A DNA stretch of 64,000 nucleotides from Tagaea sp. (GCA_965279565.1 OZ257249.1:791850-855849), one strand, 5' to 3'; numbered from the stretch's first letter, positions 1-64,000 are shown. Notes: a model not told the origin generated them from the sequence alone. Translations and numbers: made by a program.

Positions 1-728
1 GCTTCATCGACATGGGGGCACCCGTGTGGCTCGCCTTGATCGGGGCACTCGCCACGATGATCGCGCTCGCCTTCGCCATCGAGCGCGTCGTGCTGCGCCC
101 GCTCGTCAACCAGGCGCCGATCATCCTGTTCATGGCGACCATCGGCATCTCGTATTTCATCGACGGATTCTTCCAGGCGGTCTGGGGCGAGGACGTGAAG
201 CGCCTCGACATCGGCATCCCGAAGGACCCGATCGAGATCTACGGCGTGCTGATCAACACGTTCGACATCGTCGCCGCGGTCGTGGCGGGGGCGCTCGTCG
301 CCACGCTCGCCTTCTTCTTCCAGTCGACCCGCATCGGGCGTGCGTTGCGCGCCGTCGCCGACGACCATCAGGCGGCCCAGTCGGTCGGCATCCCGCTGCA
401 GACGATCTGGGTCATCGTCTGGTCGGTCGCCGGCATCGTGGCGCTGGTCGCCGGCATCATGTGGGGGTCCAAGCTCGGCGTGCAGTTCTCGCTCGCCTTC
501 GTGGCGCTGAAGGCGCTGCCCGTGTTGATCCTCGGCGGCTTCACGTCGATCCCGGGTGCCATCATCGGCGGCCTGATCATCGGCGTGGGCGAGAAGGTCG
601 CCGAAGTGTTCTGGGCCGCCAAGATCGGCGGCGGCATCGAGGACTGGTTCGCCTATATCCTGGCGCTGTTCTTCCTGATGTTCCGGCCGCAGGGCCTGTT
701 CGGCGAACGCATCATCGAGAGGGTCTGA
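1..728 (+). CDS. livH: Branched-chain amino acid-type ABC transporter permease (LivH-like), 5' end outside window
   Basis: Hydrophobic helices; 'GRALRAVADDHQAAQSVGIP', 'LILGGFTSIPGAIIGG', 'RPQGLFG'. Frame is open back to the window edge. Confidence 0.9.
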   Translation, partial: FIDMGAPVWLALIGALATMIALAFAIERVVLRPLVNQAPIILFMATIGISYFIDGFFQAVWGEDVKRLDIGIPKDPIEIYGVLINTFDIVAAVVAGALVATLAFFFQSTRIGRALRAVADDHQAAQSVGIPLQTIWVIVWSVAGIVALVAGIMWGSKLGVQFSLAFVALKALPVLILGGFTSIPGAIIGGLIIGVGEKVAEVFWAAKIGGGIEDWFAYILALFFLMFRPQGLFGERIIERV

Positions 729-732
729 TCCC

Positions 733-1809
733 GTGATCTACCGCGAAGCAGGCCAGTTCAAGACGAGCTACGCCGCCGACCAGGCGATCTTCCCGATCCT
801 GCAGGACCGGATCGCGCTGTCGATCATCCTCGCCGTCGCGTTCGTCGCCGTCCCGCTGTCGGCGAGCGACTATTTCCTGTCGACGATCCTGATCCCGTTC
901 CTCGTCTTCGCGGTGGCGGCGATCGGCCTCAACATCCTGACGGGCTATTGCGGCCAGCTCAGCCTGGGCACGGGCGGCTTCATGGCCTGCGGCGCCTACG
1001 CGGCCTACAAGATCGCGACGGGGTTTCCGGAACTCAACATCGTCGTCGTGTTCCTGCTGTCGGGCGGGGTCACGGCCCTCGTCGGCGTCGCCTTCGGCGT
1101 GCCGAGCCTGCGCATCAAGGGCTTCTATCTGGCGGTCGCCACGCTCGCGGCCCAGTTCTTCCTGATCTGGCTGTTCACGAAGGTGCCGTGGTTCGTCAAC
1201 TACTCGGCCTCCGGCGTCATCTCGGCCCCGCCGCGCGCCGTGTTCGGCTGGTTCGTCACCGGCATCGAGGCGACACCGCAGGCGAAATACATCTTCTGCC
1301 TCAGCTTCGTCGCGGTCCTCGCCCTCGTCGCCAAGAATCTCGTGCGCGGGCGCATCGGGCGCGCGTGGATGGCGATCCGCGACATGGACATCGCGGCCGA
1401 GATCATCGGCATCCGCCCGCTGCACACCAAGCTGCTCGCCTTCGCCGTGTCGTCGTTCTACTGCGGCGTGGCCGGCGCGCTGTGGGCCTTCATCTACACG
1501 AGCTCGGTCGAAGCGCTCGCCTTCGACATCAACCGCTCGTTCCAGATCCTGTTCATGATCATCATCGGCGGTCTCGGCTCGATCCTGGGATCGTTCCTGG
1601 GTGCGGCCTTCATCGTCATGCTGCCGATCTTCCTCAACTCGGTACCGACCGCGATGGGCGTGCCGCTCTCCACCTCCATGATCGCGCACATGGAGTTCAT
1701 GATCTTCGGCGGCCTGATCGTGTTCTTCCTGATCGTCGAGCCGCACGGCCTCGCCCGGCTCTGGCAGATCGGCAAGGAAAAGCTGCGCCTCTGGCCCTTC
1801 CCGCACTGA
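733..1809 (+). CDS. livM: Branched-chain amino acid-type ABC transporter permease (LivM-like)
   Basis: GTG start; 'GLNILTGYCGQLSLG', 'GRAWMAIRD', 'IIGGLGS', 'EPHGL'. Confidence 0.9.
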   Translation: MIYREAGQFKTSYAADQAIFPILQDRIALSIILAVAFVAVPLSASDYFLSTILIPFLVFAVAAIGLNILTGYCGQLSLGTGGFMACGAYAAYKIATGFPELNIVVVFLLSGGVTALVGVAFGVPSLRIKGFYLAVATLAAQFFLIWLFTKVPWFVNYSASGVISAPPRAVFGWFVTGIEATPQAKYIFCLSFVAVLALVAKNLVRGRIGRAWMAIRDMDIAAEIIGIRPLHTKLLAFAVSSFYCGVAGALWAFIYTSSVEALAFDINRSFQILFMIIIGGLGSILGSFLGAAFIVMLPIFLNSVPTAMGVPLSTSMIAHMEFMIFGGLIVFFLIVEPHGLARLWQIGKEKLRLWPFPH

Positions 1810-1819
1810 GGGCGGGACG

Positions 1820-2566
1820 ATGCGCATCCTCGTGCGCGGCATCGGCGATGTCGGTTCCGCCGTCGCGCATGTCGCGCGCATGGCTGGGCACGTCGTGCTG
1901 ATCCACGATATCGCCGCACCGCCCGTGCACCGCCGCGCGATGAGCTTCGCCGACGCGATGTTCGACGGCGTGGCGACGCTTGACGGGCTGACCTGCGTTC
2001 GGTCCGATGCGCTCGACGACGGTCTGGTCGCGACCGCCCTGCCCTATGCCGATATCCGCGCCGCGTTCCGGCCCGACGTGCTGGTCGACGCGCGGCTGCG
2101 CAAGCGCGCGGCACCCGAAGACCTGCGCGGCGACGCACCGCTCGCCATCGGCCTCGGTCCCGGGTTCGACGCGTGGAAGAACTGCCATGTCGCGGTCGAG
2201 ACGAGCTGGGAGGCGCTGGGCAGCGTCGTGCGCGAGGGCCCGACGCTGCCGCTGCGCGGCGAACCCAAGGCGCTCGGCGGTATGGGGCGCGAACGGCTCG
2301 TCTATTCGCCCGCCGCCGGCACGTTCCGCACGGATGCGCGCATCGGCGAGCGGGTGACGGCGGGTGCGGTCGTCGGGTCGGTGGGTAGCGCAACCATCGC
2401 GGCACCGCTTGGCGGAACGATCCGCGGCCTCGTGCATGACGGCGTGGCCGTTTCTACCGGCACCAAGCTTCTGGAAGTCGATCCCCGGCCGGACGCGACC
2501 GTCGCCGGCCTCGGCGAACGGCCGCGCGCGATCGCGGCCTCGGTCCTCGGGCTGCTGTCATATTGA
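1820..2566 (+). CDS. yqeB: YqeB/EF2563-family selenium-dependent molybdenum hydroxylase system protein
   Basis: 'LVRGIGDVGSAVA', 'RRAMSFADA', 'LVDAR', 'IGLGPGF', 'VAVET', 'ERLVYSP', 'GTIRGL', 'KLLEVDPR'. Confidence 0.75.
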   Translation: MRILVRGIGDVGSAVAHVARMAGHVVLIHDIAAPPVHRRAMSFADAMFDGVATLDGLTCVRSDALDDGLVATALPYADIRAAFRPDVLVDARLRKRAAPEDLRGDAPLAIGLGPGFDAWKNCHVAVETSWEALGSVVREGPTLPLRGEPKALGGMGRERLVYSPAAGTFRTDARIGERVTAGAVVGSVGSATIAAPLGGTIRGLVHDGVAVSTGTKLLEVDPRPDATVAGLGERPRAIAASVLGLLSY

Positions 2567-2584
2567 TTTAACGTGACGGGCGGC

Positions 2585-2611
2585 ACTTAATTCGATATTT
2601 CTAGAAACATG
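2585..2611 (+). promoter_or_regulatory. Putative ArsR operator/promoter directly abutting the arsR start
   Basis: AT-rich imperfect palindrome 'aattcgatatttctagaaac' just before the ATG at 2609; no Shine-Dalgarno, so possibly leaderless. Confidence 0.5.
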
Positions 2612-2965
2612 AAAATATCGGATGCAACCGGCAAGCTGGGCGCCCTCGCGCACGAGACTCGCCTTGCGGTCTTCCGCCTGCTGGTCGAGGCGGGGCCCGA
2701 CGGCCTCGCCGCGGGCGACATCGCGCGACGGCTCGACGTGCCGCCGCCCACGCTGTCGTTCCATCTGCGCGATCTGGCCGATGCGGGGCTCGCGGTCCTG
2801 CGGCGCGACGGCCGCTCGCATTTCTACGCCGCCGATTTCGAGACGATGAACGCGCTGATGGCCTATCTCACCGCCAATTGCTGCGGCAGCCGGCCCGAGC
2901 TCTGCGCGCCCGTCGCCTGCGCACCCGCAGCGAAAACCCGCCGCAAGGAGGGCATACGCCCATGA
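2609..2965 (+). CDS. arsR: ArsR/SmtB repressor with C-terminal Cys site (AfArsR type)
   Basis: 'ALAHETRLAVFRLL', 'TLSFHL', C-terminal 'NCCG..ELC..VAC'. Confidence 0.9.
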   Translation: MKISDATGKLGALAHETRLAVFRLLVEAGPDGLAAGDIARRLDVPPPTLSFHLRDLADAGLAVLRRDGRSHFYAADFETMNALMAYLTANCCGSRPELCAPVACAPAAKTRRKEGIRP

Positions 2966-3468
2966 CCGACACGATCAAGAACGTGCTGTTCCTGTGCACG
3001 CACAATTCCGCCCGCTCGGTGATGGCCGAAGCGCTGCTGAACCGGCACGGTGCCGGAAAGTTCAAGGCCTACAGCGCCGGCAGCCAGCCATCCGGGCGGA
3101 TCAACCCGTCCGTGAAATCGCTGCTCGACCGGCTCGGGTTCGACACGTCCGGGTTCCGCTCGAAGGACTGGAGCGAGTTCGCCAAGCCCGGCGCACCCGT
3201 CATGCATTTCGTCTTCACGGTCTGCGACCAGGCGGCGGGCGAAGTCTGCCCGATCTGGCCCGGCCAGCCGATGACCGCGCACTGGGGCTTCCCCGACCCG
3301 TCCTCGTTCGACGGGACGGACGCGGAAAAGGCGGCGTTCACCGCCAACGTCTTCGCGATGATCGAGCGGCGCATCCGCATCTTCGCGAGCCTGCCGATGG
3401 CCACGCTGTCGAATCTCGAGATCAAGCGCCGCATCGACGAGATGGGCCAGGAAACCGTGCCCGCATGA
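2962..3468 (+). CDS. arsC: Arsenate reductase ArsC (LMW-PTP family)
   Basis: P-loop 'FLCTHNSARS', 'TVCD..AGEVCPIWPG', 'HWGFPDP'; ATG overlaps arsR stop, RBS aaggag. Confidence 0.92.
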   Translation: MTDTIKNVLFLCTHNSARSVMAEALLNRHGAGKFKAYSAGSQPSGRINPSVKSLLDRLGFDTSGFRSKDWSEFAKPGAPVMHFVFTVCDQAAGEVCPIWPGQPMTAHWGFPDPSSFDGTDAEKAAFTANVFAMIERRIRIFASLPMATLSNLEIKRRIDEMGQETVPA

Positions 3469-4118
3469 CCGGACCGGGTGTGCGCGCCGCGGCCGAAGCG
3501 GTCGGCTCGGCGCTGCTGCTGGCCACCGTCGTCGGCTCGGGCATCATGGCCGAGCGGCTGTCGGGCGGGAACGTGGGCCTTGCGCTGCTCGCCAACGCGA
3601 TCGCGACGGCGGGCGTGCTCTACGCGCTGATCGCCACGCTCGGCCCCGTTTCGGGCGCCCATTTCAATCCGCTGGTCACGCTGGCGATGGCCATGCGCGG
3701 CGACCTGGCGCGCGCCGACGTGATCCCCTACATCGCCGCGCAGGTCGCGGGTTCCGTCCTCGGCGTGCTGGCAGCGCACGGCATGTTCGACATGGCGATC
3801 TTCCAGCTCGGCGTGAAGATCCGCACCGGCCTGCCGCAATGGCTGGCCGAGGCGGTGGCGACGTTCGGCCTGCTGCTGGTCGTGTGGATCGCCTCGAAGC
3901 GCAACGCGCCGGCCGTACCGGCCGCCGTCGCCTGCTACATCGCCGGGGCCTACTGGTTCACCGCATCGACGAGCTTCGCCAATCCGGCGGTCACGCTTGC
4001 ACGCTCGCTGACCGACAGCTTCGCCGGCATCCGGCCGGCGGATGCGCCCGGTTTCATGCTGGCGCAGATCGTCGGTGCGGCGGCGGCCGTGGCCGTCGCG
4101 CGCCGCCTGACGCGCTAG
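3465..4118 (+). CDS. aqpS: MIP/aquaporin-family arsenite channel (AqpS-like)
   Basis: 'SGAHFNPLVT' and 'TSFANPAVT' NPx boxes; 'VVGSGIMAERL'; ars operon context. Confidence 0.85.
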   Translation: MTGPGVRAAAEAVGSALLLATVVGSGIMAERLSGGNVGLALLANAIATAGVLYALIATLGPVSGAHFNPLVTLAMAMRGDLARADVIPYIAAQVAGSVLGVLAAHGMFDMAIFQLGVKIRTGLPQWLAEAVATFGLLLVVWIASKRNAPAVPAAVACYIAGAYWFTASTSFANPAVTLARSLTDSFAGIRPADAPGFMLAQIVGAAAAVAVARRLTR

Positions 4119-5485
4119 CTGCAGCCGCAGCCGGACTTGCCTTCGACCTTCGCTTCGACATCGGCCACGCAGCACGCGTCGGCCTCCGCCGGTGCGGGCC
4201 CGCCGCAGCAGCTCGCGGCATCCTCGGCTTCGGATTTTTCCCGTACATCGGTGGAGCACACGCCGGTCTGCGGCAGGTTCAGCTCGATGCGGTCGGCGGC
4301 TTCCATGTCGCCGACGAGTGCCGCCGCGATCGAGCGCACCTGTTCGTGGCCGGTCGCGAGCAGGAAGGTGGGTGCGCGCCCATAGCTCTTCATCCCGGCG
4401 ATGTAGAAGTCCTTCTCCGGGTGCGAGAGGATTTTTGCGCCGTGCGGGCGCACGGTGCCGCAGGAATGGAGGTTGGGGTCGATCAGCGGGGCGAGTGCGG
4501 GCGTGCATTCGAGTGCCGGATCGAGCGCCACGCGCAGTTCGCGCAAGGGAGCCAGGTCCGGACGCAGGCCGGTCGACGCGACGATCCGGTCGACCGACAG
4601 GCGCAAGGGCCTGCCGCCGGTGCGCGCGTCGACGGCGACCACGTCGCCCTCGCGCGACAGCCGCTCGACCGCGAAGGACGTGACGAGTTCGATGTCGCCC
4701 GACGCGAGGGCGGCACCAAGGCGTGTACCCAGCGCGCCGCGTTCGGGCAGCGCATCGGCGGAACCCCCGCCCATCGCGCGGCGCGCATTCGCACGCCGGA
4801 TGCCCCAGATGACGCGCGTGCCCGGATCCTCGCGGCGCAGCGCCACGAGATCGAGCAGCGCGTTGATCGCGGAATGCCCGCCGCCGACCACGAGCGTCGT
4901 CTTGCCCTGGTAGAGCGGCCGGTCGACGCCGCGCGCGTCGGGAATGCCGTAGGCGATGGCGCGTGCACACGTATCCTCGCCGTCGACCGGCAGGCCGTTG
5001 GCGCCGATCGGATTTGGCGTGAACCACGTGCCCGACGCGTCGATCACGGCGCGTGCGGCGACCGAGACGCGCCTGCCGCCGGCGCGATACTGCACGACGA
5101 AGGGTTCGTCGCGGCCATCGTCGCGCAGCTTGTCGCGCGTCGCGCGCGAGACCGCTTCGACGCGGGAATCGTAGCGGATGCGCGGGGCGAGCGCCGGCGT
5201 GGCCGCGAGCGGGCGGATATATTGCTCGAGGAGTTCGCCGCCGGTGGGCGCGCGCGATGCCTTGGGCGGCGTCCAGCCCGCCGTGTCGAGCAGCCGGCGC
5301 GCGGCGTCGTCGATATTGTAGGACCACGGCGAGAACATGCGCACATGCGCCCACTGCGCGACCGCATGCCCGGCCGCGGGGCCGGCTTCGAGCACAAGCG
5401 GTTCGAGGCCGCGTTCGAGCAGGCGGGCGGCGGCGGCAAGGCCGACGGGGCCGGCACCGATCACGACGACGGGAAGCTTTGTCAT
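4115..5485 (-). CDS. FAD/NAD(P)-dependent oxidoreductase of the ars-associated flavin monooxygenase type (ArsO/ArsV-like)
   Basis: GAGPVG and GGGHSA Rossmann motifs; 'HSCGTVRPHG', 'YGRAPTFL'; Cys-rich tail 'GVCS..SCCGG..ACC..GCGCS'. Start could also be 5491 or 5506. Confidence 0.78.
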   Translation of the reverse strand: MTKLPVVVIGAGPVGLAAAARLLERGLEPLVLEAGPAAGHAVAQWAHVRMFSPWSYNIDDAARRLLDTAGWTPPKASRAPTGGELLEQYIRPLAATPALAPRIRYDSRVEAVSRATRDKLRDDGRDEPFVVQYRAGGRRVSVAARAVIDASGTWFTPNPIGANGLPVDGEDTCARAIAYGIPDARGVDRPLYQGKTTLVVGGGHSAINALLDLVALRREDPGTRVIWGIRRANARRAMGGGSADALPERGALGTRLGAALASGDIELVTSFAVERLSREGDVVAVDARTGGRPLRLSVDRIVASTGLRPDLAPLRELRVALDPALECTPALAPLIDPNLHSCGTVRPHGAKILSHPEKDFYIAGMKSYGRAPTFLLATGHEQVRSIAAALVGDMEAADRIELNLPQTGVCSTDVREKSEAEDAASCCGGPAPAEADACCVADVEAKVEGKSGCGCS

Positions 5486-5505
5486 TTCCATTTCCTTTCC
5501 GGACA

Positions 5506-5814
5506 TCAGGCCGCCCGCGCGGGCCGCTTGGACGGGCGCGCGAAGCGGGAGAGAAATTCGACCGCCGCAGCGAAGGACGCCGCGTTCAGCCGGTAATAGA
5601 TGAAGCGCCCGTCCTTCTCCGACGTGACGAGGCCGGCGCGCACGAGGATGCGCATGTGATGGCTGGTCGCGGGCTGCGACAGGCCGAGCTGGCCTTCGAC
5701 GTCGCACGCGCAGACGCGATCCTCGAACGTGCAGCACTGCGCGTCGGGGCGGTGCAGGAATTCGAGGATCTTGAGCCGCGCGGGGTCGGCGAGGGCCTTG
5801 CAGATGTCGATCAT
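5506..5814 (-). CDS. arsR: Second ArsR/SmtB repressor
   Basis: 'KALADPARLKILEFL', 'QCC', 'VCACD', 'LSQPATSHHM', 'GRFIYY'. Confidence 0.88.
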   Translation of the reverse strand: MIDICKALADPARLKILEFLHRPDAQCCTFEDRVCACDVEGQLGLSQPATSHHMRILVRAGLVTSEKDGRFIYYRLNAASFAAAVEFLSRFARPSKRPARAA

Positions 5815-6004
5815 GGCTGGACCATATATCGATAGATTTGAATGTGTCAATGTATTCTTTTTGCCCCTCGCGACCGGAACCGGGCGGCTTTTCCGGGCCT
5901 TGGCGGCGGACCGGGCATGGCGTAAGGTCTGGCCCTCAAGGTCGGCAAACGATCTGCCGGGCCAACCGCCCGGCACCAAGACGACGCAACAGGGAGAACG
6001 CCCG

Positions 6005-7333
6005 ATGAGCCTCATCCGCTTTGGGTCCGCAATGCTCGGTGCCGCACTGGTCGCGGTCCCGCTGGTGATGCCGACCCCCGCCTCGGCGCAAGCCAACGAA
6101 CAGTTCATTCCGTCCTTCTCGTACCGAACCGGCCCGTTCGGACCGAACGGCACGCCGTTCGCCGACGGCTTCATCGACTATTTCAAGATGATCAACGCGC
6201 GCGACGGCGGCATCAACGGCGTGCGGATCACCTACGAGGAATGCGAGACGGCCTACAACACCGACCGCGGCGTCGAATGCTACGAGCGCCTGAAGGCCAA
6301 GGGCCCGACGGGTGCGACCGCGATCGTGCCGCTGTCGACCGGCATCACCTACGCGTTGATCGAACGCACCGCGCAGGACAAGATCCCGATGCTGACGTCG
6401 GGCTACGGCCGCTCGGACGGTTCGGACGGCCGCGTCTTCCCGTGGATGTTCACGCTGCCCGCGACCTACTACTCGCAGATGGACGCGATCCTGCAGTTCA
6501 TCAAGGCGAAGGAAGGCACGCTCAAGGGCAAGAAGATTTCGTACATCTACCACGACAGCGCCTTCGGCAAGGAGCCGCTGCCGGTCATCCAGCGCCTCGC
6601 CAAGGAACAGGGCTTCGAGCTGTCGGAGTTCCCGGTGCCGAACCCGGGCGTCGAGCAGAAGGCGATCTGGCTGCGCATCGGCCGCCAGATCCGTCCGAAC
6701 TACGTGATCATGTGGGGCTGGGGCGTCATGAACCCGACCGCGATCACCGAGGCGGCGGCCGTGGGCTTCCCGCGCGACAAGTTCATCGGCGTGTGGTGGG
6801 CCGGCTCCGAGCAGGACGTGACGCCGCCCGGCGACGCGGCCAAGGGCTACATGGCCGCGAACTTCCACGGCGCGGGCAAGGACTACAAGTTCATGCGCGA
6901 CATCGAGAACACCGTGGTCAAGGCAGGCCAGGCGACCGGCGACGGCAAGCACGTGGGCACGGTTCTCTACAACCGCGGGGCGGTCAACGCCGCGATGGTG
7001 GTCGAGGCGGTTCGCACCGCGCAGGAGCGCTACGGCAACAAGCCGATGACGGGCGAGCAGGTCCGCTGGGGCTTCGAGAACCTGAACCTCAACTCGCAGC
7101 GGCTCGCCGCGATGGGCTTCGAGGGCTTCATGCCGCCGCTGCGCACCTCGTGCGCGGACCACGAAGGCGGCGGCGTCGTGCGCATCCAGCAGTGGGACGG
7201 CAAGAAGTGGGGCTGGGTCTCCGACTGGATCGAGCCTAACCGCCCGATGCTGCGCGAGATGTACGAGGCGGGTTCCGCCCAGTACGCCAAGGAGAAGAAC
7301 ACACAGCCGCGCGATTGCGCGCGCCAGTCCTGA
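6005..7333 (+). CDS. ABC transporter substrate-binding protein (LivK/Peripla_BP_6 type)
   Basis: Signal peptide ending ASA-Q; 'INARDGGINGV', 'EECET.YNTDRGVECYER', 'SCADHEG'; RBS ggag. Confidence 0.9.
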   Translation: MSLIRFGSAMLGAALVAVPLVMPTPASAQANEQFIPSFSYRTGPFGPNGTPFADGFIDYFKMINARDGGINGVRITYEECETAYNTDRGVECYERLKAKGPTGATAIVPLSTGITYALIERTAQDKIPMLTSGYGRSDGSDGRVFPWMFTLPATYYSQMDAILQFIKAKEGTLKGKKISYIYHDSAFGKEPLPVIQRLAKEQGFELSEFPVPNPGVEQKAIWLRIGRQIRPNYVIMWGWGVMNPTAITEAAAVGFPRDKFIGVWWAGSEQDVTPPGDAAKGYMAANFHGAGKDYKFMRDIENTVVKAGQATGDGKHVGTVLYNRGAVNAAMVVEAVRTAQERYGNKPMTGEQVRWGFENLNLNSQRLAAMGFEGFMPPLRTSCADHEGGGVVRIQQWDGKKWGWVSDWIEPNRPMLREMYEAGSAQYAKEKNTQPRDCARQS

Positions 7334-7368
7334 AGGACCCGCCAGTGGTCCAGGGATTCTAGCCTGAC

Positions 7369-7403
7369 GGGGCGGGCCGGAAACGGTCCGCCCCTTTTTA
7401 TTT
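7369..7403 (+). terminator. Intrinsic terminator/attenuating hairpin after the binding-protein gene
   Basis: ggggcgggccg-gaaa-cggtccgcccc followed by tttttattt. Confidence 0.8.
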
Positions 7404-7419
7404 GCCGGACACGGAATTC

Positions 7420-8271
7420 ATGACGAGCGAAGCCGCCGAACTGGAACGCAAGCTCAAGATCCCGCGCGAGAAGCCGCTGCTGGAGGTCAAGAACGTCGAG
7501 GTCATCTACGACCACGTCATCCTCGTGCTGAAGGGTGTGAGCCTCGAAGTGCCCAAGGGCGGCATCGTCGCCCTGCTGGGCGCCAACGGTGCCGGCAAGT
7601 CCACCACGCTCAAATCCATTTCCAACCTGCTGCGCGCCGAGCGCGGCGAGGTGACCAAGGGATCGGTCGAGTACAAGAGCGAACGGATCGACGGGCTCAC
7701 GCCCAACGACCTCGTGCGCCGCGGCGTGATCCAGGTGATGGAGGGCCGCCACTGCTTCGGCCATCTCACCGTCGAGGAAAACCTGATGACGGGCGCCTAC
7801 ACCCGCACCGAGGGGCGTGCGGCGATCGCGCGCGATCTCGAGATGGTCTACGGCTATTTCCCGCGCCTGAAGGAACGCCGCCGCTCGCAGGCCGGCTACA
7901 CGTCGGGCGGCGAACAGCAGATGATCGCCATCGGCCGCGCGCTGATGAGCAAGCCCGACATGATCCTGCTCGACGAGCCGTCGATGGGCCTCGCCCCGCA
8001 GCTCGTCGAGGAAATCTTCGAGATCGTCGTGAAGCTCAACCGCGAGCAGGGCGTGTCGTTCCTGCTGGCCGAGCAGAACACGTCGATCGCGCTCCGCCAC
8101 GCGCATTACGGCTACATCCTGGAGAACGGCCGCGTCGTGCTCGACGGCTCGGCCGAGACGCTGCGCGGCAACGAGGACGTGAAGGAATTCTACCTCGGCA
8201 TCGCCGCGGGCGGTCGCAAGTCGTTCCGCGACATCAAGCATTACAAGCGGCGCAAGCGCTGGCTGGCGTAA
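7420..8271 (+). CDS. livF: ABC transporter ATP-binding protein (LivF-like)
   Basis: Walker A GANGAGKS, signature 'SGGEQQM', Walker B 'LLDEPSMGLAP'. Confidence 0.92.
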   Translation: MTSEAAELERKLKIPREKPLLEVKNVEVIYDHVILVLKGVSLEVPKGGIVALLGANGAGKSTTLKSISNLLRAERGEVTKGSVEYKSERIDGLTPNDLVRRGVIQVMEGRHCFGHLTVEENLMTGAYTRTEGRAAIARDLEMVYGYFPRLKERRRSQAGYTSGGEQQMIAIGRALMSKPDMILLDEPSMGLAPQLVEEIFEIVVKLNREQGVSFLLAEQNTSIALRHAHYGYILENGRVVLDGSAETLRGNEDVKEFYLGIAAGGRKSFRDIKHYKRRKRWLA

Positions 8272-8350
8272 GGCGATTTGGCGCTTGAAGCTGTCGGCCC
8301 GCTCCGACACGCTCGGCACCTGCGATTCGCGAGCGGCGGGGACATAGAGC

Positions 8351-9595
8351 ATGGCATCGGAATATTTCGACGATCTCGAAACCCGCGATCCCTCCCATCG
8401 CGAGGAGCGGCACTTCGCCGACCTGCGCAACCAGATCGAAAACGCGAAGGCCAACGCGCCCTATTTTTCCGAGACGCTGAAAGACATCGATCCGTCGCGG
8501 ATCGTCGACCGCGCGTCGCTCGCCAAGCTGCCCGTCGTGCGCAAGGGCGAGCTGATCGAGCTGCAGAAGAAGCGCTTCGAGGCGCGCGATCCGTTCGGCG
8601 GGCTGACGGCGGTGAAGACGGCCGAGCTTGGCCGCATCTTCATGTCGCCGGGGCCGATCTACGATCCCGAAGCGATGCGCCAGGACTACTGGCGCCTGGC
8701 GCGCGCACTCTGGGCGACCGGCTTCCGGCGCGGCGACGTGATCCACAACTGCTTCAGCTATCACCTGACCCCGGCCGGCTCGATGCTGGAAATGGGTGCG
8801 CACGCGATCGGCTGCCCCGTGGTGCCGGCGGGGACGGGCAATACCGAACAGCAGGTGCGCGCGATCGCCGACATCCGCCCGAAGGGCTATGTCGGCACGC
8901 CGTCGTTCCTGAAGATCGTGCTGGAGAAGGGCGTGGAGATGCAGGCCGATCTTTCGAGCCTGAAGCTCGCACTGGTGTCGGGCGAGGCGGTGCCCAAGGC
9001 GCTGCGCGGGGAGCTGGCCGCCAAGGGGATCGACCTGCGCCAGTGCTACGCGTCGGCCGATCTCGGCCTGATCGGCTACGAGAGCGTGCCCGACGAGGGG
9101 CTGATCCTCGACGAATGGCTGGTGGTCGAGATCGTGCGGCCGGGTACGGGCGAAGCGCTACAGGACGGCGAAGTGGGCGAGGTCGTCGTGACGACGCTCA
9201 ATCCCGACTATCCGCTGGTGCGTTTCGGGACGGGGGACCTGTCGATGTTCGTGCCGGGCACATCCTCGTGCGGGCGCACGAACCGCCGCCTGCGCGGCTG
9301 GATGGGGCGTGCCGACCAGACCACGAAGGTCAAGGGCATGTTCGTCCACCCGGGCCAGGTGGCCGAGGCGGCGCGCCGTCACGGGATCGCGAAATTCAGG
9401 CTCGTCGTCACCCGCGAGGGCGACGTCGACGCGATGGTATTCAGGGTCGAGGGGACTGGCGATGCGGCGTTGGCGGCGAAACTCGCCGAAGCGCTGCAGG
9501 CCACAACCAAGATGAAGGGGGCCGTCGAGTTCGCCGCCCCCGGCACCCTGCCGAACGACGGCAAGGTGATCGAGGACGTGCGAAAATACGACTGA
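8351..9595 (+). CDS. Phenylacetate-CoA ligase family AMP-binding protein
   Basis: 'FMSPGPIYDPE', 'NCFSYH', 'GTPSFL', 'RFGTGDLS', 'GRADQTTKVKGMFVHP'. Confidence 0.85.
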   Translation: MASEYFDDLETRDPSHREERHFADLRNQIENAKANAPYFSETLKDIDPSRIVDRASLAKLPVVRKGELIELQKKRFEARDPFGGLTAVKTAELGRIFMSPGPIYDPEAMRQDYWRLARALWATGFRRGDVIHNCFSYHLTPAGSMLEMGAHAIGCPVVPAGTGNTEQQVRAIADIRPKGYVGTPSFLKIVLEKGVEMQADLSSLKLALVSGEAVPKALRGELAAKGIDLRQCYASADLGLIGYESVPDEGLILDEWLVVEIVRPGTGEALQDGEVGEVVVTTLNPDYPLVRFGTGDLSMFVPGTSSCGRTNRRLRGWMGRADQTTKVKGMFVHPGQVAEAARRHGIAKFRLVVTREGDVDAMVFRVEGTGDAALAAKLAEALQATTKMKGAVEFAAPGTLPNDGKVIEDVRKYD

Positions 9596-9604
9596 CCGGT
9601 CCGC

Positions 9605-9733
9605 TTAGCGGCCGGCGGCCGCGGCCATCAGCGCCGGGTTGGTGACGACGAACGACTCGTCGATCACGTCATGCGCCATCGCGAGAAGGGCGATGACGGC
9701 GGGGATGGCGGCCAGGGCTGCGAACGCGAGCAT
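9605..9733 (-). CDS. Small hydrophobic hypothetical protein (42 aa)
   Basis: ATG at 9733 with GGAG RBS 6 nt upstream; MLAFAALAAIPAVIALLAMAHD... has one hydrophobic helix. Confidence 0.5.
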   Translation of the reverse strand: MLAFAALAAIPAVIALLAMAHDVIDESFVVTNPALMAAAAGR

Positions 9734-9840
9734 TTTGATCTCCAAGCGGCACCGGTCATGTCCGGTGTCCGATGGGAAGAATATGGACCCCAATCATGGC
9801 GAAATCCTGAAGATCACGCTGCAGCGCACACAGCTGAGAT

Positions 9841-9869
9841 ATGCGTTTAACGCATTAACTTATCGTTAA
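9841..9869. promoter_or_regulatory. CtrA-type box (TTAA-N7-TTAA) with abutting palindrome
   Basis: TTAA(9855-58)-cttatcg-TTAA(9866-69); ATGCGTT-t-AACGCAT at 9841-9855; AT-rich intergenic setting. Confidence 0.65.
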
Positions 9870-10127
9870 TAATTTGAAAATACGCATAACTCCTTGGATG
9901 TGCACGATTTCACGTTTCGGCCATAAAGCGGCCCGAATAAAGCCGTTCCCGTCGCGTTTTATTGGACCATCGGCAAGTCCACTGCGATCGCGCACGCGCT
10001 TTTTGCCGACGATAACCCGGCCGGAGCTCCCCGGACTCCAGCCCCTGCCGGGAACTTGCGCGACGGCGGATACGGGCCCGGATGTACGGTTCGTATCCGC
10101 CACTTTTTTTCCGCTAATCTGCGCCCG

Positions 10128-10760
10128 ATGAACACGGATTTTCCCGCTGGCCTCGACGGGCGAGCCCTCGCCTGCCGGCGTGGCGGCCGCCTGGTCTTCC
10201 GCGACCTCGATCTGCGCGCCGGCCCCGGCGACCTGATCGTGCTGCGCGGCGCCAACGGGACCGGCAAGTCGAGCCTGCTGCGCGTGCTGGCCGGCCTGCT
10301 GGCGCCCGCCGGCGGCACGCTCGCGTGGGACGGCGAGGATGTCGCCGAGGATCCGGCCCGCCACCGGTCGCGCCTGCATTTCGTCGGCCATGCCGACGCG
10401 CTGAAACCCACGCTGACGCTCGGCGAACACATCGTCTTCCATGCCGGCCTGCGCGGCGCACCCGCTTGCGATCCGGCCGCCGCCCTCGACGCGTTCGGTC
10501 TTGCGGCTCTCGCGAAGGTGCCGGCGCGCGTGCTCAGCCAGGGCCAGCGGCGGCGCGCGGCCCTTGCGCGCCTGCTCGCGGCCCCTGCCAAGCTGTGGCT
10601 GCTCGACGAACCGACCAACGGGCTCGACGCGGCCGCGACCGATGGGCTTGCGCGCGCCATCGCGAAGCACCGCGCCGGCGGCGGCACGGTCGTCGCGGCC
10701 ACGCATCTCGACATCGCCGGCGCCGACGCGCGCACGCTCACGCTCGGGGCCGCACGATGA
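10128..10760 (+). CDS. ccmA: Heme ABC exporter ATP-binding protein CcmA
   Basis: GANGTGKS, 'LSQGQRRR', 'WLLDEP'; first gene of the ccm operon. Confidence 0.93.
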   Translation: MNTDFPAGLDGRALACRRGGRLVFRDLDLRAGPGDLIVLRGANGTGKSSLLRVLAGLLAPAGGTLAWDGEDVAEDPARHRSRLHFVGHADALKPTLTLGEHIVFHAGLRGAPACDPAAALDAFGLAALAKVPARVLSQGQRRRAALARLLAAPAKLWLLDEPTNGLDAAATDGLARAIAKHRAGGGTVVAATHLDIAGADARTLTLGAAR

Positions 10761-11422
10761 ACGCCGCCCTCGCCTTGATCGCGCGCGACGTGAAGCTTGC
10801 CCTGCGCACGCCGGCCGAGACGCTGACGATCCTTGCCTTCTTCGTCATCGCCGCCACGCTCTTCGCCTTCGGCATCGGGCCGGAGCCGCAAGTGCTTGCG
10901 CGCGTCGCAGTCGGCATCGTGTGGGTCGTCGCACTTCTCGCGTGCCTCCTGTCGCTCGACCGGCTGTTCCAGGCGGAGGCCGACGACGGTAGCCTCGAAC
11001 TCCTCGTTCTCGCCCCCGCCCCGCTCGAACTGCTCGCACTCGCCAAGTGCGCCGCGCAGTGGCTGACGACCGCATTGCCGCTGATCGTCGTCTCGCCGCT
11101 CGTGGCCATGATGCTGCATCTGCCGGGCGAGGCGTACGGCACGCTGCTTGTGACGCTGCTGCTCGGCACGCCCACGCTTTCGCTGATGGGCGGAATCGGG
11201 GCCGCACTTTCGGTCGGTGCGCGCAAGGGCGGGGCCCTGCTTGCCCTGATCGTGCTGCCGCTCTATGTGCCGGTGCTGATCTTCGCGGTCGCGGCGGTGG
11301 AGGCGGCGGTTGCCGGCCTGCCCGTTCGCCCCCATCTGTTCCTGCTGGCGGGGCTCGGCGTTTTCGCGCTGACGGTAGCCCCGTTCGCGATGGCGGCCTC
11401 GCTGCGCCAGGCCAGCGAATGA
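10757..11422 (+). CDS. ccmB: Heme exporter protein CcmB
   Basis: 'LDRLFQAEADDGSLE', 'LLLGTP', 'LPLYVPVLIF'. Confidence 0.95.
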   Translation: MNAALALIARDVKLALRTPAETLTILAFFVIAATLFAFGIGPEPQVLARVAVGIVWVVALLACLLSLDRLFQAEADDGSLELLVLAPAPLELLALAKCAAQWLTTALPLIVVSPLVAMMLHLPGEAYGTLLVTLLLGTPTLSLMGGIGAALSVGARKGGALLALIVLPLYVPVLIFAVAAVEAAVAGLPVRPHLFLLAGLGVFALTVAPFAMAASLRQASE

Positions 11423-11522
11423 CCCGAAGCTGCGCCGTTATGTCGCCCCGATTGGGTTGGAAAATGCGCCCCGGCGGGCAATACTCCCGCCCGATCGACG
11501 GGGCCCCGGAAGGACTACGTTT

Positions 11523-12260
11523 TTGAACTGGCACCGCTACGCAAGTCCGGCGAATTTCAAGCGCCTGTCCGACCGGCTGCTGCCCTGGGCGGCGGGCGGT
11601 GCCGCACTTTGCCTTGGCGTGGGGCTGTGGAACGCGCTGTTCGTGTCGCCGGCCGATTACCAGCAGGGCGAGACGGTGCGCATCATGTACGTGCACGTCC
11701 CCGCGGCCTGGATGGCGATGTTCGCCTACGCCAATCTGGCGCTGGCGGGTGCCGCCACGCTCGTCTGGCGCCATCCGCTCGCCGACGTTGCCGGACGCGC
11801 GATTGCACCTGTGGGAGCCGCCTTCACGTTCCTGTGCCTCGTCACCGGCTCGCTGTGGGGCAAGCCCATGTGGGGCACTTGGTGGGTGTGGGACGCGCGC
11901 CTCACCTCGGTGCTGATCCTGCTCTTCGTCTATCTCGCCTACATGGCGCTCAACGCCGCGTTCGACGAGCCCGAGCGCGGGGCGCGCGCCTCGGCGGTGC
12001 TCGCCCTCGTGGGTGCGGTCAACCTGCCCATCATCAAGTTCTCGGTCGACTGGTGGAACACGCTACACCAGCCCGCGTCGATCTCGCGGCTCGACGCGCC
12101 CGCGATCCATTCCTCGATGCTGCTGCCGCTGCTCGCGATGGCGGCCGGCTACACGCTGTTCTTCGTCGCGGTGACACTCATGCGCATGCGCGCGGGTCTG
12201 ATCGAACGACGGCTGGAAGTTCTCCAGCAGACGCGCCTCGCCGACGCGGAGCGTGCGTGA
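11523..12260 (+). CDS. ccmC: Heme exporter protein CcmC
   Basis: TTG start with aagga RBS; 'RIMYVHVP', WWD motif 'WGKPMWGTWWVWDARLT', 'WWNTLHQ'. Confidence 0.95.
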   Translation: MNWHRYASPANFKRLSDRLLPWAAGGAALCLGVGLWNALFVSPADYQQGETVRIMYVHVPAAWMAMFAYANLALAGAATLVWRHPLADVAGRAIAPVGAAFTFLCLVTGSLWGKPMWGTWWVWDARLTSVLILLFVYLAYMALNAAFDEPERGARASAVLALVGAVNLPIIKFSVDWWNTLHQPASISRLDAPAIHSSMLLPLLAMAAGYTLFFVAVTLMRMRAGLIERRLEVLQQTRLADAERA

Positions 12261-12412
12261 TGGCGGAGTTCCTCGCCATGGGCGGCTATGCGGCCTTCGT
12301 CTGGCCGGCCTACGCGCTGACGGCCGCTGTCCTCGCGGCGGTCGCGGTGACGAGCTGGCGTGAGCTGCGCGCGCTCGAGCGCGAGCTGGCGGATCTCGAG
12401 GACGGCAAGTGA
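12260..12412 (+). CDS. ccmD: Heme exporter protein CcmD
   Basis: 'MAEFLAMGGYAAFVWPAY'; lies between ccmC and ccmE. Confidence 0.9.
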   Translation: MAEFLAMGGYAAFVWPAYALTAAVLAAVAVTSWRELRALERELADLEDGK

Positions 12413-12879
12413 AACTGCCCAAGGCGCGCGCCGCCAAGCGCCGGCGGCTGATGGTGCTGCTGCTCGCCGGGCTCGGCCTGGGGACGGCGGCGGCGTTGAC
12501 GCTGACCGCGTTCGACGACCATCTCGTGTTCTTCCACACGCCCAGCGACATCGCCGCGAACAAGGTGCCGGTCGAACGGCAGATGCGCATCGGCGGCCTC
12601 GTCGAGGTCGGCTCGGTCCAGCGCGTCGCGGGCTCGGCCGAAGTGCGCTTCAAGGTGACCGATCTCGAACACGCCGTGCCGGTCGCCTATGTCGGCGTGC
12701 TGCCCGACCTGTTCCGCGAGGGACAGGGCGTGGTCGCCAACGGCAAGCTTTCCGCCGACGGCACGTTCCGCGCGGGCGAAGTGCTCGCGCGCCACGACGA
12801 GAACTACATGCCGGCCGAAGTGGCCGAGGCGCTCAAGCGCTCGGGCCGCTGGCAGGAAACGACGGGTAGCGCCAAGTGA
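12409..12879 (+). CDS. ccmE: Heme chaperone CcmE
   Basis: 'LPDLFREGQGVV', heme-binding 'EVLARHDENYMP'. Confidence 0.95.
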   Translation: MKLPKARAAKRRRLMVLLLAGLGLGTAAALTLTAFDDHLVFFHTPSDIAANKVPVERQMRIGGLVEVGSVQRVAGSAEVRFKVTDLEHAVPVAYVGVLPDLFREGQGVVANGKLSADGTFRAGEVLARHDENYMPAEVAEALKRSGRWQETTGSAK

Positions 12880-14909
12880 TCGCGGAGCTGGGCCACTACG
12901 CGCTCGTGCTCGCACTTTGCGTGGCGCTCGTGCAGTCGATCCTGCCGCTCGTCGGCGCGCAGACCGGCGATGCCGCATTGACCGCGATGGCGAAACCTGC
13001 GGCCCTCGTGCAGTTCGCGCTCGTTTCCCTCGCCTTCGGCTGCCTCGTCTACGCCTTCGTCGTGTCGGACTTCACGGTCAAGAACGTCGTGATGAACTCG
13101 CACTCGGCCAAGCCGCTGCTCTACAAGGTCTCGGGTGCGTGGGGGAACCACGAAGGCTCGATGGTGCTGTGGGTGCTGATCCTCGGCCTGTTCGGCGCGA
13201 TGGTCGCGGCCTTCGGACGCAACCTGCCGCCGGCCTTGAAGGCCCGCACGCTCGCCGTGCAGGGCATGATCGGTGTCGCCTTCCTCGCCTTCATCGTGTT
13301 CACGTCGAACCCGTTCGAGCGCGTCGTGCCGCCGCCGCCGGACGGCAACGACCTCAACCCGCTGCTGCAGGACCCCGGCCTCGCCTTCCATCCGCCGTTC
13401 CTCTATTTCGGCTATGTCGGCTTCTCGATCGTCTTCGCCTTCGCGATGGCCGCCCTCATCGAGGGGCGCGTCGACGCCGCGTGGGCGCGCTGGGTGCGGC
13501 CCTGGACGCTCGCCGCGTGGGGTGCCTTGACGCTGGGCATCGCGCTGGGGTCGTGGTGGGCCTATTACGAACTCGGCTGGGGCGGCTGGTGGTACTGGGA
13601 CCCGGTCGAGAACGCGAGCTTCATGCCGTGGCTCGTCGGCTGCGCGCTGCTCCACTCGGCCATCGTCGCGGAAAAGCGCGACGCGCTGAAGACCTGGACG
13701 ATCCTGCTCGCGATTCTCGCTTTTGCACTTTCGCTGGTCGGCACGTTCCTCGTGCGCTCGGGCGTGCTTACTTCGGTGCATGCCTTCGCGGTCGATCCGG
13801 CGCGCGGCGTCTTCATCCTGGCGATCCTCGTGGCCGCCATCGGCGGCTCGCTCGCGATGTACGCGTGGCGCGCACCGATGCTGAAGGGCGGCGGCCTCTT
13901 CCAGCCGATTAGCCGCGAGGGTGCCCTCGTGCTGAACAACGTGCTGCTCGCCACGGCGGCGGCGACGGTGTTCATCGGCACGCTCTATCCGCTGTTCCTG
14001 GAAGCTGTCGGCGGGGCGAAGGTTTCGGTGGGACCGCCCTTCTTCAACGCCACCTTCGTGCCGCTGATGATCCCGCTGCTGCTCGCCGTCGCCATCGGCC
14101 CGATGATGGGCTGGAAGCGCGGCGATCTTGCCGGTGCGATCCAGCGCCTGCGCGCGGCGATCTTCGTGTCGGTCGCCATCGTCGCGGTCGTCTACTGGAC
14201 CGATTCGCGCCGCAGCGTCTACGCGGCACTCGCGATGGGGCTGGCGGCGTGGCTGTTCTTCGGCGCGTTCGTCGAATGGGCCGAACGCGTGCGCCTGTTC
14301 AAGGCGTCCGCCGGCACGGTCTGGTCGCGCGCGCTCAATCTGCCGCGCGCGAGCTGGGGCATGACCATCGCGCATGCCGGCATGGGCCTGACCGTGATGG
14401 GCATCGCCGGCGTGACCGCGTGGCAAACCGAGGTGATCCGCCTGGCGCGCGCGGGCGACGCGTTCGACGTGGCGGGCTACAACTTCGTCTTCAAGGGGGC
14501 CACGCGCGTCGACGGGCCGAACTTCTTCGCCATGCGCGGCACGTTCGAGGTCTATCTCGACGAAAAGCTCTACGCCGTGCTGCAGCCCGAGCGGCGCTAT
14601 TTCCCGGTGGCGGGCACGGCAACGACCGAGACGGCGATCCGCACAAACCTGCTGGCCGATCTCTACGCGACCATCGGCGATCCCGAGGGGGCGAACGCGA
14701 CCGGCAACACGCCGGCCTTCATGGCGCCCGTCGCCGCCGACACCGCATGGACCGTGCGCATCTACCACAACCCGCTGGTCCCGTGGATCTGGCTGGGGGC
14801 CTGCGCGATGGTGCTAGGCGGGATCGTGTCGCTGACCGACCGCCGTCACCGCGTGGGCGCCCCGCGCCGCACGGGCGATACGGCGGCCCTTCCGACGGCC
14901 GCAGAATGA
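12876..14909 (+). CDS. ccmF: Heme lyase CcmF
   Basis: 'WGNHEGS', 'HPPFLY', 'WAYYELGWGGWWYWDPVENAS', 'SVHAFA'. Confidence 0.96.
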   Translation: MIAELGHYALVLALCVALVQSILPLVGAQTGDAALTAMAKPAALVQFALVSLAFGCLVYAFVVSDFTVKNVVMNSHSAKPLLYKVSGAWGNHEGSMVLWVLILGLFGAMVAAFGRNLPPALKARTLAVQGMIGVAFLAFIVFTSNPFERVVPPPPDGNDLNPLLQDPGLAFHPPFLYFGYVGFSIVFAFAMAALIEGRVDAAWARWVRPWTLAAWGALTLGIALGSWWAYYELGWGGWWYWDPVENASFMPWLVGCALLHSAIVAEKRDALKTWTILLAILAFALSLVGTFLVRSGVLTSVHAFAVDPARGVFILAILVAAIGGSLAMYAWRAPMLKGGGLFQPISREGALVLNNVLLATAAATVFIGTLYPLFLEAVGGAKVSVGPPFFNATFVPLMIPLLLAVAIGPMMGWKRGDLAGAIQRLRAAIFVSVAIVAVVYWTDSRRSVYAALAMGLAAWLFFGAFVEWAERVRLFKASAGTVWSRALNLPRASWGMTIAHAGMGLTVMGIAGVTAWQTEVIRLARAGDAFDVAGYNFVFKGATRVDGPNFFAMRGTFEVYLDEKLYAVLQPERRYFPVAGTATTETAIRTNLLADLYATIGDPEGANATGNTPAFMAPVAADTAWTVRIYHNPLVPWIWLGACAMVLGGIVSLTDRRHRVGAPRRTGDTAALPTAAE

Positions 14910-15445
14910 AACGCGCGCTGTTCTTCCTGCCGCTCGCACTGTTCGCGGTGCTGGCTGTCTATCTGGGCTTCGGGCTGACGCGCGATCCACAACACGTGCC
15001 CAGTGCCTTGATCGACCGGCAGGTTCCCGCCTTCGACCTGCCGGCGGTCGCCGGCGTCGAGCGGCCGGGCCTTTCCTCGGCCATGCTCGCGCGCGACGTG
15101 TCGCTCGTGAACGTCTTCGCCTCGTGGTGCCCGCCCTGCCGGATCGAGCATCCGATCCTGATGCGCATGGCGCGCGACGGCGACGTGCCGATCTACGGCA
15201 TCAACTACAAGGACAAGGCGCCGGACGCCGCGCGCTGGCTGGGCGAGCTCGGCAATCCCTATCGCGCGATCGGCTGGGATTTCGAGAACCGCGTCGCGGT
15301 CGACTGGGGCGTGTACGGCGCACCCGAGACCTTCGTCGTCGACCGGCACGGCAAGATCCGCCACCGCCATGTCGGCGCCATCACGCCCGACATCCTCGAC
15401 CGCACGCTGATGCCGCTCGTGAAGCGCCTGCGGAGCGAGCCTTGA
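14906..15445 (+). CDS. ccmG: Thiol:disulfide interchange protein CcmG/DsbE
   Basis: 'NVFASWCPPCRIEHP', 'GVYGAPETF'. Confidence 0.95.
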   Translation: MKRALFFLPLALFAVLAVYLGFGLTRDPQHVPSALIDRQVPAFDLPAVAGVERPGLSSAMLARDVSLVNVFASWCPPCRIEHPILMRMARDGDVPIYGINYKDKAPDAARWLGELGNPYRAIGWDFENRVAVDWGVYGAPETFVVDRHGKIRHRHVGAITPDILDRTLMPLVKRLRSEP

Positions 15446-15909
15446 GATACGTCCTCGCCCTGCTCGCCTGCCTTCTTGCGGGTCCTGCCGCCGCCGTGTT
15501 GCCGCACGAGATGCTTGCCGATCCCGCGCAGGAGGCGCGCGCCCGCGCACTGGGCCAGGAGCTGCGCTGTCTCGTCTGCCAGAACCAGCCGATCGACGAT
15601 TCGAACGCACCGCTGGCCGCCGACCTGCGCCGGCTCGTGCGCGAACGCATCGTTGCGGGTGACAACGACGCGGCCGTACTCGGCTACATCACGCAGCGCT
15701 ACGGCGACTATGTGCTGCTGAAGCCGCCCCTGCGCGTCGATACCTATCTGCTGTGGTACGGGCCGTTCGCGATCCTCGCCTTCGCCGCCGTTGGTGCTGT
15801 CGTCTATCTGCGCCGCCGCCGGCCCGAAGCGCAGATCGCCCCTACCCCGCTGTCGCCGGACGAGGAGAAGCGCCTCGCCGCCCTGCTCGACGACGGGGAG
15901 CGCCGATGA
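15442..15909 (+). CDS. ccmH: Cytochrome c biogenesis protein CcmH (CycL)
   Basis: TTG start overlapping ccmG stop; 'LRCLVCQNQ', 'RYGDYVLLKPP'. Confidence 0.93.
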   Translation: MRYVLALLACLLAGPAAAVLPHEMLADPAQEARARALGQELRCLVCQNQPIDDSNAPLAADLRRLVRERIVAGDNDAAVLGYITQRYGDYVLLKPPLRVDTYLLWYGPFAILAFAAVGAVVYLRRRRPEAQIAPTPLSPDEEKRLAALLDDGERR

Positions 15910-17312
15910 TCCAGCTTCTCCTCGGCGGGCTTACGGCCCTTGTCGTCGCGATCCTCGTGTGGCCGCTGCTGCGCCGCGCGCAGGCAGTCCCGTCGCGCGC
16001 GGCCTTCGACATGGAGATCCACCGCGACCAGCTTGCCGAGATCGCGCGCGATCTCGAACGCGGCACGATCACGCCGGAAGAAGCGCGTGCCGCGCGCGCC
16101 GAGATCGGCCGGCGGATGCTCGCACTTGCCGACGCGGACAAGACGGCACCGGCACCAACCGGCAACAGCCGCGTGCGTTACGTCGCCCTCGCACTCGCCG
16201 TCGCGGTTCCGGTCGTCGCACTCGCGATCTATGGGCAGCAGGGATCGCCGGCATTTCCCGGCATGCCGCTCGCCGAACGCAATGCGGGCGAGCCGGCCGG
16301 CGGCATGCCCGACCGGCAGCTTGCCGCTTTCGCGCGTGCGATGCTCGAACGCGTCGAACGCAATCCGCAGGATCTCGAAGCGTGGGTGCGCCTCGCGCAG
16401 GCTTCTGCGGCGATGAACCTTCCCGAACAGGCGCTCAACGCCTGGCGCAAGGCCGACGCGATTTCCGGCGGCCAGCCCGAGATCGCCGGCCTGCTCGGCG
16501 AGACGGCCGTCGCGGTCGCGAACGGCCAGGTCACGCCGGAAGCCGAAGCCGCCTTCGCGCGCGTGCTGTCGGCCGATCCCGGCGATCCGCGCGCGCGCTA
16601 CTATGCCGGCGTTTCGCGTGCGCAGGCCGGCGACCGGACGGATGCCGTGCGCATCTGGTTCGACCTGATCGCCGCCTCGCCGCCGGATTCGCCGTGGCTG
16701 CCCACCGTGCGCGAGGCGCTGGAACGCACCGCGCGCGAGGCGCGCATCGACACGCGCCAGATGCGCCCGTCGGCGAAGAACCCGCCGGCTGTCGTGCGGC
16801 TCGGCAGTCCGCGCGTGGGCGATTCGCCCGCAGGTGCCGATCCGCTGGCGGCCCTGCCCGAGGCCGACCGCATGGCCGCGATCCGCAGCATGGTCGACGG
16901 GCTTGCCGCACGTCTCGAAACCCAGCCCGACGATCTCGACGGCTGGCGGCGGCTGGCGCGCTCGCGCAAGGTGCTGGGCGAACCGGACAAGGCGCTTGCC
17001 GCCCACGCGCGCGCCGCGGCGATCGCACCGGACAATGTCGAGGTGCTGCAGGACTATGCCGGCGCACTTCTCGAGCTGCACGATTCCGACAAGCCGCTCG
17101 ATCCGGCGGCACGAACCGCCATGGCGAGCCTGCTTGCGAAATCGCCGAACGAGGGCGTGGCGCTGTGGCTGCTCGGCCAGGACGAGGCGATCGCCGGCAA
17201 GGACATGGCCGCGACCGCGCTGTGGCAGCGCCTGCTCGGCCTGCTGCCGGCCGAAAGCCCGGCGCGCGCCGATCTCGCCGCGCGCATCGCGAAGCTGAAG
17301 GCGGGCAACTAG
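15906..17312 (+). CDS. ccmI: Cytochrome c biogenesis TPR protein CcmI (CycH)
   Basis: N-terminal TM plus 'HRDQLAEIARDLERG'; TPR-like repeats; 'IRSMVDGLAARL..PDDLDGW'. Confidence 0.9.
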   Translation: MIQLLLGGLTALVVAILVWPLLRRAQAVPSRAAFDMEIHRDQLAEIARDLERGTITPEEARAARAEIGRRMLALADADKTAPAPTGNSRVRYVALALAVAVPVVALAIYGQQGSPAFPGMPLAERNAGEPAGGMPDRQLAAFARAMLERVERNPQDLEAWVRLAQASAAMNLPEQALNAWRKADAISGGQPEIAGLLGETAVAVANGQVTPEAEAAFARVLSADPGDPRARYYAGVSRAQAGDRTDAVRIWFDLIAASPPDSPWLPTVREALERTAREARIDTRQMRPSAKNPPAVVRLGSPRVGDSPAGADPLAALPEADRMAAIRSMVDGLAARLETQPDDLDGWRRLARSRKVLGEPDKALAAHARAAAIAPDNVEVLQDYAGALLELHDSDKPLDPAARTAMASLLAKSPNEGVALWLLGQDEAIAGKDMAATALWQRLLGLLPAESPARADLAARIAKLKAGN

Positions 17313-17767
17313 CCGCGCTTGTCGATCCGGTAGGCCGCCGCGAGGATGAAGGCGACGTCGCCCTTGGCACCGGCGAGTGGCAGCGACAGGCGTTCCCAGG
17401 TCTGCGGCTCTTCGCCGGGGCCGAACCAGCCGGCATAGACGCGCCAGTACGGGCGCTGGGTGCGGCGCACGAGCCGGTATTCGGCCGTCAGCAGGCTCGC
17501 CTGTTCGCTCGGCAGGTCTTCGACCGCCGTGCCCGTGAGGTCGACGCCGAAGGCCTTGCGGAAGGTCGTGCCGTAGAAGCCGTAGCGGAATCGCGCCTGC
17601 GCCTTCACCTCGATCACGACGAGATTGGAAGCCCACTCGGAAAGGCCTTCGACAGGAAATCCCTTGGTGCGCGGCGGCCCGCCGGACGCCGGCGTCTGGT
17701 CGAGCCAGAAGCGATAGAGCCGCCGCAGGACGTCGCTGTCGATGGTGCGCAGGAGTTCTTCGCTCAT
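17309..17767 (-). CDS. Stand-alone PAS-domain protein (PAS_5/COG5388-like)
   Basis: 'LYRFW', 'FRYGFYGT..GVDLTG', 'WERLSLPL'. Confidence 0.7.
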   Translation of the reverse strand: MSEELLRTIDSDVLRRLYRFWLDQTPASGGPPRTKGFPVEGLSEWASNLVVIEVKAQARFRYGFYGTTFRKAFGVDLTGTAVEDLPSEQASLLTAEYRLVRRTQRPYWRVYAGWFGPGEEPQTWERLSLPLAGAKGDVAFILAAAYRIDKRG

Positions 17768-17834
17768 CGACTGCCTTGCGGAACGGCGTGCCGCAAAAGC
17801 GGCGAAGACTGTCGGATTTACGACGGGGGCGGGA

Positions 17835-17910
17835 TGGTGGAGCCGATCGGGATCGAACCGACGACCTCCTCATTGCGAACGAGGCGCTCTCCCAGCTGAG
17901 CTACGGCCCC
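17835..17910 (-). tRNA. tRNA-Ala (anticodon CGC)
   Basis: Reverse complement GGGGCCGTAGCTCAGCTGGGAGAGCG-CCTCG-TT-CGC-AA-TGAGG-AGGTCGTCGGTTCGATCCCGATCGGCTCCACCA; 76 nt, G3:U70 pair, encoded CCA. Confidence 0.97.
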
Positions 17911-18047
17911 ACACGCCCGTCGAAAGGCGCGCGATAATGCTTTCGGCGTCCCGCCCTGTCAAGCGACGGATTCGCCAGACCTTGCAGGGGCTTGTGCGCA
18001 TCGTGTACGGTTGCCCGCTTGTCGGCATCAGGGAGCATTCGGCCACC

Positions 18048-18326
18048 ATGAACGCGCTGGGATCTCTGCTCGTTTCCGTCATCCAGATCTATATCTGGCT
18101 GCTCGTCGGCTCGGCGCTGCTGTCGTGGCTGCTGGCCTTCAACGTGCTCAATTCGCGCAACCAGGTCGTCTACACGATCGCGGATTTCCTCTACCGCGTG
18201 ACCGAGCCGGCCCTGCGGCCGATCCGGCGTTTCGTGCCGAATCTCGGCGGCATCGACGTGTCGCCGGTCGTGCTGATCCTGCTGCTGATCTTCGCGCAGA
18301 ACCTCATCTACGAGTACTGGCTCTAG
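18048..18326 (+). CDS. yggT: YggT family membrane protein
   Basis: 'LSWL.AFNVLN', '[22 protein letters not shown]'. Confidence 0.92.
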
Positions 18327-18331
18327 CCGCC

Positions 18332-18643
18332 ATGGCGACGGTCGAGACCACGCCGCTGATGGCCGTCGCGGACGGCGTGTTCCTGTCGGTGCGCGTCACG
18401 CCGCGCTCGCGTCGCCCCGGTATAGGCGCCGTCATCGAGGACGGCACGCTCGCCGTCGCGGTCACGGCGGCACCCGAGAACGGCCGCGCGACCGACGCGA
18501 CGATCGAGATGCTCGCCGAACATTTCGGACTGCCCAAGCGAGCCTTCGTGCTGACGCAGGGGGCGAGCGCGCGCCACAAGCGCTTCAAGATCGAAGGCAA
18601 GCCCGCGGCCCTCTATGCGGCGATGAAGGCGAAGCTGCCGTGA
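18332..18643 (+). CDS. yggU: DUF167/YggU family protein
   Basis: 'VRVTPRS', '[11 protein letters not shown]', 'GASARHK'; yggT-yggU-folD synteny. Confidence 0.85.
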
Positions 18644-19515
18644 CCGCCAAGCGCATCGACGGCAAGGCGACCGCGGCGGACCTGCGCGCGGCGGTGGCCC
18701 TCGAGGTCGACGAGCTGGAAGAGAAGCACCGCTTCACGCCCGGTCTCGCCGTCGTGCTGGTCGGTGCCGATCCGGCGAGCCAGGTCTATGTCGGCGCCAA
18801 GCACAAGGCGACGCTCGAAGTCGGCATGAAGAGCTTCGAGCACAGGCTGCCGGCCGACACGAGCGAGGCCGCCCTCCTCGAACTCGTCCAGCAGCTCAAC
18901 CGGCGCGACGACGTGGACGGCATCCTCGTCCAGCTTCCGCTGCCCAGGCATATCGACCCGACCAAGGTGCTCGACGCGATCGATCCGAAGAAGGATGTCG
19001 ACGGCTTCCACGCCGTCAATGCCGGGATGCTGGCGACGGGGCGCGCGGCCCTCGTGCCCTGCACGCCGGCCGGCTCGATGCGGCTGATCCGCCAGACCGT
19101 GCCGAACATCGCCGGGCTGCATGCCGTGATCGTCGGCCGCTCGAACATCGTCGGCAAGCCGATGGCGCAGCTGCTGCTGGCGGCCGACTGTACGGTGACC
19201 GTGGCGCATTCCAAGACGCGCGACCTGCCCGCCATCGTGCGCCAGGCCGACATCGTCGTCGCGGCCGTCGGCCGGCCCGAGATGATCCGCGGCTCGTGGA
19301 TCAAGCCGGGCGCCATCGTCGTCGACGTGGGCATCAACCGCCTGCCGGCGGGCGACGGCGGCAAGGGAAAGCTGGTCGGCGACGTCGCGTTCGCGGAAGC
19401 CGAGCAGGTCGCCGGCGCCATCACGCCGGTACCCGGCGGCGTGGGGCCGATGACCATCGCCTGCCTGCTTGCCAACACGATCCAGGCCGCCAAGGCGCGA
19501 CGGAATATCGCCTAG
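18640..19515 (+). CDS. folD: Methylenetetrahydrofolate dehydrogenase/cyclohydrolase
   Basis: 'GILVQLPLP', 'KDVDGFH', 'PCTP', 'GRSNIVGKP', '[11 protein letters not shown]'. Confidence 0.97.
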
Positions 19516-19768
19516 GCTTTCGCGCGCAGGCGGATCACGCCGCGCACGTCTTCGGGATCGGCGACGGGCTTGCCCTTGCGCAGGACCTCGACGCGGCCTT
19601 CCAGCATCAGCGCCACGGCGCGTTCGCGGATCTTCGGCAGCAGGGCCTGCCACTTGCCGTGCGCCAGCAGGGCGATCGCCACTTCCGACGGGCTGATCGA
19701 ACTGCGCGCACCGGCCGCCGCCGTCAGTTCGAGAAGCGTGCGGTCGATGTCGTCGGGCGAAGGGCCGC

Positions 19769-19772
<4 letters not shown>
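19512..19772 (-). CDS. DUF3253 family protein
   Basis: GTG overlapping argG stop; 'SISPSEVA', 'W..L', 'RKGKPV.DP..RGVIRL'. Confidence 0.8.
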
Positions 19773-20983
<1,211 letters not shown>

Positions 20984-21060
20984 GGAACGGGATCTCGGAT
21001 GAAGGACGGGAAGGGCGAAAGCGGCGGGAGTATAGGGAGGATGCGCCCCGGGGCAAGGCC

Positions 21061-22572
21061 CTATCGGTGGCGGCCGAGAGCCGCCGCCAGCCGGGCTTCC
21101 GTGGCGCCGATCAATGGCTTGGGGTCCGGGGCGTCGGCCCAGGGCGGGGCTCCCTCGCCATGCAGGAAGGAGTCGGTCCGGAACGAGGCGAGCCGCAGCG
21201 GGTCGAGCAGCCGGCCGGTCACGGCAAGGGCCACGATGGCCGCATCGACGGGCACGCCGGTCGCAAGCGCCGACGTGCGCACCGCGCCCTGCCGCTCGGA
21301 AGTGACCTCGACGATGGCGAATTCGTCGCTGTCGGCCCCGAAGACGATCCGGTCGAGATCGGCCGGATCGGGGACCAGCCGGTGGATCAGGCCGTTATCC
21401 TGCGTGTCGTAGGTCGGCTGCAGGCTCAAAGGCCAGACGGCGCGCGAGACCCACATCGGGCTTGGCTGCAACGCGCGCAGCCGCAGCCCCGCGGGATCGG
21501 CGAACAGGAACAGCGTGGCGTGGCTCGGGATCGACGGCCTGTCGGCGCGCACGACCATGGCCGCCGAGCGCGGATGCATGTGCTCGAAGGCCAGCGACAT
21601 CAGCCGGCGCGGTGCGACGGCGGCATGCCCGGCGAGTGCGGCGGCGACCGGCTCCAGCTTCGCGCTGAAGGCCTGCGTGCAGAAGGCAAGCGCCCCGCGT
21701 TCGCCCGTGTGCCGCAGGAATGCGAGTGCCCCGTCGGCATAGACGAGATCGGCATGCAGCAACGCCAGATCGCAGCCCTGCATCTTCGCCGCATGGAAGG
21801 CCAGGATCTGGACCGGGCCATACACGTCGATGGCCGGATTGTTCGCAAGCGCTGCCGCCGGAATTTCGACATGCACGCGCCGGACGAGCGCATCGAGCCT
21901 TGCGATGGCCGGATCGGCTTCGAGACGTGCGCGAAACGCCGCATCGCCGATCATCAGCAGGCAGGCCCGCTTTCCTTCGACGAGGGCGGGCAGGTTGCCG
22001 GGTGCCAGAAGTGTTGGCATCGTCAGTTTCGCGAAAATGTCGGCGAACCCCTCGCCCCACGCCACGCAGGCGAGCAGCAGGTCGGTGTCGGCCGGCAGTT
22101 TCCTGGGCACGTCGCGGCAGGCGATGTCGAGCCAGTCGAGCAGGTCGGCATGATGCCCCCCGCCGGGCACGACGCGCGCGAAGCCCGACGCCAGCGCAAG
22201 CGCGCCCGCACGCTGCGCCGAATACGCCGCCTGCATGCGAAGCTCCGGCGTGGCGCCGGCAAGCGCACTCGGTCGGGCCGCGAGCCGTTCGAGCACCTCG
22301 CGCGCCAGCACCGGATCGTTGGCCGCGAGGGCCGCGTGCGCGTGGCGGATCGCGACGATCGCGATGTCCGGAACGAGCGCGCCCAGCCGCGTCCAGTGCG
22401 TCAGGCAGTCCGGCGACAGGGCCGACTCCGCCGCGTTCGCGGCGAACCACAGCGTCGCGGGATCGAGCGGAGCCATCGCGAGCGCCGCGCGCGCCGTCTC
22501 GAACGCCGCGTCGATCTCGCCGCGCGCGAGCTGCGCGCTGCCCAGCTCGACGAGTCCGGCCGCGTCGGCCAC
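21061..22572 (-). CDS. Hypothetical protein: N-terminal TPR-like region plus uncharacterised C-terminal domain (last gene of sugar cluster)
   Basis: GTG start 7 nt after the methyltransferase stop; Ala-rich helical repeats, then 'CVAWGEGF..F....[10 protein letters not shown]' and '[11 protein letters not shown]'. Confidence 0.65.
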
Positions 22573-22579
22573 CGGACGC

Positions 22580-23797
22580 CTAGATCGCCGCGAAGGGCAG
22601 GATGATCTGCTCGGGGTTGAGCTCGCTCGCACGGCGCATCAGCACGCGGCCATAGTCGGGCCCCGTGATCATGATGGCCGAGTTCTCGATGTCCATCTCG
22701 GGCTTGGGCTGGCGCGTCTGCACCGGGAAGCCGGGATAGTACTTGCCCGTGCGCGCGGGATTGTCGTCGAGGATGCATTCGAGGAACGACACGTCGCCGC
22801 CCATGAAATAGGCGAGGCTCGGGAAGTTCTGCGCCGCCCCCAGCCCGTAGACCTTGCGCGGCCGCGCGCAATCGACCGCCTTTTTGGCGCTGGCGAGATG
22901 TGCATCGAAGATCGCCTTGCGCTCGCGCACGAGGTTGATGTCGGCGCGGCGGAACGACGGCGCCTCGCTCTTTCCGGGTCCCTTGCGGAACGCCATCATG
23001 ATCGCACCCCAGATGCGGTAGAGCACGCTGTGCGCGACATAGACGCCGCCCGCGTTCTCGATCGTGCGGCGGAACGAATCCAGCGTCCATTGCTGGTAGT
23101 GCTGGTGGGAAAGCTGGTCGAAGCGGCAATTGTCGAGCAGCATGTCGGTGCCCGGCACCTTGATGACGAACAGCGCGTCGTCGTCGACGATCTCGAACAT
23201 GCGGCGCAGCACGCTGCGCGGGTCGCGGATATGCTCGAACACGAAGGACGACACGATCAGGTCCGGCTTGCCGCCGAGCTGGGTGTCGAAATCGACGTTC
23301 TCGACGAAATCGCCGATGCATTTGACGCGGCCGGCCATCTCGGGCGGCAGGTCTTCGGTGAAGCCGGACTCGCGCCCGCGCCACACCGGATCGATGCCCG
23401 TCGCGGTGTCGCCGATCTCGATCAGCTGGCGCAGCAGGAACGCGTCGTTGCAGCCGACCTCGATGATGCGCTTGAACTTCCGCCCGCCGGCGAGCGACTT
23501 CACGTAGTTCGCGAAGGCCGTGTTGCTGGCCGAGGCCGACGCGCTGTTCGACGTGCGATGCGTGAAGGATTCGTCGTAGAGGAACGACGGATCGACATTG
23601 TTGTGGAGCTGGATGTGTCCGCACGCGGCGCACACCATCAGCGCCTGGTCGACCGGCGGGAATTTCGCATTGTCCGGCGTGTCGCGATAGAGGCCGATCT
23701 GCGGGAATTTCGGCATCGCGAAGGCCTGTTCGAGATTGGCCGAGCCGCAGCACGAGCATTCGGTTTGCGGTCTGTACATCGCCTTTGCCATGGTCAT
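22580..23797 (-). CDS. NDP-sugar C-methyltransferase family (Zn-binding N-terminus, class I SAM domain)
   Basis: 'CSCCGS...CAACGHIQL', 'IIEVGCNDA', 'VFEHI', 'HQHY', 'YGLGAA', 'DDNP..GKY.PG'. Confidence 0.82.
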   Translation of the reverse strand: MTMAKAMYRPQTECSCCGSANLEQAFAMPKFPQIGLYRDTPDNAKFPPVDQALMVCAACGHIQLHNNVDPSFLYDESFTHRTSNSASASASNTAFANYVKSLAGGRKFKRIIEVGCNDAFLLRQLIEIGDTATGIDPVWRGRESGFTEDLPPEMAGRVKCIGDFVENVDFDTQLGGKPDLIVSSFVFEHIRDPRSVLRRMFEIVDDDALFVIKVPGTDMLLDNCRFDQLSHQHYQQWTLDSFRRTIENAGGVYVAHSVLYRIWGAIMMAFRKGPGKSEAPSFRRADINLVRERKAIFDAHLASAKKAVDCARPRKVYGLGAAQNFPSLAYFMGGDVSFLECILDDNPARTGKYYPGFPVQTRQPKPEMDIENSAIMITGPDYGRVLMRRASELNPEQIILPFAAI

Positions 23798-24678
23798 GCG
23801 TCCTTCGCAGGTAGGGGGGCCGGTGCGACCGACCGGTCGCGGGCAACACGCCGGCCGCGCTCGAGCTTGGCGCGCCGGTAGTCGAGGTCGCTGGCGGGCA
23901 TCGCGGTCGCGTAGCCCATCAGCGGTCCAAGTACTGGATCGTCGGCCCAGCGGCCGGCGAGCAGCTTCGGATAGTCGACATTCTGGCGAATCAGCGGAAC
24001 CGTATAGATCGTCACGACCGTGTGGCGCGTGTCCGGCCCCGGATTCGGCTCCGTCCGGTGGAAGATCGCCGAATCGATCAGCAGCACGTCGCCCGGCGCG
24101 CAGGTCGCGCGCACTGCGCGCGCATTCGCATACTCGAAGGTCGGGAACTTCTCGAAGCGGTGCGAGCCGGGCAGCAGCGACGGACCGCCATTCTCGGCCC
24201 GGCTGCCGTCGAGCATCGCGAGGGCCGAAAGCGAGACCGGCCGCGATGTCGTGAAATCCTGGTAGCTGTGGTCGCGATGCCACACGCCTGCCCCGTGCGC
24301 GAGGCCCGGCACGTTGACGACGACGCGCTGCAGGTTGAGCTGCACGATCGCGCCGAGGAAATGGCGCGCGACGGCGAGCACGTCGGGCAACGCCGCCGGT
24401 TCGACGAAGCGCTCTTCGCGCAGGAACGGACTGCGGCTCACGCCCTCGTCGCCGATGCGCTTCATGTTCTCAGGCCCGCCGATCTCGGCGGTCTCGGCGG
24501 CGAGCAGGCCGGGGATGGCCGCGCGCATCGCCGCGCAGTTCTTCGCCGAAAGCTGCGCGGGCAGGATCGCCCAGCCGTCGCGCTCGATCGATTCGACCGC
24601 AAGGCGCAGATGCGGCGCGACCGACGGATATTCCGCCTGCGGGGCACCTGGAAACAGGATGTCGTCCGTCCTGTTCAT
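23794..24678 (-). CDS. Phytanoyl-CoA dioxygenase family Fe(II)/2OG oxygenase
   Basis: 'WHRD', 'ENGG..LLPGSH', 'GDVLL.DS..FH...N...R'. Confidence 0.85.
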   Translation of the reverse strand: MNRTDDILFPGAPQAEYPSVAPHLRLAVESIERDGWAILPAQLSAKNCAAMRAAIPGLLAAETAEIGGPENMKRIGDEGVSRSPFLREERFVEPAALPDVLAVARHFLGAIVQLNLQRVVVNVPGLAHGAGVWHRDHSYQDFTTSRPVSLSALAMLDGSRAENGGPSLLPGSHRFEKFPTFEYANARAVRATCAPGDVLLIDSAIFHRTEPNPGPDTRHTVVTIYTVPLIRQNVDYPKLLAGRWADDPVLGPLMGYATAMPASDLDYRRAKLERGRRVARDRSVAPAPLPAKDA

Positions 24679-26435
24679 GGCAGCGGAGGCACGATCATGT
24701 TGCCCGCGAACTCGGCGCGGTCGAGCAGCGGGGCCGTGTCCTCGATCGGGCGGCCGCCGGTCACGGCCGGACGGATGCGCGCGGCGGGGTCAATCTCGAT
24801 CACGCACAGGCCCGGGCCCGGTTCGCGCGCGAACGCGGCAAGACCGTCGGCGAGTGCCGCCTGCGTGGCGATGCGGCGCGCCGGCACGCCGAAGGACCGC
24901 GCCATCGTCTCGAAATCCGGATCCATCAGGCCCGTACGCGGCGTCGTCGCGTGGTAGCGCGAGTCGAAATAATCTTCCTGCGTCTGCTGGATCACGCCGT
25001 AGCCGTGGTTGTTGAGCACGACGACCTTGACAGGCAGGCCGTGCACGGCGAGTACGCCCAGTTCCTGTATGTTCATCAGGATGCCGCCGTCGCCGTTCAG
25101 CGACCAGACGGTGCGCCCGGGATTGCGCAATGCGGCACCCGCCGCAGCCGGCAGCGCATAGCCCATCGTGTGGTTGTTGAACGACGTGACCAGCGTCTGG
25201 TCGGGCTTGACGCGCCAGGCCTGGAACATCCAGCTCAGCGTGGCGCCCACGTCGCCCAGCACGATGTCGCCGGGCTTCGCGACCTGCGAAAGTGCGAGGA
25301 TCGCGGCGTAGGGATCGATCCCGTTCGCCGATGCGGGGCCGGGTGCGACCGGATAGCGCTGGCGCCACTGCGCGATGCGCGCACGCCACGGGGCATAGTC
25401 CGGAAGTGTCGCCTTCGCGCGCGCGACGGCGTCGAGGAACGCGGCAGCATCGGAAGCGACAGCGAGATCGATGCCCAGCCCGATCGCCGGGAACTTGCCC
25501 AGCTCCGCCGGATCGACATCGACCACGATGCGTTTCGCACCGCGCGCGAAGGTGCCGGCCGGCGTGCCGGTCTGGTGCTGCGTGAAGCGCACGCCGAGCC
25601 CGATCACGCAGTCGGCGTTCTGCACCGCGAAATTCCCGCCGCGCGGGCCGTGCAGGCCGAAGCCGCCGGCATTGAGCGGATGGTCGAAGGCGAGCGCGTC
25701 CTGCCCGCCCCACGTCGTCAGGACGGGGATGCCGAACTTCCCGGCGAAGGCGACGGCCGCCTCGTGCCGCCGGCCATAGCGCAGCCCGCCGCCGAGCACG
25801 AGTGCGGGGCGCTGCGAACCGCGCAGCAGATCGAACATCCGTGCTGCGGCTGCGTCGAGATCTGGGCCGGGGGCTGGGGCCGGTGCGACATAGCTTTCGA
25901 GCGCATCGGGATCGATGTCGGCGCGCTGCACGTCGTCGCAGAAATCGAGGAACACCGGGCCGGGCCGGCCTTCGAGCGCGATGGCGACGGCCTTCTCCAG
26001 CTCGTAGCGCACGCGCGACTTGTCGACGACCGTGTTCGCGTATTTCGTGACCGGGCGCAGCAGGTCGGCATGCGGCGATTCCTGGAAACCGAGCTGGCGC
26101 ACGCCCAGTTCCTTGGCCTTGTAGCGCGCGGTCGTGACCTGCCCGCCGAGGAACAGGCCCGGCAGGCTGTCGTAGTAGAGACAGGCCACACCGTTGACGA
26201 GATTCATGATGCCGGGGCCGGTCGTCGCGACGGCGCAGCCGAAGCCTTCGCCGCGCGCCGCATAGCCGTGTGCGGCAATCGCACCGGCCTGCTCGTGGCC
26301 CACGCAGACATAGCCGATGTCGTTGCGCTTGCCGACCGAGTCGATGATGTGGGCGACGGCCCCGCCCTGCACGACGAAACAATGCCGGATGCCCTGCCGG
26401 GCGACGAATTCTGCGATGTAATCCGAGACCTTCAT
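24675..26435 (-). CDS. ThDP-dependent acetolactate-synthase-like enzyme (YerE-like sugar-branching carboligase)
   Basis: 'HEQAG', 'TTGPG..N', 'GQV....RQLGFQE', 'GRPGPV', ThDP motif 'GDGG..(N)..LNN'; sugar-cluster context. Confidence 0.8.
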   Translation of the reverse strand: MKVSDYIAEFVARQGIRHCFVVQGGAVAHIIDSVGKRNDIGYVCVGHEQAGAIAAHGYAARGEGFGCAVATTGPGIMNLVNGVACLYYDSLPGLFLGGQVTTARYKAKELGVRQLGFQESPHADLLRPVTKYANTVVDKSRVRYELEKAVAIALEGRPGPVFLDFCDDVQRADIDPDALESYVAPAPAPGPDLDAAAARMFDLLRGSQRPALVLGGGLRYGRRHEAAVAFAGKFGIPVLTTWGGQDALAFDHPLNAGGFGLHGPRGGNFAVQNADCVIGLGVRFTQHQTGTPAGTFARGAKRIVVDVDPAELGKFPAIGLGIDLAVASDAAAFLDAVARAKATLPDYAPWRARIAQWRQRYPVAPGPASANGIDPYAAILALSQVAKPGDIVLGDVGATLSWMFQAWRVKPDQTLVTSFNNHTMGYALPAAAGAALRNPGRTVWSLNGDGGILMNIQELGVLAVHGLPVKVVVLNNHGYGVIQQTQEDYFDSRYHATTPRTGLMDPDFETMARSFGVPARRIATQAALADGLAAFAREPGPGLCVIEIDPAARIRPAVTGGRPIEDTAPLLDRAEFAGNMIVPPLP

Positions 26436-26490
26436 GGGATTCTCCCGAAGCGGTCCGCAGGATGCCACAGATGCGCGGATTCTGGCCAGT

Positions 26491-27300
26491 TCACGGCGCA
26501 AGCCCCTTCCGGCGCAGCTTGAAAAGGTCGCGGTCGGCGCGCAGGGCGGTGGCCAGTGCCGCCCCGCCGTCGCGCCACGGGTCGTGGACGACCGACACGT
26601 TCCGACCGCCGATCACGGCCCGGTCCTGCGCCCGGCACCATTCGAGGCACGCGAAGATTTCGTCCATCGACGTGCCCGGCGTGCCCATGAAGTCCTTCGT
26701 CTTGCGCAGGTTGTCGCCGGCCTTCGCGCCGGCTTCCAGCGTCGCCCGGTGCAGCTTCGAGTCGACATAGCCGGGACCGAGGATGAAGCATTTGAGGTCC
26801 GCGATCTCGTCGTCGAGCAGCTCGCACATCTTGATCAGCGCCAGCTTCGACACGGCATAGGCCGAATAGTTGCGGAACGGATTGTTCGTCCCTCCGCCGG
26901 CGAAGAACGCGGCCGACGCGATGGAACCCGCATCGCGCAGCGCATGCATCCGCTGCAGCACCCGGCACGGCAGGAACGCGTTGCGGTCGATCGCCGCCTG
27001 CCATTCGGCCCCGTCGAGTTCGAGGAACGGGCCGACCGGGGCAAGATCGCCGGTCGCCGCGACGAACAGGTTCCAGCGCCAGCCCGTCGCCGCGAACGCG
27101 ACCGCCGCCACCTCGAACGTGCTGGGCCGGTCGAGATCGAGCGGGAACGCGCGGAAGGCGGCGTGCTTCGCGAACCTGTCGAGCGCGCCCGGCCGGCGAT
27201 AGGTCGCCGCGACCTGCCAGCCGGCGGCGAGATAGCGTTCGATCAGCGCCATGCCGATATCCGCACTGCCGCCGAGGATGAAGGCCGTCTGCGCCGCCAT
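26491..27300 (-). CDS. Short-chain dehydrogenase/reductase
   Basis: 'ILGGSADIG', catalytic 'YAVSK', 'GPGYV'. Confidence 0.85.
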   Translation of the reverse strand: MAAQTAFILGGSADIGMALIERYLAAGWQVAATYRRPGALDRFAKHAAFRAFPLDLDRPSTFEVAAVAFAATGWRWNLFVAATGDLAPVGPFLELDGAEWQAAIDRNAFLPCRVLQRMHALRDAGSIASAAFFAGGGTNNPFRNYSAYAVSKLALIKMCELLDDEIADLKCFILGPGYVDSKLHRATLEAGAKAGDNLRKTKDFMGTPGTSMDEIFACLEWCRAQDRAVIGGRNVSVVHDPWRDGGAALATALRADRDLFKLRRKGLAP

Positions 27301-28358
27301 CAGTACGGCCCCTTGAAGCCGGGGTCCGGCGTGTCGCGCCACGGCCCGTGCGGCGGTTCTTCGGCTGGCAGGCGGGCGGGATCCAGATCGAGAAGGCTTG
27401 CGACCGCGCGCTCGATATCGACGGCGCGCGGATAGAAGGCATCGGCCAGCGCCGGCGCCGTCGGCGACGGATAGTGCGGCAGGCCGATGCGGACGGGTGC
27501 GCGGCGCAGGCTCGCGAAGGCGCGCTCGGCGACACTCGCGGCGATCTCGGCGCCCGCACCGAACGCGATGGGGCCGGTATCGGCGACGACGAGATGGCCG
27601 GTGCGCGCGACGGACTCGCACACCGTTCGCGCGTCGAGCGGGACAAGCGAGCGCATGTCGACGACCTCGATCTCGATGCCGAGCGGGGCGAGGCGCTCGG
27701 CCGCACGCAGCGCTTCGATCACCATGTGCGACGTCGCCGCCACCGTCGCGTGCCGGCCGGCGCGCGCGATGCGCGCTTCGCCCAGCTTCGTTTCGTAGAG
27801 TTCCGCGGGCACGTCGCCGGAAATCCCGTAGAGCCAGCGATGCTCGACCAGCACGACAGGCGAATCGTCGCGGATCGCGGCGACAAGCAGTCCCTTGGCG
27901 TCGCGCGGGCTCGCCGGCATCGCGACCTTGAAGCCGGGCACATGCGCGAACCACGCCTGCAGGCTCTGCGAATGCTGCGGCCCCTGCCCCCAGCCGCGCC
28001 CGACGATCAGGCGGAACACGATGGGGGCGCGCAGCCGGCCGCCGTACATGAAGTGCCACTTGGCGACCTGGTTGACCATCTGGTCCATCGCCAGCACCGC
28101 GAAATCGACGCGCATATGCACGACGACCGGGCGGTACCCGTCGAGCGTGGCGCCGAGTGCAAATCCCGTCATCGCCTGTTCGCTCGACGGCATGTCCATG
28201 ACGCGCTCGGCGCCGAAGCGTTCGGCAAGGCCACGCGTCGTGCCGAAGATGCCGGTCGGCCCCGGCACGCCCGGCCCCATCACGCACACGCGCGGATCGT
28301 CGGCCAGCGCCTGTTCGAGCCCTTCGTGGATCGCCTGGGCGAAGGTGCGCATGCGCAT
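27300..28358 (-). CDS. Pyruvate dehydrogenase E1 beta-like subunit
   Basis: 'RFGAERVMDMP.SE', 'DQMVNQ.AK', 'GPQHSQ', 'DAKGLL', 'EVVDMRSL.PLD'. Confidence 0.9.
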   Translation of the reverse strand: MRMRTFAQAIHEGLEQALADDPRVCVMGPGVPGPTGIFGTTRGLAERFGAERVMDMPSSEQAMTGFALGATLDGYRPVVVHMRVDFAVLAMDQMVNQVAKWHFMYGGRLRAPIVFRLIVGRGWGQGPQHSQSLQAWFAHVPGFKVAMPASPRDAKGLLVAAIRDDSPVVLVEHRWLYGISGDVPAELYETKLGEARIARAGRHATVAATSHMVIEALRAAERLAPLGIEIEVVDMRSLVPLDARTVCESVARTGHLVVADTGPIAFGAGAEIAASVAERAFASLRRAPVRIGLPHYPSPTAPALADAFYPRAVDIERAVASLLDLDPARLPAEEPPHGPWRDTPDPGFKGPY

Positions 28359-28360
28359 GA

Positions 28361-29326
28361 TCAGGCCCGCCCGGGATGGACGAACGCGCCAAGCTCGCGC
28401 GGATCGGGCAGCGGTGCCGCGCGCGCCGCCGCGAAGGCGGCCTCGATCTCGGCCGCGATCTTCGCTTCGAGGGCGCGTTCCTGCGATTCGCCCGGCACGC
28501 CTTCGCGTCGCAGCCGTTCGATCGGGCAGCGCGCGCGCCAAGCATCGATCTCGGTCGGCGCGCGATAGCCGAGCGCGTCATCGGGATTGGGGCCGCAATG
28601 CTCGAGCCAGCGATAGGTCTCGAACTCCAGCAGGTACGGACCGTTGCCGCCGCGCACGTGTTCGAGTGCGACGGCTCCCGCCTGCCAGACGGCGGCCACG
28701 TCGTTGCCGTCGGCATGTGCGGCCGGCATCGCATAGGCCTTGGCCATGTCGGCGATCCGCCGGCCGGCGGGCTGGCGGCCTTCCATCGCCGAATGCACGG
28801 AATAGGCGTTGTTCTCGCACACGAAAAGTACGGGCAGCCGGCGCGCGGCGGCGAAGTTCATCGATTCGTGGAAGGCACCTTCCTCGGTCGCACCGTCGCC
28901 GAAGAAGACGACGCTGACGGAGCCGGACTTGCGCCACGTGGCCGACAGGGCCGCCCCCACCGCAATCGGAATCGTGCCGGCGAGGATCGGTGCTGAAGCC
29001 ACGAAGCCCGCGTCGAGGTCGATCAGATGCTGCGAGCCGCCGCGCCCGCGCGCACATCCGGTCTCGCGCCCGTAGAGTTCGGCCAGCATCGCGCCGAGAT
29101 CACCGCCCTTGGCCAGATAATGCCCGTGGCTGCGATGGCCGCTGAAGACGCGGTCGGTACGCGCAAGCTGCAGGCAGATCGCGGCGGGTACGGCCTCCTG
29201 CCCGATCGCGAAATGCACGGGGCAGCGCATCTCGCCTTCCGGATAGCGTGCGGCGATCGCTTCCTCGACGCGGCGGATGCGCAGCATCGACGCGAAGAGC
29301 TCGGGCAGCGGTGCGGCCCGGCCCAT
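28361..29326 (-). CDS. Pyruvate dehydrogenase E1 alpha-like subunit (ThDP)
   Basis: 'VHFAIGQEA', 'HRSHGHYLAKG', 'GRGGSQH', 'FFGDGATEEG.FHE..N', 'CENN', 'TYRW.EH'. Confidence 0.9.
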   Translation of the reverse strand: MGRAAPLPELFASMLRIRRVEEAIAARYPEGEMRCPVHFAIGQEAVPAAICLQLARTDRVFSGHRSHGHYLAKGGDLGAMLAELYGRETGCARGRGGSQHLIDLDAGFVASAPILAGTIPIAVGAALSATWRKSGSVSVVFFGDGATEEGAFHESMNFAAARRLPVLFVCENNAYSVHSAMEGRQPAGRRIADMAKAYAMPAAHADGNDVAAVWQAGAVALEHVRGGNGPYLLEFETYRWLEHCGPNPDDALGYRAPTEIDAWRARCPIERLRREGVPGESQERALEAKIAAEIEAAFAAARAAPLPDPRELGAFVHPGRA

Positions 29327-29329
29327 GCG

Positions 29330-30325
29330 TCAGCCCCGCAGCACGTAGTCGGTCGGCCAGTCGCGCAAGACATCGGCATATTGCCGTCCCCACGCGACCA
29401 TCTCGGCAAGGCCTTCGTCCCAGCCGATCTGCGGTGCCCAGCCCAGATCGCGCGCGATCGCCGAACTGTCGAGCCAGTACATCGAATCCTGCCCGAGCCG
29501 GTCGGGCGACATCTCGCACAGATCCTCGAACTTCATGCCAAGTGCCGTCGCCGTGCGCTCGACCACTTCGCGGATCGAGGTCGGCTCGGCCGGCCCGACG
29601 TTGTAGACGCGGCCCAGCGGGGCCCCTTCCGCCGTCAGCCGGATCGCGCGCGCGAGATCGCGTGCGTGCAGGTACGATTTCTTCGCGCGGCCGCCGCCAT
29701 GCAGCGGCAGGCGGTTGCCGGTCAGCGCGCACCAGACCGCCTTCGGGATCACGCGGTGCAGCAGCTGGCCGGGGCAGTAGCAGTTGCTCGGCCGCAGGAT
29801 GTTCATCGGGAAGTTCAGGAACTTGTGCGCGCTCAGCAGATACATGTCGAACGCGACCTTCGAGGCCGCATAGGGGCTCGTCGGCTTGATCGGCTCGTCT
29901 TCCGTCACCGCATGGTCGACGGCGCCGTACATCTCCGACGTGCCGATATGGATGAAGCGCTCGAGCCAGTCGCGCTTGGCAAGCTCCTCGGCGAGGCGCG
30001 CCAGCGCCATCGAGTTGGTCTCGAAGAAGCGCCACGAATGCTTCCACGAGACCGCGCCCTCGCCCTGAGCCGCGAAATTGACGATGACCTGCGGGCGCTC
30101 GCGATCGAGCAGTTCCATCAGCAGGTCGAACTCGTAGGTCACGTGGCGCGCGTGATAGGCGTAGCCGGCCCGCTTGTCGATGCCCAGCGAGAACGCCTCG
30201 GGCCGCAGCGGATTGCGGCCGATCCCGATCACCTTCGACGGCGAGGCGTGGTCGAGCAGATGGAACGCCGTATGGATCGCGAAGGATCCGCCGCCGCCGA
30301 GGATCGCGTAGCTCTTGCCGCTCAT
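29330..30325 (-). CDS. NDP-glucose 4,6-dehydratase-like extended SDR
   Basis: 'ILGGGGSF', 'NFAAQ', 'GTSEMYG', 'PTSPYAASK', 'DRLGQD'. Confidence 0.82.
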   Translation of the reverse strand: MSGKSYAILGGGGSFAIHTAFHLLDHASPSKVIGIGRNPLRPEAFSLGIDKRAGYAYHARHVTYEFDLLMELLDRERPQVIVNFAAQGEGAVSWKHSWRFFETNSMALARLAEELAKRDWLERFIHIGTSEMYGAVDHAVTEDEPIKPTSPYAASKVAFDMYLLSAHKFLNFPMNILRPSNCYCPGQLLHRVIPKAVWCALTGNRLPLHGGGRAKKSYLHARDLARAIRLTAEGAPLGRVYNVGPAEPTSIREVVERTATALGMKFEDLCEMSPDRLGQDSMYWLDSSAIARDLGWAPQIGWDEGLAEMVAWGRQYADVLRDWPTDYVLRG

Positions 30326-30353
30326 CGTCCCTCGCCCTCCGCGCCACGTTCGG

Positions 30354-31010
30354 TCACGCGATGATGGTCCAGCAATGGTCGCCCCCGTACCCCGCTTCTG
30401 CGAACAGGCGGCGCCATCCGTCGGGGCTGTCGTGCGTCTCGGCCGTCAGCACCCAGTCCTCGAATACAGCCTTCTCGGCCGCGTTTCGATAGGAATCGAC
30501 CCGCACGAAGGCGCGCCCGCCCGAAACGCGCTGGATCTCGGCGAGCGCGCGTACGGCACCGGCGCGCGGCAGGTTGTGGACGGTATCCAGCGCCAGCACG
30601 CAGGCGAACGCGCGCTCGGGAAAGGGGAGGAACTCGGCCGTGCCGCGCAGGAGCCGGCCGCGGCAGCGCGCATCCGCGTTCGCCAGCGCATAGGCCGAGA
30701 TGTCGAGACCGAACACCTCCAGCCCCGGGCACGTGTCGAGCAGGTCGCGCACGAGGAAGCCCTTGGCGCAGCCCACGTCGAGCACGCGGTCGCCGGCACC
30801 GAGCCTGTAGTGCGCAACGATATCGCGCGCCACCGGCACCCAGCGCCCGTCATAGCGGTAGCCGCCATAGCCGTAGGCGCGCGGCCCGTCGAAATACTCG
30901 CGCCCGAACTGCTTGGCGACACGCACGATCTCGTCCGTCTTGGTTTCGCGCCGCCCGGCGACATTGCGCTTTGTCTTCGGCAGGGAGCGCAGCAGGTCGA
31001 GCTCGGCCAT
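30354..31010 (-). CDS. Class I SAM-dependent methyltransferase
   Basis: 'YFDG.R.YGYGGYRYDGRW', 'VLDVGCAKGF', 'GLDIS.YA', 'LPFP', 'HNL'. Confidence 0.85.
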   Translation of the reverse strand: MAELDLLRSLPKTKRNVAGRRETKTDEIVRVAKQFGREYFDGPRAYGYGGYRYDGRWVPVARDIVAHYRLGAGDRVLDVGCAKGFLVRDLLDTCPGLEVFGLDISAYALANADARCRGRLLRGTAEFLPFPERAFACVLALDTVHNLPRAGAVRALAEIQRVSGGRAFVRVDSYRNAAEKAVFEDWVLTAETHDSPDGWRRLFAEAGYGGDHCWTIIA

Positions 31011-31900
31011 CAGCGCCGCCCCGCCGTTTCGGCCTGTACGCGTGCCAGCCCTTCGGCCGGCGACGTGAATTTGAAATCCGGGAACGCCGCGCACACGCGC
31101 GCCGGATCGAATGCGCGGTAGCCGCCATGCGGCATCGGGCCGGTGCGCGGCCGCGTGCGGATCGCGACACCGGTTCCCGCACACGCGACGACCGTCTCGG
31201 CGATGGCGCGAAAGCTCGTCACGATGCCGGTCGCGGCGTTGAGCACACCTGTACCCGCGCGCAGCACCAGCCGGGCGGCAAGCTCGGCGACGTCGTCGAC
31301 ATGGATATGATCGCGGCGTTCTTCGCCTTCGCCGAACAGCTCGATATCCTTGCCGGCCTGCGCCAGGCGACGGAAGCGGTTGGGGCCATAGCCGTCATGC
31401 GGATCGGCGGCCCCGTAGATCAGCGTCGGGCGCAGGCTGCAGAACGCCTCGCCGGCAACGCCGCGCAACGCGATCTCGCGGAACAGGTGCATGGCGCCGT
31501 GCAGGCTGTCGGGGGCCGTCGGCGACGACTCGTCCAGCAGCGACATGCTGTCGGCATAGATCGCATCAGAGCCGATATTGACGACGTGCGCGACCGGGCG
31601 CAGCGCGAGCGCCGCGACGATCTCCTGCACGAGCCGCGCGTTCTCGGCGAAGTCGGCCATGCTGCGCACCGGCGCGACGGCGGCCGACGCGACGAGTACA
31701 TCATCTGCGCGCAGCAGACCGGCCAGCCGCTTGGCCGCATCGTCGGCCTGCAGGTCGATCTGCATGCGCGCAAGCTTCAGCACCCGCACGCCATATCTTT
31801 CTAGGCGCTGCGCCGCCGCCGCACCGACGAACCCGCCGGCACCCAGCACGACGGCGCGCGACGGGACGACGGGTGCGGCATGGCGAAGCACGAGCGTCAC
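31010..31900 (-). CDS. NAD-dependent epimerase/dehydratase family, atypical catalytic motif
   Basis: GTG overlapping upstream stop; 'LGAGGFVG', 'SDAIY', 'LRPTLIYG', 'RDHIHVDDVA'; 'HGAMH' in place of YxxxK. Confidence 0.78.
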   Translation of the reverse strand: MTLVLRHAAPVVPSRAVVLGAGGFVGAAAAQRLERYGVRVLKLARMQIDLQADDAAKRLAGLLRADDVLVASAAVAPVRSMADFAENARLVQEIVAALALRPVAHVVNIGSDAIYADSMSLLDESSPTAPDSLHGAMHLFREIALRGVAGEAFCSLRPTLIYGAADPHDGYGPNRFRRLAQAGKDIELFGEGEERRDHIHVDDVAELAARLVLRAGTGVLNAATGIVTSFRAIAETVVACAGTGVAIRTRPRTGPMPHGGYRAFDPARVCAAFPDFKFTSPAEGLARVQAETAGRR

Positions 31901-33153
31901 GGTGCGGGCCGTCCGAGCCGGTGATGGAGGAATCCCGCCGCCGCGGCAGCCGCGGCGTCGATCACGCCATAGGGATCGAGCAGCAGCCGGCCGCGCATGC
32001 GTGCGGCAAGTGCGACCGGATCGAGCGTGCGGTAGTGCTGCCACGGCGTCATCACTGCAAGCGCCTCGGCACCGTCGGCGACCGCATAGGGATCGTCGCA
32101 AACGACGGCACCGGCCACGCAGGCCGGATCGGCCGCCGGATCGTGCACGCGCACGCGGTTCACGCCGAGGCGCGCCACCAGCGCAAGCGACGGCGCGTTG
32201 CGCGTGCTCGCGGTGTTTTCCTTGTAGGCGAGCCCGAGGATGCCGACCGTGCCGCGCGCGCGCAGGTCTTCGGGCATCCGGTCATAGACCCAGTCGCGCC
32301 GCCGCCGGCTGTTGGCGCGCCACGCGGCGACGATGCCGGCATCGCTGCCCTTGGCCGCGGCGAGCCCGGCGACGGTTTCCAGATCGCGCTCGAGATTGCC
32401 GCCCGCGATCCCCAGCCCCGGCGAAAGATACGCGTGCGGCCCGATGCGGCGGTCGAGCCGCAGTGCAGGCACGATTTCGTGCCAGTCGGCGCCGATCTTC
32501 TCGGCCAGCTCGCCCAGCGTGTTGGCGACCGAGACCGACGCGACGAGGCAGAAATTGATCGCGATCTTGGCAAGCTCCGCGCTCTCGTAGCGCATCTTCA
32601 GCACCGGGCAGCCGAACGCGGCGAGCAGGGCCGCATAGGCCGGCGGCAGGGGCGCATCGGGATCGGCGGCACCGACGATGAAACGTTCGGGCATTCGCGC
32701 ACGCGCCAGCGCCTCGCCGAACACGAGCGTTTCGACCTGATAGAAAACCCGCGCGGCCGGCAGGCCCAAGGCGCGCGTGAAGCCGGGCGGCACCTGGCAC
32801 AGCACGACGAGGACCGCGTCCGGTGCCAGTGCCGCGAAGGCGCGCAAGGCGAGTGCCCGCACGCCGGCAAGCTCGCTGCGCGCCTGTGCATCCGTCGGCA
32901 CGTCGGGGGCGACATAGACGATTTCGCAGCCGGCGATCGCTGCGCTGTCGGCCGTGAAGATCTGGCGCGATCCGTTCCTGCGCAGCGTCTGGGCAAGCTC
33001 CGGCTCGACGACCGGCAGGTCGCCGGTCTTCAGCCGAGCGACGAGACCGGCATCGGCGTCGTAGCAGACGGTCTCGAACCCCGCCGCGGCGAAGGCCGTC
33101 GCGGTGACGAGGCCAAGATGCGTCATGCCGGCGACGCCGATGCGCGGGCTCAT
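31897..33153 (-). CDS. UDP-glucose/GDP-mannose dehydrogenase-like protein lacking catalytic Cys (LmbL-like)
   Basis: 'LPVVEPEL', 'SAELAK...N', 'DRRIG', 'LGLAYKENT..RNAP'; GGSC motif reads 'AGGNLERD'. Confidence 0.78.
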   Translation of the reverse strand: MSPRIGVAGMTHLGLVTATAFAAAGFETVCYDADAGLVARLKTGDLPVVEPELAQTLRRNGSRQIFTADSAAIAGCEIVYVAPDVPTDAQARSELAGVRALALRAFAALAPDAVLVVLCQVPPGFTRALGLPAARVFYQVETLVFGEALARARMPERFIVGAADPDAPLPPAYAALLAAFGCPVLKMRYESAELAKIAINFCLVASVSVANTLGELAEKIGADWHEIVPALRLDRRIGPHAYLSPGLGIAGGNLERDLETVAGLAAAKGSDAGIVAAWRANSRRRRDWVYDRMPEDLRARGTVGILGLAYKENTASTRNAPSLALVARLGVNRVRVHDPAADPACVAGAVVCDDPYAVADGAEALAVMTPWQHYRTLDPVALAARMRGRLLLDPYGVIDAAAAAAAGFLHHRLGRPAP

Positions 33154-34079
33154 GCGGCGACCTCGGCCGACAGGCGCTTGAGCGTCGCGTGCAGCCAGCG
33201 GTCGTTCGACAGGTCGGCCGGTGCACGCGCCGCGCACAGCGCCTTGAAATGCGCGTACTCGGCATCCCAGGTCGGATCGCCCTCTGGCCAGGTTTTCGTT
33301 TCTTCCGCCGGGCGGCCCGAGGGCAGCACACGCGTGCGAACCGTCAGCGTCGATTGGCCCCACTTGCACAGCGACGCGAGATGCGCCGAACCGAGTTCGG
33401 CGAACACGTCGCAGGTGAAATGGTTGCGCCAGCTCAGCAGCGTCATGTCGAGATCGAAGGTCAGGCCGCCCGCACCGCCACCGGCGAGTTGGACGCGGTC
33501 GGGCGCCTTGTTCTCGAAACGGCTCGCCTGCACGACGCGGAAATCGTCGGGAACCGCGCCGAACCAGAAGCGCAGCGTATCGAGCAGGTGCGAACCCAGG
33601 TCGGGCAGCACGCCGGCACCCGCATCGCGCCATGCGGAATTGCGCACCAGCCGCGCCGTCCCGTTGCCGTAGAAGAGCCGGCAGTGATAGACGCGGCCGA
33701 GACGACCGCTTGCCAGCACGTCGCGCAATGCCACGAAGCCGGGCTCGAAGCGGTGGTTATAGGCCGTGTAGACGACGGCACCGGTCCGGCGCGCGTCAGC
33801 CTCGATCCGGTCGAACGCGGCAACATCGGAGACGACGAACGGCTTCTCGACCAGCACATGCTTGCCGCGCGCGACGAGATTCGCGACCAGTTCCGCCTTC
33901 GGCCCGTCCGGCACGCACAGAAGGGCCGCGTCGTAGGCATCGCCGGGAACCGCGTCGAGGCTTTGCCATGTCGCACCGGCGACGGCCGGATCGACCGTGC
34001 CCACGCAGTCGGCCCCGGCCGCGCGCCGGCGCTTGGCCCCCTGCACGCCCAGCCCGACGACGAGGCAGCGCGGATTCAC
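33150..34079 (-). CDS. Gfo/Idh/MocA oxidoreductase (LmbZ-like)
   Basis: GTG start; 'GLGVQG', 'GKHVLVEKP', 'YNHRFEP', 'YGNGT', 'DLGSHLLD'. Confidence 0.85.
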   Translation of the reverse strand: MNPRCLVVGLGVQGAKRRRAAGADCVGTVDPAVAGATWQSLDAVPGDAYDAALLCVPDGPKAELVANLVARGKHVLVEKPFVVSDVAAFDRIEADARRTGAVVYTAYNHRFEPGFVALRDVLASGRLGRVYHCRLFYGNGTARLVRNSAWRDAGAGVLPDLGSHLLDTLRFWFGAVPDDFRVVQASRFENKAPDRVQLAGGGAGGLTFDLDMTLLSWRNHFTCDVFAELGSAHLASLCKWGQSTLTVRTRVLPSGRPAEETKTWPEGDPTWDAEYAHFKALCAARAPADLSNDRWLHATLKRLSAEVAA

Positions 34080-35629
34080 GTGTAGCTCGCCCGCTTTTCC
34101 GCCGCGTCGATCTTCTCGGCGACATCGGCGGGCGTGACGGGCACGTTGCCGTCGCGCTCGCATTCGCAGGCCGCCGCGAACGTGCCGAGCACGGCCGCGA
34201 TAACCGGCGAGCGCGTGGCGAGAAGTGCGAGCGTGGAATAGGCCAGCAGCGCATCGCCCGCCCCGACCGCGTCGACCAGCCGGTCGACGAAACTGTCGAC
34301 GACGAAGAAGCTGTCGGTCGCGACGTGATCGGGCGAGCGCGCGACGAGGGCGCCCCGGTCGCCGAGCTTCAGGATCAGCAGCTTGCACGCGGCCGCGTCG
34401 TAGACCTGCGAGGCGAGCGGACGCACGCCCGAATCCTGGTCGCCGGTCGCGAAGCGCGCCTCGCGCTCGTTGGGCGTGATCAGGTCGAAGCCGCGGAACT
34501 CGGTGATGTTGCCCCAGCGGCTTGCGACCTGGCTGTCGGCCACGCGCAGCACGCCGGCGGGAATCGAATCGACCATCAGCGGGATCGTGCGCTTGTTGAA
34601 GATGCCGTGGCGGAAATCGCTGAACACCACCGCGTCGCAGCGCGTGTTGCGCAGGGCGGCCGAGAATTTCGCGGCGATGGCGTCGGAGATCGACCGGTTG
34701 TCGAGCGTGTCGATCTTCAGCAGCCGGTAGTTCTCCGCGACGATGGCGTTCTTGCAGGTCGTCGGGCGCGTGGGGTCGACGATGGGGCGGCAATCGATCT
34801 CGGCGCGCGCCATGCCTTCGAGCACGAAATCCTTGAGCGGATCGTCGCCCAGCACCGTGGTGAAGGCGACGTCGGCGCCCGCCGCGCGCAGGTGCTGCGC
34901 CACGATGGCGGCCCCGCCGATATAGTCCTTCCGGCTTTCGTAGCGCACGCTGAGGGTCGGCGTCTTGGTCTGGCCGCCGATCATCGTCGTCTGCGTGTAG
35001 CTGTCGACGATAGTGTCGCCCACCACGTGGACGCGCCGCCCGGCCATCGCCTTCAGCGCGGCGCGCAGATCGTCGAAGCCGAGATTCTCCTTGTGCAACA
35101 GCGACAGCAGCTTCTCGGTGCGCAGCGACGGCGGGGCGACCTCGAGCAGGCGCGAGGACGAATAGACGACGTCGCCGGGCGTGAACAGGATTTCGCCGCC
35201 ATAGGCCTGCACGACGGCGGCCTCCTCGGCCGTCTTCGGCGGCATGCCGCCGGCGACGTACTCGTAGCCCTTGGCGAAGAAATCCGGGCGGATCAGCGCG
35301 ATGTTGTCGAGCGGCTTGTCGTTGGGATCGATCAGCACGTAGTCGACCATCTCGAACGCGGCGAGATTGATCGCGCGCAGATCCTCGGGCACGTGCGGGC
35401 GGTGCGTGCCCTTGGCGATATGGTGGTCGGCCGTCAGCGAGGCGATCAGCAGATCGGCCTTGCTCTTGGCATAGAGCAGGTGGCGCAGGTGCCCGGGATG
35501 CACGACGTCGAACACGCCGTGGCACATGATCACCTTGCGCCGGCGCGGCGGTGCGCCGACCGCCGCGGCGATCTCGGCCGCGGTCTTGATCTTGTGGCCG
35601 AACCGGGCGGCGAGGTCGAAGCCGCTCAT
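34076..35629 (-). CDS. Bifunctional nucleotidyltransferase-PfkB sugar kinase (HldE/RfaE-like, reversed domain order)
   Basis: N-terminal 'HGVFDVVHPGH', 'KG..RP', 'PDFFAKG.EY'; C-terminal 'SDF.HG', 'TPNERE', 'DAVGAGD'. Confidence 0.88.
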   Translation of the reverse strand: MSGFDLAARFGHKIKTAAEIAAAVGAPPRRRKVIMCHGVFDVVHPGHLRHLLYAKSKADLLIASLTADHHIAKGTHRPHVPEDLRAINLAAFEMVDYVLIDPNDKPLDNIALIRPDFFAKGYEYVAGGMPPKTAEEAAVVQAYGGEILFTPGDVVYSSSRLLEVAPPSLRTEKLLSLLHKENLGFDDLRAALKAMAGRRVHVVGDTIVDSYTQTTMIGGQTKTPTLSVRYESRKDYIGGAAIVAQHLRAAGADVAFTTVLGDDPLKDFVLEGMARAEIDCRPIVDPTRPTTCKNAIVAENYRLLKIDTLDNRSISDAIAAKFSAALRNTRCDAVVFSDFRHGIFNKRTIPLMVDSIPAGVLRVADSQVASRWGNITEFRGFDLITPNEREARFATGDQDSGVRPLASQVYDAAACKLLILKLGDRGALVARSPDHVATDSFFVVDSFVDRLVDAVGAGDALLAYSTLALLATRSPVIAAVLGTFAAACECERDGNVPVTPADVAEKIDAAEKRASYT

Positions 35630-36639
35630 GCCTTTGCCCCCGTCTTGCCGAGATAGCGGAACCATGTCTCGGTCGCCTTCGCGATTGAGGCGGGTTCCCA
35701 CAAGGGTGCGTCGCGCCACCGCTCGATGTCGGCCATCATGCGCGCGACCCCTTCCTCGAATCCGGTCGTCGGTTTCCAGCCCAGCAGTCGCGCGATCTTG
35801 GCCGTGTCGGCCCAGGTGCAGTCGGGCTCACCCGGGCGTCGCGGCACGCCGACCGTCGTCCCGCCGATCAGCTCGACCAGCCGGTTGACGCTCTGCGGTG
35901 CGCCCGCGCCTACGTTGAAGCGTTCGCCGGCGATATCGGTGCGCGCGGCGGCAAGGAACGCCCGCGCCACGTCGCCGACATAGACGAAGTCGCGCGTCTG
36001 CGTGCCGTCGCCGACGACCGTGAAAGGCTTGCCCGCCAGCTTCTGGCGGAAGAACACGCCGAACACGGCACCGTAAGCCCCCGTCGTGCGCACGCGCGGC
36101 CCGTAGGCGTTGAAGATGCACACGCTGTTGGCCGGCAGCCCGTAGACCTTGTGCCAGTGGAACACCGCCTGCTCACCCAGATATTTCGACAGCGCGTAGG
36201 GATGCTCGGGTGCGATCGGATGATCCTCGGCCGTCGGGACCGACGCCAGCCCGTAGCAGGACGACGAGGCGGCATAGACGAAACGCGGGGAACCGGCCGC
36301 GCGCGCGCATTCGAGCACGCGCACCGTGCCCTGCACGTTGACGTCCATATATTCGGCCGGCCGCTCGATCGACGGCACGATGTCGCCGCGTCCGGCGAAA
36401 TGGAACACCATCTGCGCGCCCGCAAAGACCGGATCGCCGGGTTCGAGGCCGAGAATGTCGCGCTCGTGGATCGCGACGCGGCCCGTCCCGGCATGGTGCG
36501 CAAGATTGTCGCGATGCCCGGTCGAAAGATCGTCGATCACGGCCACGCGGAAGCCTTCGGCCACCAGCAGGTCCGTCATGTGGCTGCCGATGAAACCGCA
36601 GCCGCCGGTCACGACGGCAAGGGGCAGATCGCCCGTCAT
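35626..36639 (-). CDS. NDP-sugar epimerase (extended SDR, LmbM/GalE-like)
   Basis: 'VTGGCGFIGSH', 'AASSSCYG', 'YALSK', 'FNAYGPR', 'GDGTQTRDFVYV'. Confidence 0.88.
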   Translation of the reverse strand: MTGDLPLAVVTGGCGFIGSHMTDLLVAEGFRVAVIDDLSTGHRDNLAHHAGTGRVAIHERDILGLEPGDPVFAGAQMVFHFAGRGDIVPSIERPAEYMDVNVQGTVRVLECARAAGSPRFVYAASSSCYGLASVPTAEDHPIAPEHPYALSKYLGEQAVFHWHKVYGLPANSVCIFNAYGPRVRTTGAYGAVFGVFFRQKLAGKPFTVVGDGTQTRDFVYVGDVARAFLAAARTDIAGERFNVGAGAPQSVNRLVELIGGTTVGVPRRPGEPDCTWADTAKIARLLGWKPTTGFEEGVARMMADIERWRDAPLWEPASIAKATETWFRYLGKTGAKA

Positions 36640-37646
36640 GCGACGCGCATCCGCTTCAGCACCTTGACGTTCGAATAGCGCTCGTCCGTCAGGCTGTCGG
36701 GCAGCTTGCCCTCGCGGAAAGCGCGGCACAGATCGCGCACCGCGTCCTCGACCGAATGGCGCGGCGTGAAGCCGAGTGCCCGCGCGATCTTCTGCGAACT
36801 GATGTGGTAGGAGCGGATGTCGTCGGTCGGCGTCGTGCCGATCTCGACCGGCGGGCGGCCGGGGAATTCCTCCGCCACCACGCGGCGCACGGCGAGCGCT
36901 ATGTCCGCGATCGACATGTTCTGGTAGCCGGCATTGAAGGTCTGGCCGGCGATGGGCGCCTCGTCGATGTCGAGCAGCAGCTTGTAGAGATCGCACATGT
37001 CCTGGATGTGCAGGTTCGGGCGCAGCTGCGCGCCGCCGAAGACCGTGATCTTCCCGGCATTGACCGCCTGGTTCGTCAGGATGTTGACAGAAAGGTCGAG
37101 GCGCTGGCGCGGGCTGTAGCCGCACAGGGTCGCCGGCCGGATCGTCACGCAGGTGAAATCGGGCGACTGGTGGCGGAAAAGCAGCCCTTCGCACAGGCCC
37201 TTGAACTTGTTGTAGAGCGTCAGCGGAACGAGCGGATGTTCTTCCGTCACGTCCGGCCTGTCGGACACGCCGTAGACCGAGCTCGACGACGCGTAGACGA
37301 AGCGCTGCACGCCCGCGCGTTTCGCGGCGACGACCATCGGCTCGAAGCAGTCGTAGTTGATCGACTGCGACAGCTTCTCGTCGAGCTCGAAGCCGGCGTC
37401 GTTCGAGATGCAGGCGAGATGGATGACGGCATCGATGCCCGCGAACGCCTCGGCGAGACGGCTTGTGTCGCGGATGTCGCCGCGGATCAGCCGCACGTCC
37501 GACCCGTCGGAAAGCTCGCAGCCATAATACATCGTGTCGTAGACGCGCACCTTGTGGCCGCGCGCGACGAGCTGGGGCACGAGCAGCGTGCCGACATAGC
37601 CCGCACCGCCGGTGACGAGGACCTTGGGAAAACGGAGCTGGGTCAT
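36636..37646 (-). CDS. NAD-dependent epimerase/dehydratase (extended SDR)
   Basis: 'VTGGAGYVG', 'HLACISND', 'ASSSSVYG', 'YNKFK', 'GYSPRQRLDL.VN'. Confidence 0.88.
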   Translation of the reverse strand: MTQLRFPKVLVTGGAGYVGTLLVPQLVARGHKVRVYDTMYYGCELSDGSDVRLIRGDIRDTSRLAEAFAGIDAVIHLACISNDAGFELDEKLSQSINYDCFEPMVVAAKRAGVQRFVYASSSSVYGVSDRPDVTEEHPLVPLTLYNKFKGLCEGLLFRHQSPDFTCVTIRPATLCGYSPRQRLDLSVNILTNQAVNAGKITVFGGAQLRPNLHIQDMCDLYKLLLDIDEAPIAGQTFNAGYQNMSIADIALAVRRVVAEEFPGRPPVEIGTTPTDDIRSYHISSQKIARALGFTPRHSVEDAVRDLCRAFREGKLPDSLTDERYSNVKVLKRMRVA

Positions 37647-38389
37647 GAAGCGGCCGGTCGGGCTGGGGTTGCGTCGGTGCGGATCGTGTAGCCGGCCGCC
37701 AGCGCGTCGCGCCGGAACATCTCGACCGTCTCGCGCGAATAGGCGGCAAGATCGCGTCCGATCAGCGGCAGCTTGGCGAGCAGGTCGGACGTGACCGTCA
37801 CGATTGCGCAGCCGATCGCGTCGGCCTGCACGATGTTCAGAAGCTCGCGCGGGCTTGCCCACAGCAGTTCGGCGCGCGGGCGCGCGGCGAGGATCTTCAG
37901 CGCCTCCTGCATCACGGGGACCGGATCGATGCCGGTATCGGCGATGCGCCCCGCGAAGACCGAGACGATGGCCGGCGTTGCGGGTGCGAGCGCTTCGGCG
38001 CAGGCGCGCACCTGTGCGGGCGTCAGCACGGCCGTGACGTTGATCGCGATTCCGTCGGCCGACAGGCGTGCCACGAGCGGGGCCGCACTATTGCCGGCCG
38101 TGTCGGTGACCGGGATCTTGACGTAGACGTTGGCGCCCCACGTCGCGATGGCGCGCGCCTGGCGTTCCATCGTCGGGAAATCGTCGGCGAAAACCTCGAG
38201 CGAGACAGGCCGGTCGGGGATCGCTTCGAGCACACGCCGGCCGAACGCCTCGTAATCCGCCACGCCGGCCTTGCGCATCAGCGTCGGGTTCGTCGTGAAA
38301 CCCTTGATGCGCGGATCGGCGGCCAGACGCAGCATCGCGTCGAGATCGGCACCGTCGGCAAAAACCTTGATCCGGAGGGGCGGATTCAT
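37643..38389 (-). CDS. Short transaldolase (MipB/TalC type; LmbR-like by context)
   Basis: 'FADGAD', 'GFTTNPTLM', 'VYVKIP', 'NVTA', 'SVFAGRIAD', 'LWASPRE'. Confidence 0.9.
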   Translation of the reverse strand: MNPPLRIKVFADGADLDAMLRLAADPRIKGFTTNPTLMRKAGVADYEAFGRRVLEAIPDRPVSLEVFADDFPTMERQARAIATWGANVYVKIPVTDTAGNSAAPLVARLSADGIAINVTAVLTPAQVRACAEALAPATPAIVSVFAGRIADTGIDPVPVMQEALKILAARPRAELLWASPRELLNIVQADAIGCAIVTVTSDLLAKLPLIGRDLAAYSRETVEMFRRDALAAGYTIRTDATPARPAAS

Positions 38390-38400
38390 CGCATGCCCCC

Positions 38401-38946
38401 TCAGGCCGTCGCCGGCTGAAGCGACAGGATCCAGCGCGTCGCGGCCGCGATCCCGTCGGCGCGGAAATCGGGACGTGCGCCGGTCGGCAAATCGTAGCCG
38501 CGGTCGACGAACACGGTCCGGCAGCCGGCAGCCACACCGGCTTCGATGTCGCTCGCCCGGTCGCCGACCATGACGCTGGCGCAAAGATCGAGCCCGAGCC
38601 GTGCTGCCGCGCGCGTCAGCATGCCCGGGCGCGGCTTGCGGCAGTCGCAGCCGGCATCCTGCGCATGCGGGCATGTCTCGATGGCGGCAAGCGGCATCGC
38701 ACGGCGAAGTGCATCGTGCATGGCCTCGACGATGCTTTCGGCAACAAGTCCGTTGGCGATGTCGGGCTGGTTCGTCGCGACGACGACGGCCCAGCCGGCC
38801 GTGTCGAGGGCGCGCACCGCGTCGGCCGCGCCGTCATAGATGCGGAAATCCTCGAGCTTGCGCACGGCGAAGCTGCGCCCGTCGCGGAATTCCGGCACGA
38901 CGAGCACGCCGTCGCGGTCGAGGAAGACGGCGCGCCGGCCTACCAT
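38401..38946 (-). CDS. gmhB: Sugar-bisphosphate phosphatase, HAD-IIIA (GmhB-like)
   Basis: 'FLDRDGV', 'TNQ', 'CPH....CDCRKPRPGM', 'MVGDRASD'. Confidence 0.88.
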   Translation of the reverse strand: MVGRRAVFLDRDGVLVVPEFRDGRSFAVRKLEDFRIYDGAADAVRALDTAGWAVVVATNQPDIANGLVAESIVEAMHDALRRAMPLAAIETCPHAQDAGCDCRKPRPGMLTRAAARLGLDLCASVMVGDRASDIEAGVAAGCRTVFVDRGYDLPTGARPDFRADGIAAATRWILSLQPATA

Positions 38947-39524
38947 TTCGTGGCCGTGCGCTGCAGGGCGGGATGCGAGACCAGGCAGTGCCAGACGACC
39001 GCCTGGAACGCCTCGGCATGCGGGGTGACGCGCGCATCGGCCACTGCCGGGATCGTCACGACGATGTCGCCGCGTTGCGCCGTGTCGCCCTCCGCCCGGC
39101 CGACGATGCCGAACACGGTCGCACCCACCGCCTTCGCCGTGTCGATCGCGCGCACGAGATTGACGCTGACGCCGCGCGCCGCATCCCCACCGCCGACCGA
39201 CAGCACGAGCAACGCGTCGGAAGCCGTAATCCGGCTGACGCGCAGATAGCCGGCGAAGACGGTTTCCCAGCCTTCGTCGTTCGTGCGCGCGGTCAGCTCC
39301 GCGACATTGTCGGTGGGGGCGTAGGCGTCGATCCCGCAGAGCTTGCGGAAATCGTTGACGGCGTGCGCCGCGTTCGCCGCCGAGCCGCCCACGCCGAGCA
39401 CGAAAAGCCGGCCGCCGCGCGCGCGCAGCTCGGCCAGTCCCGTCGCCAGCCGCTCGATCGCGTCGCGGTCGATCCGCTCGCAGATGCGCGCGGCTTCCTC
39501 GAAATAGGTGGCAACGTGCGGCAT
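38940..39524 (-). CDS. gmhA: SIS-domain phosphosugar isomerase (GmhA-like)
   Basis: 'GVGGSAANAAHAVND', 'TARTND.GW', 'SVGGG', 'S.NLV.A', 'HAEAFQ'. Confidence 0.85.
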   Translation of the reverse strand: MPHVATYFEEAARICERIDRDAIERLATGLAELRARGGRLFVLGVGGSAANAAHAVNDFRKLCGIDAYAPTDNVAELTARTNDEGWETVFAGYLRVSRITASDALLVLSVGGGDAARGVSVNLVRAIDTAKAVGATVFGIVGRAEGDTAQRGDIVVTIPAVADARVTPHAEAFQAVVWHCLVSHPALQRTATKW

Positions 39525-39725
39525 GCGTCTGTCCGATGGCGGGGCGCTGCCCGGGAACGGGGCCAAGGGCTTGGCGCGCCTCGATTTCCCTCGCGGAGTC
39601 GCCGCGAATCGCGCCGACATTGCAGCTTCAAGTGTGTACCAAGCGGTGTCAAGCCGAGGCGCGCCGGAACCAATCCTGCTACATTGCCGACTCGACCGAA
39701 TCCGAAGCCCGCAGGAACGCACACG

Positions 39726-40430
39726 ATGTTCGATCTCTATGTCTGGCCGACGCCGAACGCCTACAAGGTCTCGATCCTGCTGGAGGAACTGGGCCTTCCC
39801 TACAACGTCCATCCGGTCGACATCGCCAAGGGCGACCAGTTCAAGCCCGACTTCCTCAAGATCAGCCCCAACAACAAGATGCCCGCCCTGGTCGACAGCG
39901 ATGGGCCGGGCGGCAAGCCCTATGCGGTCTTCGAGTCGGGCGCAATCCTGATGTATCTGTGCGACCGGTCGGGCACCGACGGTGCGCGCTTCCTGCCGAC
40001 CGACATGCGAAAGCGCTACGACGTCATCCAGTGGCTGATGTTCCAGATGGGCGGTGTCGGGCCCATGTTCGGCCAGGCCCACCATTTCCGCCAATACGCG
40101 CCCGAGCCGATCAAGTATGCGGTCGACCGCTACACGAACGAGACGGCGCGACTCTACGGCGTGCTCGACCGTCGCCTCGGCGAGGTGCCCTATCTCGCCG
40201 GCGAATATTCCATCGCCGACATGGCCGTGTTCCCGTGGACGCGCAGCTACGAGCGGCAGGGCCAGAAGCTCGAGGATTTCCCGAACGTGAAGCGCTGGTT
40301 CGACGCGATCAACGCGCGGCCGGCCGTGGTGAAGGGCCTGAAGCTGCTGGAAGACCGCCGGCGCGTCGGCCCGATGGACGACAAGCAGAAGGAAGTCCTG
40401 TTCGGCGCAACCCAGTACGCAAAGCGGTAG
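39726..40430 (+). CDS. Glutathione S-transferase, YfcG/YghU (nu) class
   Basis: 'TPNAYKV', 'ISPNNKMPA', 'FESGAIL', 'WLMFQMGGVGPMFGQ', 'YSIADMA'. Confidence 0.92.
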   Translation: MFDLYVWPTPNAYKVSILLEELGLPYNVHPVDIAKGDQFKPDFLKISPNNKMPALVDSDGPGGKPYAVFESGAILMYLCDRSGTDGARFLPTDMRKRYDVIQWLMFQMGGVGPMFGQAHHFRQYAPEPIKYAVDRYTNETARLYGVLDRRLGEVPYLAGEYSIADMAVFPWTRSYERQGQKLEDFPNVKRWFDAINARPAVVKGLKLLEDRRRVGPMDDKQKEVLFGATQYAKR

Positions 40431-40440
40431 GAGACACCAA

Positions 40441-41178
40441 ATGCTGTTCGTCGAACTCGTCGAGCTCTATGCGCGCTACGGCTTCCAGATCCGCTCCAGC
40501 ATCTCGCCCTTCATGCTGACGAAGATCTCGAACAGCCCGGCGGACGACGGCACCTTCACCTATGCGATCAAGGACGGCGTCAATATCGGCCATTCGGGCG
40601 GCGGCATCAGCCTGTCGGAAGTCGCGATGGTCGAGAATATCGGCGAGATCTACGCGCCCAAGCGCATCTTCGCGATCGGCTGCTCGTTCGGCTGGAGCAC
40701 GCTGGCCCTCGCCAAGGCGATGCCGGCGGCCAAGATCGTCGCCATCGACATCGGCCTCGGCATGGGGCGCGAGGGGCTGGAACTGACGAACCGCATCGCG
40801 CGCGAGAACGGTTTCAACGTGACCGGCGTGCTGGGGGCGTCGCCCACCGACGTGCCCGCCACCGTCGCCGCCCATCTCGACGGGCCGGTCGATATGGTCT
40901 TCATCGACGCCGACCATTCGAACGAGGCGCAGACGGCCGACTTCGAGGGCATCCTGCCCTTCTGCGCGCCCGACGCCGTGTTCGTGTTCCACGACGTGGT
41001 GGTCTGCCAGATGCTGGACTCGTTCAAGGCGATCGCCGCGAAGATGCCGGGCCACAAGCCGCGCATCCTGACGCGCACCGCCTCGGGCATGGGCATCCTC
41101 GTGCCGCACGGCAAGTTGCCCGAGCTGCACCGCGTGCTCGACGCCTATTGCGATCCGTTCGGCGTCGTCGCGGTCTGA
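40441..41178 (+). CDS. Class I SAM-dependent methyltransferase (Methyltransf_24-like)
   Basis: 'IGCSFGWST', 'IVAID', 'DMVFIDADH', 'VFHDV'; RBS aggag. Confidence 0.78.
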
Positions 41179-42326
41179 TCTTCCGCGGGGCGCGACCGGC
41201 GCACCCGCTCGCTCGCACTCTTGAGCTGGCCGCACGCCGCGAAGATGTCGCTGCCGCGCGGCTTGCGCACCGGGCTGGGGTAGCCCGCGTCGTTGACGAT
41301 CTGCGCGAATTTCGCGATCGCCTCGTCGGACGAGCATTCGAACGGTGCGCCCGGCCAGGCATTGAACGGGATCAGGTTGATCTTGGCCGGGATGCCGGCG
41401 ATGAGCTTGACCAGGGCGCGCGCATCCGCCGGGCTGTCGTTGACGCCCTTCAGCATCACGTATTCGAACGTGATGCGCCGCGCGTTCGACAGCGTGGGGT
41501 ACGAGCGGCACGCGTCGAGCAGCTCGGCGATCGGATATTTCTTGTTGAGCGGCACGATCACGTCGCGCAGTTCGTCGGTCACCGCATGCAGCGAGATCGC
41601 CAGCATCACGCGCAGCTCCTCGCCGCAGCGCCGGATCATGGGTGCGACACCCGAGGTCGACAGCGTGATCTTGCGCCGCGACACCGCGATCCCGTCCGGG
41701 TCCATGATGATCTTGAGCGCCTTGGCGACGTTCTCGTAGTTGAACAGCGGCTCGCCCATTCCCATCATGACGATGTTCGTGAACTTGCGGCCCGTCTCCG
41801 GGCCCGGCCATTCGCCAAACGTGTCCTTGGCGAGCATGACCTGGCCGACGATCTCCTCGACCGTCAGGTCGCGCACGAGGCGCTGGGTCCCGGTGTGGCA
41901 GAACTTGCAGGTCAGCGTGCAGCCGACCTGGCTCGACACGCACAGCGTCCCGCGGTCTTCCTCGGGGATGTGGACGGTCTCGATCTCCTGCCCGTCGGGA
42001 TAGCGCAGCAGCCACTTCTTCGTGCCGTCGACCGATTCCTGCAGGCGCGAGATCTCGGGCCGGCGCATCGCGTATTTCGTCTCGAGCTTGGCGCGCAGCT
42101 TCTTCGACATGTCGGTCATGTCCGAGAAGTCGCGCGCACCCTTGCAGTAGATCCAGCCCCAGAGCTGGCGCGCGCGGAAGGCGGGCTCGCCCATTTCGGC
42201 GAAGATCGCGGCCAGTTCCTCGCGCGAAACGCCCACGAGATTGGCGCGCCCGTCCGGGCTCGCCGGTGCGGGCAGCGCCTCCTTGAAGGGGGCGAGTTCG
42301 GGCTTGGGGACGATGGGCTCGAGCAT
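41145..42326 (-). CDS. rlmN: Dual-specificity RNA methyltransferase RlmN
   Basis: Radical SAM '[18 protein letters not shown]', 'MGMGEP', 'ISLHA', 'NLIPFN', 'AACGQL'. Confidence 0.97.
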
Positions 42327-42357
42327 GGCGCCTATATAGGCGCATGCACCCGGCCTG

Positions 42358-42960
42358 TCACCGGCGGACGTTGCAGGCCTTGTCGATGTCGGCGAGGCCC
42401 CGCGCGAAGCCGGCAAGCGCGAAATGGTCGGTCGTTTCCGTGCCGCGGCCGGAAATGCCGCGCACCAGCGCGGTCCCGGACTGCGCCTGGCGCATCGCGT
42501 CGATGGCCTGGCGGTTGCCGACCTCGTCGCGCGTCCACGCCTTCTCCGAATTGGGCTGGCCGAGATTCGACAGCGGCACCTTGATCCGGCCCACCTCGAT
42601 CTCCATCGGCCCGTTGTCGCGCAGCGGATAGCCCGCCACCCACGTGACCTCGTTCGTGCGGCTGGACCCCGGATAGTGTGCCACCGTCAGCGTGATCTCG
42701 GCGCGGCGCGCGTTGGCGGGCTTGCTCTCCGATTTCGTCGGCCGGCCGACCAGATAGCACACGCGCGTCGGGCCGGTTCCTGCCTCGACCGCGATCCAGC
42801 CGTCATAGGCGCCGAGCTGGCGCGGCAGGCCGGCACCGGGGGCGGGCTGCGCCGGGGCTGCGGGCGCAGGTGCCGGGGCAGCCGGGCGCTGCTGGGCTTC
42901 GGCAATGCCGGCAACCGTCAGGAACGAAGCGGCAACAACGACGCGAAATCGATGTGACAT
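42358..42960 (-). CDS. Invasion-associated locus B (IalB) family secreted protein
   Basis: Signal peptide, Pro/Ala linker, 'LGAY.GW', 'VCY', 'SGRGTET.D.F.L.GF', terminal Cys; upstream of rlmN as in many alphaproteobacteria. Confidence 0.75.
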
Positions 42961-42969
42961 GGCGAATCG

Positions 42970-42995
42970 TGATCCGGGCTGGAGGACCTTGCGTA
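42970..42995 (+). promoter_or_regulatory. sigmaE (RpoE/ChrR, ECF11)-type promoter for rpoE-chrR
   Basis: TGATCC(42970-75)-N15-GCGTA(42991-95) matches the alphaproteobacterial RpoE consensus, upstream of rpoE. Confidence 0.8.
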
Positions 42996-43121
42996 TCGCA
43001 TTGAGCATGATTGACGTCAACCGCCGACAGCCGCCCCGCCCGCACCGCCGCAACGATTCCCGCCGGCCTGCTGGCAAGGCGCCTGCTTGCGATTGCGCGC
43101 CCGGCCTCTATACAAGGCGCG

Positions 43122-43691
43122 ATGCCGTCCGATTCCGAACTCCCGACGCCGGACATCCATGTCCGCGACATCGCCGCCGTGGCGCGCTTCCAGGACCGCG
43201 CCGCGTTCGCGCGGCTGTTCGGGCATTTCGGACCGCGCGTGAAGGCGTATCTGATGCGCTTGGGTGCGGACAAGGGACAGGCCGAGGATCTCGCCCAGGA
43301 AGTGATGCTGACCGTGTGGCGCAAGGCGCCGGCCTACGACGCGAAGCTCGCCAGCCCCGCGACATGGATCTTCACGATCGCGCGCAACCGGCGCATCGAC
43401 GCGCTGCGGCGCGACACGCGCACGAAGCTCGACGCCAACGATCCGGGCCTGCTGCCCGAGCCCGAGGCGCTGCCCGACCGCACGCTCGATGCCGGGCGCT
43501 GGGAACGCCGCCTGGCCGCCGCGCTCGACGAGCTGCCGGCCGAACAGGCGCAGATGCTGCGCCTTGCCTATTACGAGGACCGCTCGCACGGCGACATCGC
43601 GCAGAGCCTGCGCCTGCCGCTGGGCACCGTGAAATCGCGCCTGCGGCTTGCCGTCGCACGCCTGCGCACTATGTTCGAGACCGACCGATGA
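43122..43691 (+). CDS. rpoE: ECF sigma factor RpoE (ChrR-paired)
   Basis: 'DRAAF..LF.HF.PRVKAY', 'AEDLAQEVM..VWRKA', 'TWIFTIARNRRID', 'LPLGTVKSRLRLA'; in-frame TTG at 43011 is an alternative start. Confidence 0.92.
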   Translation: MPSDSELPTPDIHVRDIAAVARFQDRAAFARLFGHFGPRVKAYLMRLGADKGQAEDLAQEVMLTVWRKAPAYDAKLASPATWIFTIARNRRIDALRRDTRTKLDANDPGLLPEPEALPDRTLDAGRWERRLAAALDELPAEQAQMLRLAYYEDRSHGDIAQSLRLPLGTVKSRLRLAVARLRTMFETDR

Positions 43692-44347
43692 CAGATCCCC
43701 GCGCCCTCGCCGACGAATGGCTCGTCGACTACGCTTCCGGTTCCGCCCCCGAGGCGGTCGCCGTGCTGCTGAACGCGCATCTCTCGCTTTGCGCCAAGGC
43801 GCGCGCGACGGTGGCGCGCCTCGACGCGGTCGGCGGCGTGATGCTCGACCGCATGGAGCCCGCCGCACTGGCACCCGACGCGCTCGAGCGCATGCTCGCC
43901 CGGCTCGACCGGCCGGAACCGCTGCCGGTCGCGCGGGCACCGCGCGCGGCCCATCCGCTGCTGCCCGAAGCGCTGATCCCCTATGCCGGCGAGGATCTCG
44001 AAGCGCTCGCCTGGCGGCGCGTCGTGAAGGGTGTGGAGGAAGCGATCCTGCCGACCGGCCTTCCCGCCTCGCACAAGATGAGCCTGCTGCGCATCGCCGG
44101 CGGGCGCGCGATCCCGGAACACACGCACTATGGCGACGAGCTGCTGCTTGTCCTGAAGGGCGGGTTCGAGGACGGGCACGGTCATTACGTGCGCGGCGAC
44201 GTGTGCGCGTCGGACGAGACCGTCACGCACCAGCCGACCGCCGACCGCGCCGGCGACTGCCTGTGCCTTGCCGTGACGACGGGGCCGGTCAAGCTGACAA
44301 GCGGCTGGGGCCGCCTCATCAACCCGCTGCTGCGCCTGCGCGGCTAG
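43688..44347 (+). CDS. chrR: Anti-sigma factor ChrR (cupin)
   Basis: 'DYASG', 'HLSLC', 'VGG..L', cupin 'PEHTHYGDE..LVL.G.F.D', 'HQP', 'CLCLA'. Confidence 0.92.
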   Translation: MTDPRALADEWLVDYASGSAPEAVAVLLNAHLSLCAKARATVARLDAVGGVMLDRMEPAALAPDALERMLARLDRPEPLPVARAPRAAHPLLPEALIPYAGEDLEALAWRRVVKGVEEAILPTGLPASHKMSLLRIAGGRAIPEHTHYGDELLLVLKGGFEDGHGHYVRGDVCASDETVTHQPTADRAGDCLCLAVTTGPVKLTSGWGRLINPLLRLRG

Positions 44348-44877
44348 CCCTTTTTGCGCAGCACCGGGCCGCCCGACACGTGCTTGCGGCGTGCGGGCGA
44401 GGTCGGGCCGCCGGGCAGGATCGGGCGCGCCGCGTGCTGGCCCATCGACAACACGCGGTCGTACATGACGAGGGCGCCCGCCAGCGACACGTTGATGCAG
44501 AACTTGGTCGGGATCTTGACCACGTGCTTGCAGCGCGCCGTCGTCTCGGGCGACAGCGAGCCGCGCTCGGGCCCGAGGATGTAGGCCGCCGCGCGCGGAT
44601 GGCGGAAGCTCGGCAGCTCGACCGCGTCGGGCGTGAGCTCGATGCCGACCAGCACGCAGCCCACCGGCAGGCGCATGTCGTCGAGCGTGGCCCAGTCGTA
44701 GATCGGCATGCTGTCAGCCGCGTCCGACGTGTCGGCGCGGTTGGCTTCCGACCGGTCGAACGCCGCCGCCAGCGTGAAGGCGAAGGACGCGCCGAACGCA
44801 TGGGCCGTGCGCGCGAGCGCCCCCAGATTCATGGGCTTCGAGATGCCCTCCGCACCGATACCGAAAAATCCGCGCAT
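44344..44877 (-). CDS. SpoU/TrmH family RNA methyltransferase
   Basis: 'NLGALARTAHAFGA', 'LGPERGSL', 'CINVSLAGALVMYDR'. Confidence 0.9.
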   Translation of the reverse strand: MRGFFGIGAEGISKPMNLGALARTAHAFGASFAFTLAAAFDRSEANRADTSDAADSMPIYDWATLDDMRLPVGCVLVGIELTPDAVELPSFRHPRAAAYILGPERGSLSPETTARCKHVVKIPTKFCINVSLAGALVMYDRVLSMGQHAARPILPGGPTSPARRKHVSGGPVLRKKG

Positions 44878-44927
44878 GATGGCGGGACCTTGCCTTGCGC
44901 GCGGCCAAGAGGCAAGTTTCCGGGATC

Positions 44928-45929
44928 ATGTCCGAACCCCTGATCGTCGAAGTCACCCGCGGCGCAATGGTCGAAAGCCGCCATCGCGCCAACGTCGCCG
45001 TCGTTTCCGCCGACGGCACACTTGTCGAGTCCCACGGCGACATCGCCCTGCCGGTCTTCCCGCGCTCGGCGATCAAGCCGATCCAGTCGCTGGGCCTGAT
45101 CGAGACGGGGGCCGCCGACGCGTTCGCGTGCACGGGTGCCGAAATCGCGATCTCGTCGGCCAGCCATGGCGGCGAGCCGATGCATACGCGCACGGTGCTG
45201 GCGTGGCTCAACCGCATGGGGCTCGATGTCGGCGATCTCGAATGCGGCGCGCATCTGCCCACGCATGCGCCCAGCGCCAACATCCTGATCCGCGCCTTCG
45301 AGGAGCCCGACGCCTCGCACAACAACTGCTCGGGCAAGCACACCGGCATGCTCGCCGTGTGCAAACACATGGGCTGGCCGACCAAGGGCTATATCGATCC
45401 AGCACACCCGCTGCAGAAGCGCATCGTGGCGACGTACGAAGCGATGCTGGGCCTGTCGCTGGCCGACGCGCCCACCGGGCTCGACGGCTGCTCGCTGCCG
45501 CAGATCGCCGTGCCGGTCCGCGCGCTCGCCTGGGGGATCGCGCGCGTCGGCGCGCCGGACGGGCTGCCGGCCGAGCGGGCCGCGGCCTGCACGCGCATGG
45601 CGGCGGCGATCCGCGAGAACCCGTTCATGCTGGCGGGGACGGGGCGCTTCTGCACGCGTGCCCTGATCGCCGCGCGCGGCCATGCGGTGCTGAAGACGGG
45701 GGCCGAAGGCGTCTACATGGCGGCGGTGCCGGCGAAGAAGATCGGTATCGCGCTGAAGATCGAGGACGGCAACGGCCGCGGGGCCGAAGTGGCGATGGCG
45801 CATTTCCTGGAAAAATACGGCGGCTTCGCCGAGACACCGCGCGCCGAGATCGAAGCACTGCTCAATCCCAAGATCACCAATGCGGCCGGCCGCACCGTCG
45901 GCGACATCCGGCCGGCACCCAACTGGTAA
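44928..45929 (+). CDS. L-asparaginase II family (Rhizobium AnsA type)
   Basis: 'RSAIKP', 'SHGGE', 'NNCSGKH', 'DGC', 'KTGAEG', 'KIEDG..R'. Confidence 0.9.
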   Translation: MSEPLIVEVTRGAMVESRHRANVAVVSADGTLVESHGDIALPVFPRSAIKPIQSLGLIETGAADAFACTGAEIAISSASHGGEPMHTRTVLAWLNRMGLDVGDLECGAHLPTHAPSANILIRAFEEPDASHNNCSGKHTGMLAVCKHMGWPTKGYIDPAHPLQKRIVATYEAMLGLSLADAPTGLDGCSLPQIAVPVRALAWGIARVGAPDGLPAERAAACTRMAAAIRENPFMLAGTGRFCTRALIAARGHAVLKTGAEGVYMAAVPAKKIGIALKIEDGNGRGAEVAMAHFLEKYGGFAETPRAEIEALLNPKITNAAGRTVGDIRPAPNW

Positions 45930-45936
45930 CGCGCGC

Positions 45937-47037
45937 ATGAGCAACAACGACGACCGCATCGCCCGCCTGCTGCACGCGCGCGCCGGCCTTGCCCCGGGCG
46001 AACCGCTTGCCCCGCCCATCGTGATGGCAAGCTCGTACCACCTGCCCGGAAATCCGGCCGACGCCCCCTTCCAGTACGGGCGCTTCCACAATCCGAGCTG
46101 GGATGCCGTCGAGCACGCGCTGGCGATCCTCGAGGATGCGCCCGTCGTCGCGTTTCCGTCGGGCATGGCGGCGATCGCTTCGGTGCTCTATTCGCGCTTG
46201 CGCGCCGGCGACCGCGTGCTGCTGCCGGCGGACGGTTACTACACGACGCGGGCGCTCGCCGAAAAATTCCTCGGGCCGCTGGGTGTTTCGTTCGACCTGC
46301 GCGCGACGGCCGATTTCCTTGCCGGCGGCTTCGCCGGCTACCGGCTGGTGTGGATCGAAACGCCGTCGAACCCCGGCCTCGACGTGTGCGACATCGCGGC
46401 CGTTTCGGCCGCCGCCCACGCGGCGGGCGCCATCGTCGTCGTCGACAACACGACGATGACGCCGCTGGGCCAGCGTCCGCTCGATCTTGGTGCCGATCTC
46501 GTCGTCGCGGCGGATACGAAGGCACCGTCCGGCCATGCCGACGTGCTGTTCGGCCATGTCGCGTCGCGCGACAAGGCGCTGCTCGACGCGGTGCGCGACT
46601 GGCGCAAGTTCGCCGGCGCCATCCCCGGCCCGTTCGAGGCATGGCTTGTCCATCGCGGGCTGGAGACGCTGGAGCTGCGCTTCGCGCGCATGTGCGAGAA
46701 CGCGGTCGAGATCGCGCGAAGGCTGGCCGTGCATGCCGGCACCGTCTCGGTGCGCCATCCCGGCCTCGGCAACGATCCCTCGCACGCCATCGCGCGAAAG
46801 CAGATGTCGAAGTTCGGCAGCCTCGTCGGCGTGACGTTCGCGTCCGAAGCGCTCGCCGAGAAATTCATCGCGTGCCGCTTCGTGCGGCCGAGTACCAGCT
46901 TCGGCAGCGTGCACACCAGTGCGGAACGCCGCGCGCGCTGGGGCGATGCGGTGGCGCCGGGCTATGTGCGCCTGTCGGTCGGCTGCGAGCCGCTCGAAGC
47001 ACTATGGGCAGCGATGGAAGAGGCCCTGAAGGGCTAG
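45937..47037 (+). CDS. Cystathionine gamma-lyase/synthase family PLP enzyme
   Basis: 'YGR..NP', 'SGMAAI', 'ETPSNP', 'VDNT', 'DTKAPSGHADV', 'TSFG', 'RLSVG.E'. Confidence 0.9.
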   Translation: MSNNDDRIARLLHARAGLAPGEPLAPPIVMASSYHLPGNPADAPFQYGRFHNPSWDAVEHALAILEDAPVVAFPSGMAAIASVLYSRLRAGDRVLLPADGYYTTRALAEKFLGPLGVSFDLRATADFLAGGFAGYRLVWIETPSNPGLDVCDIAAVSAAAHAAGAIVVVDNTTMTPLGQRPLDLGADLVVAADTKAPSGHADVLFGHVASRDKALLDAVRDWRKFAGAIPGPFEAWLVHRGLETLELRFARMCENAVEIARRLAVHAGTVSVRHPGLGNDPSHAIARKQMSKFGSLVGVTFASEALAEKFIACRFVRPSTSFGSVHTSAERRARWGDAVAPGYVRLSVGCEPLEALWAAMEEALKG

Positions 47038-47426
47038 TTGCCGGGATATTCCGGCAGATGCGGGTCGAGGGCGAAGCCGGCAAGGCGCCTCTCGACGAAA
47101 TCGTGGCGTTGCGAGGCGAGTGCGGCGCCATCGTCGAGCGTGCCGACGGCAAGATCGATCACCTCGGAACCGTCGCGCTGCCAGAACAGCGTCGAGCCGC
47201 AGACGGCACAGAAGCTGCGCGTGGCGAAATCCGACGCGCGGTACGCGGCGGGCTTGCCCGTCAGCGTGAATCCGGCAAGCGGCACCGTCGCCCAGGTCGC
47301 GGCCACGGCACCGGTCGTGCGCCGGCACATGGCACAATGGCAGTGGTTGACGCGCGTCACGGGACCGGCCGCTTCATAGCGCACGGCCCCGCAGAGGCAT
47401 CCACCCTTGAGCCTGGTGCCCTTCAA
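47034..47426 (-). CDS. GFA/CENP-V family Zn protein
   Basis: TTG overlapping upstream stop; 'GGCLCGAVRY', 'CHCAMCRR', 'FCAVCGS'. Confidence 0.88.
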   Translation of the reverse strand: MKGTRLKGGCLCGAVRYEAAGPVTRVNHCHCAMCRRTTGAVAATWATVPLAGFTLTGKPAAYRASDFATRSFCAVCGSTLFWQRDGSEVIDLAVGTLDDGAALASQRHDFVERRLAGFALDPHLPEYPGN

Positions 47427-47653
47427 GCGCGCCAGACCGGCTTTTCGATCTCGCGCGACACGTCGGCCCGGCTCAGCCCCATGTCCTTCAGGGCGGCTTC
47501 GTCCAGCCCTTCGAGCCGGAAGCGCGCACTGGCGCGTTCCTGCCACACCACGACGGCCAGCAGGCTGGCCCCGATCGCCGTGCCGAACGCGGCGAACGCG
47601 TCCCGCCAGGCGGCCCGGAAGTCGACATTCCCGTTTGCGGTCAGACTGACCAT
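47423..47653 (-). CDS. DUF1127 (YjiS-like) small protein
   Basis: 'WQER...R..L..LD...LKDMGLSRADV..E..KP.WR'; GGAG RBS. Confidence 0.88.
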   Translation of the reverse strand: MVSLTANGNVDFRAAWRDAFAAFGTAIGASLLAVVVWQERASARFRLEGLDEAALKDMGLSRADVSREIEKPVWRA

Positions 47654-47761
47654 GACCCAATCTCCTTCATGTCCAGAACTTGGAAGTGACGCGAATTTGC
47701 GCGTAAAATCGGCTTCCGACAAACGACCTTATCTCGGGCGATGCATAAGGAAACCTAAGTC

Positions 47762-48772
47762 ATGGCCACGAGCCGCCTGCCGCCGCTCAACGGGCTTCGC
47801 GCCTTCGAGGCCGCGGCTCGCCATCTTTCGCTGACCAAGGCGGCCGAGGAGCTCGGCGTCACGCAGGCGGCCGTCAGCCATCAGGTGAAGGGGCTCGAAG
47901 AAGCGCTCGGCACCAAGCTCTTCCGCCGGCTGACGCGGGCCCTCGCCCTCACCTCGGCGGGTTCGGCGCTCGCCCCCGAGCTCAACGCCGCATTCGTGCG
48001 CATCGCGACGGCGGTCGACCGCGCGCGCGAGCGCGAGGCCAAGGGCATCGTGCGGCTGAGCCTGCTGACGACGATCGCACTGACGTTCCTCGTGCCGCGG
48101 CTCGGCCGGTTTGCGGCGCGGCATCCGGCGATCGAGCTGCGGCTGGAGACGTCCGCCCGGCTCGTCGATTTCGACCGCGAGCCGGTCGACGCGGCGATCC
48201 GCTACGGCACGGGCGACTATCCGGGCCTGCATGCCGACCGGCTGTTCGACGACACGCTCACACCGCTGTGCTCGCCCGCCCTCGCCAAACGCATCCGCAA
48301 GCCGGAGGATCTGCCCGGCCATCTGCTGCTCGACGACCACATCGCCTACGACGAATGGGGCATCTGGTTCGCCGCCGCCGGCGTGACGGTGCGCCAGCCG
48401 CGCCGGCGCACCGCGGTCTTCGATTCCACGCGCGTCGCGGTCGAGGCGGCGATGGAAGGCATGGGGGTGGCGCTGGGCGCGCCGTTCCTGTTCTCGGCCG
48501 AGATCGCGTCGGGCCGGCTGGTTCGGCCGCTGCCGCTGGTGGTGCCCGCCGGACGGTCCTACTGGCTCGTCTGCCGCAAGCAGGATGTCGACCGGCCGAC
48601 GGTCAAGGCCTTCCGCGAATGGCTGCTGGAGGAAACCCAAGCCCTGCGCAACGATCCTACGGCGATGGCGGAACCTCGCGCAGGTAATGCATCAGGTCGA
48701 GCGGTGGCGGCGGCACGGCGGTCTGCGAAAGCAGGCCGTGCACCTGCCCGCGGTGGTGGGTCTGGTGGTTGA
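47762..48772 (+). CDS. LysR-family regulator (GcvA/AmpR-like)
   Basis: 'LPPLNGLRAFEAAARHLS', 'VTQAAVSHQVK', 'VPRLGRF...HP', 'DAAIRYG', 'FREWL'. Confidence 0.92.
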   Translation: MATSRLPPLNGLRAFEAAARHLSLTKAAEELGVTQAAVSHQVKGLEEALGTKLFRRLTRALALTSAGSALAPELNAAFVRIATAVDRAREREAKGIVRLSLLTTIALTFLVPRLGRFAARHPAIELRLETSARLVDFDREPVDAAIRYGTGDYPGLHADRLFDDTLTPLCSPALAKRIRKPEDLPGHLLLDDHIAYDEWGIWFAAAGVTVRQPRRRTAVFDSTRVAVEAAMEGMGVALGAPFLFSAEIASGRLVRPLPLVVPAGRSYWLVCRKQDVDRPTVKAFREWLLEETQALRNDPTAMAEPRAGNASGRAVAAARRSAKAGRAPARGGGSGG

Positions 48773-49163
48773 AGAAATGCATCAGGATCCAGCGCACCGG
48801 CGTGGTCACCGTGTCGCCCGCCATGTTCGTGTAGCGCAGCGAGGAATTCGCCGTCGGCTCGTCGAGCGCGTCGCAGTACGTGACGATCTGCGCGTCCTCG
48901 GCCGTGCGTGCCACGTGCAGGCCGATGAAATCGCCGTAGAGGATCTCGTCGAGGCTGTCGATCTTCGCCGGATGCCCGGTCAGCCGGCCCATCCACAGCC
49001 GGTCGCCGACGAGGATGTGGTTGAGCGTGGCGTGGATCGAGCCGAAGAAGGACGGGCGCTGCATGAAAAGCTCGTTGTCGTGCAGCTTGCCGCACGCGGC
49101 GTAGACCCGGGCGTTGGCCCACTGGTTGTAGCGCGCGAACACGCGGAACTGGTCGGGCTTCAT
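48657..49163 (-). CDS. DinB/DUF664 family protein
   Basis: 'ARYNQWAN', 'FFGSIHATLNH', 'HFFNHQTHHRGQ'. Confidence 0.9.
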   Translation of the reverse strand: MKPDQFRVFARYNQWANARVYAACGKLHDNELFMQRPSFFGSIHATLNHILVGDRLWMGRLTGHPAKIDSLDEILYGDFIGLHVARTAEDAQIVTYCDALDEPTANSSLRYTNMAGDTVTTPVRWILMHFFNHQTHHRGQVHGLLSQTAVPPPPLDLMHYLREVPPSP

Positions 49164-49229
49164 GCGCAACGCCTCCGTCTGTAACGATAGGCCGGAATAA
49201 TGCGCCGAATCCCGGCGGAAGGAAATTCC

Positions 49230-50201
49230 ATGCGCGTCGCCTGTCTCCTCGCTGCCCTCCTCGCGTCGGCATCCGCCGCCGCCTTCGACCTGCAGGGCCA
49301 TCGCGGGGCGCGCGGGCTTGCACCCGAGAACACGCTGCCGGCCTTCGCGACGGCGCTGTCGCTGGGCGTGTCGACGCTGGAACTGGATCTGGGCGTCACG
49401 CGCGACGGTATCGCGGTCGTGGCGCACGACCGGCGGCTCAATCCCGACATCACGAAGGGGCCGGACGGGATGTGGATCGCCCAGCCCGCCCCGCGCGTGC
49501 GCGAGCTGACGCTGGCCGAACTGCAGCGCTTCGACGTGGGCACGATCCGCGCCGACATCGACTATGCGCGCACCTTCGCGAACCAGAAGCCGGTGCCCGG
49601 CACGCGCATGCCCACGCTCGACGCGGTGTTCGAGCTGGCGAAGCGCGCGGGCAATACGTCCGTGCGCTTCAATGTCGAGACCAAGATCTCGCCGCTCTTT
49701 CCCGACGAGACGCTGGTGCCGGAAGAATTCGCGCGTGCCGCGATCGCCGCGATCGACCGCAACGGGATGCGCGCGCGCACCACGCTGCAATCCTTCGACT
49801 GGCGCACGCTGGCGGTGGCCAAGCGCCTCGCCCCCGACCTGGCGCGCGCGTACCTCACGCTCGAGCGCGGCAATGGCGACAATGTCTGGAAGGGGCGCGG
49901 CGCCAGCCCGTGGACCGGGCTCGACGCCGCCGCGCACGGCAACTCGGCACCGCGGCTGGTCAGGGCGGCGGGCGGGTCGATCTGGTCGCCCTTCTTCCGC
50001 GACATGACCGATGCGGCCTTCGCAGAAGCGAAATCGCTGGGGCTGACCGTGATTCCGTGGACCGTAAACGATCCGGCCGACATGGCGCGGCTGGTCGATC
50101 TGGGCGTCGACGGGATCATCAGCGACTATCCCGACCGGCTGCGCGCGGTGCTGGCGGCGAAGGGCAAGGCCCTGCCCGCGCCCACGCCGGTCGAACCCTG
50201 A
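49230..50201 (+). CDS. Secreted glycerophosphodiester phosphodiesterase
   Basis: Signal peptide; 'QGHRGARGLAPENT', 'LELD', 'NVETK', 'QSFDW', 'WTVN', 'GVDGIISDYP'. Confidence 0.92.
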   Translation: MRVACLLAALLASASAAAFDLQGHRGARGLAPENTLPAFATALSLGVSTLELDLGVTRDGIAVVAHDRRLNPDITKGPDGMWIAQPAPRVRELTLAELQRFDVGTIRADIDYARTFANQKPVPGTRMPTLDAVFELAKRAGNTSVRFNVETKISPLFPDETLVPEEFARAAIAAIDRNGMRARTTLQSFDWRTLAVAKRLAPDLARAYLTLERGNGDNVWKGRGASPWTGLDAAAHGNSAPRLVRAAGGSIWSPFFRDMTDAAFAEAKSLGLTVIPWTVNDPADMARLVDLGVDGIISDYPDRLRAVLAAKGKALPAPTPVEP

Positions 50202-50283
50202 CGGAAGTATTGCGGGCCTTGATTCCGCCCGCCGGTCTTGTTGTACTCGCCGGGGCCGAACCAAGAGCTCATCGAGGGGAAAA

Positions 50284-50984
50284 ATGAAGAAAATCCGGAA
50301 GTCTGCGGCACAGGCGCTCGATGGCCTGCTGTTCGACGGGATGAAGATCGCAGCGGGCGGTTCGGCCTGTGCGGCATCCCCGAGCTGCTGATCGCGGCGA
50401 TCCGCGACGCCGGCACGAAGAACCTGACCGTCGCCTCGAACAATGCGGGCGTGGACGGCTTTGGCCTCGGCATCCTGCTCGGCACGCACCAGATCAAGAA
50501 GATGGTCTCGTCCTATGTGGGCGAAAACGCGGAATTCATGCGCCAGTACCTCTCCGGCGAACTCGAGCTCGAATTCAATCCGCAGGGCACGCTGGCCGAG
50601 CGTATGCGCGCGGGCGGTGCCGGCATTCCCGGCTTCTACACGCGCACCGGCGTGGGCACCGTGATCGCCGAGGGCAAGGAGCACAAGGAGTTCGACGGCC
50701 AGACCTACATCCTGGAGCGCGCGTTCGTCGCCGACCTTTCCATCGTCAAGGCGTGGAAGGCCGATCCGTCGGGCAATCTCGTGTTCCGCAAGGCGGCGCG
50801 CAATTTCAATCCGCCGGCCGCGACCTGCGGCAAGGTCTGCGTCGCCGAGGTGGAGGAGATCGTGCCGCTCGGCTCGCTCGATCCCGACCACATCCACCTG
50901 CCCGGCATCTACGTGCACCGCATCGTGCAGGGCAAGCATGAGAAGCGCATCGAACAGCGCACAACCCGCAAGCGCGCGGCCTGA
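50284..50984 (+). pseudogene. scoA: 3-oxoacid CoA-transferase subunit A, frameshifted as sequenced
   Basis: ATG 50284 gives [26 protein letters not shown]; 'FGLCGIPE...SNNAG...PQGTLAER' continues in another frame; one base missing at ~50360. Confidence 0.85.
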
Positions 50985-50995
50985 GGAGAGAGACG

Positions 50996-51625
50996 ATGCC
51001 CTGGAACCGCGATCAGATGGCGGCGCGCGCCGCGAAGGAACTGCAGGACGGCTGGTACGTCAATCTCGGGATCGGCATCCCGACGCTGGTGTCCAACTAC
51101 ATCCCCGAAGGTATCGAGGTCACGCTGCAGTCGGAGAACGGCATGCTCGGCATGGGGCCGTTCCCGTTCGAGGGCGAGGAAGACCCCGACCTGATCAACG
51201 CCGGCAAGCAGACGATCACCGAGCTGCCGCAGACCTCGTTCTTCGATTCCGCGACCAGCTTCGCGATGATCCGCGGCGGCAAGATCGCCATGGCCATCCT
51301 CGGCGCCATGGAAGTGTCGGAGACCGGCGACCTCGCCAACTGGATGATCCCCGGCAAGCTCGTCAAGGGCATGGGCGGGGCGATGGACCTGGTCGCCGGC
51401 GTGGGCCGCGTGGTGGTGGTGATGGACCACACCAACAAGGCCGGCGAATCGAAGGTCCTCAAGTCGTGCTCGCTGCCGCTGACCGGCAAGGGCGTGGTCA
51501 ACCGGATCATCACGAATCTCGGCGTGCTCGACGTGGTGCCCGGCGGGCTGAAGCTCGTCGAGCTGGCCGACGGCGTGAGCGAAGCCGATTTCCGCAAGGC
51601 GACCGAAGCAAAACTCGTCGCCTGA
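50996..51625 (+). CDS. scoB: 3-oxoacid CoA-transferase subunit B
   Basis: 'VNLGIGIPT', 'LQSENG', 'DLINAGK', 'GDLANW', 'GMGGAMDL'. Confidence 0.95.
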
Positions 51626-51690
51626 CCGCAAAAATCCGCGCGCGGGTGCCCGGGCTGGGTTAACCTCCGGTCCGAGAGGATTCAGCCTGC

Positions 51691-52635
51691 ATGTTCGAGG
51701 TGACTTGGCGCCGGTACCGGGGCCTGCCCGGCCCGGTTCAGGGTGCCGTCCTGATGGTCGTCGCCGCCGTCGCCTTCGCGGGGATGAACATCATCATCCG
51801 CGCGATGAGCTTCGAGCTCCACCCGTTCCAGATCTCGTTCTTCCGCGTCGTGATCGGCGTCGCGTTCATGATGCCCTGGGTGATGCGCGTGGGCATCGGC
51901 GCCCTCGCCACCGCCAGCCACAAGCTCTATCTGAGCCGCTCGCTGCTCGGCTACGCCTCGATGCTGTGCTGGTTCACCGGCCTCGCGAGCCTCGAGATCG
52001 CCGAGGCGACGGCGCTGGGCTTCACCTCGCCGCTCTTCGCGACCGCCGCCGCAGCCCTGCTGCTGGGCGAGGTCGTGCGCGCAAGGCGCTGGACGGCCAC
52101 GCTCGTCGGGCTGACCGGTGCGATGATCGTGATCCGGCCCGGCTTCGGCGACGATCTCCAGCTCGCCCATATCCTTGTTCTTCTCTCGGCCGCACTGGGC
52201 GGCTGGAACGCGATCACGGTCAAGCAGCTCACGCGCACCGACAATCCGAACGTCATCATCGTCTACATGTCGCTCTACATGCTGCCGTTCGCACTGGTCC
52301 CGGCCCTGTTCGTCTGGCGCTGGCCGTCGGTCGACGCGTTGCTGCTGACCGCCCTGCTCGGCGTGTGCGCCACGATCGGCCACCAGTGTTTCACGCGCGC
52401 GATGGCGGCGTGCGAGGCGTCCTACGTGCTGCCGTTCGAGTTCGCGCGCCTGCCGATCTCGGCCGTCATGGCCTATTTCATCTTCGCCGAGCAGCCCGAC
52501 ATCTGGACCTGGATCGGCGGCAGCGTGATCATCGGCTCGACCTTCTACATCGCCCAGCGCGAGGCCTATATCGCGCGCAAGGCCCGCGAGCTGGGCCGCG
52601 AGCCGCCGGTGCGAAAACCCGAGCCGCCCGCATGA
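51691..52635 (+). CDS. DMT/EamA transporter 1
   Basis: About 10 TM helices; 'FQISFFR', 'LLGEVV..RRW.A', 'IRPG', 'PFEF'. Confidence 0.88.
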   Translation: MFEVTWRRYRGLPGPVQGAVLMVVAAVAFAGMNIIIRAMSFELHPFQISFFRVVIGVAFMMPWVMRVGIGALATASHKLYLSRSLLGYASMLCWFTGLASLEIAEATALGFTSPLFATAAAALLLGEVVRARRWTATLVGLTGAMIVIRPGFGDDLQLAHILVLLSAALGGWNAITVKQLTRTDNPNVIIVYMSLYMLPFALVPALFVWRWPSVDALLLTALLGVCATIGHQCFTRAMAACEASYVLPFEFARLPISAVMAYFIFAEQPDIWTWIGGSVIIGSTFYIAQREAYIARKARELGREPPVRKPEPPA

Positions 52636-53519
52636 ACGAGGCCGGAAGGCGCAATCTCGAAGGTGCCTTGTGGATGATCGCCTCGGGCATCGTCTTCTCG
52701 GCGCAGAACGCGATCGTCAAGCAGCTCGGCACGCGGCTCGATTCCTTCGAGATCGCCTTCTTCCGCTGCGTGTTCGGGCTGGCGGTCGTGCTGCCCTTCG
52801 TGTTCCACGGCGGCACGGGCCTGTTCCTGACCGGAAGGCCGGGGCTGCACATCGTGCGTGCGCTGGTCGGCGTGTCGGGCATGTTCTGCGGCATGTACGC
52901 GGTCACGCACCTGCCGCTCGCCGACGCCACCGCCATTTCGTTCGCCAAGCCGCTGTTCGCGGTGCTGCTCGCCGCGACGTTCCTTGGCGAGAGCGTGGGC
53001 TGGCGGCGCTGGTCGGCCACGGCCGCGGGCTTCGTGGGCGTTGTCGTCATCGTGCGGCCGGGGTCGGACATGTTCGACTTCGCGCACGTCGCCGCCCTGC
53101 TCGGCGCGTTCCTGATCGCCGACGTGATCGTGCTGGTGAAGAAGCTGCAGGGCAGCGAGCGCAACGCGACGATCATGGCCTATTTCGGCATCGTCACGTC
53201 GATCGCCAGCGCCATCCCCGCCTTCTTCGTCTGGATCACGCCGACCTGGGCGGAGCTCGCACTGCTCGCCTGCATCGGGGTTTCGGCGAGCACGGGGCAG
53301 TGGATGGCGCTGAAGGCGTATCGCGCGGCCGAGGCGTCGGCCGTCGTGCCGTTCGACTATATGCGCCTGGTCTTCGCGATCCTCTATGGCTGGCTGTTCT
53401 TCGCCGAGATCCCCGACCACTGGACGCTGGCGGGGTCGGCCATCCTGATCGGCGCCACGCTCTACATCGCCTATCGCGAGATCCGGCTCGGCAAGATGCC
53501 GGGCCCGGGCGGGGCGTGA
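52632..53519 (+). CDS. DMT/EamA transporter 2
   Basis: ATG overlaps previous stop; 'FEIAFFR', 'LGESVGWRRW.A', 'PFDYMRL'. Confidence 0.88.
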   Translation: MNEAGRRNLEGALWMIASGIVFSAQNAIVKQLGTRLDSFEIAFFRCVFGLAVVLPFVFHGGTGLFLTGRPGLHIVRALVGVSGMFCGMYAVTHLPLADATAISFAKPLFAVLLAATFLGESVGWRRWSATAAGFVGVVVIVRPGSDMFDFAHVAALLGAFLIADVIVLVKKLQGSERNATIMAYFGIVTSIASAIPAFFVWITPTWAELALLACIGVSASTGQWMALKAYRAAEASAVVPFDYMRLVFAILYGWLFFAEIPDHWTLAGSAILIGATLYIAYREIRLGKMPGPGGA

Positions 53520-54430
53520 TGTTCGCAAGGCTTTCCGACTGGGCGCATTCGCTTCCCGGCAACGCGCGCGGCTGCATCTGGGCCTTCGCGTCGATGTTCA
53601 TCTTCGGGCTGATGGAAGCGACGATCAAGTCGATGGGCACGTCGATGCACCCGCTGCAGATCGCGTTCTTCCGCTGCATGTTCGCCTTCGTGTTCATCGC
53701 CCCCATCGTGCTGGGCCTCGGCGGCTTCGCGCGCGTGGCCACGCAGCGCTTCGGCGCGCATTTCGCGCGCACGCTGCTGGGCTACACCGCGATGGCGACG
53801 GGCTTCATCGCGCTCACGCACATGCCGATCGCCGACGCGGTGGCGCTGGGCTATGTGCGCCAGCTCTTCCTCGTCGTGCTCGCCGTGACGATGCTGGGCG
53901 AGATCGTGCGCTGGCGGCGCTGGACGGCGACGGCCGTGGGGTTCCTCGGCGTGGTCGTGATGGTGCGCCCGGGTGCGGGTGTGCTCGATCCGTACGCGTT
54001 CGTGGCGTTGGCCAGCGGCTTCTTCGTCGCGTGCGTGACGGTGGCGATGAAGCGCCTGAGCGAGACCGAGAGTGCCGAAGCCACCGTGTTCTGGTTCAGC
54101 ACGTTCTCGACGGTCGTGTCGTTCGTTCCGGCACTTACCGTGTGGCGCTGGCCGGAGCCGACCGAATGGGTCTGGGCGGCCGCACTCGGCGTGATGGGGG
54201 CCGGCGGGCAGTTCTGCGCCATGCGCGCCTACCGGATCGCCGAGGCGACGGCGGTCGAACCGGTCGATTACGGGCGCATGGTGATGGCCGCGATCTTCGG
54301 CGTGTTCGTCTTCGGCGAGACGCTCGACATGTACACGCTGACCGGCGCCGCGATCATCGTGGCGAGCACGCTCTATATCGCGCGGCGCGAAGCCGCACTC
54401 GGCGTCAGGACCAGACCGCCGTCAGGCTGA
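53519..54430 (+). CDS. DMT/EamA transporter 3
   Basis: TGATG coupling; 'LQIAFFR', 'LGEIVRWRRW.A', 'PVDYGR'. Confidence 0.88.
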   Translation: MFARLSDWAHSLPGNARGCIWAFASMFIFGLMEATIKSMGTSMHPLQIAFFRCMFAFVFIAPIVLGLGGFARVATQRFGAHFARTLLGYTAMATGFIALTHMPIADAVALGYVRQLFLVVLAVTMLGEIVRWRRWTATAVGFLGVVVMVRPGAGVLDPYAFVALASGFFVACVTVAMKRLSETESAEATVFWFSTFSTVVSFVPALTVWRWPEPTEWVWAAALGVMGAGGQFCAMRAYRIAEATAVEPVDYGRMVMAAIFGVFVFGETLDMYTLTGAAIIVASTLYIARREAALGVRTRPPSG

Positions 54431-54857
54431 GGGCGAGCGGCAGGATCGCGAGGGCCGCCAGCGGCCGGCGCAGCTGCAGGTACCAGCGCGGGAACCGGCC
54501 GGCGGCGACGGCGCGCATGTCCACGACGAACGCCGCCCAGTGCCCGACGATCAGCAGGATCAGCGCCGGGGCCGGATCCATCCACACGGCGGCAAGCCAG
54601 CCGAGCAGGGCCGGCGCCACGCTCCAGCCGAGCACGGGCCAGTCCTGCTGGTCGGGGCTGGCGAGTGCCCGGCCCCAGTGGACGGCGCCCAGGAACGACA
54701 GGATCACGGCGGCGTAGGAAAGCTGCGCAGCCAGTGCAAAACCCGCCTCGGGTGCGGGCCCCCAGACGCCCGGCAGGGCAAGCCAGAACGGCAGCAGCCC
54801 GGCAAAGCCGAGCCAGCGCGCGGCGCGCGGAACCTCGGACAGGGAGAATGCGGTCAT
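54405..54857 (-). CDS. DUF3429 membrane protein
   Basis: 'LGFAGLLPF', 'YAAVILSFLGAVHWG', 'P.WYL.LR..L'. Confidence 0.88.
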   Translation of the reverse strand: MTAFSLSEVPRAARWLGFAGLLPFWLALPGVWGPAPEAGFALAAQLSYAAVILSFLGAVHWGRALASPDQQDWPVLGWSVAPALLGWLAAVWMDPAPALILLIVGHWAAFVVDMRAVAAGRFPRWYLQLRRPLAALAILPLALSLTAVWS

Positions 54858-54925
54858 TGGCGGCCTTCGGGGAATCCGCTACGAGGGAGCTGGAAACTGG
54901 ACCGCCCGGAAGAAGGAATCAAGCC

Positions 54926-55687
54926 ATGGAAATTCGCGGCGAAGCGGCGATCGTCACCGGCGGCGGATCGGGACTGGGCGAAGGGACGGCGCGGGCACTG
55001 GCCAAGGCCGGTGCGAAGGTCGCGGTGTTCGACGTCAACCCCGAAGCGGCCAAGCGCGTGGCGGAGGAGATCGGCGGCATCGCGCTTTTCTGCGACGTGT
55101 CGTCGGCCGACGCCGCGGCGGCCTGCATCAAGAAGGCGCGCGAGACGCACGGGGCCGCGCGCGTGCTGGTCAACTGTGCGGGCATCGCACCGGCCGCGCG
55201 CATCGTCGGCAAGGACGGGCCGATGGCGCTCGACGCGTTCCGCCGCACGATCGAGATCAACCTGATCGGCACCTTCAACATGATGCGGCTTGCGGCTGCC
55301 GACATGCAGACCCTGCCCGCGAACGCCGAAGGCGAGCGCGGCCTGATCGTGATGACCGCATCCGTCGCCGCGTTCGAAGGCCAGATCGGTCAGGCGGGTT
55401 ATGCCGCATCGAAGGGCGGTGTCGCCGCCCTGACGCTGCCGGCCGCACGCGAATTCGCGAAGGCGGGGATCCGCGTGATGACCATCGCCCCCGGCCTGTT
55501 CGGCACGCCGATGCTGCTGGGCATGCCGCAGATGGTGCAGGACAGCCTTGCCGCACAGGTGCCGTTCCCGTCGCGCTTCGGCCGGGCGGACGAGTATGCG
55601 TCGCTGGTGATGCATTTCCTTTCCAACACGATGCTGAACGGCGAGACCGTGCGCCTCGACGGCGCCATCCGCATGGGCCCCAAATGA
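54926..55687 (+). CDS. 3-hydroxyacyl-CoA dehydrogenase type II-like SDR
   Basis: 'TGGGSGLG', 'NCAGI', 'ASVAAFEGQIGQAGYAASKGG', 'GETVRLDGAIRM'. Confidence 0.92.
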   Translation: MEIRGEAAIVTGGGSGLGEGTARALAKAGAKVAVFDVNPEAAKRVAEEIGGIALFCDVSSADAAAACIKKARETHGAARVLVNCAGIAPAARIVGKDGPMALDAFRRTIEINLIGTFNMMRLAAADMQTLPANAEGERGLIVMTASVAAFEGQIGQAGYAASKGGVAALTLPAAREFAKAGIRVMTIAPGLFGTPMLLGMPQMVQDSLAAQVPFPSRFGRADEYASLVMHFLSNTMLNGETVRLDGAIRMGPK

Positions 55688-56277
55688 CGCTGCGCAACCG
55701 CGTCACGCCCTTCTCGACGATCGAGGCAGACCCGGCGCGCGGCCTGTTCATGGGCAATCGCGGCTGCCTGCACGGCGAACACCGCAATCTCGAGGTCGAG
55801 ACGACGCGCGAGAAGCGCTGGCTGATCTGCCAGCTCAATTTCAAGGGCCGCAAGCGGCGCATCATGTGGCCCGGCCACTATACCGAGCTGTTCTTCCTCG
55901 ACGAGGCGACCGCATTCGCCGCCGGCCATCGCCCCTGCGCGGAATGCCGGCGTGCGGCCTATGACAGTTTCCTCAAACTGTGGCCCGGCAAGAAGGCCGA
56001 CGCGACCAAGCTCGACAACGCGTTGGCGAGCGAGCGCCGCCGCCCGTGGCCGGCGACCTTCGCCGAACTGCCCGATGGCGCCATGTACGCGCGCGACGAA
56101 GCGGCCTTCCTCAAATGGAACGGCAAGGCGTGGCGCTGGAGCCATACGGGCTACACGCCGGCCGAAATCCCCGAAGGCGACGTCGCGGCGCTCACGCCCG
56201 AAGGCACGGTCGAGGTGCTGCGCGCCGGGTACAAGCCGCTCGTGCATCCGAGTGCGCGGTTGGACCCCTCACCCTAG
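55684..56277 (+). CDS. Conserved hypothetical protein with Ada-like CxxC metal motif
   Basis: 'NRVTPF', 'MGNRGCLH', 'YTELFFLDEATAFAAGHRPCAECRR', 'LPDG', 'GY.P.VHPS'. Confidence 0.7.
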   Translation: MTLRNRVTPFSTIEADPARGLFMGNRGCLHGEHRNLEVETTREKRWLICQLNFKGRKRRIMWPGHYTELFFLDEATAFAAGHRPCAECRRAAYDSFLKLWPGKKADATKLDNALASERRRPWPATFAELPDGAMYARDEAAFLKWNGKAWRWSHTGYTPAEIPEGDVAALTPEGTVEVLRAGYKPLVHPSARLDPSP

Positions 56278-56345
56278 CCCTCTCCCCGGAGGGGAGAGGG
56301 GATGGCTTCCCTCTCCCGCTTGCGGGAGAGGGTTAGGGTGAGGGT
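56265..56345. repeat. Inverted doublet of REP-like palindromic units
   Basis: ccctcaccctagccctctcccc-ggag-gggagaggg ... ccctctcccgcttgcgggagagggttagggtgaggg: two inverted copies, each with an internal hairpin. Confidence 0.8.
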
Positions 56346-56638
56346 GAGGACTTCGCCACCCCATCCATGAACTTCGCCAGCTCGATATCCCGCTTCGTCA
56401 GCCCGCCGGCATCGTGCGTGGCGAGAACGACATCGACCTTGTTGTAGACGTTGAACCACTCGGGATGGTGGTCCATCTTCTCGGCCTTCAGCGCCACGCG
56501 CGTCATGAAGGCGAAGGCCGCGTTGAAGTCCGCGAACTTGTAGGATTTCGCGATCGCGTCGCGGTCGGGCAGTTCGGCCCAGCCGTCGAGTGCGGCAAGG
56601 GCATCATTGCGCGCGGGCCCGGTCAGTCGTTCGGCCAT
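56333..56638 (-). CDS. phhB: Pterin-4-alpha-carbinolamine dehydratase
   Basis: 'F.DFNAAF.FM', '[10 protein letters not shown]', 'THDAGGLT..D'. Confidence 0.95.
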
Positions 56639-56697
56639 CCTCGGTCTCCCTGTCCGCTTTGCACGGACGCAGCGCCCGCGCTAGGCTCGAAAGCACC

Positions 56698-57099
56698 ATG
56701 TCCGAGCCTTCGCGTCCAGCCCCCGACCTCGCCGAAATCGAACGCCTTGCCGAGAAGGCCGTCGCGACGATCCCGGCCGAGCTGCGAAAGCACACCGGCG
56801 ACATCGTGCTGCGCGTCGAAGAGTTCTGCGACGAGGAGACCGAGAAGGAGATGGACCTGGAGAGCCCGTGGGAGCTGATGGGCCTCTATCGCGGCGTCGA
56901 CATGCTCCGCGATTCGACGGCGAGCGTGCGCACGCAGCCCGACATGATCTTCCTCTATCGCCGCCCGCTGCTCGACTACTGGTGCGAGTCGGGCGAGGAC
57001 CTCTACACGCTGGTGCGCCACGTGATGATCCACGAGATCGGCCATCATTTCGGTTTCTCCGACGACGACATGGAACATCTGGAGTCCCTGACGGAATGA
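56698..57099 (+). CDS. Zincin-like metallopeptidase (DUF1025)
   Basis: 'LMGLY.G', 'PD.I.LYRRP', 'HEIGHHFG.SD'. Confidence 0.9.
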   Translation: MSEPSRPAPDLAEIERLAEKAVATIPAELRKHTGDIVLRVEEFCDEETEKEMDLESPWELMGLYRGVDMLRDSTASVRTQPDMIFLYRRPLLDYWCESGEDLYTLVRHVMIHEIGHHFGFSDDDMEHLESLTE

Positions 57100-57551
57100 G
57101 CGACGAGAACGGCGGCGACGTCCCTTCGAAGGCGGATCTCGAACTGGTCGAGGCGGCGCGTGCGGCGATCGCACGTCTCTATGCCGAGAACCGCCACCAT
57201 ATCGGCTCGGCGCTGCGCACGCGCTCGGGCCGGGTCTACACGGCCGTGCATCTCGACACCTATGTCGGGCGCGCGTCGGTCTGCGCCGAGGCCGTGGCCC
57301 TGGGCCGCGCCATCGCCGAGGGCGAGAGCGACATCGAAACCATCGTGTCGGTCCGCCACCCCCGCCCGGCCGAGTCCGACCGCACGATCCGGATCGTCAG
57401 CCCGTGCGGCATCTGCCGGGAAATGCTTTCGGATTTCGCCCCGGGCTCGCGGGTCATCGTGCCGGGCGAGGACGGGCCGGTCGGGGTGCCCGTGGATGTC
57501 CTTCTGCCGCGCAAATATTCCGTCCCCAAGCGTCGAAATCCCCGGAATTGA
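57096..57551 (+). CDS. Cytidine deaminase family, blasticidin S deaminase (Bsr)-like
   Basis: Three-Cys Zn site 'CAE' and 'SPCGICRE'; 'DLELVE', 'HHIGSA', 'VRHP....DRTIRIVS', 'LLP.KY'. Confidence 0.85.
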   Translation: MSDENGGDVPSKADLELVEAARAAIARLYAENRHHIGSALRTRSGRVYTAVHLDTYVGRASVCAEAVALGRAIAEGESDIETIVSVRHPRPAESDRTIRIVSPCGICREMLSDFAPGSRVIVPGEDGPVGVPVDVLLPRKYSVPKRRNPRN

Positions 57552-57595
57552 ACACATTTTTTAGTGTTTTCAACGGCTTGGCGGAAGTCGTCGAG

Positions 57596-57622
57596 TTGAC
57601 CAATTAACGAATCTGGTATAAT
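57596..57622 (+). promoter_or_regulatory. Sigma70-type promoter with extended -10
   Basis: TTGACC(57596-601)-15 nt-TATAAT(57617-22) preceded by TGn; IHF-like site TTTCAACGGCTTG at 57568-80. Confidence 0.6.
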
Positions 57623-57694
57623 ATTCTTTAAATTCGCTTCGATGTTGTGCAGTTCGAGAATCTAGCCTATCTGACTAAAAAGAAAGGCCAGCCA

Positions 57695-57940
57695 ATGTTC
57701 GGCCGCCAGAGGAATGCAATGGCACTACCACCGAGACCAGGCATGCCGGGAAAGCCCGGAGCCGCTGCAACGTCCAAGATGCCGATCGGCACGCTCGTCG
57801 TGACCGGCCAGACCTGCCCCGAAAGCGGGATCTGGGAAAGCCAGGGCACGCCATCGGGCCGCTCGTCCTTCCCGAAGGGCACGCGCATGCCGGCGTACGA
57901 CAAGAAGTCGTGCGTGTGGAAGCTCGTCCGCTACCCGTAA
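57695..57940 (+). CDS. Small hypothetical protein with YjzC-like motif (81 aa)
   Basis: ATG with aaagg RBS; 'TGQTCPESGIW', 'F.KG..MP', 'VWKLV'; GC3-rich codons. Confidence 0.6.
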   Translation: MFGRQRNAMALPPRPGMPGKPGAAATSKMPIGTLVVTGQTCPESGIWESQGTPSGRSSFPKGTRMPAYDKKSCVWKLVRYP

Positions 57941-57956
57941 GACGGAGCCGGCATCT

Positions 57957-58073
57957 ATGCGCCTTCTCGCACTCGCCATCCTGGCACTGACCCTCGGCGT
58001 CGCCGGCCTGCAGATGATGGCCGAAGACGGCAAGGCCCGCGCGCAAGCACCGGCTGCACTCCAGGGCGAATAA
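57957..58073 (+). CDS. Small putative secreted/membrane peptide (38 aa), below ORF-track cutoff
   Basis: GGAG RBS; MRLLALAILALTLGVAGLQMMAEDGKARAQAPAALQGE*; ends just before the terminator. Confidence 0.5.
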   Translation: MRLLALAILALTLGVAGLQMMAEDGKARAQAPAALQGE

Positions 58074-58091
58074 CGCCGCAGGCTTCAAACG

Positions 58092-58136
58092 AAAAACGGG
58101 CGGGATCGGAAAAACCGGTCCCGCCCGTTTTCTTTT
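58092..58136. terminator. Bidirectional intrinsic terminator
   Basis: aaaaacgggcgggatcgg-aaaaa-ccggtcccgcccgttttctttt between convergent genes. Confidence 0.88.
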
Positions 58137-58150
58137 GGTGCGCCGGATCG

Positions 58151-58927
58151 CTACTTGCGCGCGACCATCAGCTTCTTGATCTCGGCGATCGCCTTGGCCG
58201 GGTTCAGCCCCTTCGGGCACGTCTTCGTGCAGTTCATGATCGTGTGGCAGCGATAGAGGCGGAACGGATCCTCGAGATTGTCGAGCCGTTCGCCCGTCGC
58301 CTCGTCGCGGCTGTCGGCGATCCAGCGATAGGCCTGCAGGAGCACGGCGGGGCCGAGATAGCGGTCGCCGTTCCACCAGTAGCTCGGGCAGCTTGTCGAG
58401 CAGCAGAAGCACAGGATGCATTCCCACATGCCGTCGAGCTTGGAACGCTCTTCCGGGCTCTGCGGGCGCTCGCGGTCGGGCGGCGGCGTCTCGCTCTTCA
58501 GCCACGGCTCGATCGAGCGCAGCTGCGCGTAGGCCAGCGTCAGGTCGGGGACCAGGTCCTTGATGACCGGCATGTGCGGCAGCGGATAGATCTTCACGTC
58601 GCCGGCGCACTCGTCGATGCCCTTGGTGCAGGCCAGCGTGTTCGTGCCGTCGATGTTCATCGCGCACGAACCGCACACGCCTTCGCGGCACGAGCGGCGG
58701 AAGGTGAGTGTGGGGTCGATCTCGTTCTTGATCTTGATCAGCGCGTCGAGAACCATCGGCGCGGTCTGGTCGAGATCGAGCGTGTAGACGTCCACCCGCG
58801 GATTGGCGCCCGTGTCCGGGTCCCAGCGGTAGATCTTGAACGTCTTGGTCCGCTTGGCGCCCGCGGGCGGCGGGAACGTCTTGCCGGTCTGGACCGTCGA
58901 GTTGGCGGGAAGCGTGAATTCGGCCAT
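58151..58927 (-). CDS. sdhB: Succinate dehydrogenase iron-sulfur subunit
   Basis: '[15 protein letters not shown]', '[12 protein letters not shown]', '[12 protein letters not shown]'. Confidence 0.98.
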
Positions 58928-58951
58928 GGGAGCAGCTCAGCCTTTCGGGGA

Positions 58952-64000: not shown

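Follow-up and report, generated by a model that had tools for sequence, protein, structure and literature searches.

An 18-gene operon on the minus strand

In the 64-kb window (the whole stretch of DNA analyzed), third-position GC phasing assigned all coding sequence between ~21 and 39.5 kb to the minus strand. Start-codon mapping showed the interval from 31897 to 39524 to be exactly filled by eight genes on that strand, with junctions of −7, +11, −4, −4, −4, −4, and −4 nt, and Pfam and NCBIfam backed all eight domain calls, in agreement with the coupled genes and families listed in an earlier note on this DNA. The module bounds proposed there enclose these eight genes, but the operon runs on: ten further genes beyond 31897 extend it to position 21061, giving an 18-gene unit (39524 to 21061, minus strand) with the eight described genes at its front. 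A 201-bp divergent intergenic region (39525..39725, delimited by start mapping), presumed to contain the promoter, separates the first gene from a plus-strand glutathione S-transferase-like gene (39726-40430); a consensus scan of 39525..39725 found no sigma-70-like site.

From its front, the operon encodes a SIS-domain sugar-phosphate isomerase that is a divergent GmhA relative (38940..39524, 194 aa; PF13580, 44 bits), a GmhB-like HAD-IIIA phosphatase (38401..38946, 181 aa; NF006506 and TIGR01656), a short transaldolase of the TIGR02134 subfamily (37643..38389, 248 aa), and two extended SDRs, i.e., SDR A of the oxidase/epimerase type (36636..37646, 336 aa; PF01370, 121 bits) and the GalE/UDP-glucuronate-decarboxylase-like SDR B (35626..36639, 337 aa; PF01370, 190 bits). 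These are followed by an HldE-like fusion of an N-terminal nucleotidyltransferase with a C-terminal PfkB sugar kinase (34076..35629, 517 aa; CTP_transf_like at residues 36-127, PfkB at residues 200-495), a Gfo/Idh/MocA oxidoreductase (33150..34079, 309 aa; PF22725, PF01408, and PF02894), and an NDP-sugar-dehydrogenase-family (UGDH-like) protein without the catalytic cysteine (31897..33153, 418 aa; three UDPG_MGDP_dh domains).

Beyond this point lie a GDP-fucose-synthase/RmlD-like reductase, SDR C (31010..31900, 296 aa; PF01370, 90 bits; NF047922, 54 bits), a class I SAM methyltransferase (30354..31010, 218 aa; PF13649 and PF08241), and a 4,6-dehydratase-like SDR D (29330..30325, 331 aa; TIGR01181, 167 bits versus a cut-off of 365). 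Next come the E1 alpha (28361-29326; PF00676) and E1 beta (27300-28358; PF02779 plus PF02780) subunits of a thiamine-diphosphate enzyme, for which no E2 or E3 partner was found, a classical short-chain dehydrogenase that is a YerF-like candidate ketoreductase (26491..27300, 269 aa; PF00106), and an acetolactate-synthase (ALS)-like thiamine enzyme, a candidate YerE-type sugar-branching carboligase (24675..26435, 586 aa; three TPP_enzyme domains). The operon closes with a PhyH-family Fe(II)/2-oxoglutarate dioxygenase (23794..24678, 294 aa; PF05721, 81 bits), a 405-aa methyltransferase with a re-mapped start (22580..23797; PF13489, 65 bits) and a weak sugar C-methyltransferase zinc-ribbon (PF08421, 26 bits, under the 31.3 cut-off), and a 503-aa protein combining a TPR array with a GT-A-like domain (21061..22572). 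The inventory of the earlier note was correct for the eight genes that it listed and missed SDR C, the methyltransferase, the dehydratase-like SDR D, and the thiamine enzymes. A domain search found no aminotransferase among the 18 operon proteins, and the operon contains no aldolase for long keto-acid donors.

A conserved cassette with a linked transaldolase

The comparison set comprised 80 loci kept out of 400 relatives. In most of these loci, which span at least four phyla, the first 11 genes follow a single order that the window matches, SIS-HAD-transaldolase-SDR-SDR-fusion-Gfo-cysteine-less UGDH-SDR-methyltransferase-SDR, followed by a split transketolase or E1 alpha/beta. The carriers include Alpha-, Beta-, and Gammaproteobacteria, Nitrospirales, Acidobacteria, and one Syntrophaceae metagenome-assembled genome, with rearranged forms in Nisaea-type loci. 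Because the same order recurs in 80 loci, the eight-gene arrangement is not due to chance. The 11-gene cassette with its thiamine enzyme is widespread and uncharacterized and recurs with little change in environmental bacteria by the hundreds (order counted in 80 loci). Wzy_C ligase, GT1/GT2/GT4, ABC-2 transporter, and MBOAT genes flank it in 10 diverse loci. DegT is present in some related loci.

Conservation also extends to the individual members. Gfo was found in 78 of the 80 loci, always adjoining the fused enzyme, SDR C in 62 (it is absent from the closest relative, L001), and the class I methyltransferase in 58, in a fixed position. SDR D is the best-conserved cassette protein (46 orthologues, 59 to 94% identical); its top solved relatives are dTDP-glucose 4,6-dehydratases, and the pattern [GS][TS][SD]E[MVL]YG is present in 46/46 orthologues (GTSEMYG in the window). 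A two-subunit thiamine enzyme follows SDR D in 40 of the 41 loci having room there (E1 alpha/beta in 12, split transketolase in 28). The classical short-chain dehydrogenase together with the ALS-like gene was seen in just 4 to 5 of the 80 loci, and the PhyH dioxygenase in L001 only.

The cassette transaldolase scored 340 bits against TIGR02134 (cut-off, 282), and the genome's other transaldolase fitted TIGR00875, i.e., the TalC type (279 bits; cut-off, 246); the two are 32% identical, bearing out the earlier view that the cassette enzyme stands apart from housekeeping TalC. Alignment with PDB 3s0c showed that the residues expected in a true transaldolase (Asp, Glu, Lys, Thr, and Phe) are kept, so that the enzyme possesses the full catalytic residue set. 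TIGR02134 is the ordinary "transaldolase" equivalog, and the sequence alone therefore hints at no unusual acceptor.

Among 151 alphaproteobacterial genomes, a TIGR02134 transaldolase above cut-off was found in all 10 with a fused enzyme of at least 61% identity and in 1 of the remaining 141, the exception being G514 (see below). Where a cassette locus had no adjoining transaldolase, the gene was located elsewhere in the genome (5/5). At the operon front, it is grouped with the SIS and HAD genes, and it moves together with the SIS gene when relocated; the Gfo/cysteine-less UGDH-like pair is likewise present or absent together with it (three architectures). Thus, in the genomes tested, the transaldolase is strictly linked to the pathway. 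A second TAL_FSA gene is also kept in 9 of the 11 TIGR02134-positive genomes; G506, a genome of 100% completeness, has no TAL_FSA gene besides the cassette transaldolase, which may act in general metabolism there.

Relation to heptose, lincosamide, and bradyrhizose pathways

The isomerase, kinase-transferase, and phosphatase families are common to the cassette and to the ADP-L-glycero-beta-D-manno-heptose pathway (GmhA, HldE, GmhB, and HldD), but the cassette scores lie far under the equivalog cut-offs. The SIS protein, with homologues 62 to 66% identical in 5/5 other cassette genomes, reached 45 bits against TIGR00441 (gmhA; cut-off, 209), the HAD protein 132 bits against NF006506 (GmhB; cut-off, 178) and 121 bits against TIGR01656, and the fused enzyme 127 bits against rfaE_dom_I (cut-off, 345) and 142 bits against the HldE model (cut-off, 521). 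None of the three attains the GmhA, GmhB, or HldE equivalog level, and for both the HAD and the fused enzyme, the named families that come nearest are heptose enzymes. Motifs are well kept (DRDG of the HAD protein in 46/51 locus homologues; HxGH and GAGD of the fusion in 80/80 and 78/80, respectively). As for HldD, SDR A and SDR B scored 60 and 94 bits against TIGR02197, below its cut-off of 275.

Elsewhere, the same genome carries, besides the TalC-type transaldolase, a near-canonical GmhA (185 bits) and a canonical HldE, the latter at 469 bits against NF008454, below its 521 cut-off, with both domain models above theirs (351 versus 345 for the kinase half; 192 versus 181.5). On the GmhA model, the housekeeping enzyme scores 185 bits, that of a cousin operon (G109, below) 105, and the transaldolase-linked ones 45 to 54. 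The cassette SIS, kinase-transferase, and HAD enzymes are a second, divergent set beside the canonical gmhA-hldE pair, from which they also differ in the obligatory transaldolase. The HldE-type kinase/transferase predicted earlier is indeed an HldE-like fusion, but its domain order is the reverse of the kinase-then-transferase order of the genome's own HldE.

Within the lincosamide pathway, LmbP is a GHMP kinase and LmbO a separate NTP-transferase, and LmbL and LmbZ are a UGDH-like/Gfo-type family pair. According to PMC4351081 and PMC12945683, the Streptomyces lincosamide GDP-octose pathway (LmbR, LmbN, LmbP, LmbK, and LmbO, followed by LmbM, LmbL, LmbZ, and LmbS) also uses a transaldolase, SIS isomerase, kinase, GmhB-like phosphatase, nucleotidyltransferase, epimerase-type SDR, and dehydrogenase-oxidoreductase pair, with LmbR as transaldolase and LmbN, LmbK, and LmbO as C8 isomerase, phosphatase, and guanylyltransferase in Table 2 of PMC4351081. 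The likeness is drawn from enzyme roles and families. At that level, the domain calls do supply a candidate for every early Lmb role: SIS and HAD-IIIA enzymes distinct from the housekeeping copies flank the transaldolase, and Gfo adjoins the cysteine-less UGDH-family protein, so that the two may be candidates for an LmbL/LmbZ-type pair acting on the C6-C8 tail. The window differs in its fused, HldE-related PfkB plus cytidylyltransferase-like enzyme, which replaces the GHMP kinase and separate NTP-transferase, in the methyltransferase and thiamine branching enzymes that it adds (with four SDRs in all), and in the Gram-negative surface-glycan setting of the cassette. It also has no counterpart of the aminotransferase LmbS (PLP, 6-amino sugar), and the product is therefore not lincosamine-like in its tail.

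A GHMP kinase (HddA-like, 167 bits) and an NTP-transferase were encountered in the alphaproteobacterial G514 locus, where the transaldolase (58% identical to that of the cassette) again neighbors the isomerase (56%), together with Gfo, a UGDH-family protein with a Cys-to-Thr replacement, and a GmhB-like HAD protein. In this locus, the transaldolase and SIS enzyme of the cassette thus appear to be surrounded by exactly the enzyme types of the Lmb pathway.

A second relative concerns bradyrhizose, a ten-carbon sugar; as far as the relevant part of PMC4743980 describes it, the 11-gene Bradyrhizobium "gdh" operon is required for the bradyrhizose O-antigen. Its homologue in G109, located via the gdh primer peptides published there, shares with the window the reversed fused enzyme (32% identity), SDR A (44%), SIS (30%), an SDR D-like dehydratase (35%), split transketolase (39 to 43%), and methyltransferase (42%), i.e., 30 to 44% overall. 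In contrast to the window, it has no transaldolase, Gfo, cassette-type cysteine-less UGDH-like gene, or HAD gene but contains genes for an NTP-transferase and a zinc alcohol dehydrogenase. This cousin shows that enzymes of the downstream types are able to work on a substrate that is presumably a heptose. A bradyrhizose-type operon was considered for the window itself and rejected, as the transaldolase is present and SDR D does not contain the gdh primer peptides, which occur in 0/46 of its orthologues.

Predicted product and competing explanations

It is highly probable that the operon encodes a dedicated pathway to an NDP-activated higher sugar, with a transaldolase of its own to feed it, and the earlier proposal of an NDP-octose or other higher-carbon sugar stands to this extent, while the choice of C8 over C7 is one that we infer. 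Since SDR C, the methyltransferase, SDR D, and the thiamine enzymes belong to the conserved unit, a C-branched sugar is implied. The product may be an NDP-activated higher-carbon, deoxy, O-methylated, C-branched sugar with an octose backbone, destined for a cell-surface glycan; we regard this full description as evenly poised, and the eight-carbon backbone by itself has about the same standing. It would represent an activated, branched surface sugar of eight (possibly seven) carbons, uncharacterized so far. Two observations count against this reading: among the papers listed by a literature search, none reported a straight-chain octose from the surface glycan of a bacterium, and no classical O-antigen or capsule export genes adjoin the operon in the window.

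The following route draws on enzyme families and comparative genomics throughout. With fructose-6-P or sedoheptulose-7-P as the donor of three carbons, the transaldolase would extend ribose-5-P to octulose 8-phosphate, as LmbR does, and the divergent SIS enzyme would convert this to the aldose 8-phosphate. Phosphorylation at C1 by the PfkB half of the fusion, removal of the terminal phosphate by the GmhB-like HAD enzyme, and nucleotidyl transfer by the other half would then yield the NDP-octose. SDR A and SDR B may epimerize or oxidize the sugar; the latter has 4-epimerases as its top solved relatives, and the former, with an SSSSxYG motif in 67/67 homologues, has 6vo6 (E value, 1.7e-33), which we take to be a GDP-heptose oxidase.

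The catalytic cysteine of the dehydrogenase family is needed for four-electron, acid-forming oxidation. In the window UGDH-like protein (177 bits against TIGR03026; cut-off, 190), alignment with 4a7p showed this residue, the Cys of the GGxCxxKD motif of UDP-glucose/GDP-mannose 6-dehydrogenases, to be replaced by Asn, as in 71/71 homologues. Together with Gfo, it would likely perform a two-electron oxidation or a dehydration in the side chain, not uronic-acid formation. SDR C would serve for reduction, the class I methyltransferase for O-methylation, and SDR D for generation of a keto-deoxy sugar, to which E1 alpha/beta would then attach a two-carbon branch. E1 alpha/beta (alpha-KADH2) and split transketolase classes figure as keto-sugar branching enzymes in the pertinent part of a review (PMC12247030). 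As in the thiamine C-branching systems described in sections of PMC9306805 and PMC12247030, the window has E1 alpha/beta after a dehydratase-like SDR and, as in YerE/YerF-type systems, pairs an ALS-like enzyme with an adjoining short-chain reductase; the known examples act on NDP-hexoses, whereas here a keto sugar derived from a heptose or octose would be the acceptor.

A modified NDP-heptose derived from sedoheptulose-7-P (e.g., a 6-deoxy, O-methyl, C-branched one) is a possible but doubtful alternative, in which the transaldolase would serve only precursor supply or pentose-phosphate rebalancing at high flux. Against it, transketolase already supplies sedoheptulose-7-P in established pentose-phosphate biochemistry, and a TalC-type enzyme is encoded elsewhere in the genome; in its favor, G506 has no other TAL_FSA gene, and the transaldolase is a plain equivalog with normal catalytic residues. 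The heptose affinities of the HAD and fused enzymes, and of SDR A if 6vo6 is indeed a GDP-heptose oxidase, favor seven carbons, as does the G109 operon with the same enzyme types and no transaldolase. However, a helper gene would be expected to be lost at times, and the transaldolase was kept in 10/10 plus 5/5 genomes, always accompanied by a strongly diverged isomerase despite the near-canonical GmhA. To our knowledge, moreover, no characterized NDP-heptose cluster includes a transaldolase, which we also count against this explanation.

It is unlikely that the transaldolase has a different acceptor or a late role, e.g., on a terminal aldehyde from the cysteine-less protein, which with the two-carbon thiamine step would lengthen the chain to nine or ten carbons or beyond, on the pattern of bacterial sugars that are bicyclic or very long. 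Its place at the operon front with SIS and HAD, its relocation with SIS, and its isomerase neighbor in G514 speak for an early step, and transaldolases normally require a phosphorylated acceptor. Mechanistically, a dehydrogenase without the cysteine would be expected to stop at an aldehyde or ketone, and transketolase-type enzymes naturally accept aldehydes, both in favor of late action, as is the need for the related operon in ten-carbon bradyrhizose synthesis (relevant part of PMC4743980). A diffusible lincosamide- or aminoglycoside-like natural product, instead of a surface glycan precursor, is very improbable: although an antibiotic pathway is the closest biochemical precedent and no flippase, polymerase, ligase, ABC exporter, or classical O-antigen or capsule export genes adjoin the operon in the 64-kb window, neither aminotransferase nor NRPS, resistance, or regulator genes were found with it, the cassette lies among Wzy_C, glycosyltransferase, and ABC-2 genes in 10 diverse loci, and the last gene product resembles, in its model, a TPR-GT-A transferase.

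For the octose-based surface sugar, four extra genes of the window genome (the YerE/YerF-like pair, the dioxygenase, and the second methyltransferase) might decorate the product further; the ALS-like enzyme has 8rph as its top solved relative (307 bits), with 5ahk at 260 bits. Transfer of the product would probably fall to the terminal TPR-GT-A protein, a candidate glycosyltransferase that has no Pfam match and only 8 homologues. It gave TPR matches at a Z score of ~15, and its C-terminal part, in a model with a mean pLDDT of 51, gave GT-A glycosyltransferases in all of the top 27 matches (Z, 8.2 to 10.7). The GC content of the adjacent 405-aa methyltransferase gene is 0.64, compared with ~0.70 in its neighbors.

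Organization of the operon

Eight genes at positions 31897 to 39524, described in the earlier note as a tightly coupled, lincosamide-like NDP-octose module, proved to be the front part of a larger minus-strand unit. Start mapping reproduced their boundaries exactly, the first two junctions between them measured -7 and +11 nt and each of the remaining five -4 nt, and the domain calls of all eight were upheld by Pfam and NCBIfam. In order, the genes encode a SIS_2 protein, an HAD-IIIA protein (nearest family GmhB, 132 bits versus a cut-off of 178), a TAL_FSA transaldolase, two extended SDRs (SDR A and SDR B), a fused enzyme with a cytidylyltransferase-like domain at residues 36 to 127 and a PfkB domain at residues 200 to 495, a Gfo/Idh/MocA protein, and a three-domain UDPG/MGDP-dehydrogenase-family protein (UGDH-like). 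Third-position GC phasing indicated minus-strand coding unbroken from ~39.5 kb down to 21 kb, in a window whose G+C content of ~69% crowds the raw ORF lists. The operon runs on past position 31897, with a widest internal gap of 55 nt, through an Fcl/RmlD-like SDR (SDR C, 31010-31900), a SAM methyltransferase (30354-31010), a 4,6-dehydratase-like SDR (SDR D, 29330-30325), E1 alpha and E1 beta (27300-29326), a classical SDR (26491-27300), an acetolactate-synthase (ALS)-like thiamine enzyme (24675-26435), a PhyH dioxygenase (23794-24678), a second methyltransferase whose C-methyltransferase zinc ribbon is weak (22580-23797), and a 503-aa protein as the final gene (21061-22572), all on the minus strand. 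The first 11 of these genes, from SIS to SDR D, are referred to here as the cassette.

The operon is preceded by a 201-bp divergent region and a glutathione S-transferase-like gene (39726-40430, plus strand) and is followed downstream by argG. A 327-aa ORF at 39536-40519 was rejected as being in the wrong frame, the real gene there being the glutathione S-transferase-like one. A promoter and terminator scan returned nothing exceeding shuffles. Farther out lie rlmN (41145-42416, minus strand) and, at 43011-44347 on the plus strand, a gene for an ECF-type sigma factor and, after it, one for a ChrR-cupin anti-sigma-like protein.

Conservation of the cassette

Scanning species-representative genomes with the fused enzyme gave 400 relatives, the best 80 of which (64 to 96% identical) came from Alpha-, Beta-, and Gammaproteobacteria, Nitrospirales, Acidobacteria, and one Syntrophaceae MAG. 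The closest of the 80 was a Rhodospirillales MAG (96% identity), in agreement with the alphaproteobacterial host given for this DNA. By tblastn of the window proteins against the 80 loci, with at least 60% of the query covered and a miss not equating to absence (many of the loci end at contig ends), matches were found for SIS in 56, HAD in 51, the transaldolase in 68, SDR A in 71, SDR B in 74, Gfo in 78, UGDH-like in 71, SDR C in 62, the methyltransferase in 58, and SDR D in 73 (46 of these at ≥38% identity). E1 alpha and E1 beta were matched in 14/80 loci each, the classical SDR in 4/80, the ALS-like enzyme in 5/80, and PhyH in 1/80. The gene order of the cassette was kept almost everywhere. 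Motif patterns for SDR B (3 of 67 homologues matched) and for the transaldolase lysine motif (41 of 68) were too narrow to inform. The locus of the closest relative (L001:12477-14380) has no SDR C, its methyltransferase gene directly following that of the UGDH-like protein. In four Nisaea loci (L027, L031, L040, and L046) the cassette is rearranged: the genes for SIS, the transaldolase, SDR A, SDR D, and E1 lie in inverted orientation downstream of that for the methyltransferase, and neither SDR B nor HAD was detected in the vicinity.

Genes for Wzy_C ligases, GT1/GT2/GT4 transferases, ABC-2 exporters, MBOAT, DegT, and NUDIX proteins flank the cassette in ten diverse loci, which suggests surface polysaccharide as the usual destination of its product. 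Among the papers listed by searches of a literature collection with few subscription journals, none described the cassette or a surface glycan containing a straight-chain octose.

A transaldolase linked to the Gfo/UGDH-like pair

The Tagaea sp. genome (4.13 Mb, two contigs, 98% complete) also carries GmhA (185 bits) adjoining a canonical kinase-then-transferase HldE, which reaches 469 bits with the HldE model and, with that for the kinase domain, 351 bits (cut-off, 345). On the same models the cassette proteins score far lower (gmhA, 45; HldE, 142; kinase domain, 127 bits). Likewise, a second TAL_FSA gene falls within the TalC/FSA equivalog (279 bits versus a cut-off of 246), while the cassette transaldolase, 32% identical to that copy, belongs to another equivalog, TIGR02134 (340 bits versus a cut-off of 282), and is not of the housekeeping TalC type. 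In an alignment with 3s0c, an archaeal transaldolase of solved structure, its Asp, Glu, Lys, Thr, and Phe positions are all retained, the signature of a transaldolase and not of a fructose-6-phosphate aldolase. The 120 homologues listed, among at least 8,000 candidates, were all ≥66% identical and named only "transaldolase." As far as its sequences tell, the cassette is not just a heptose pathway.

Among 151 alphaproteobacterial genomes, one per family, TIGR02134 was over its cut-off in 11 and the fused enzyme was present at ≥61% identity in 10, all of them among the 11; kin are not independent, and these co-occurrence figures are counts, not statistics. In five genomes with no transaldolase adjoining the cassette locus, the gene was located elsewhere in every case (5/5), and a cassette-type SIS (62 to 66% identical) was present in 5/5 genomes tested, non-adjacent in two. 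A second TAL_FSA gene was detected in 9 of the 11 TIGR02134-positive genomes, the exceptions being G506 (100% complete) and G546 (81% complete). G506 is a complete 2.7-Mb alphaproteobacterial genome with the cassette transaldolase as its sole TAL_FSA gene.

In the window UGDH-like protein, an Asn (GGNLERD) aligns with the Cys of GGSCFPKD in the solved UDP-glucose dehydrogenase 4a7p, and Asn occupies this position in all 71 locus homologues. Because the Cys nucleophile, needed for the four-electron oxidation to a uronic acid in this family, is missing, uronic-acid formation is not expected; a two-electron oxidation, or a dehydration role with the Gfo partner, would fit better. Complex prediction for the two proteins gave a score of 0.00, that is, no answer, and counts neither for nor against binding.

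Only one genome of the sample, G514, had a TIGR02134 transaldolase but no fused enzyme. Its locus comprises, in order, the transaldolase (58% identical), SIS (56%), an NTP-transferase, an HddA-like GHMP kinase (167 bits), Gfo, a short-chain SDR, and a UGDH-family protein with Thr at the catalytic Cys position, with a GmhB-like HAD and a GT2 alongside. This is the set of enzyme types of the lincomycin sugar (GDP-octose) route, a likeness by enzyme type in which we take the protein families of LmbP, LmbO, LmbL, and LmbZ to be those seen in the locus. Table 2 of PMC4351081 assigns roles to LmbR, N, K, O, P, L, Z, and M. Directly downstream of the G514 transaldolase, a 1,086-aa protein (L081, contig G514:C122, 6384-9644, minus strand) had no Pfam or NCBIfam match.

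Another relative emerged through gdh, a gene needed for the bradyrhizose O-antigen according to PMC4743980. With up to 5 mismatches allowed, the gdh primers published there were absent from the 80 loci, as they were, with up to 2 allowed, from 401 sampled genomes of the family of genome G001; SDR D, itself highly conserved, does not match their peptides. A degenerate pattern for the reverse-primer peptide matched 1 of the 401 genomes, G109 (~0.6 chance matches expected by our own estimate); the match sits in a dehydratase-like SDR, where the forward-primer peptide was nearly matched too, at the right distance. The G109 operon encodes a reversed fused enzyme (32% identical), an NTP-transferase, SDR A (44%), SIS (30%; gmhA model, 105 bits), a dehydratase (35% to SDR D), a split transketolase (39 to 43%), a zinc dehydrogenase, a methyltransferase (42%), and a GT2, with an ABC-2 exporter and a C-methyltransferase beside it. 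No transaldolase was detected anywhere in this genome at E 1e-5, the 20-kb region contains no Gfo gene, and the only UGDH paralogues (31 to 33%) are ordinary ones located tens of kilobases away. Judged by the primer-peptide match, the G109 operon appears to be a bradyrhizose-type cousin of the cassette; with the primers absent and their peptides misfitting SDR D, identity of the bradyrhizose operon with the cassette was rejected. G413, where the reversed fused enzyme is only 36% identical and TIGR02134 was not matched at E ≤1e-30, may hold another transaldolase-free cousin operon. Across the architectures compared, the transaldolase appears and disappears together with the strongly diverged SIS and the Gfo/UGDH-like pair, and the occurrence of the fused enzyme, SDRs A and D, the thiamine enzyme, and the methyltransferase is independent of that group.

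Predicted pathway and its product

On the best-supported account, the operon is dedicated to making an NDP-activated higher sugar, the product being a prediction from gene content. The transaldolase would form the pathway's own ketose phosphate, which the SIS enzyme would isomerize; activation would proceed via the PfkB domain, HAD, and the transferase domain, and tailoring via the SDRs, the Gfo/UGDH-like pair, and the methyltransferase. SDR D would yield a keto-deoxy sugar to which the E1 enzyme would add a two-carbon branch. In 41 loci the sequence extends at least 2.2 kb past the SDR D orthologue, and here the slot that follows it holds a split transketolase in 28, E1 alpha/beta in 12, and neither in 1. 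Since these two enzymes interchange and E1, to our knowledge, is unable to make sedoheptulose-7-phosphate, the slot would represent a late two-carbon transfer to the sugar and not precursor supply. Keto-sugar branching enzymes fall into three classes, YerE-like, E1-type alpha-KADH2, and transketolases, according to a review (PMC12247030). An octose origin for erwiniose or caryophyllose was dropped, as PMC9306805 derives both from hexose cores plus keto-acid branches.

As to the backbone, eight carbons are favored, at about an even chance, because a transaldolase is absent from all heptose clusters known to us and present in the lincomycin octose route. A heptose product with the transaldolase as a helper is a serious, if somewhat doubtful, rival: heptose enzymes are the nearest named families, the cousin operon works without a transaldolase, and one complete genome (G506) has no other transaldolase. 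Building on the eight-carbon reading, we tentatively propose that hundreds of Gram-negative and other environmental species, from at least four phyla, make undescribed true C8 surface sugars by an LmbR-like transaldolase step, with the tail deoxygenated by the Gfo and cysteine-less dehydrogenase-like pair and the sugar then C-branched by a transketolase or E1, the lincomycin sugar pathway being an offshoot of what would be a much wider primary-glycan pathway. We know of transaldolase-made octose from one antibiotic pathway. If the cassette makes an octose, C8 sugars would be a common, overlooked surface building block in soil, water, and wastewater bacteria, carriers including Nitrospira and Bordetella-like, Azospirillum, and Magnetospirillum relatives. 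This would entail new antigens, new enzymology in which Gfo pairs with a dehydrogenase-family enzyme lacking its cysteine, transketolase and E1 as interchangeable sugar-branching modules, and an evolutionary origin of the lincosamide sugar pathway. Comparison with the bradyrhizose-type cousin, which has no transaldolase, opens the question to a direct test in strains that can be cultured. Carriers of this kind include Azospirillum sp. TSO22-1, Nisaea denitrificans DSM 18348, Labrys miyagiensis NBRC 101365, and Magnetospirillum sp. UT-4.

Extra decoration in the Tagaea sp. genome would come from a YerE/YerF-like pair, the dioxygenase, and the second methyltransferase. The best solved relative of the ALS-like enzyme is 8rph (307 bits; 5ahk, 260 bits). 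The 503-aa protein encoded at the end of the operon has no Pfam match and only 8 homologues, being lineage-restricted. Its model contains a TPR array (Z ~15 to TPR proteins) and a second domain for which all top 27 structural matches are GT-A glycosyltransferases (Z 8.2 to 10.7, in a poor model with a mean pLDDT of 51). A Foldseek search with the full model mainly picked up the TPR part (TM ~0.2), and Atlas leads were all below 0.9. A TPR array fused to a GT-A domain is probable on these models, making the protein a candidate transferase and no more. The second methyltransferase gene has a GC content of 0.64, versus ~0.70 in its neighbors, and was matched in only 2/80 related loci, with weak identity; it may be a recent addition.
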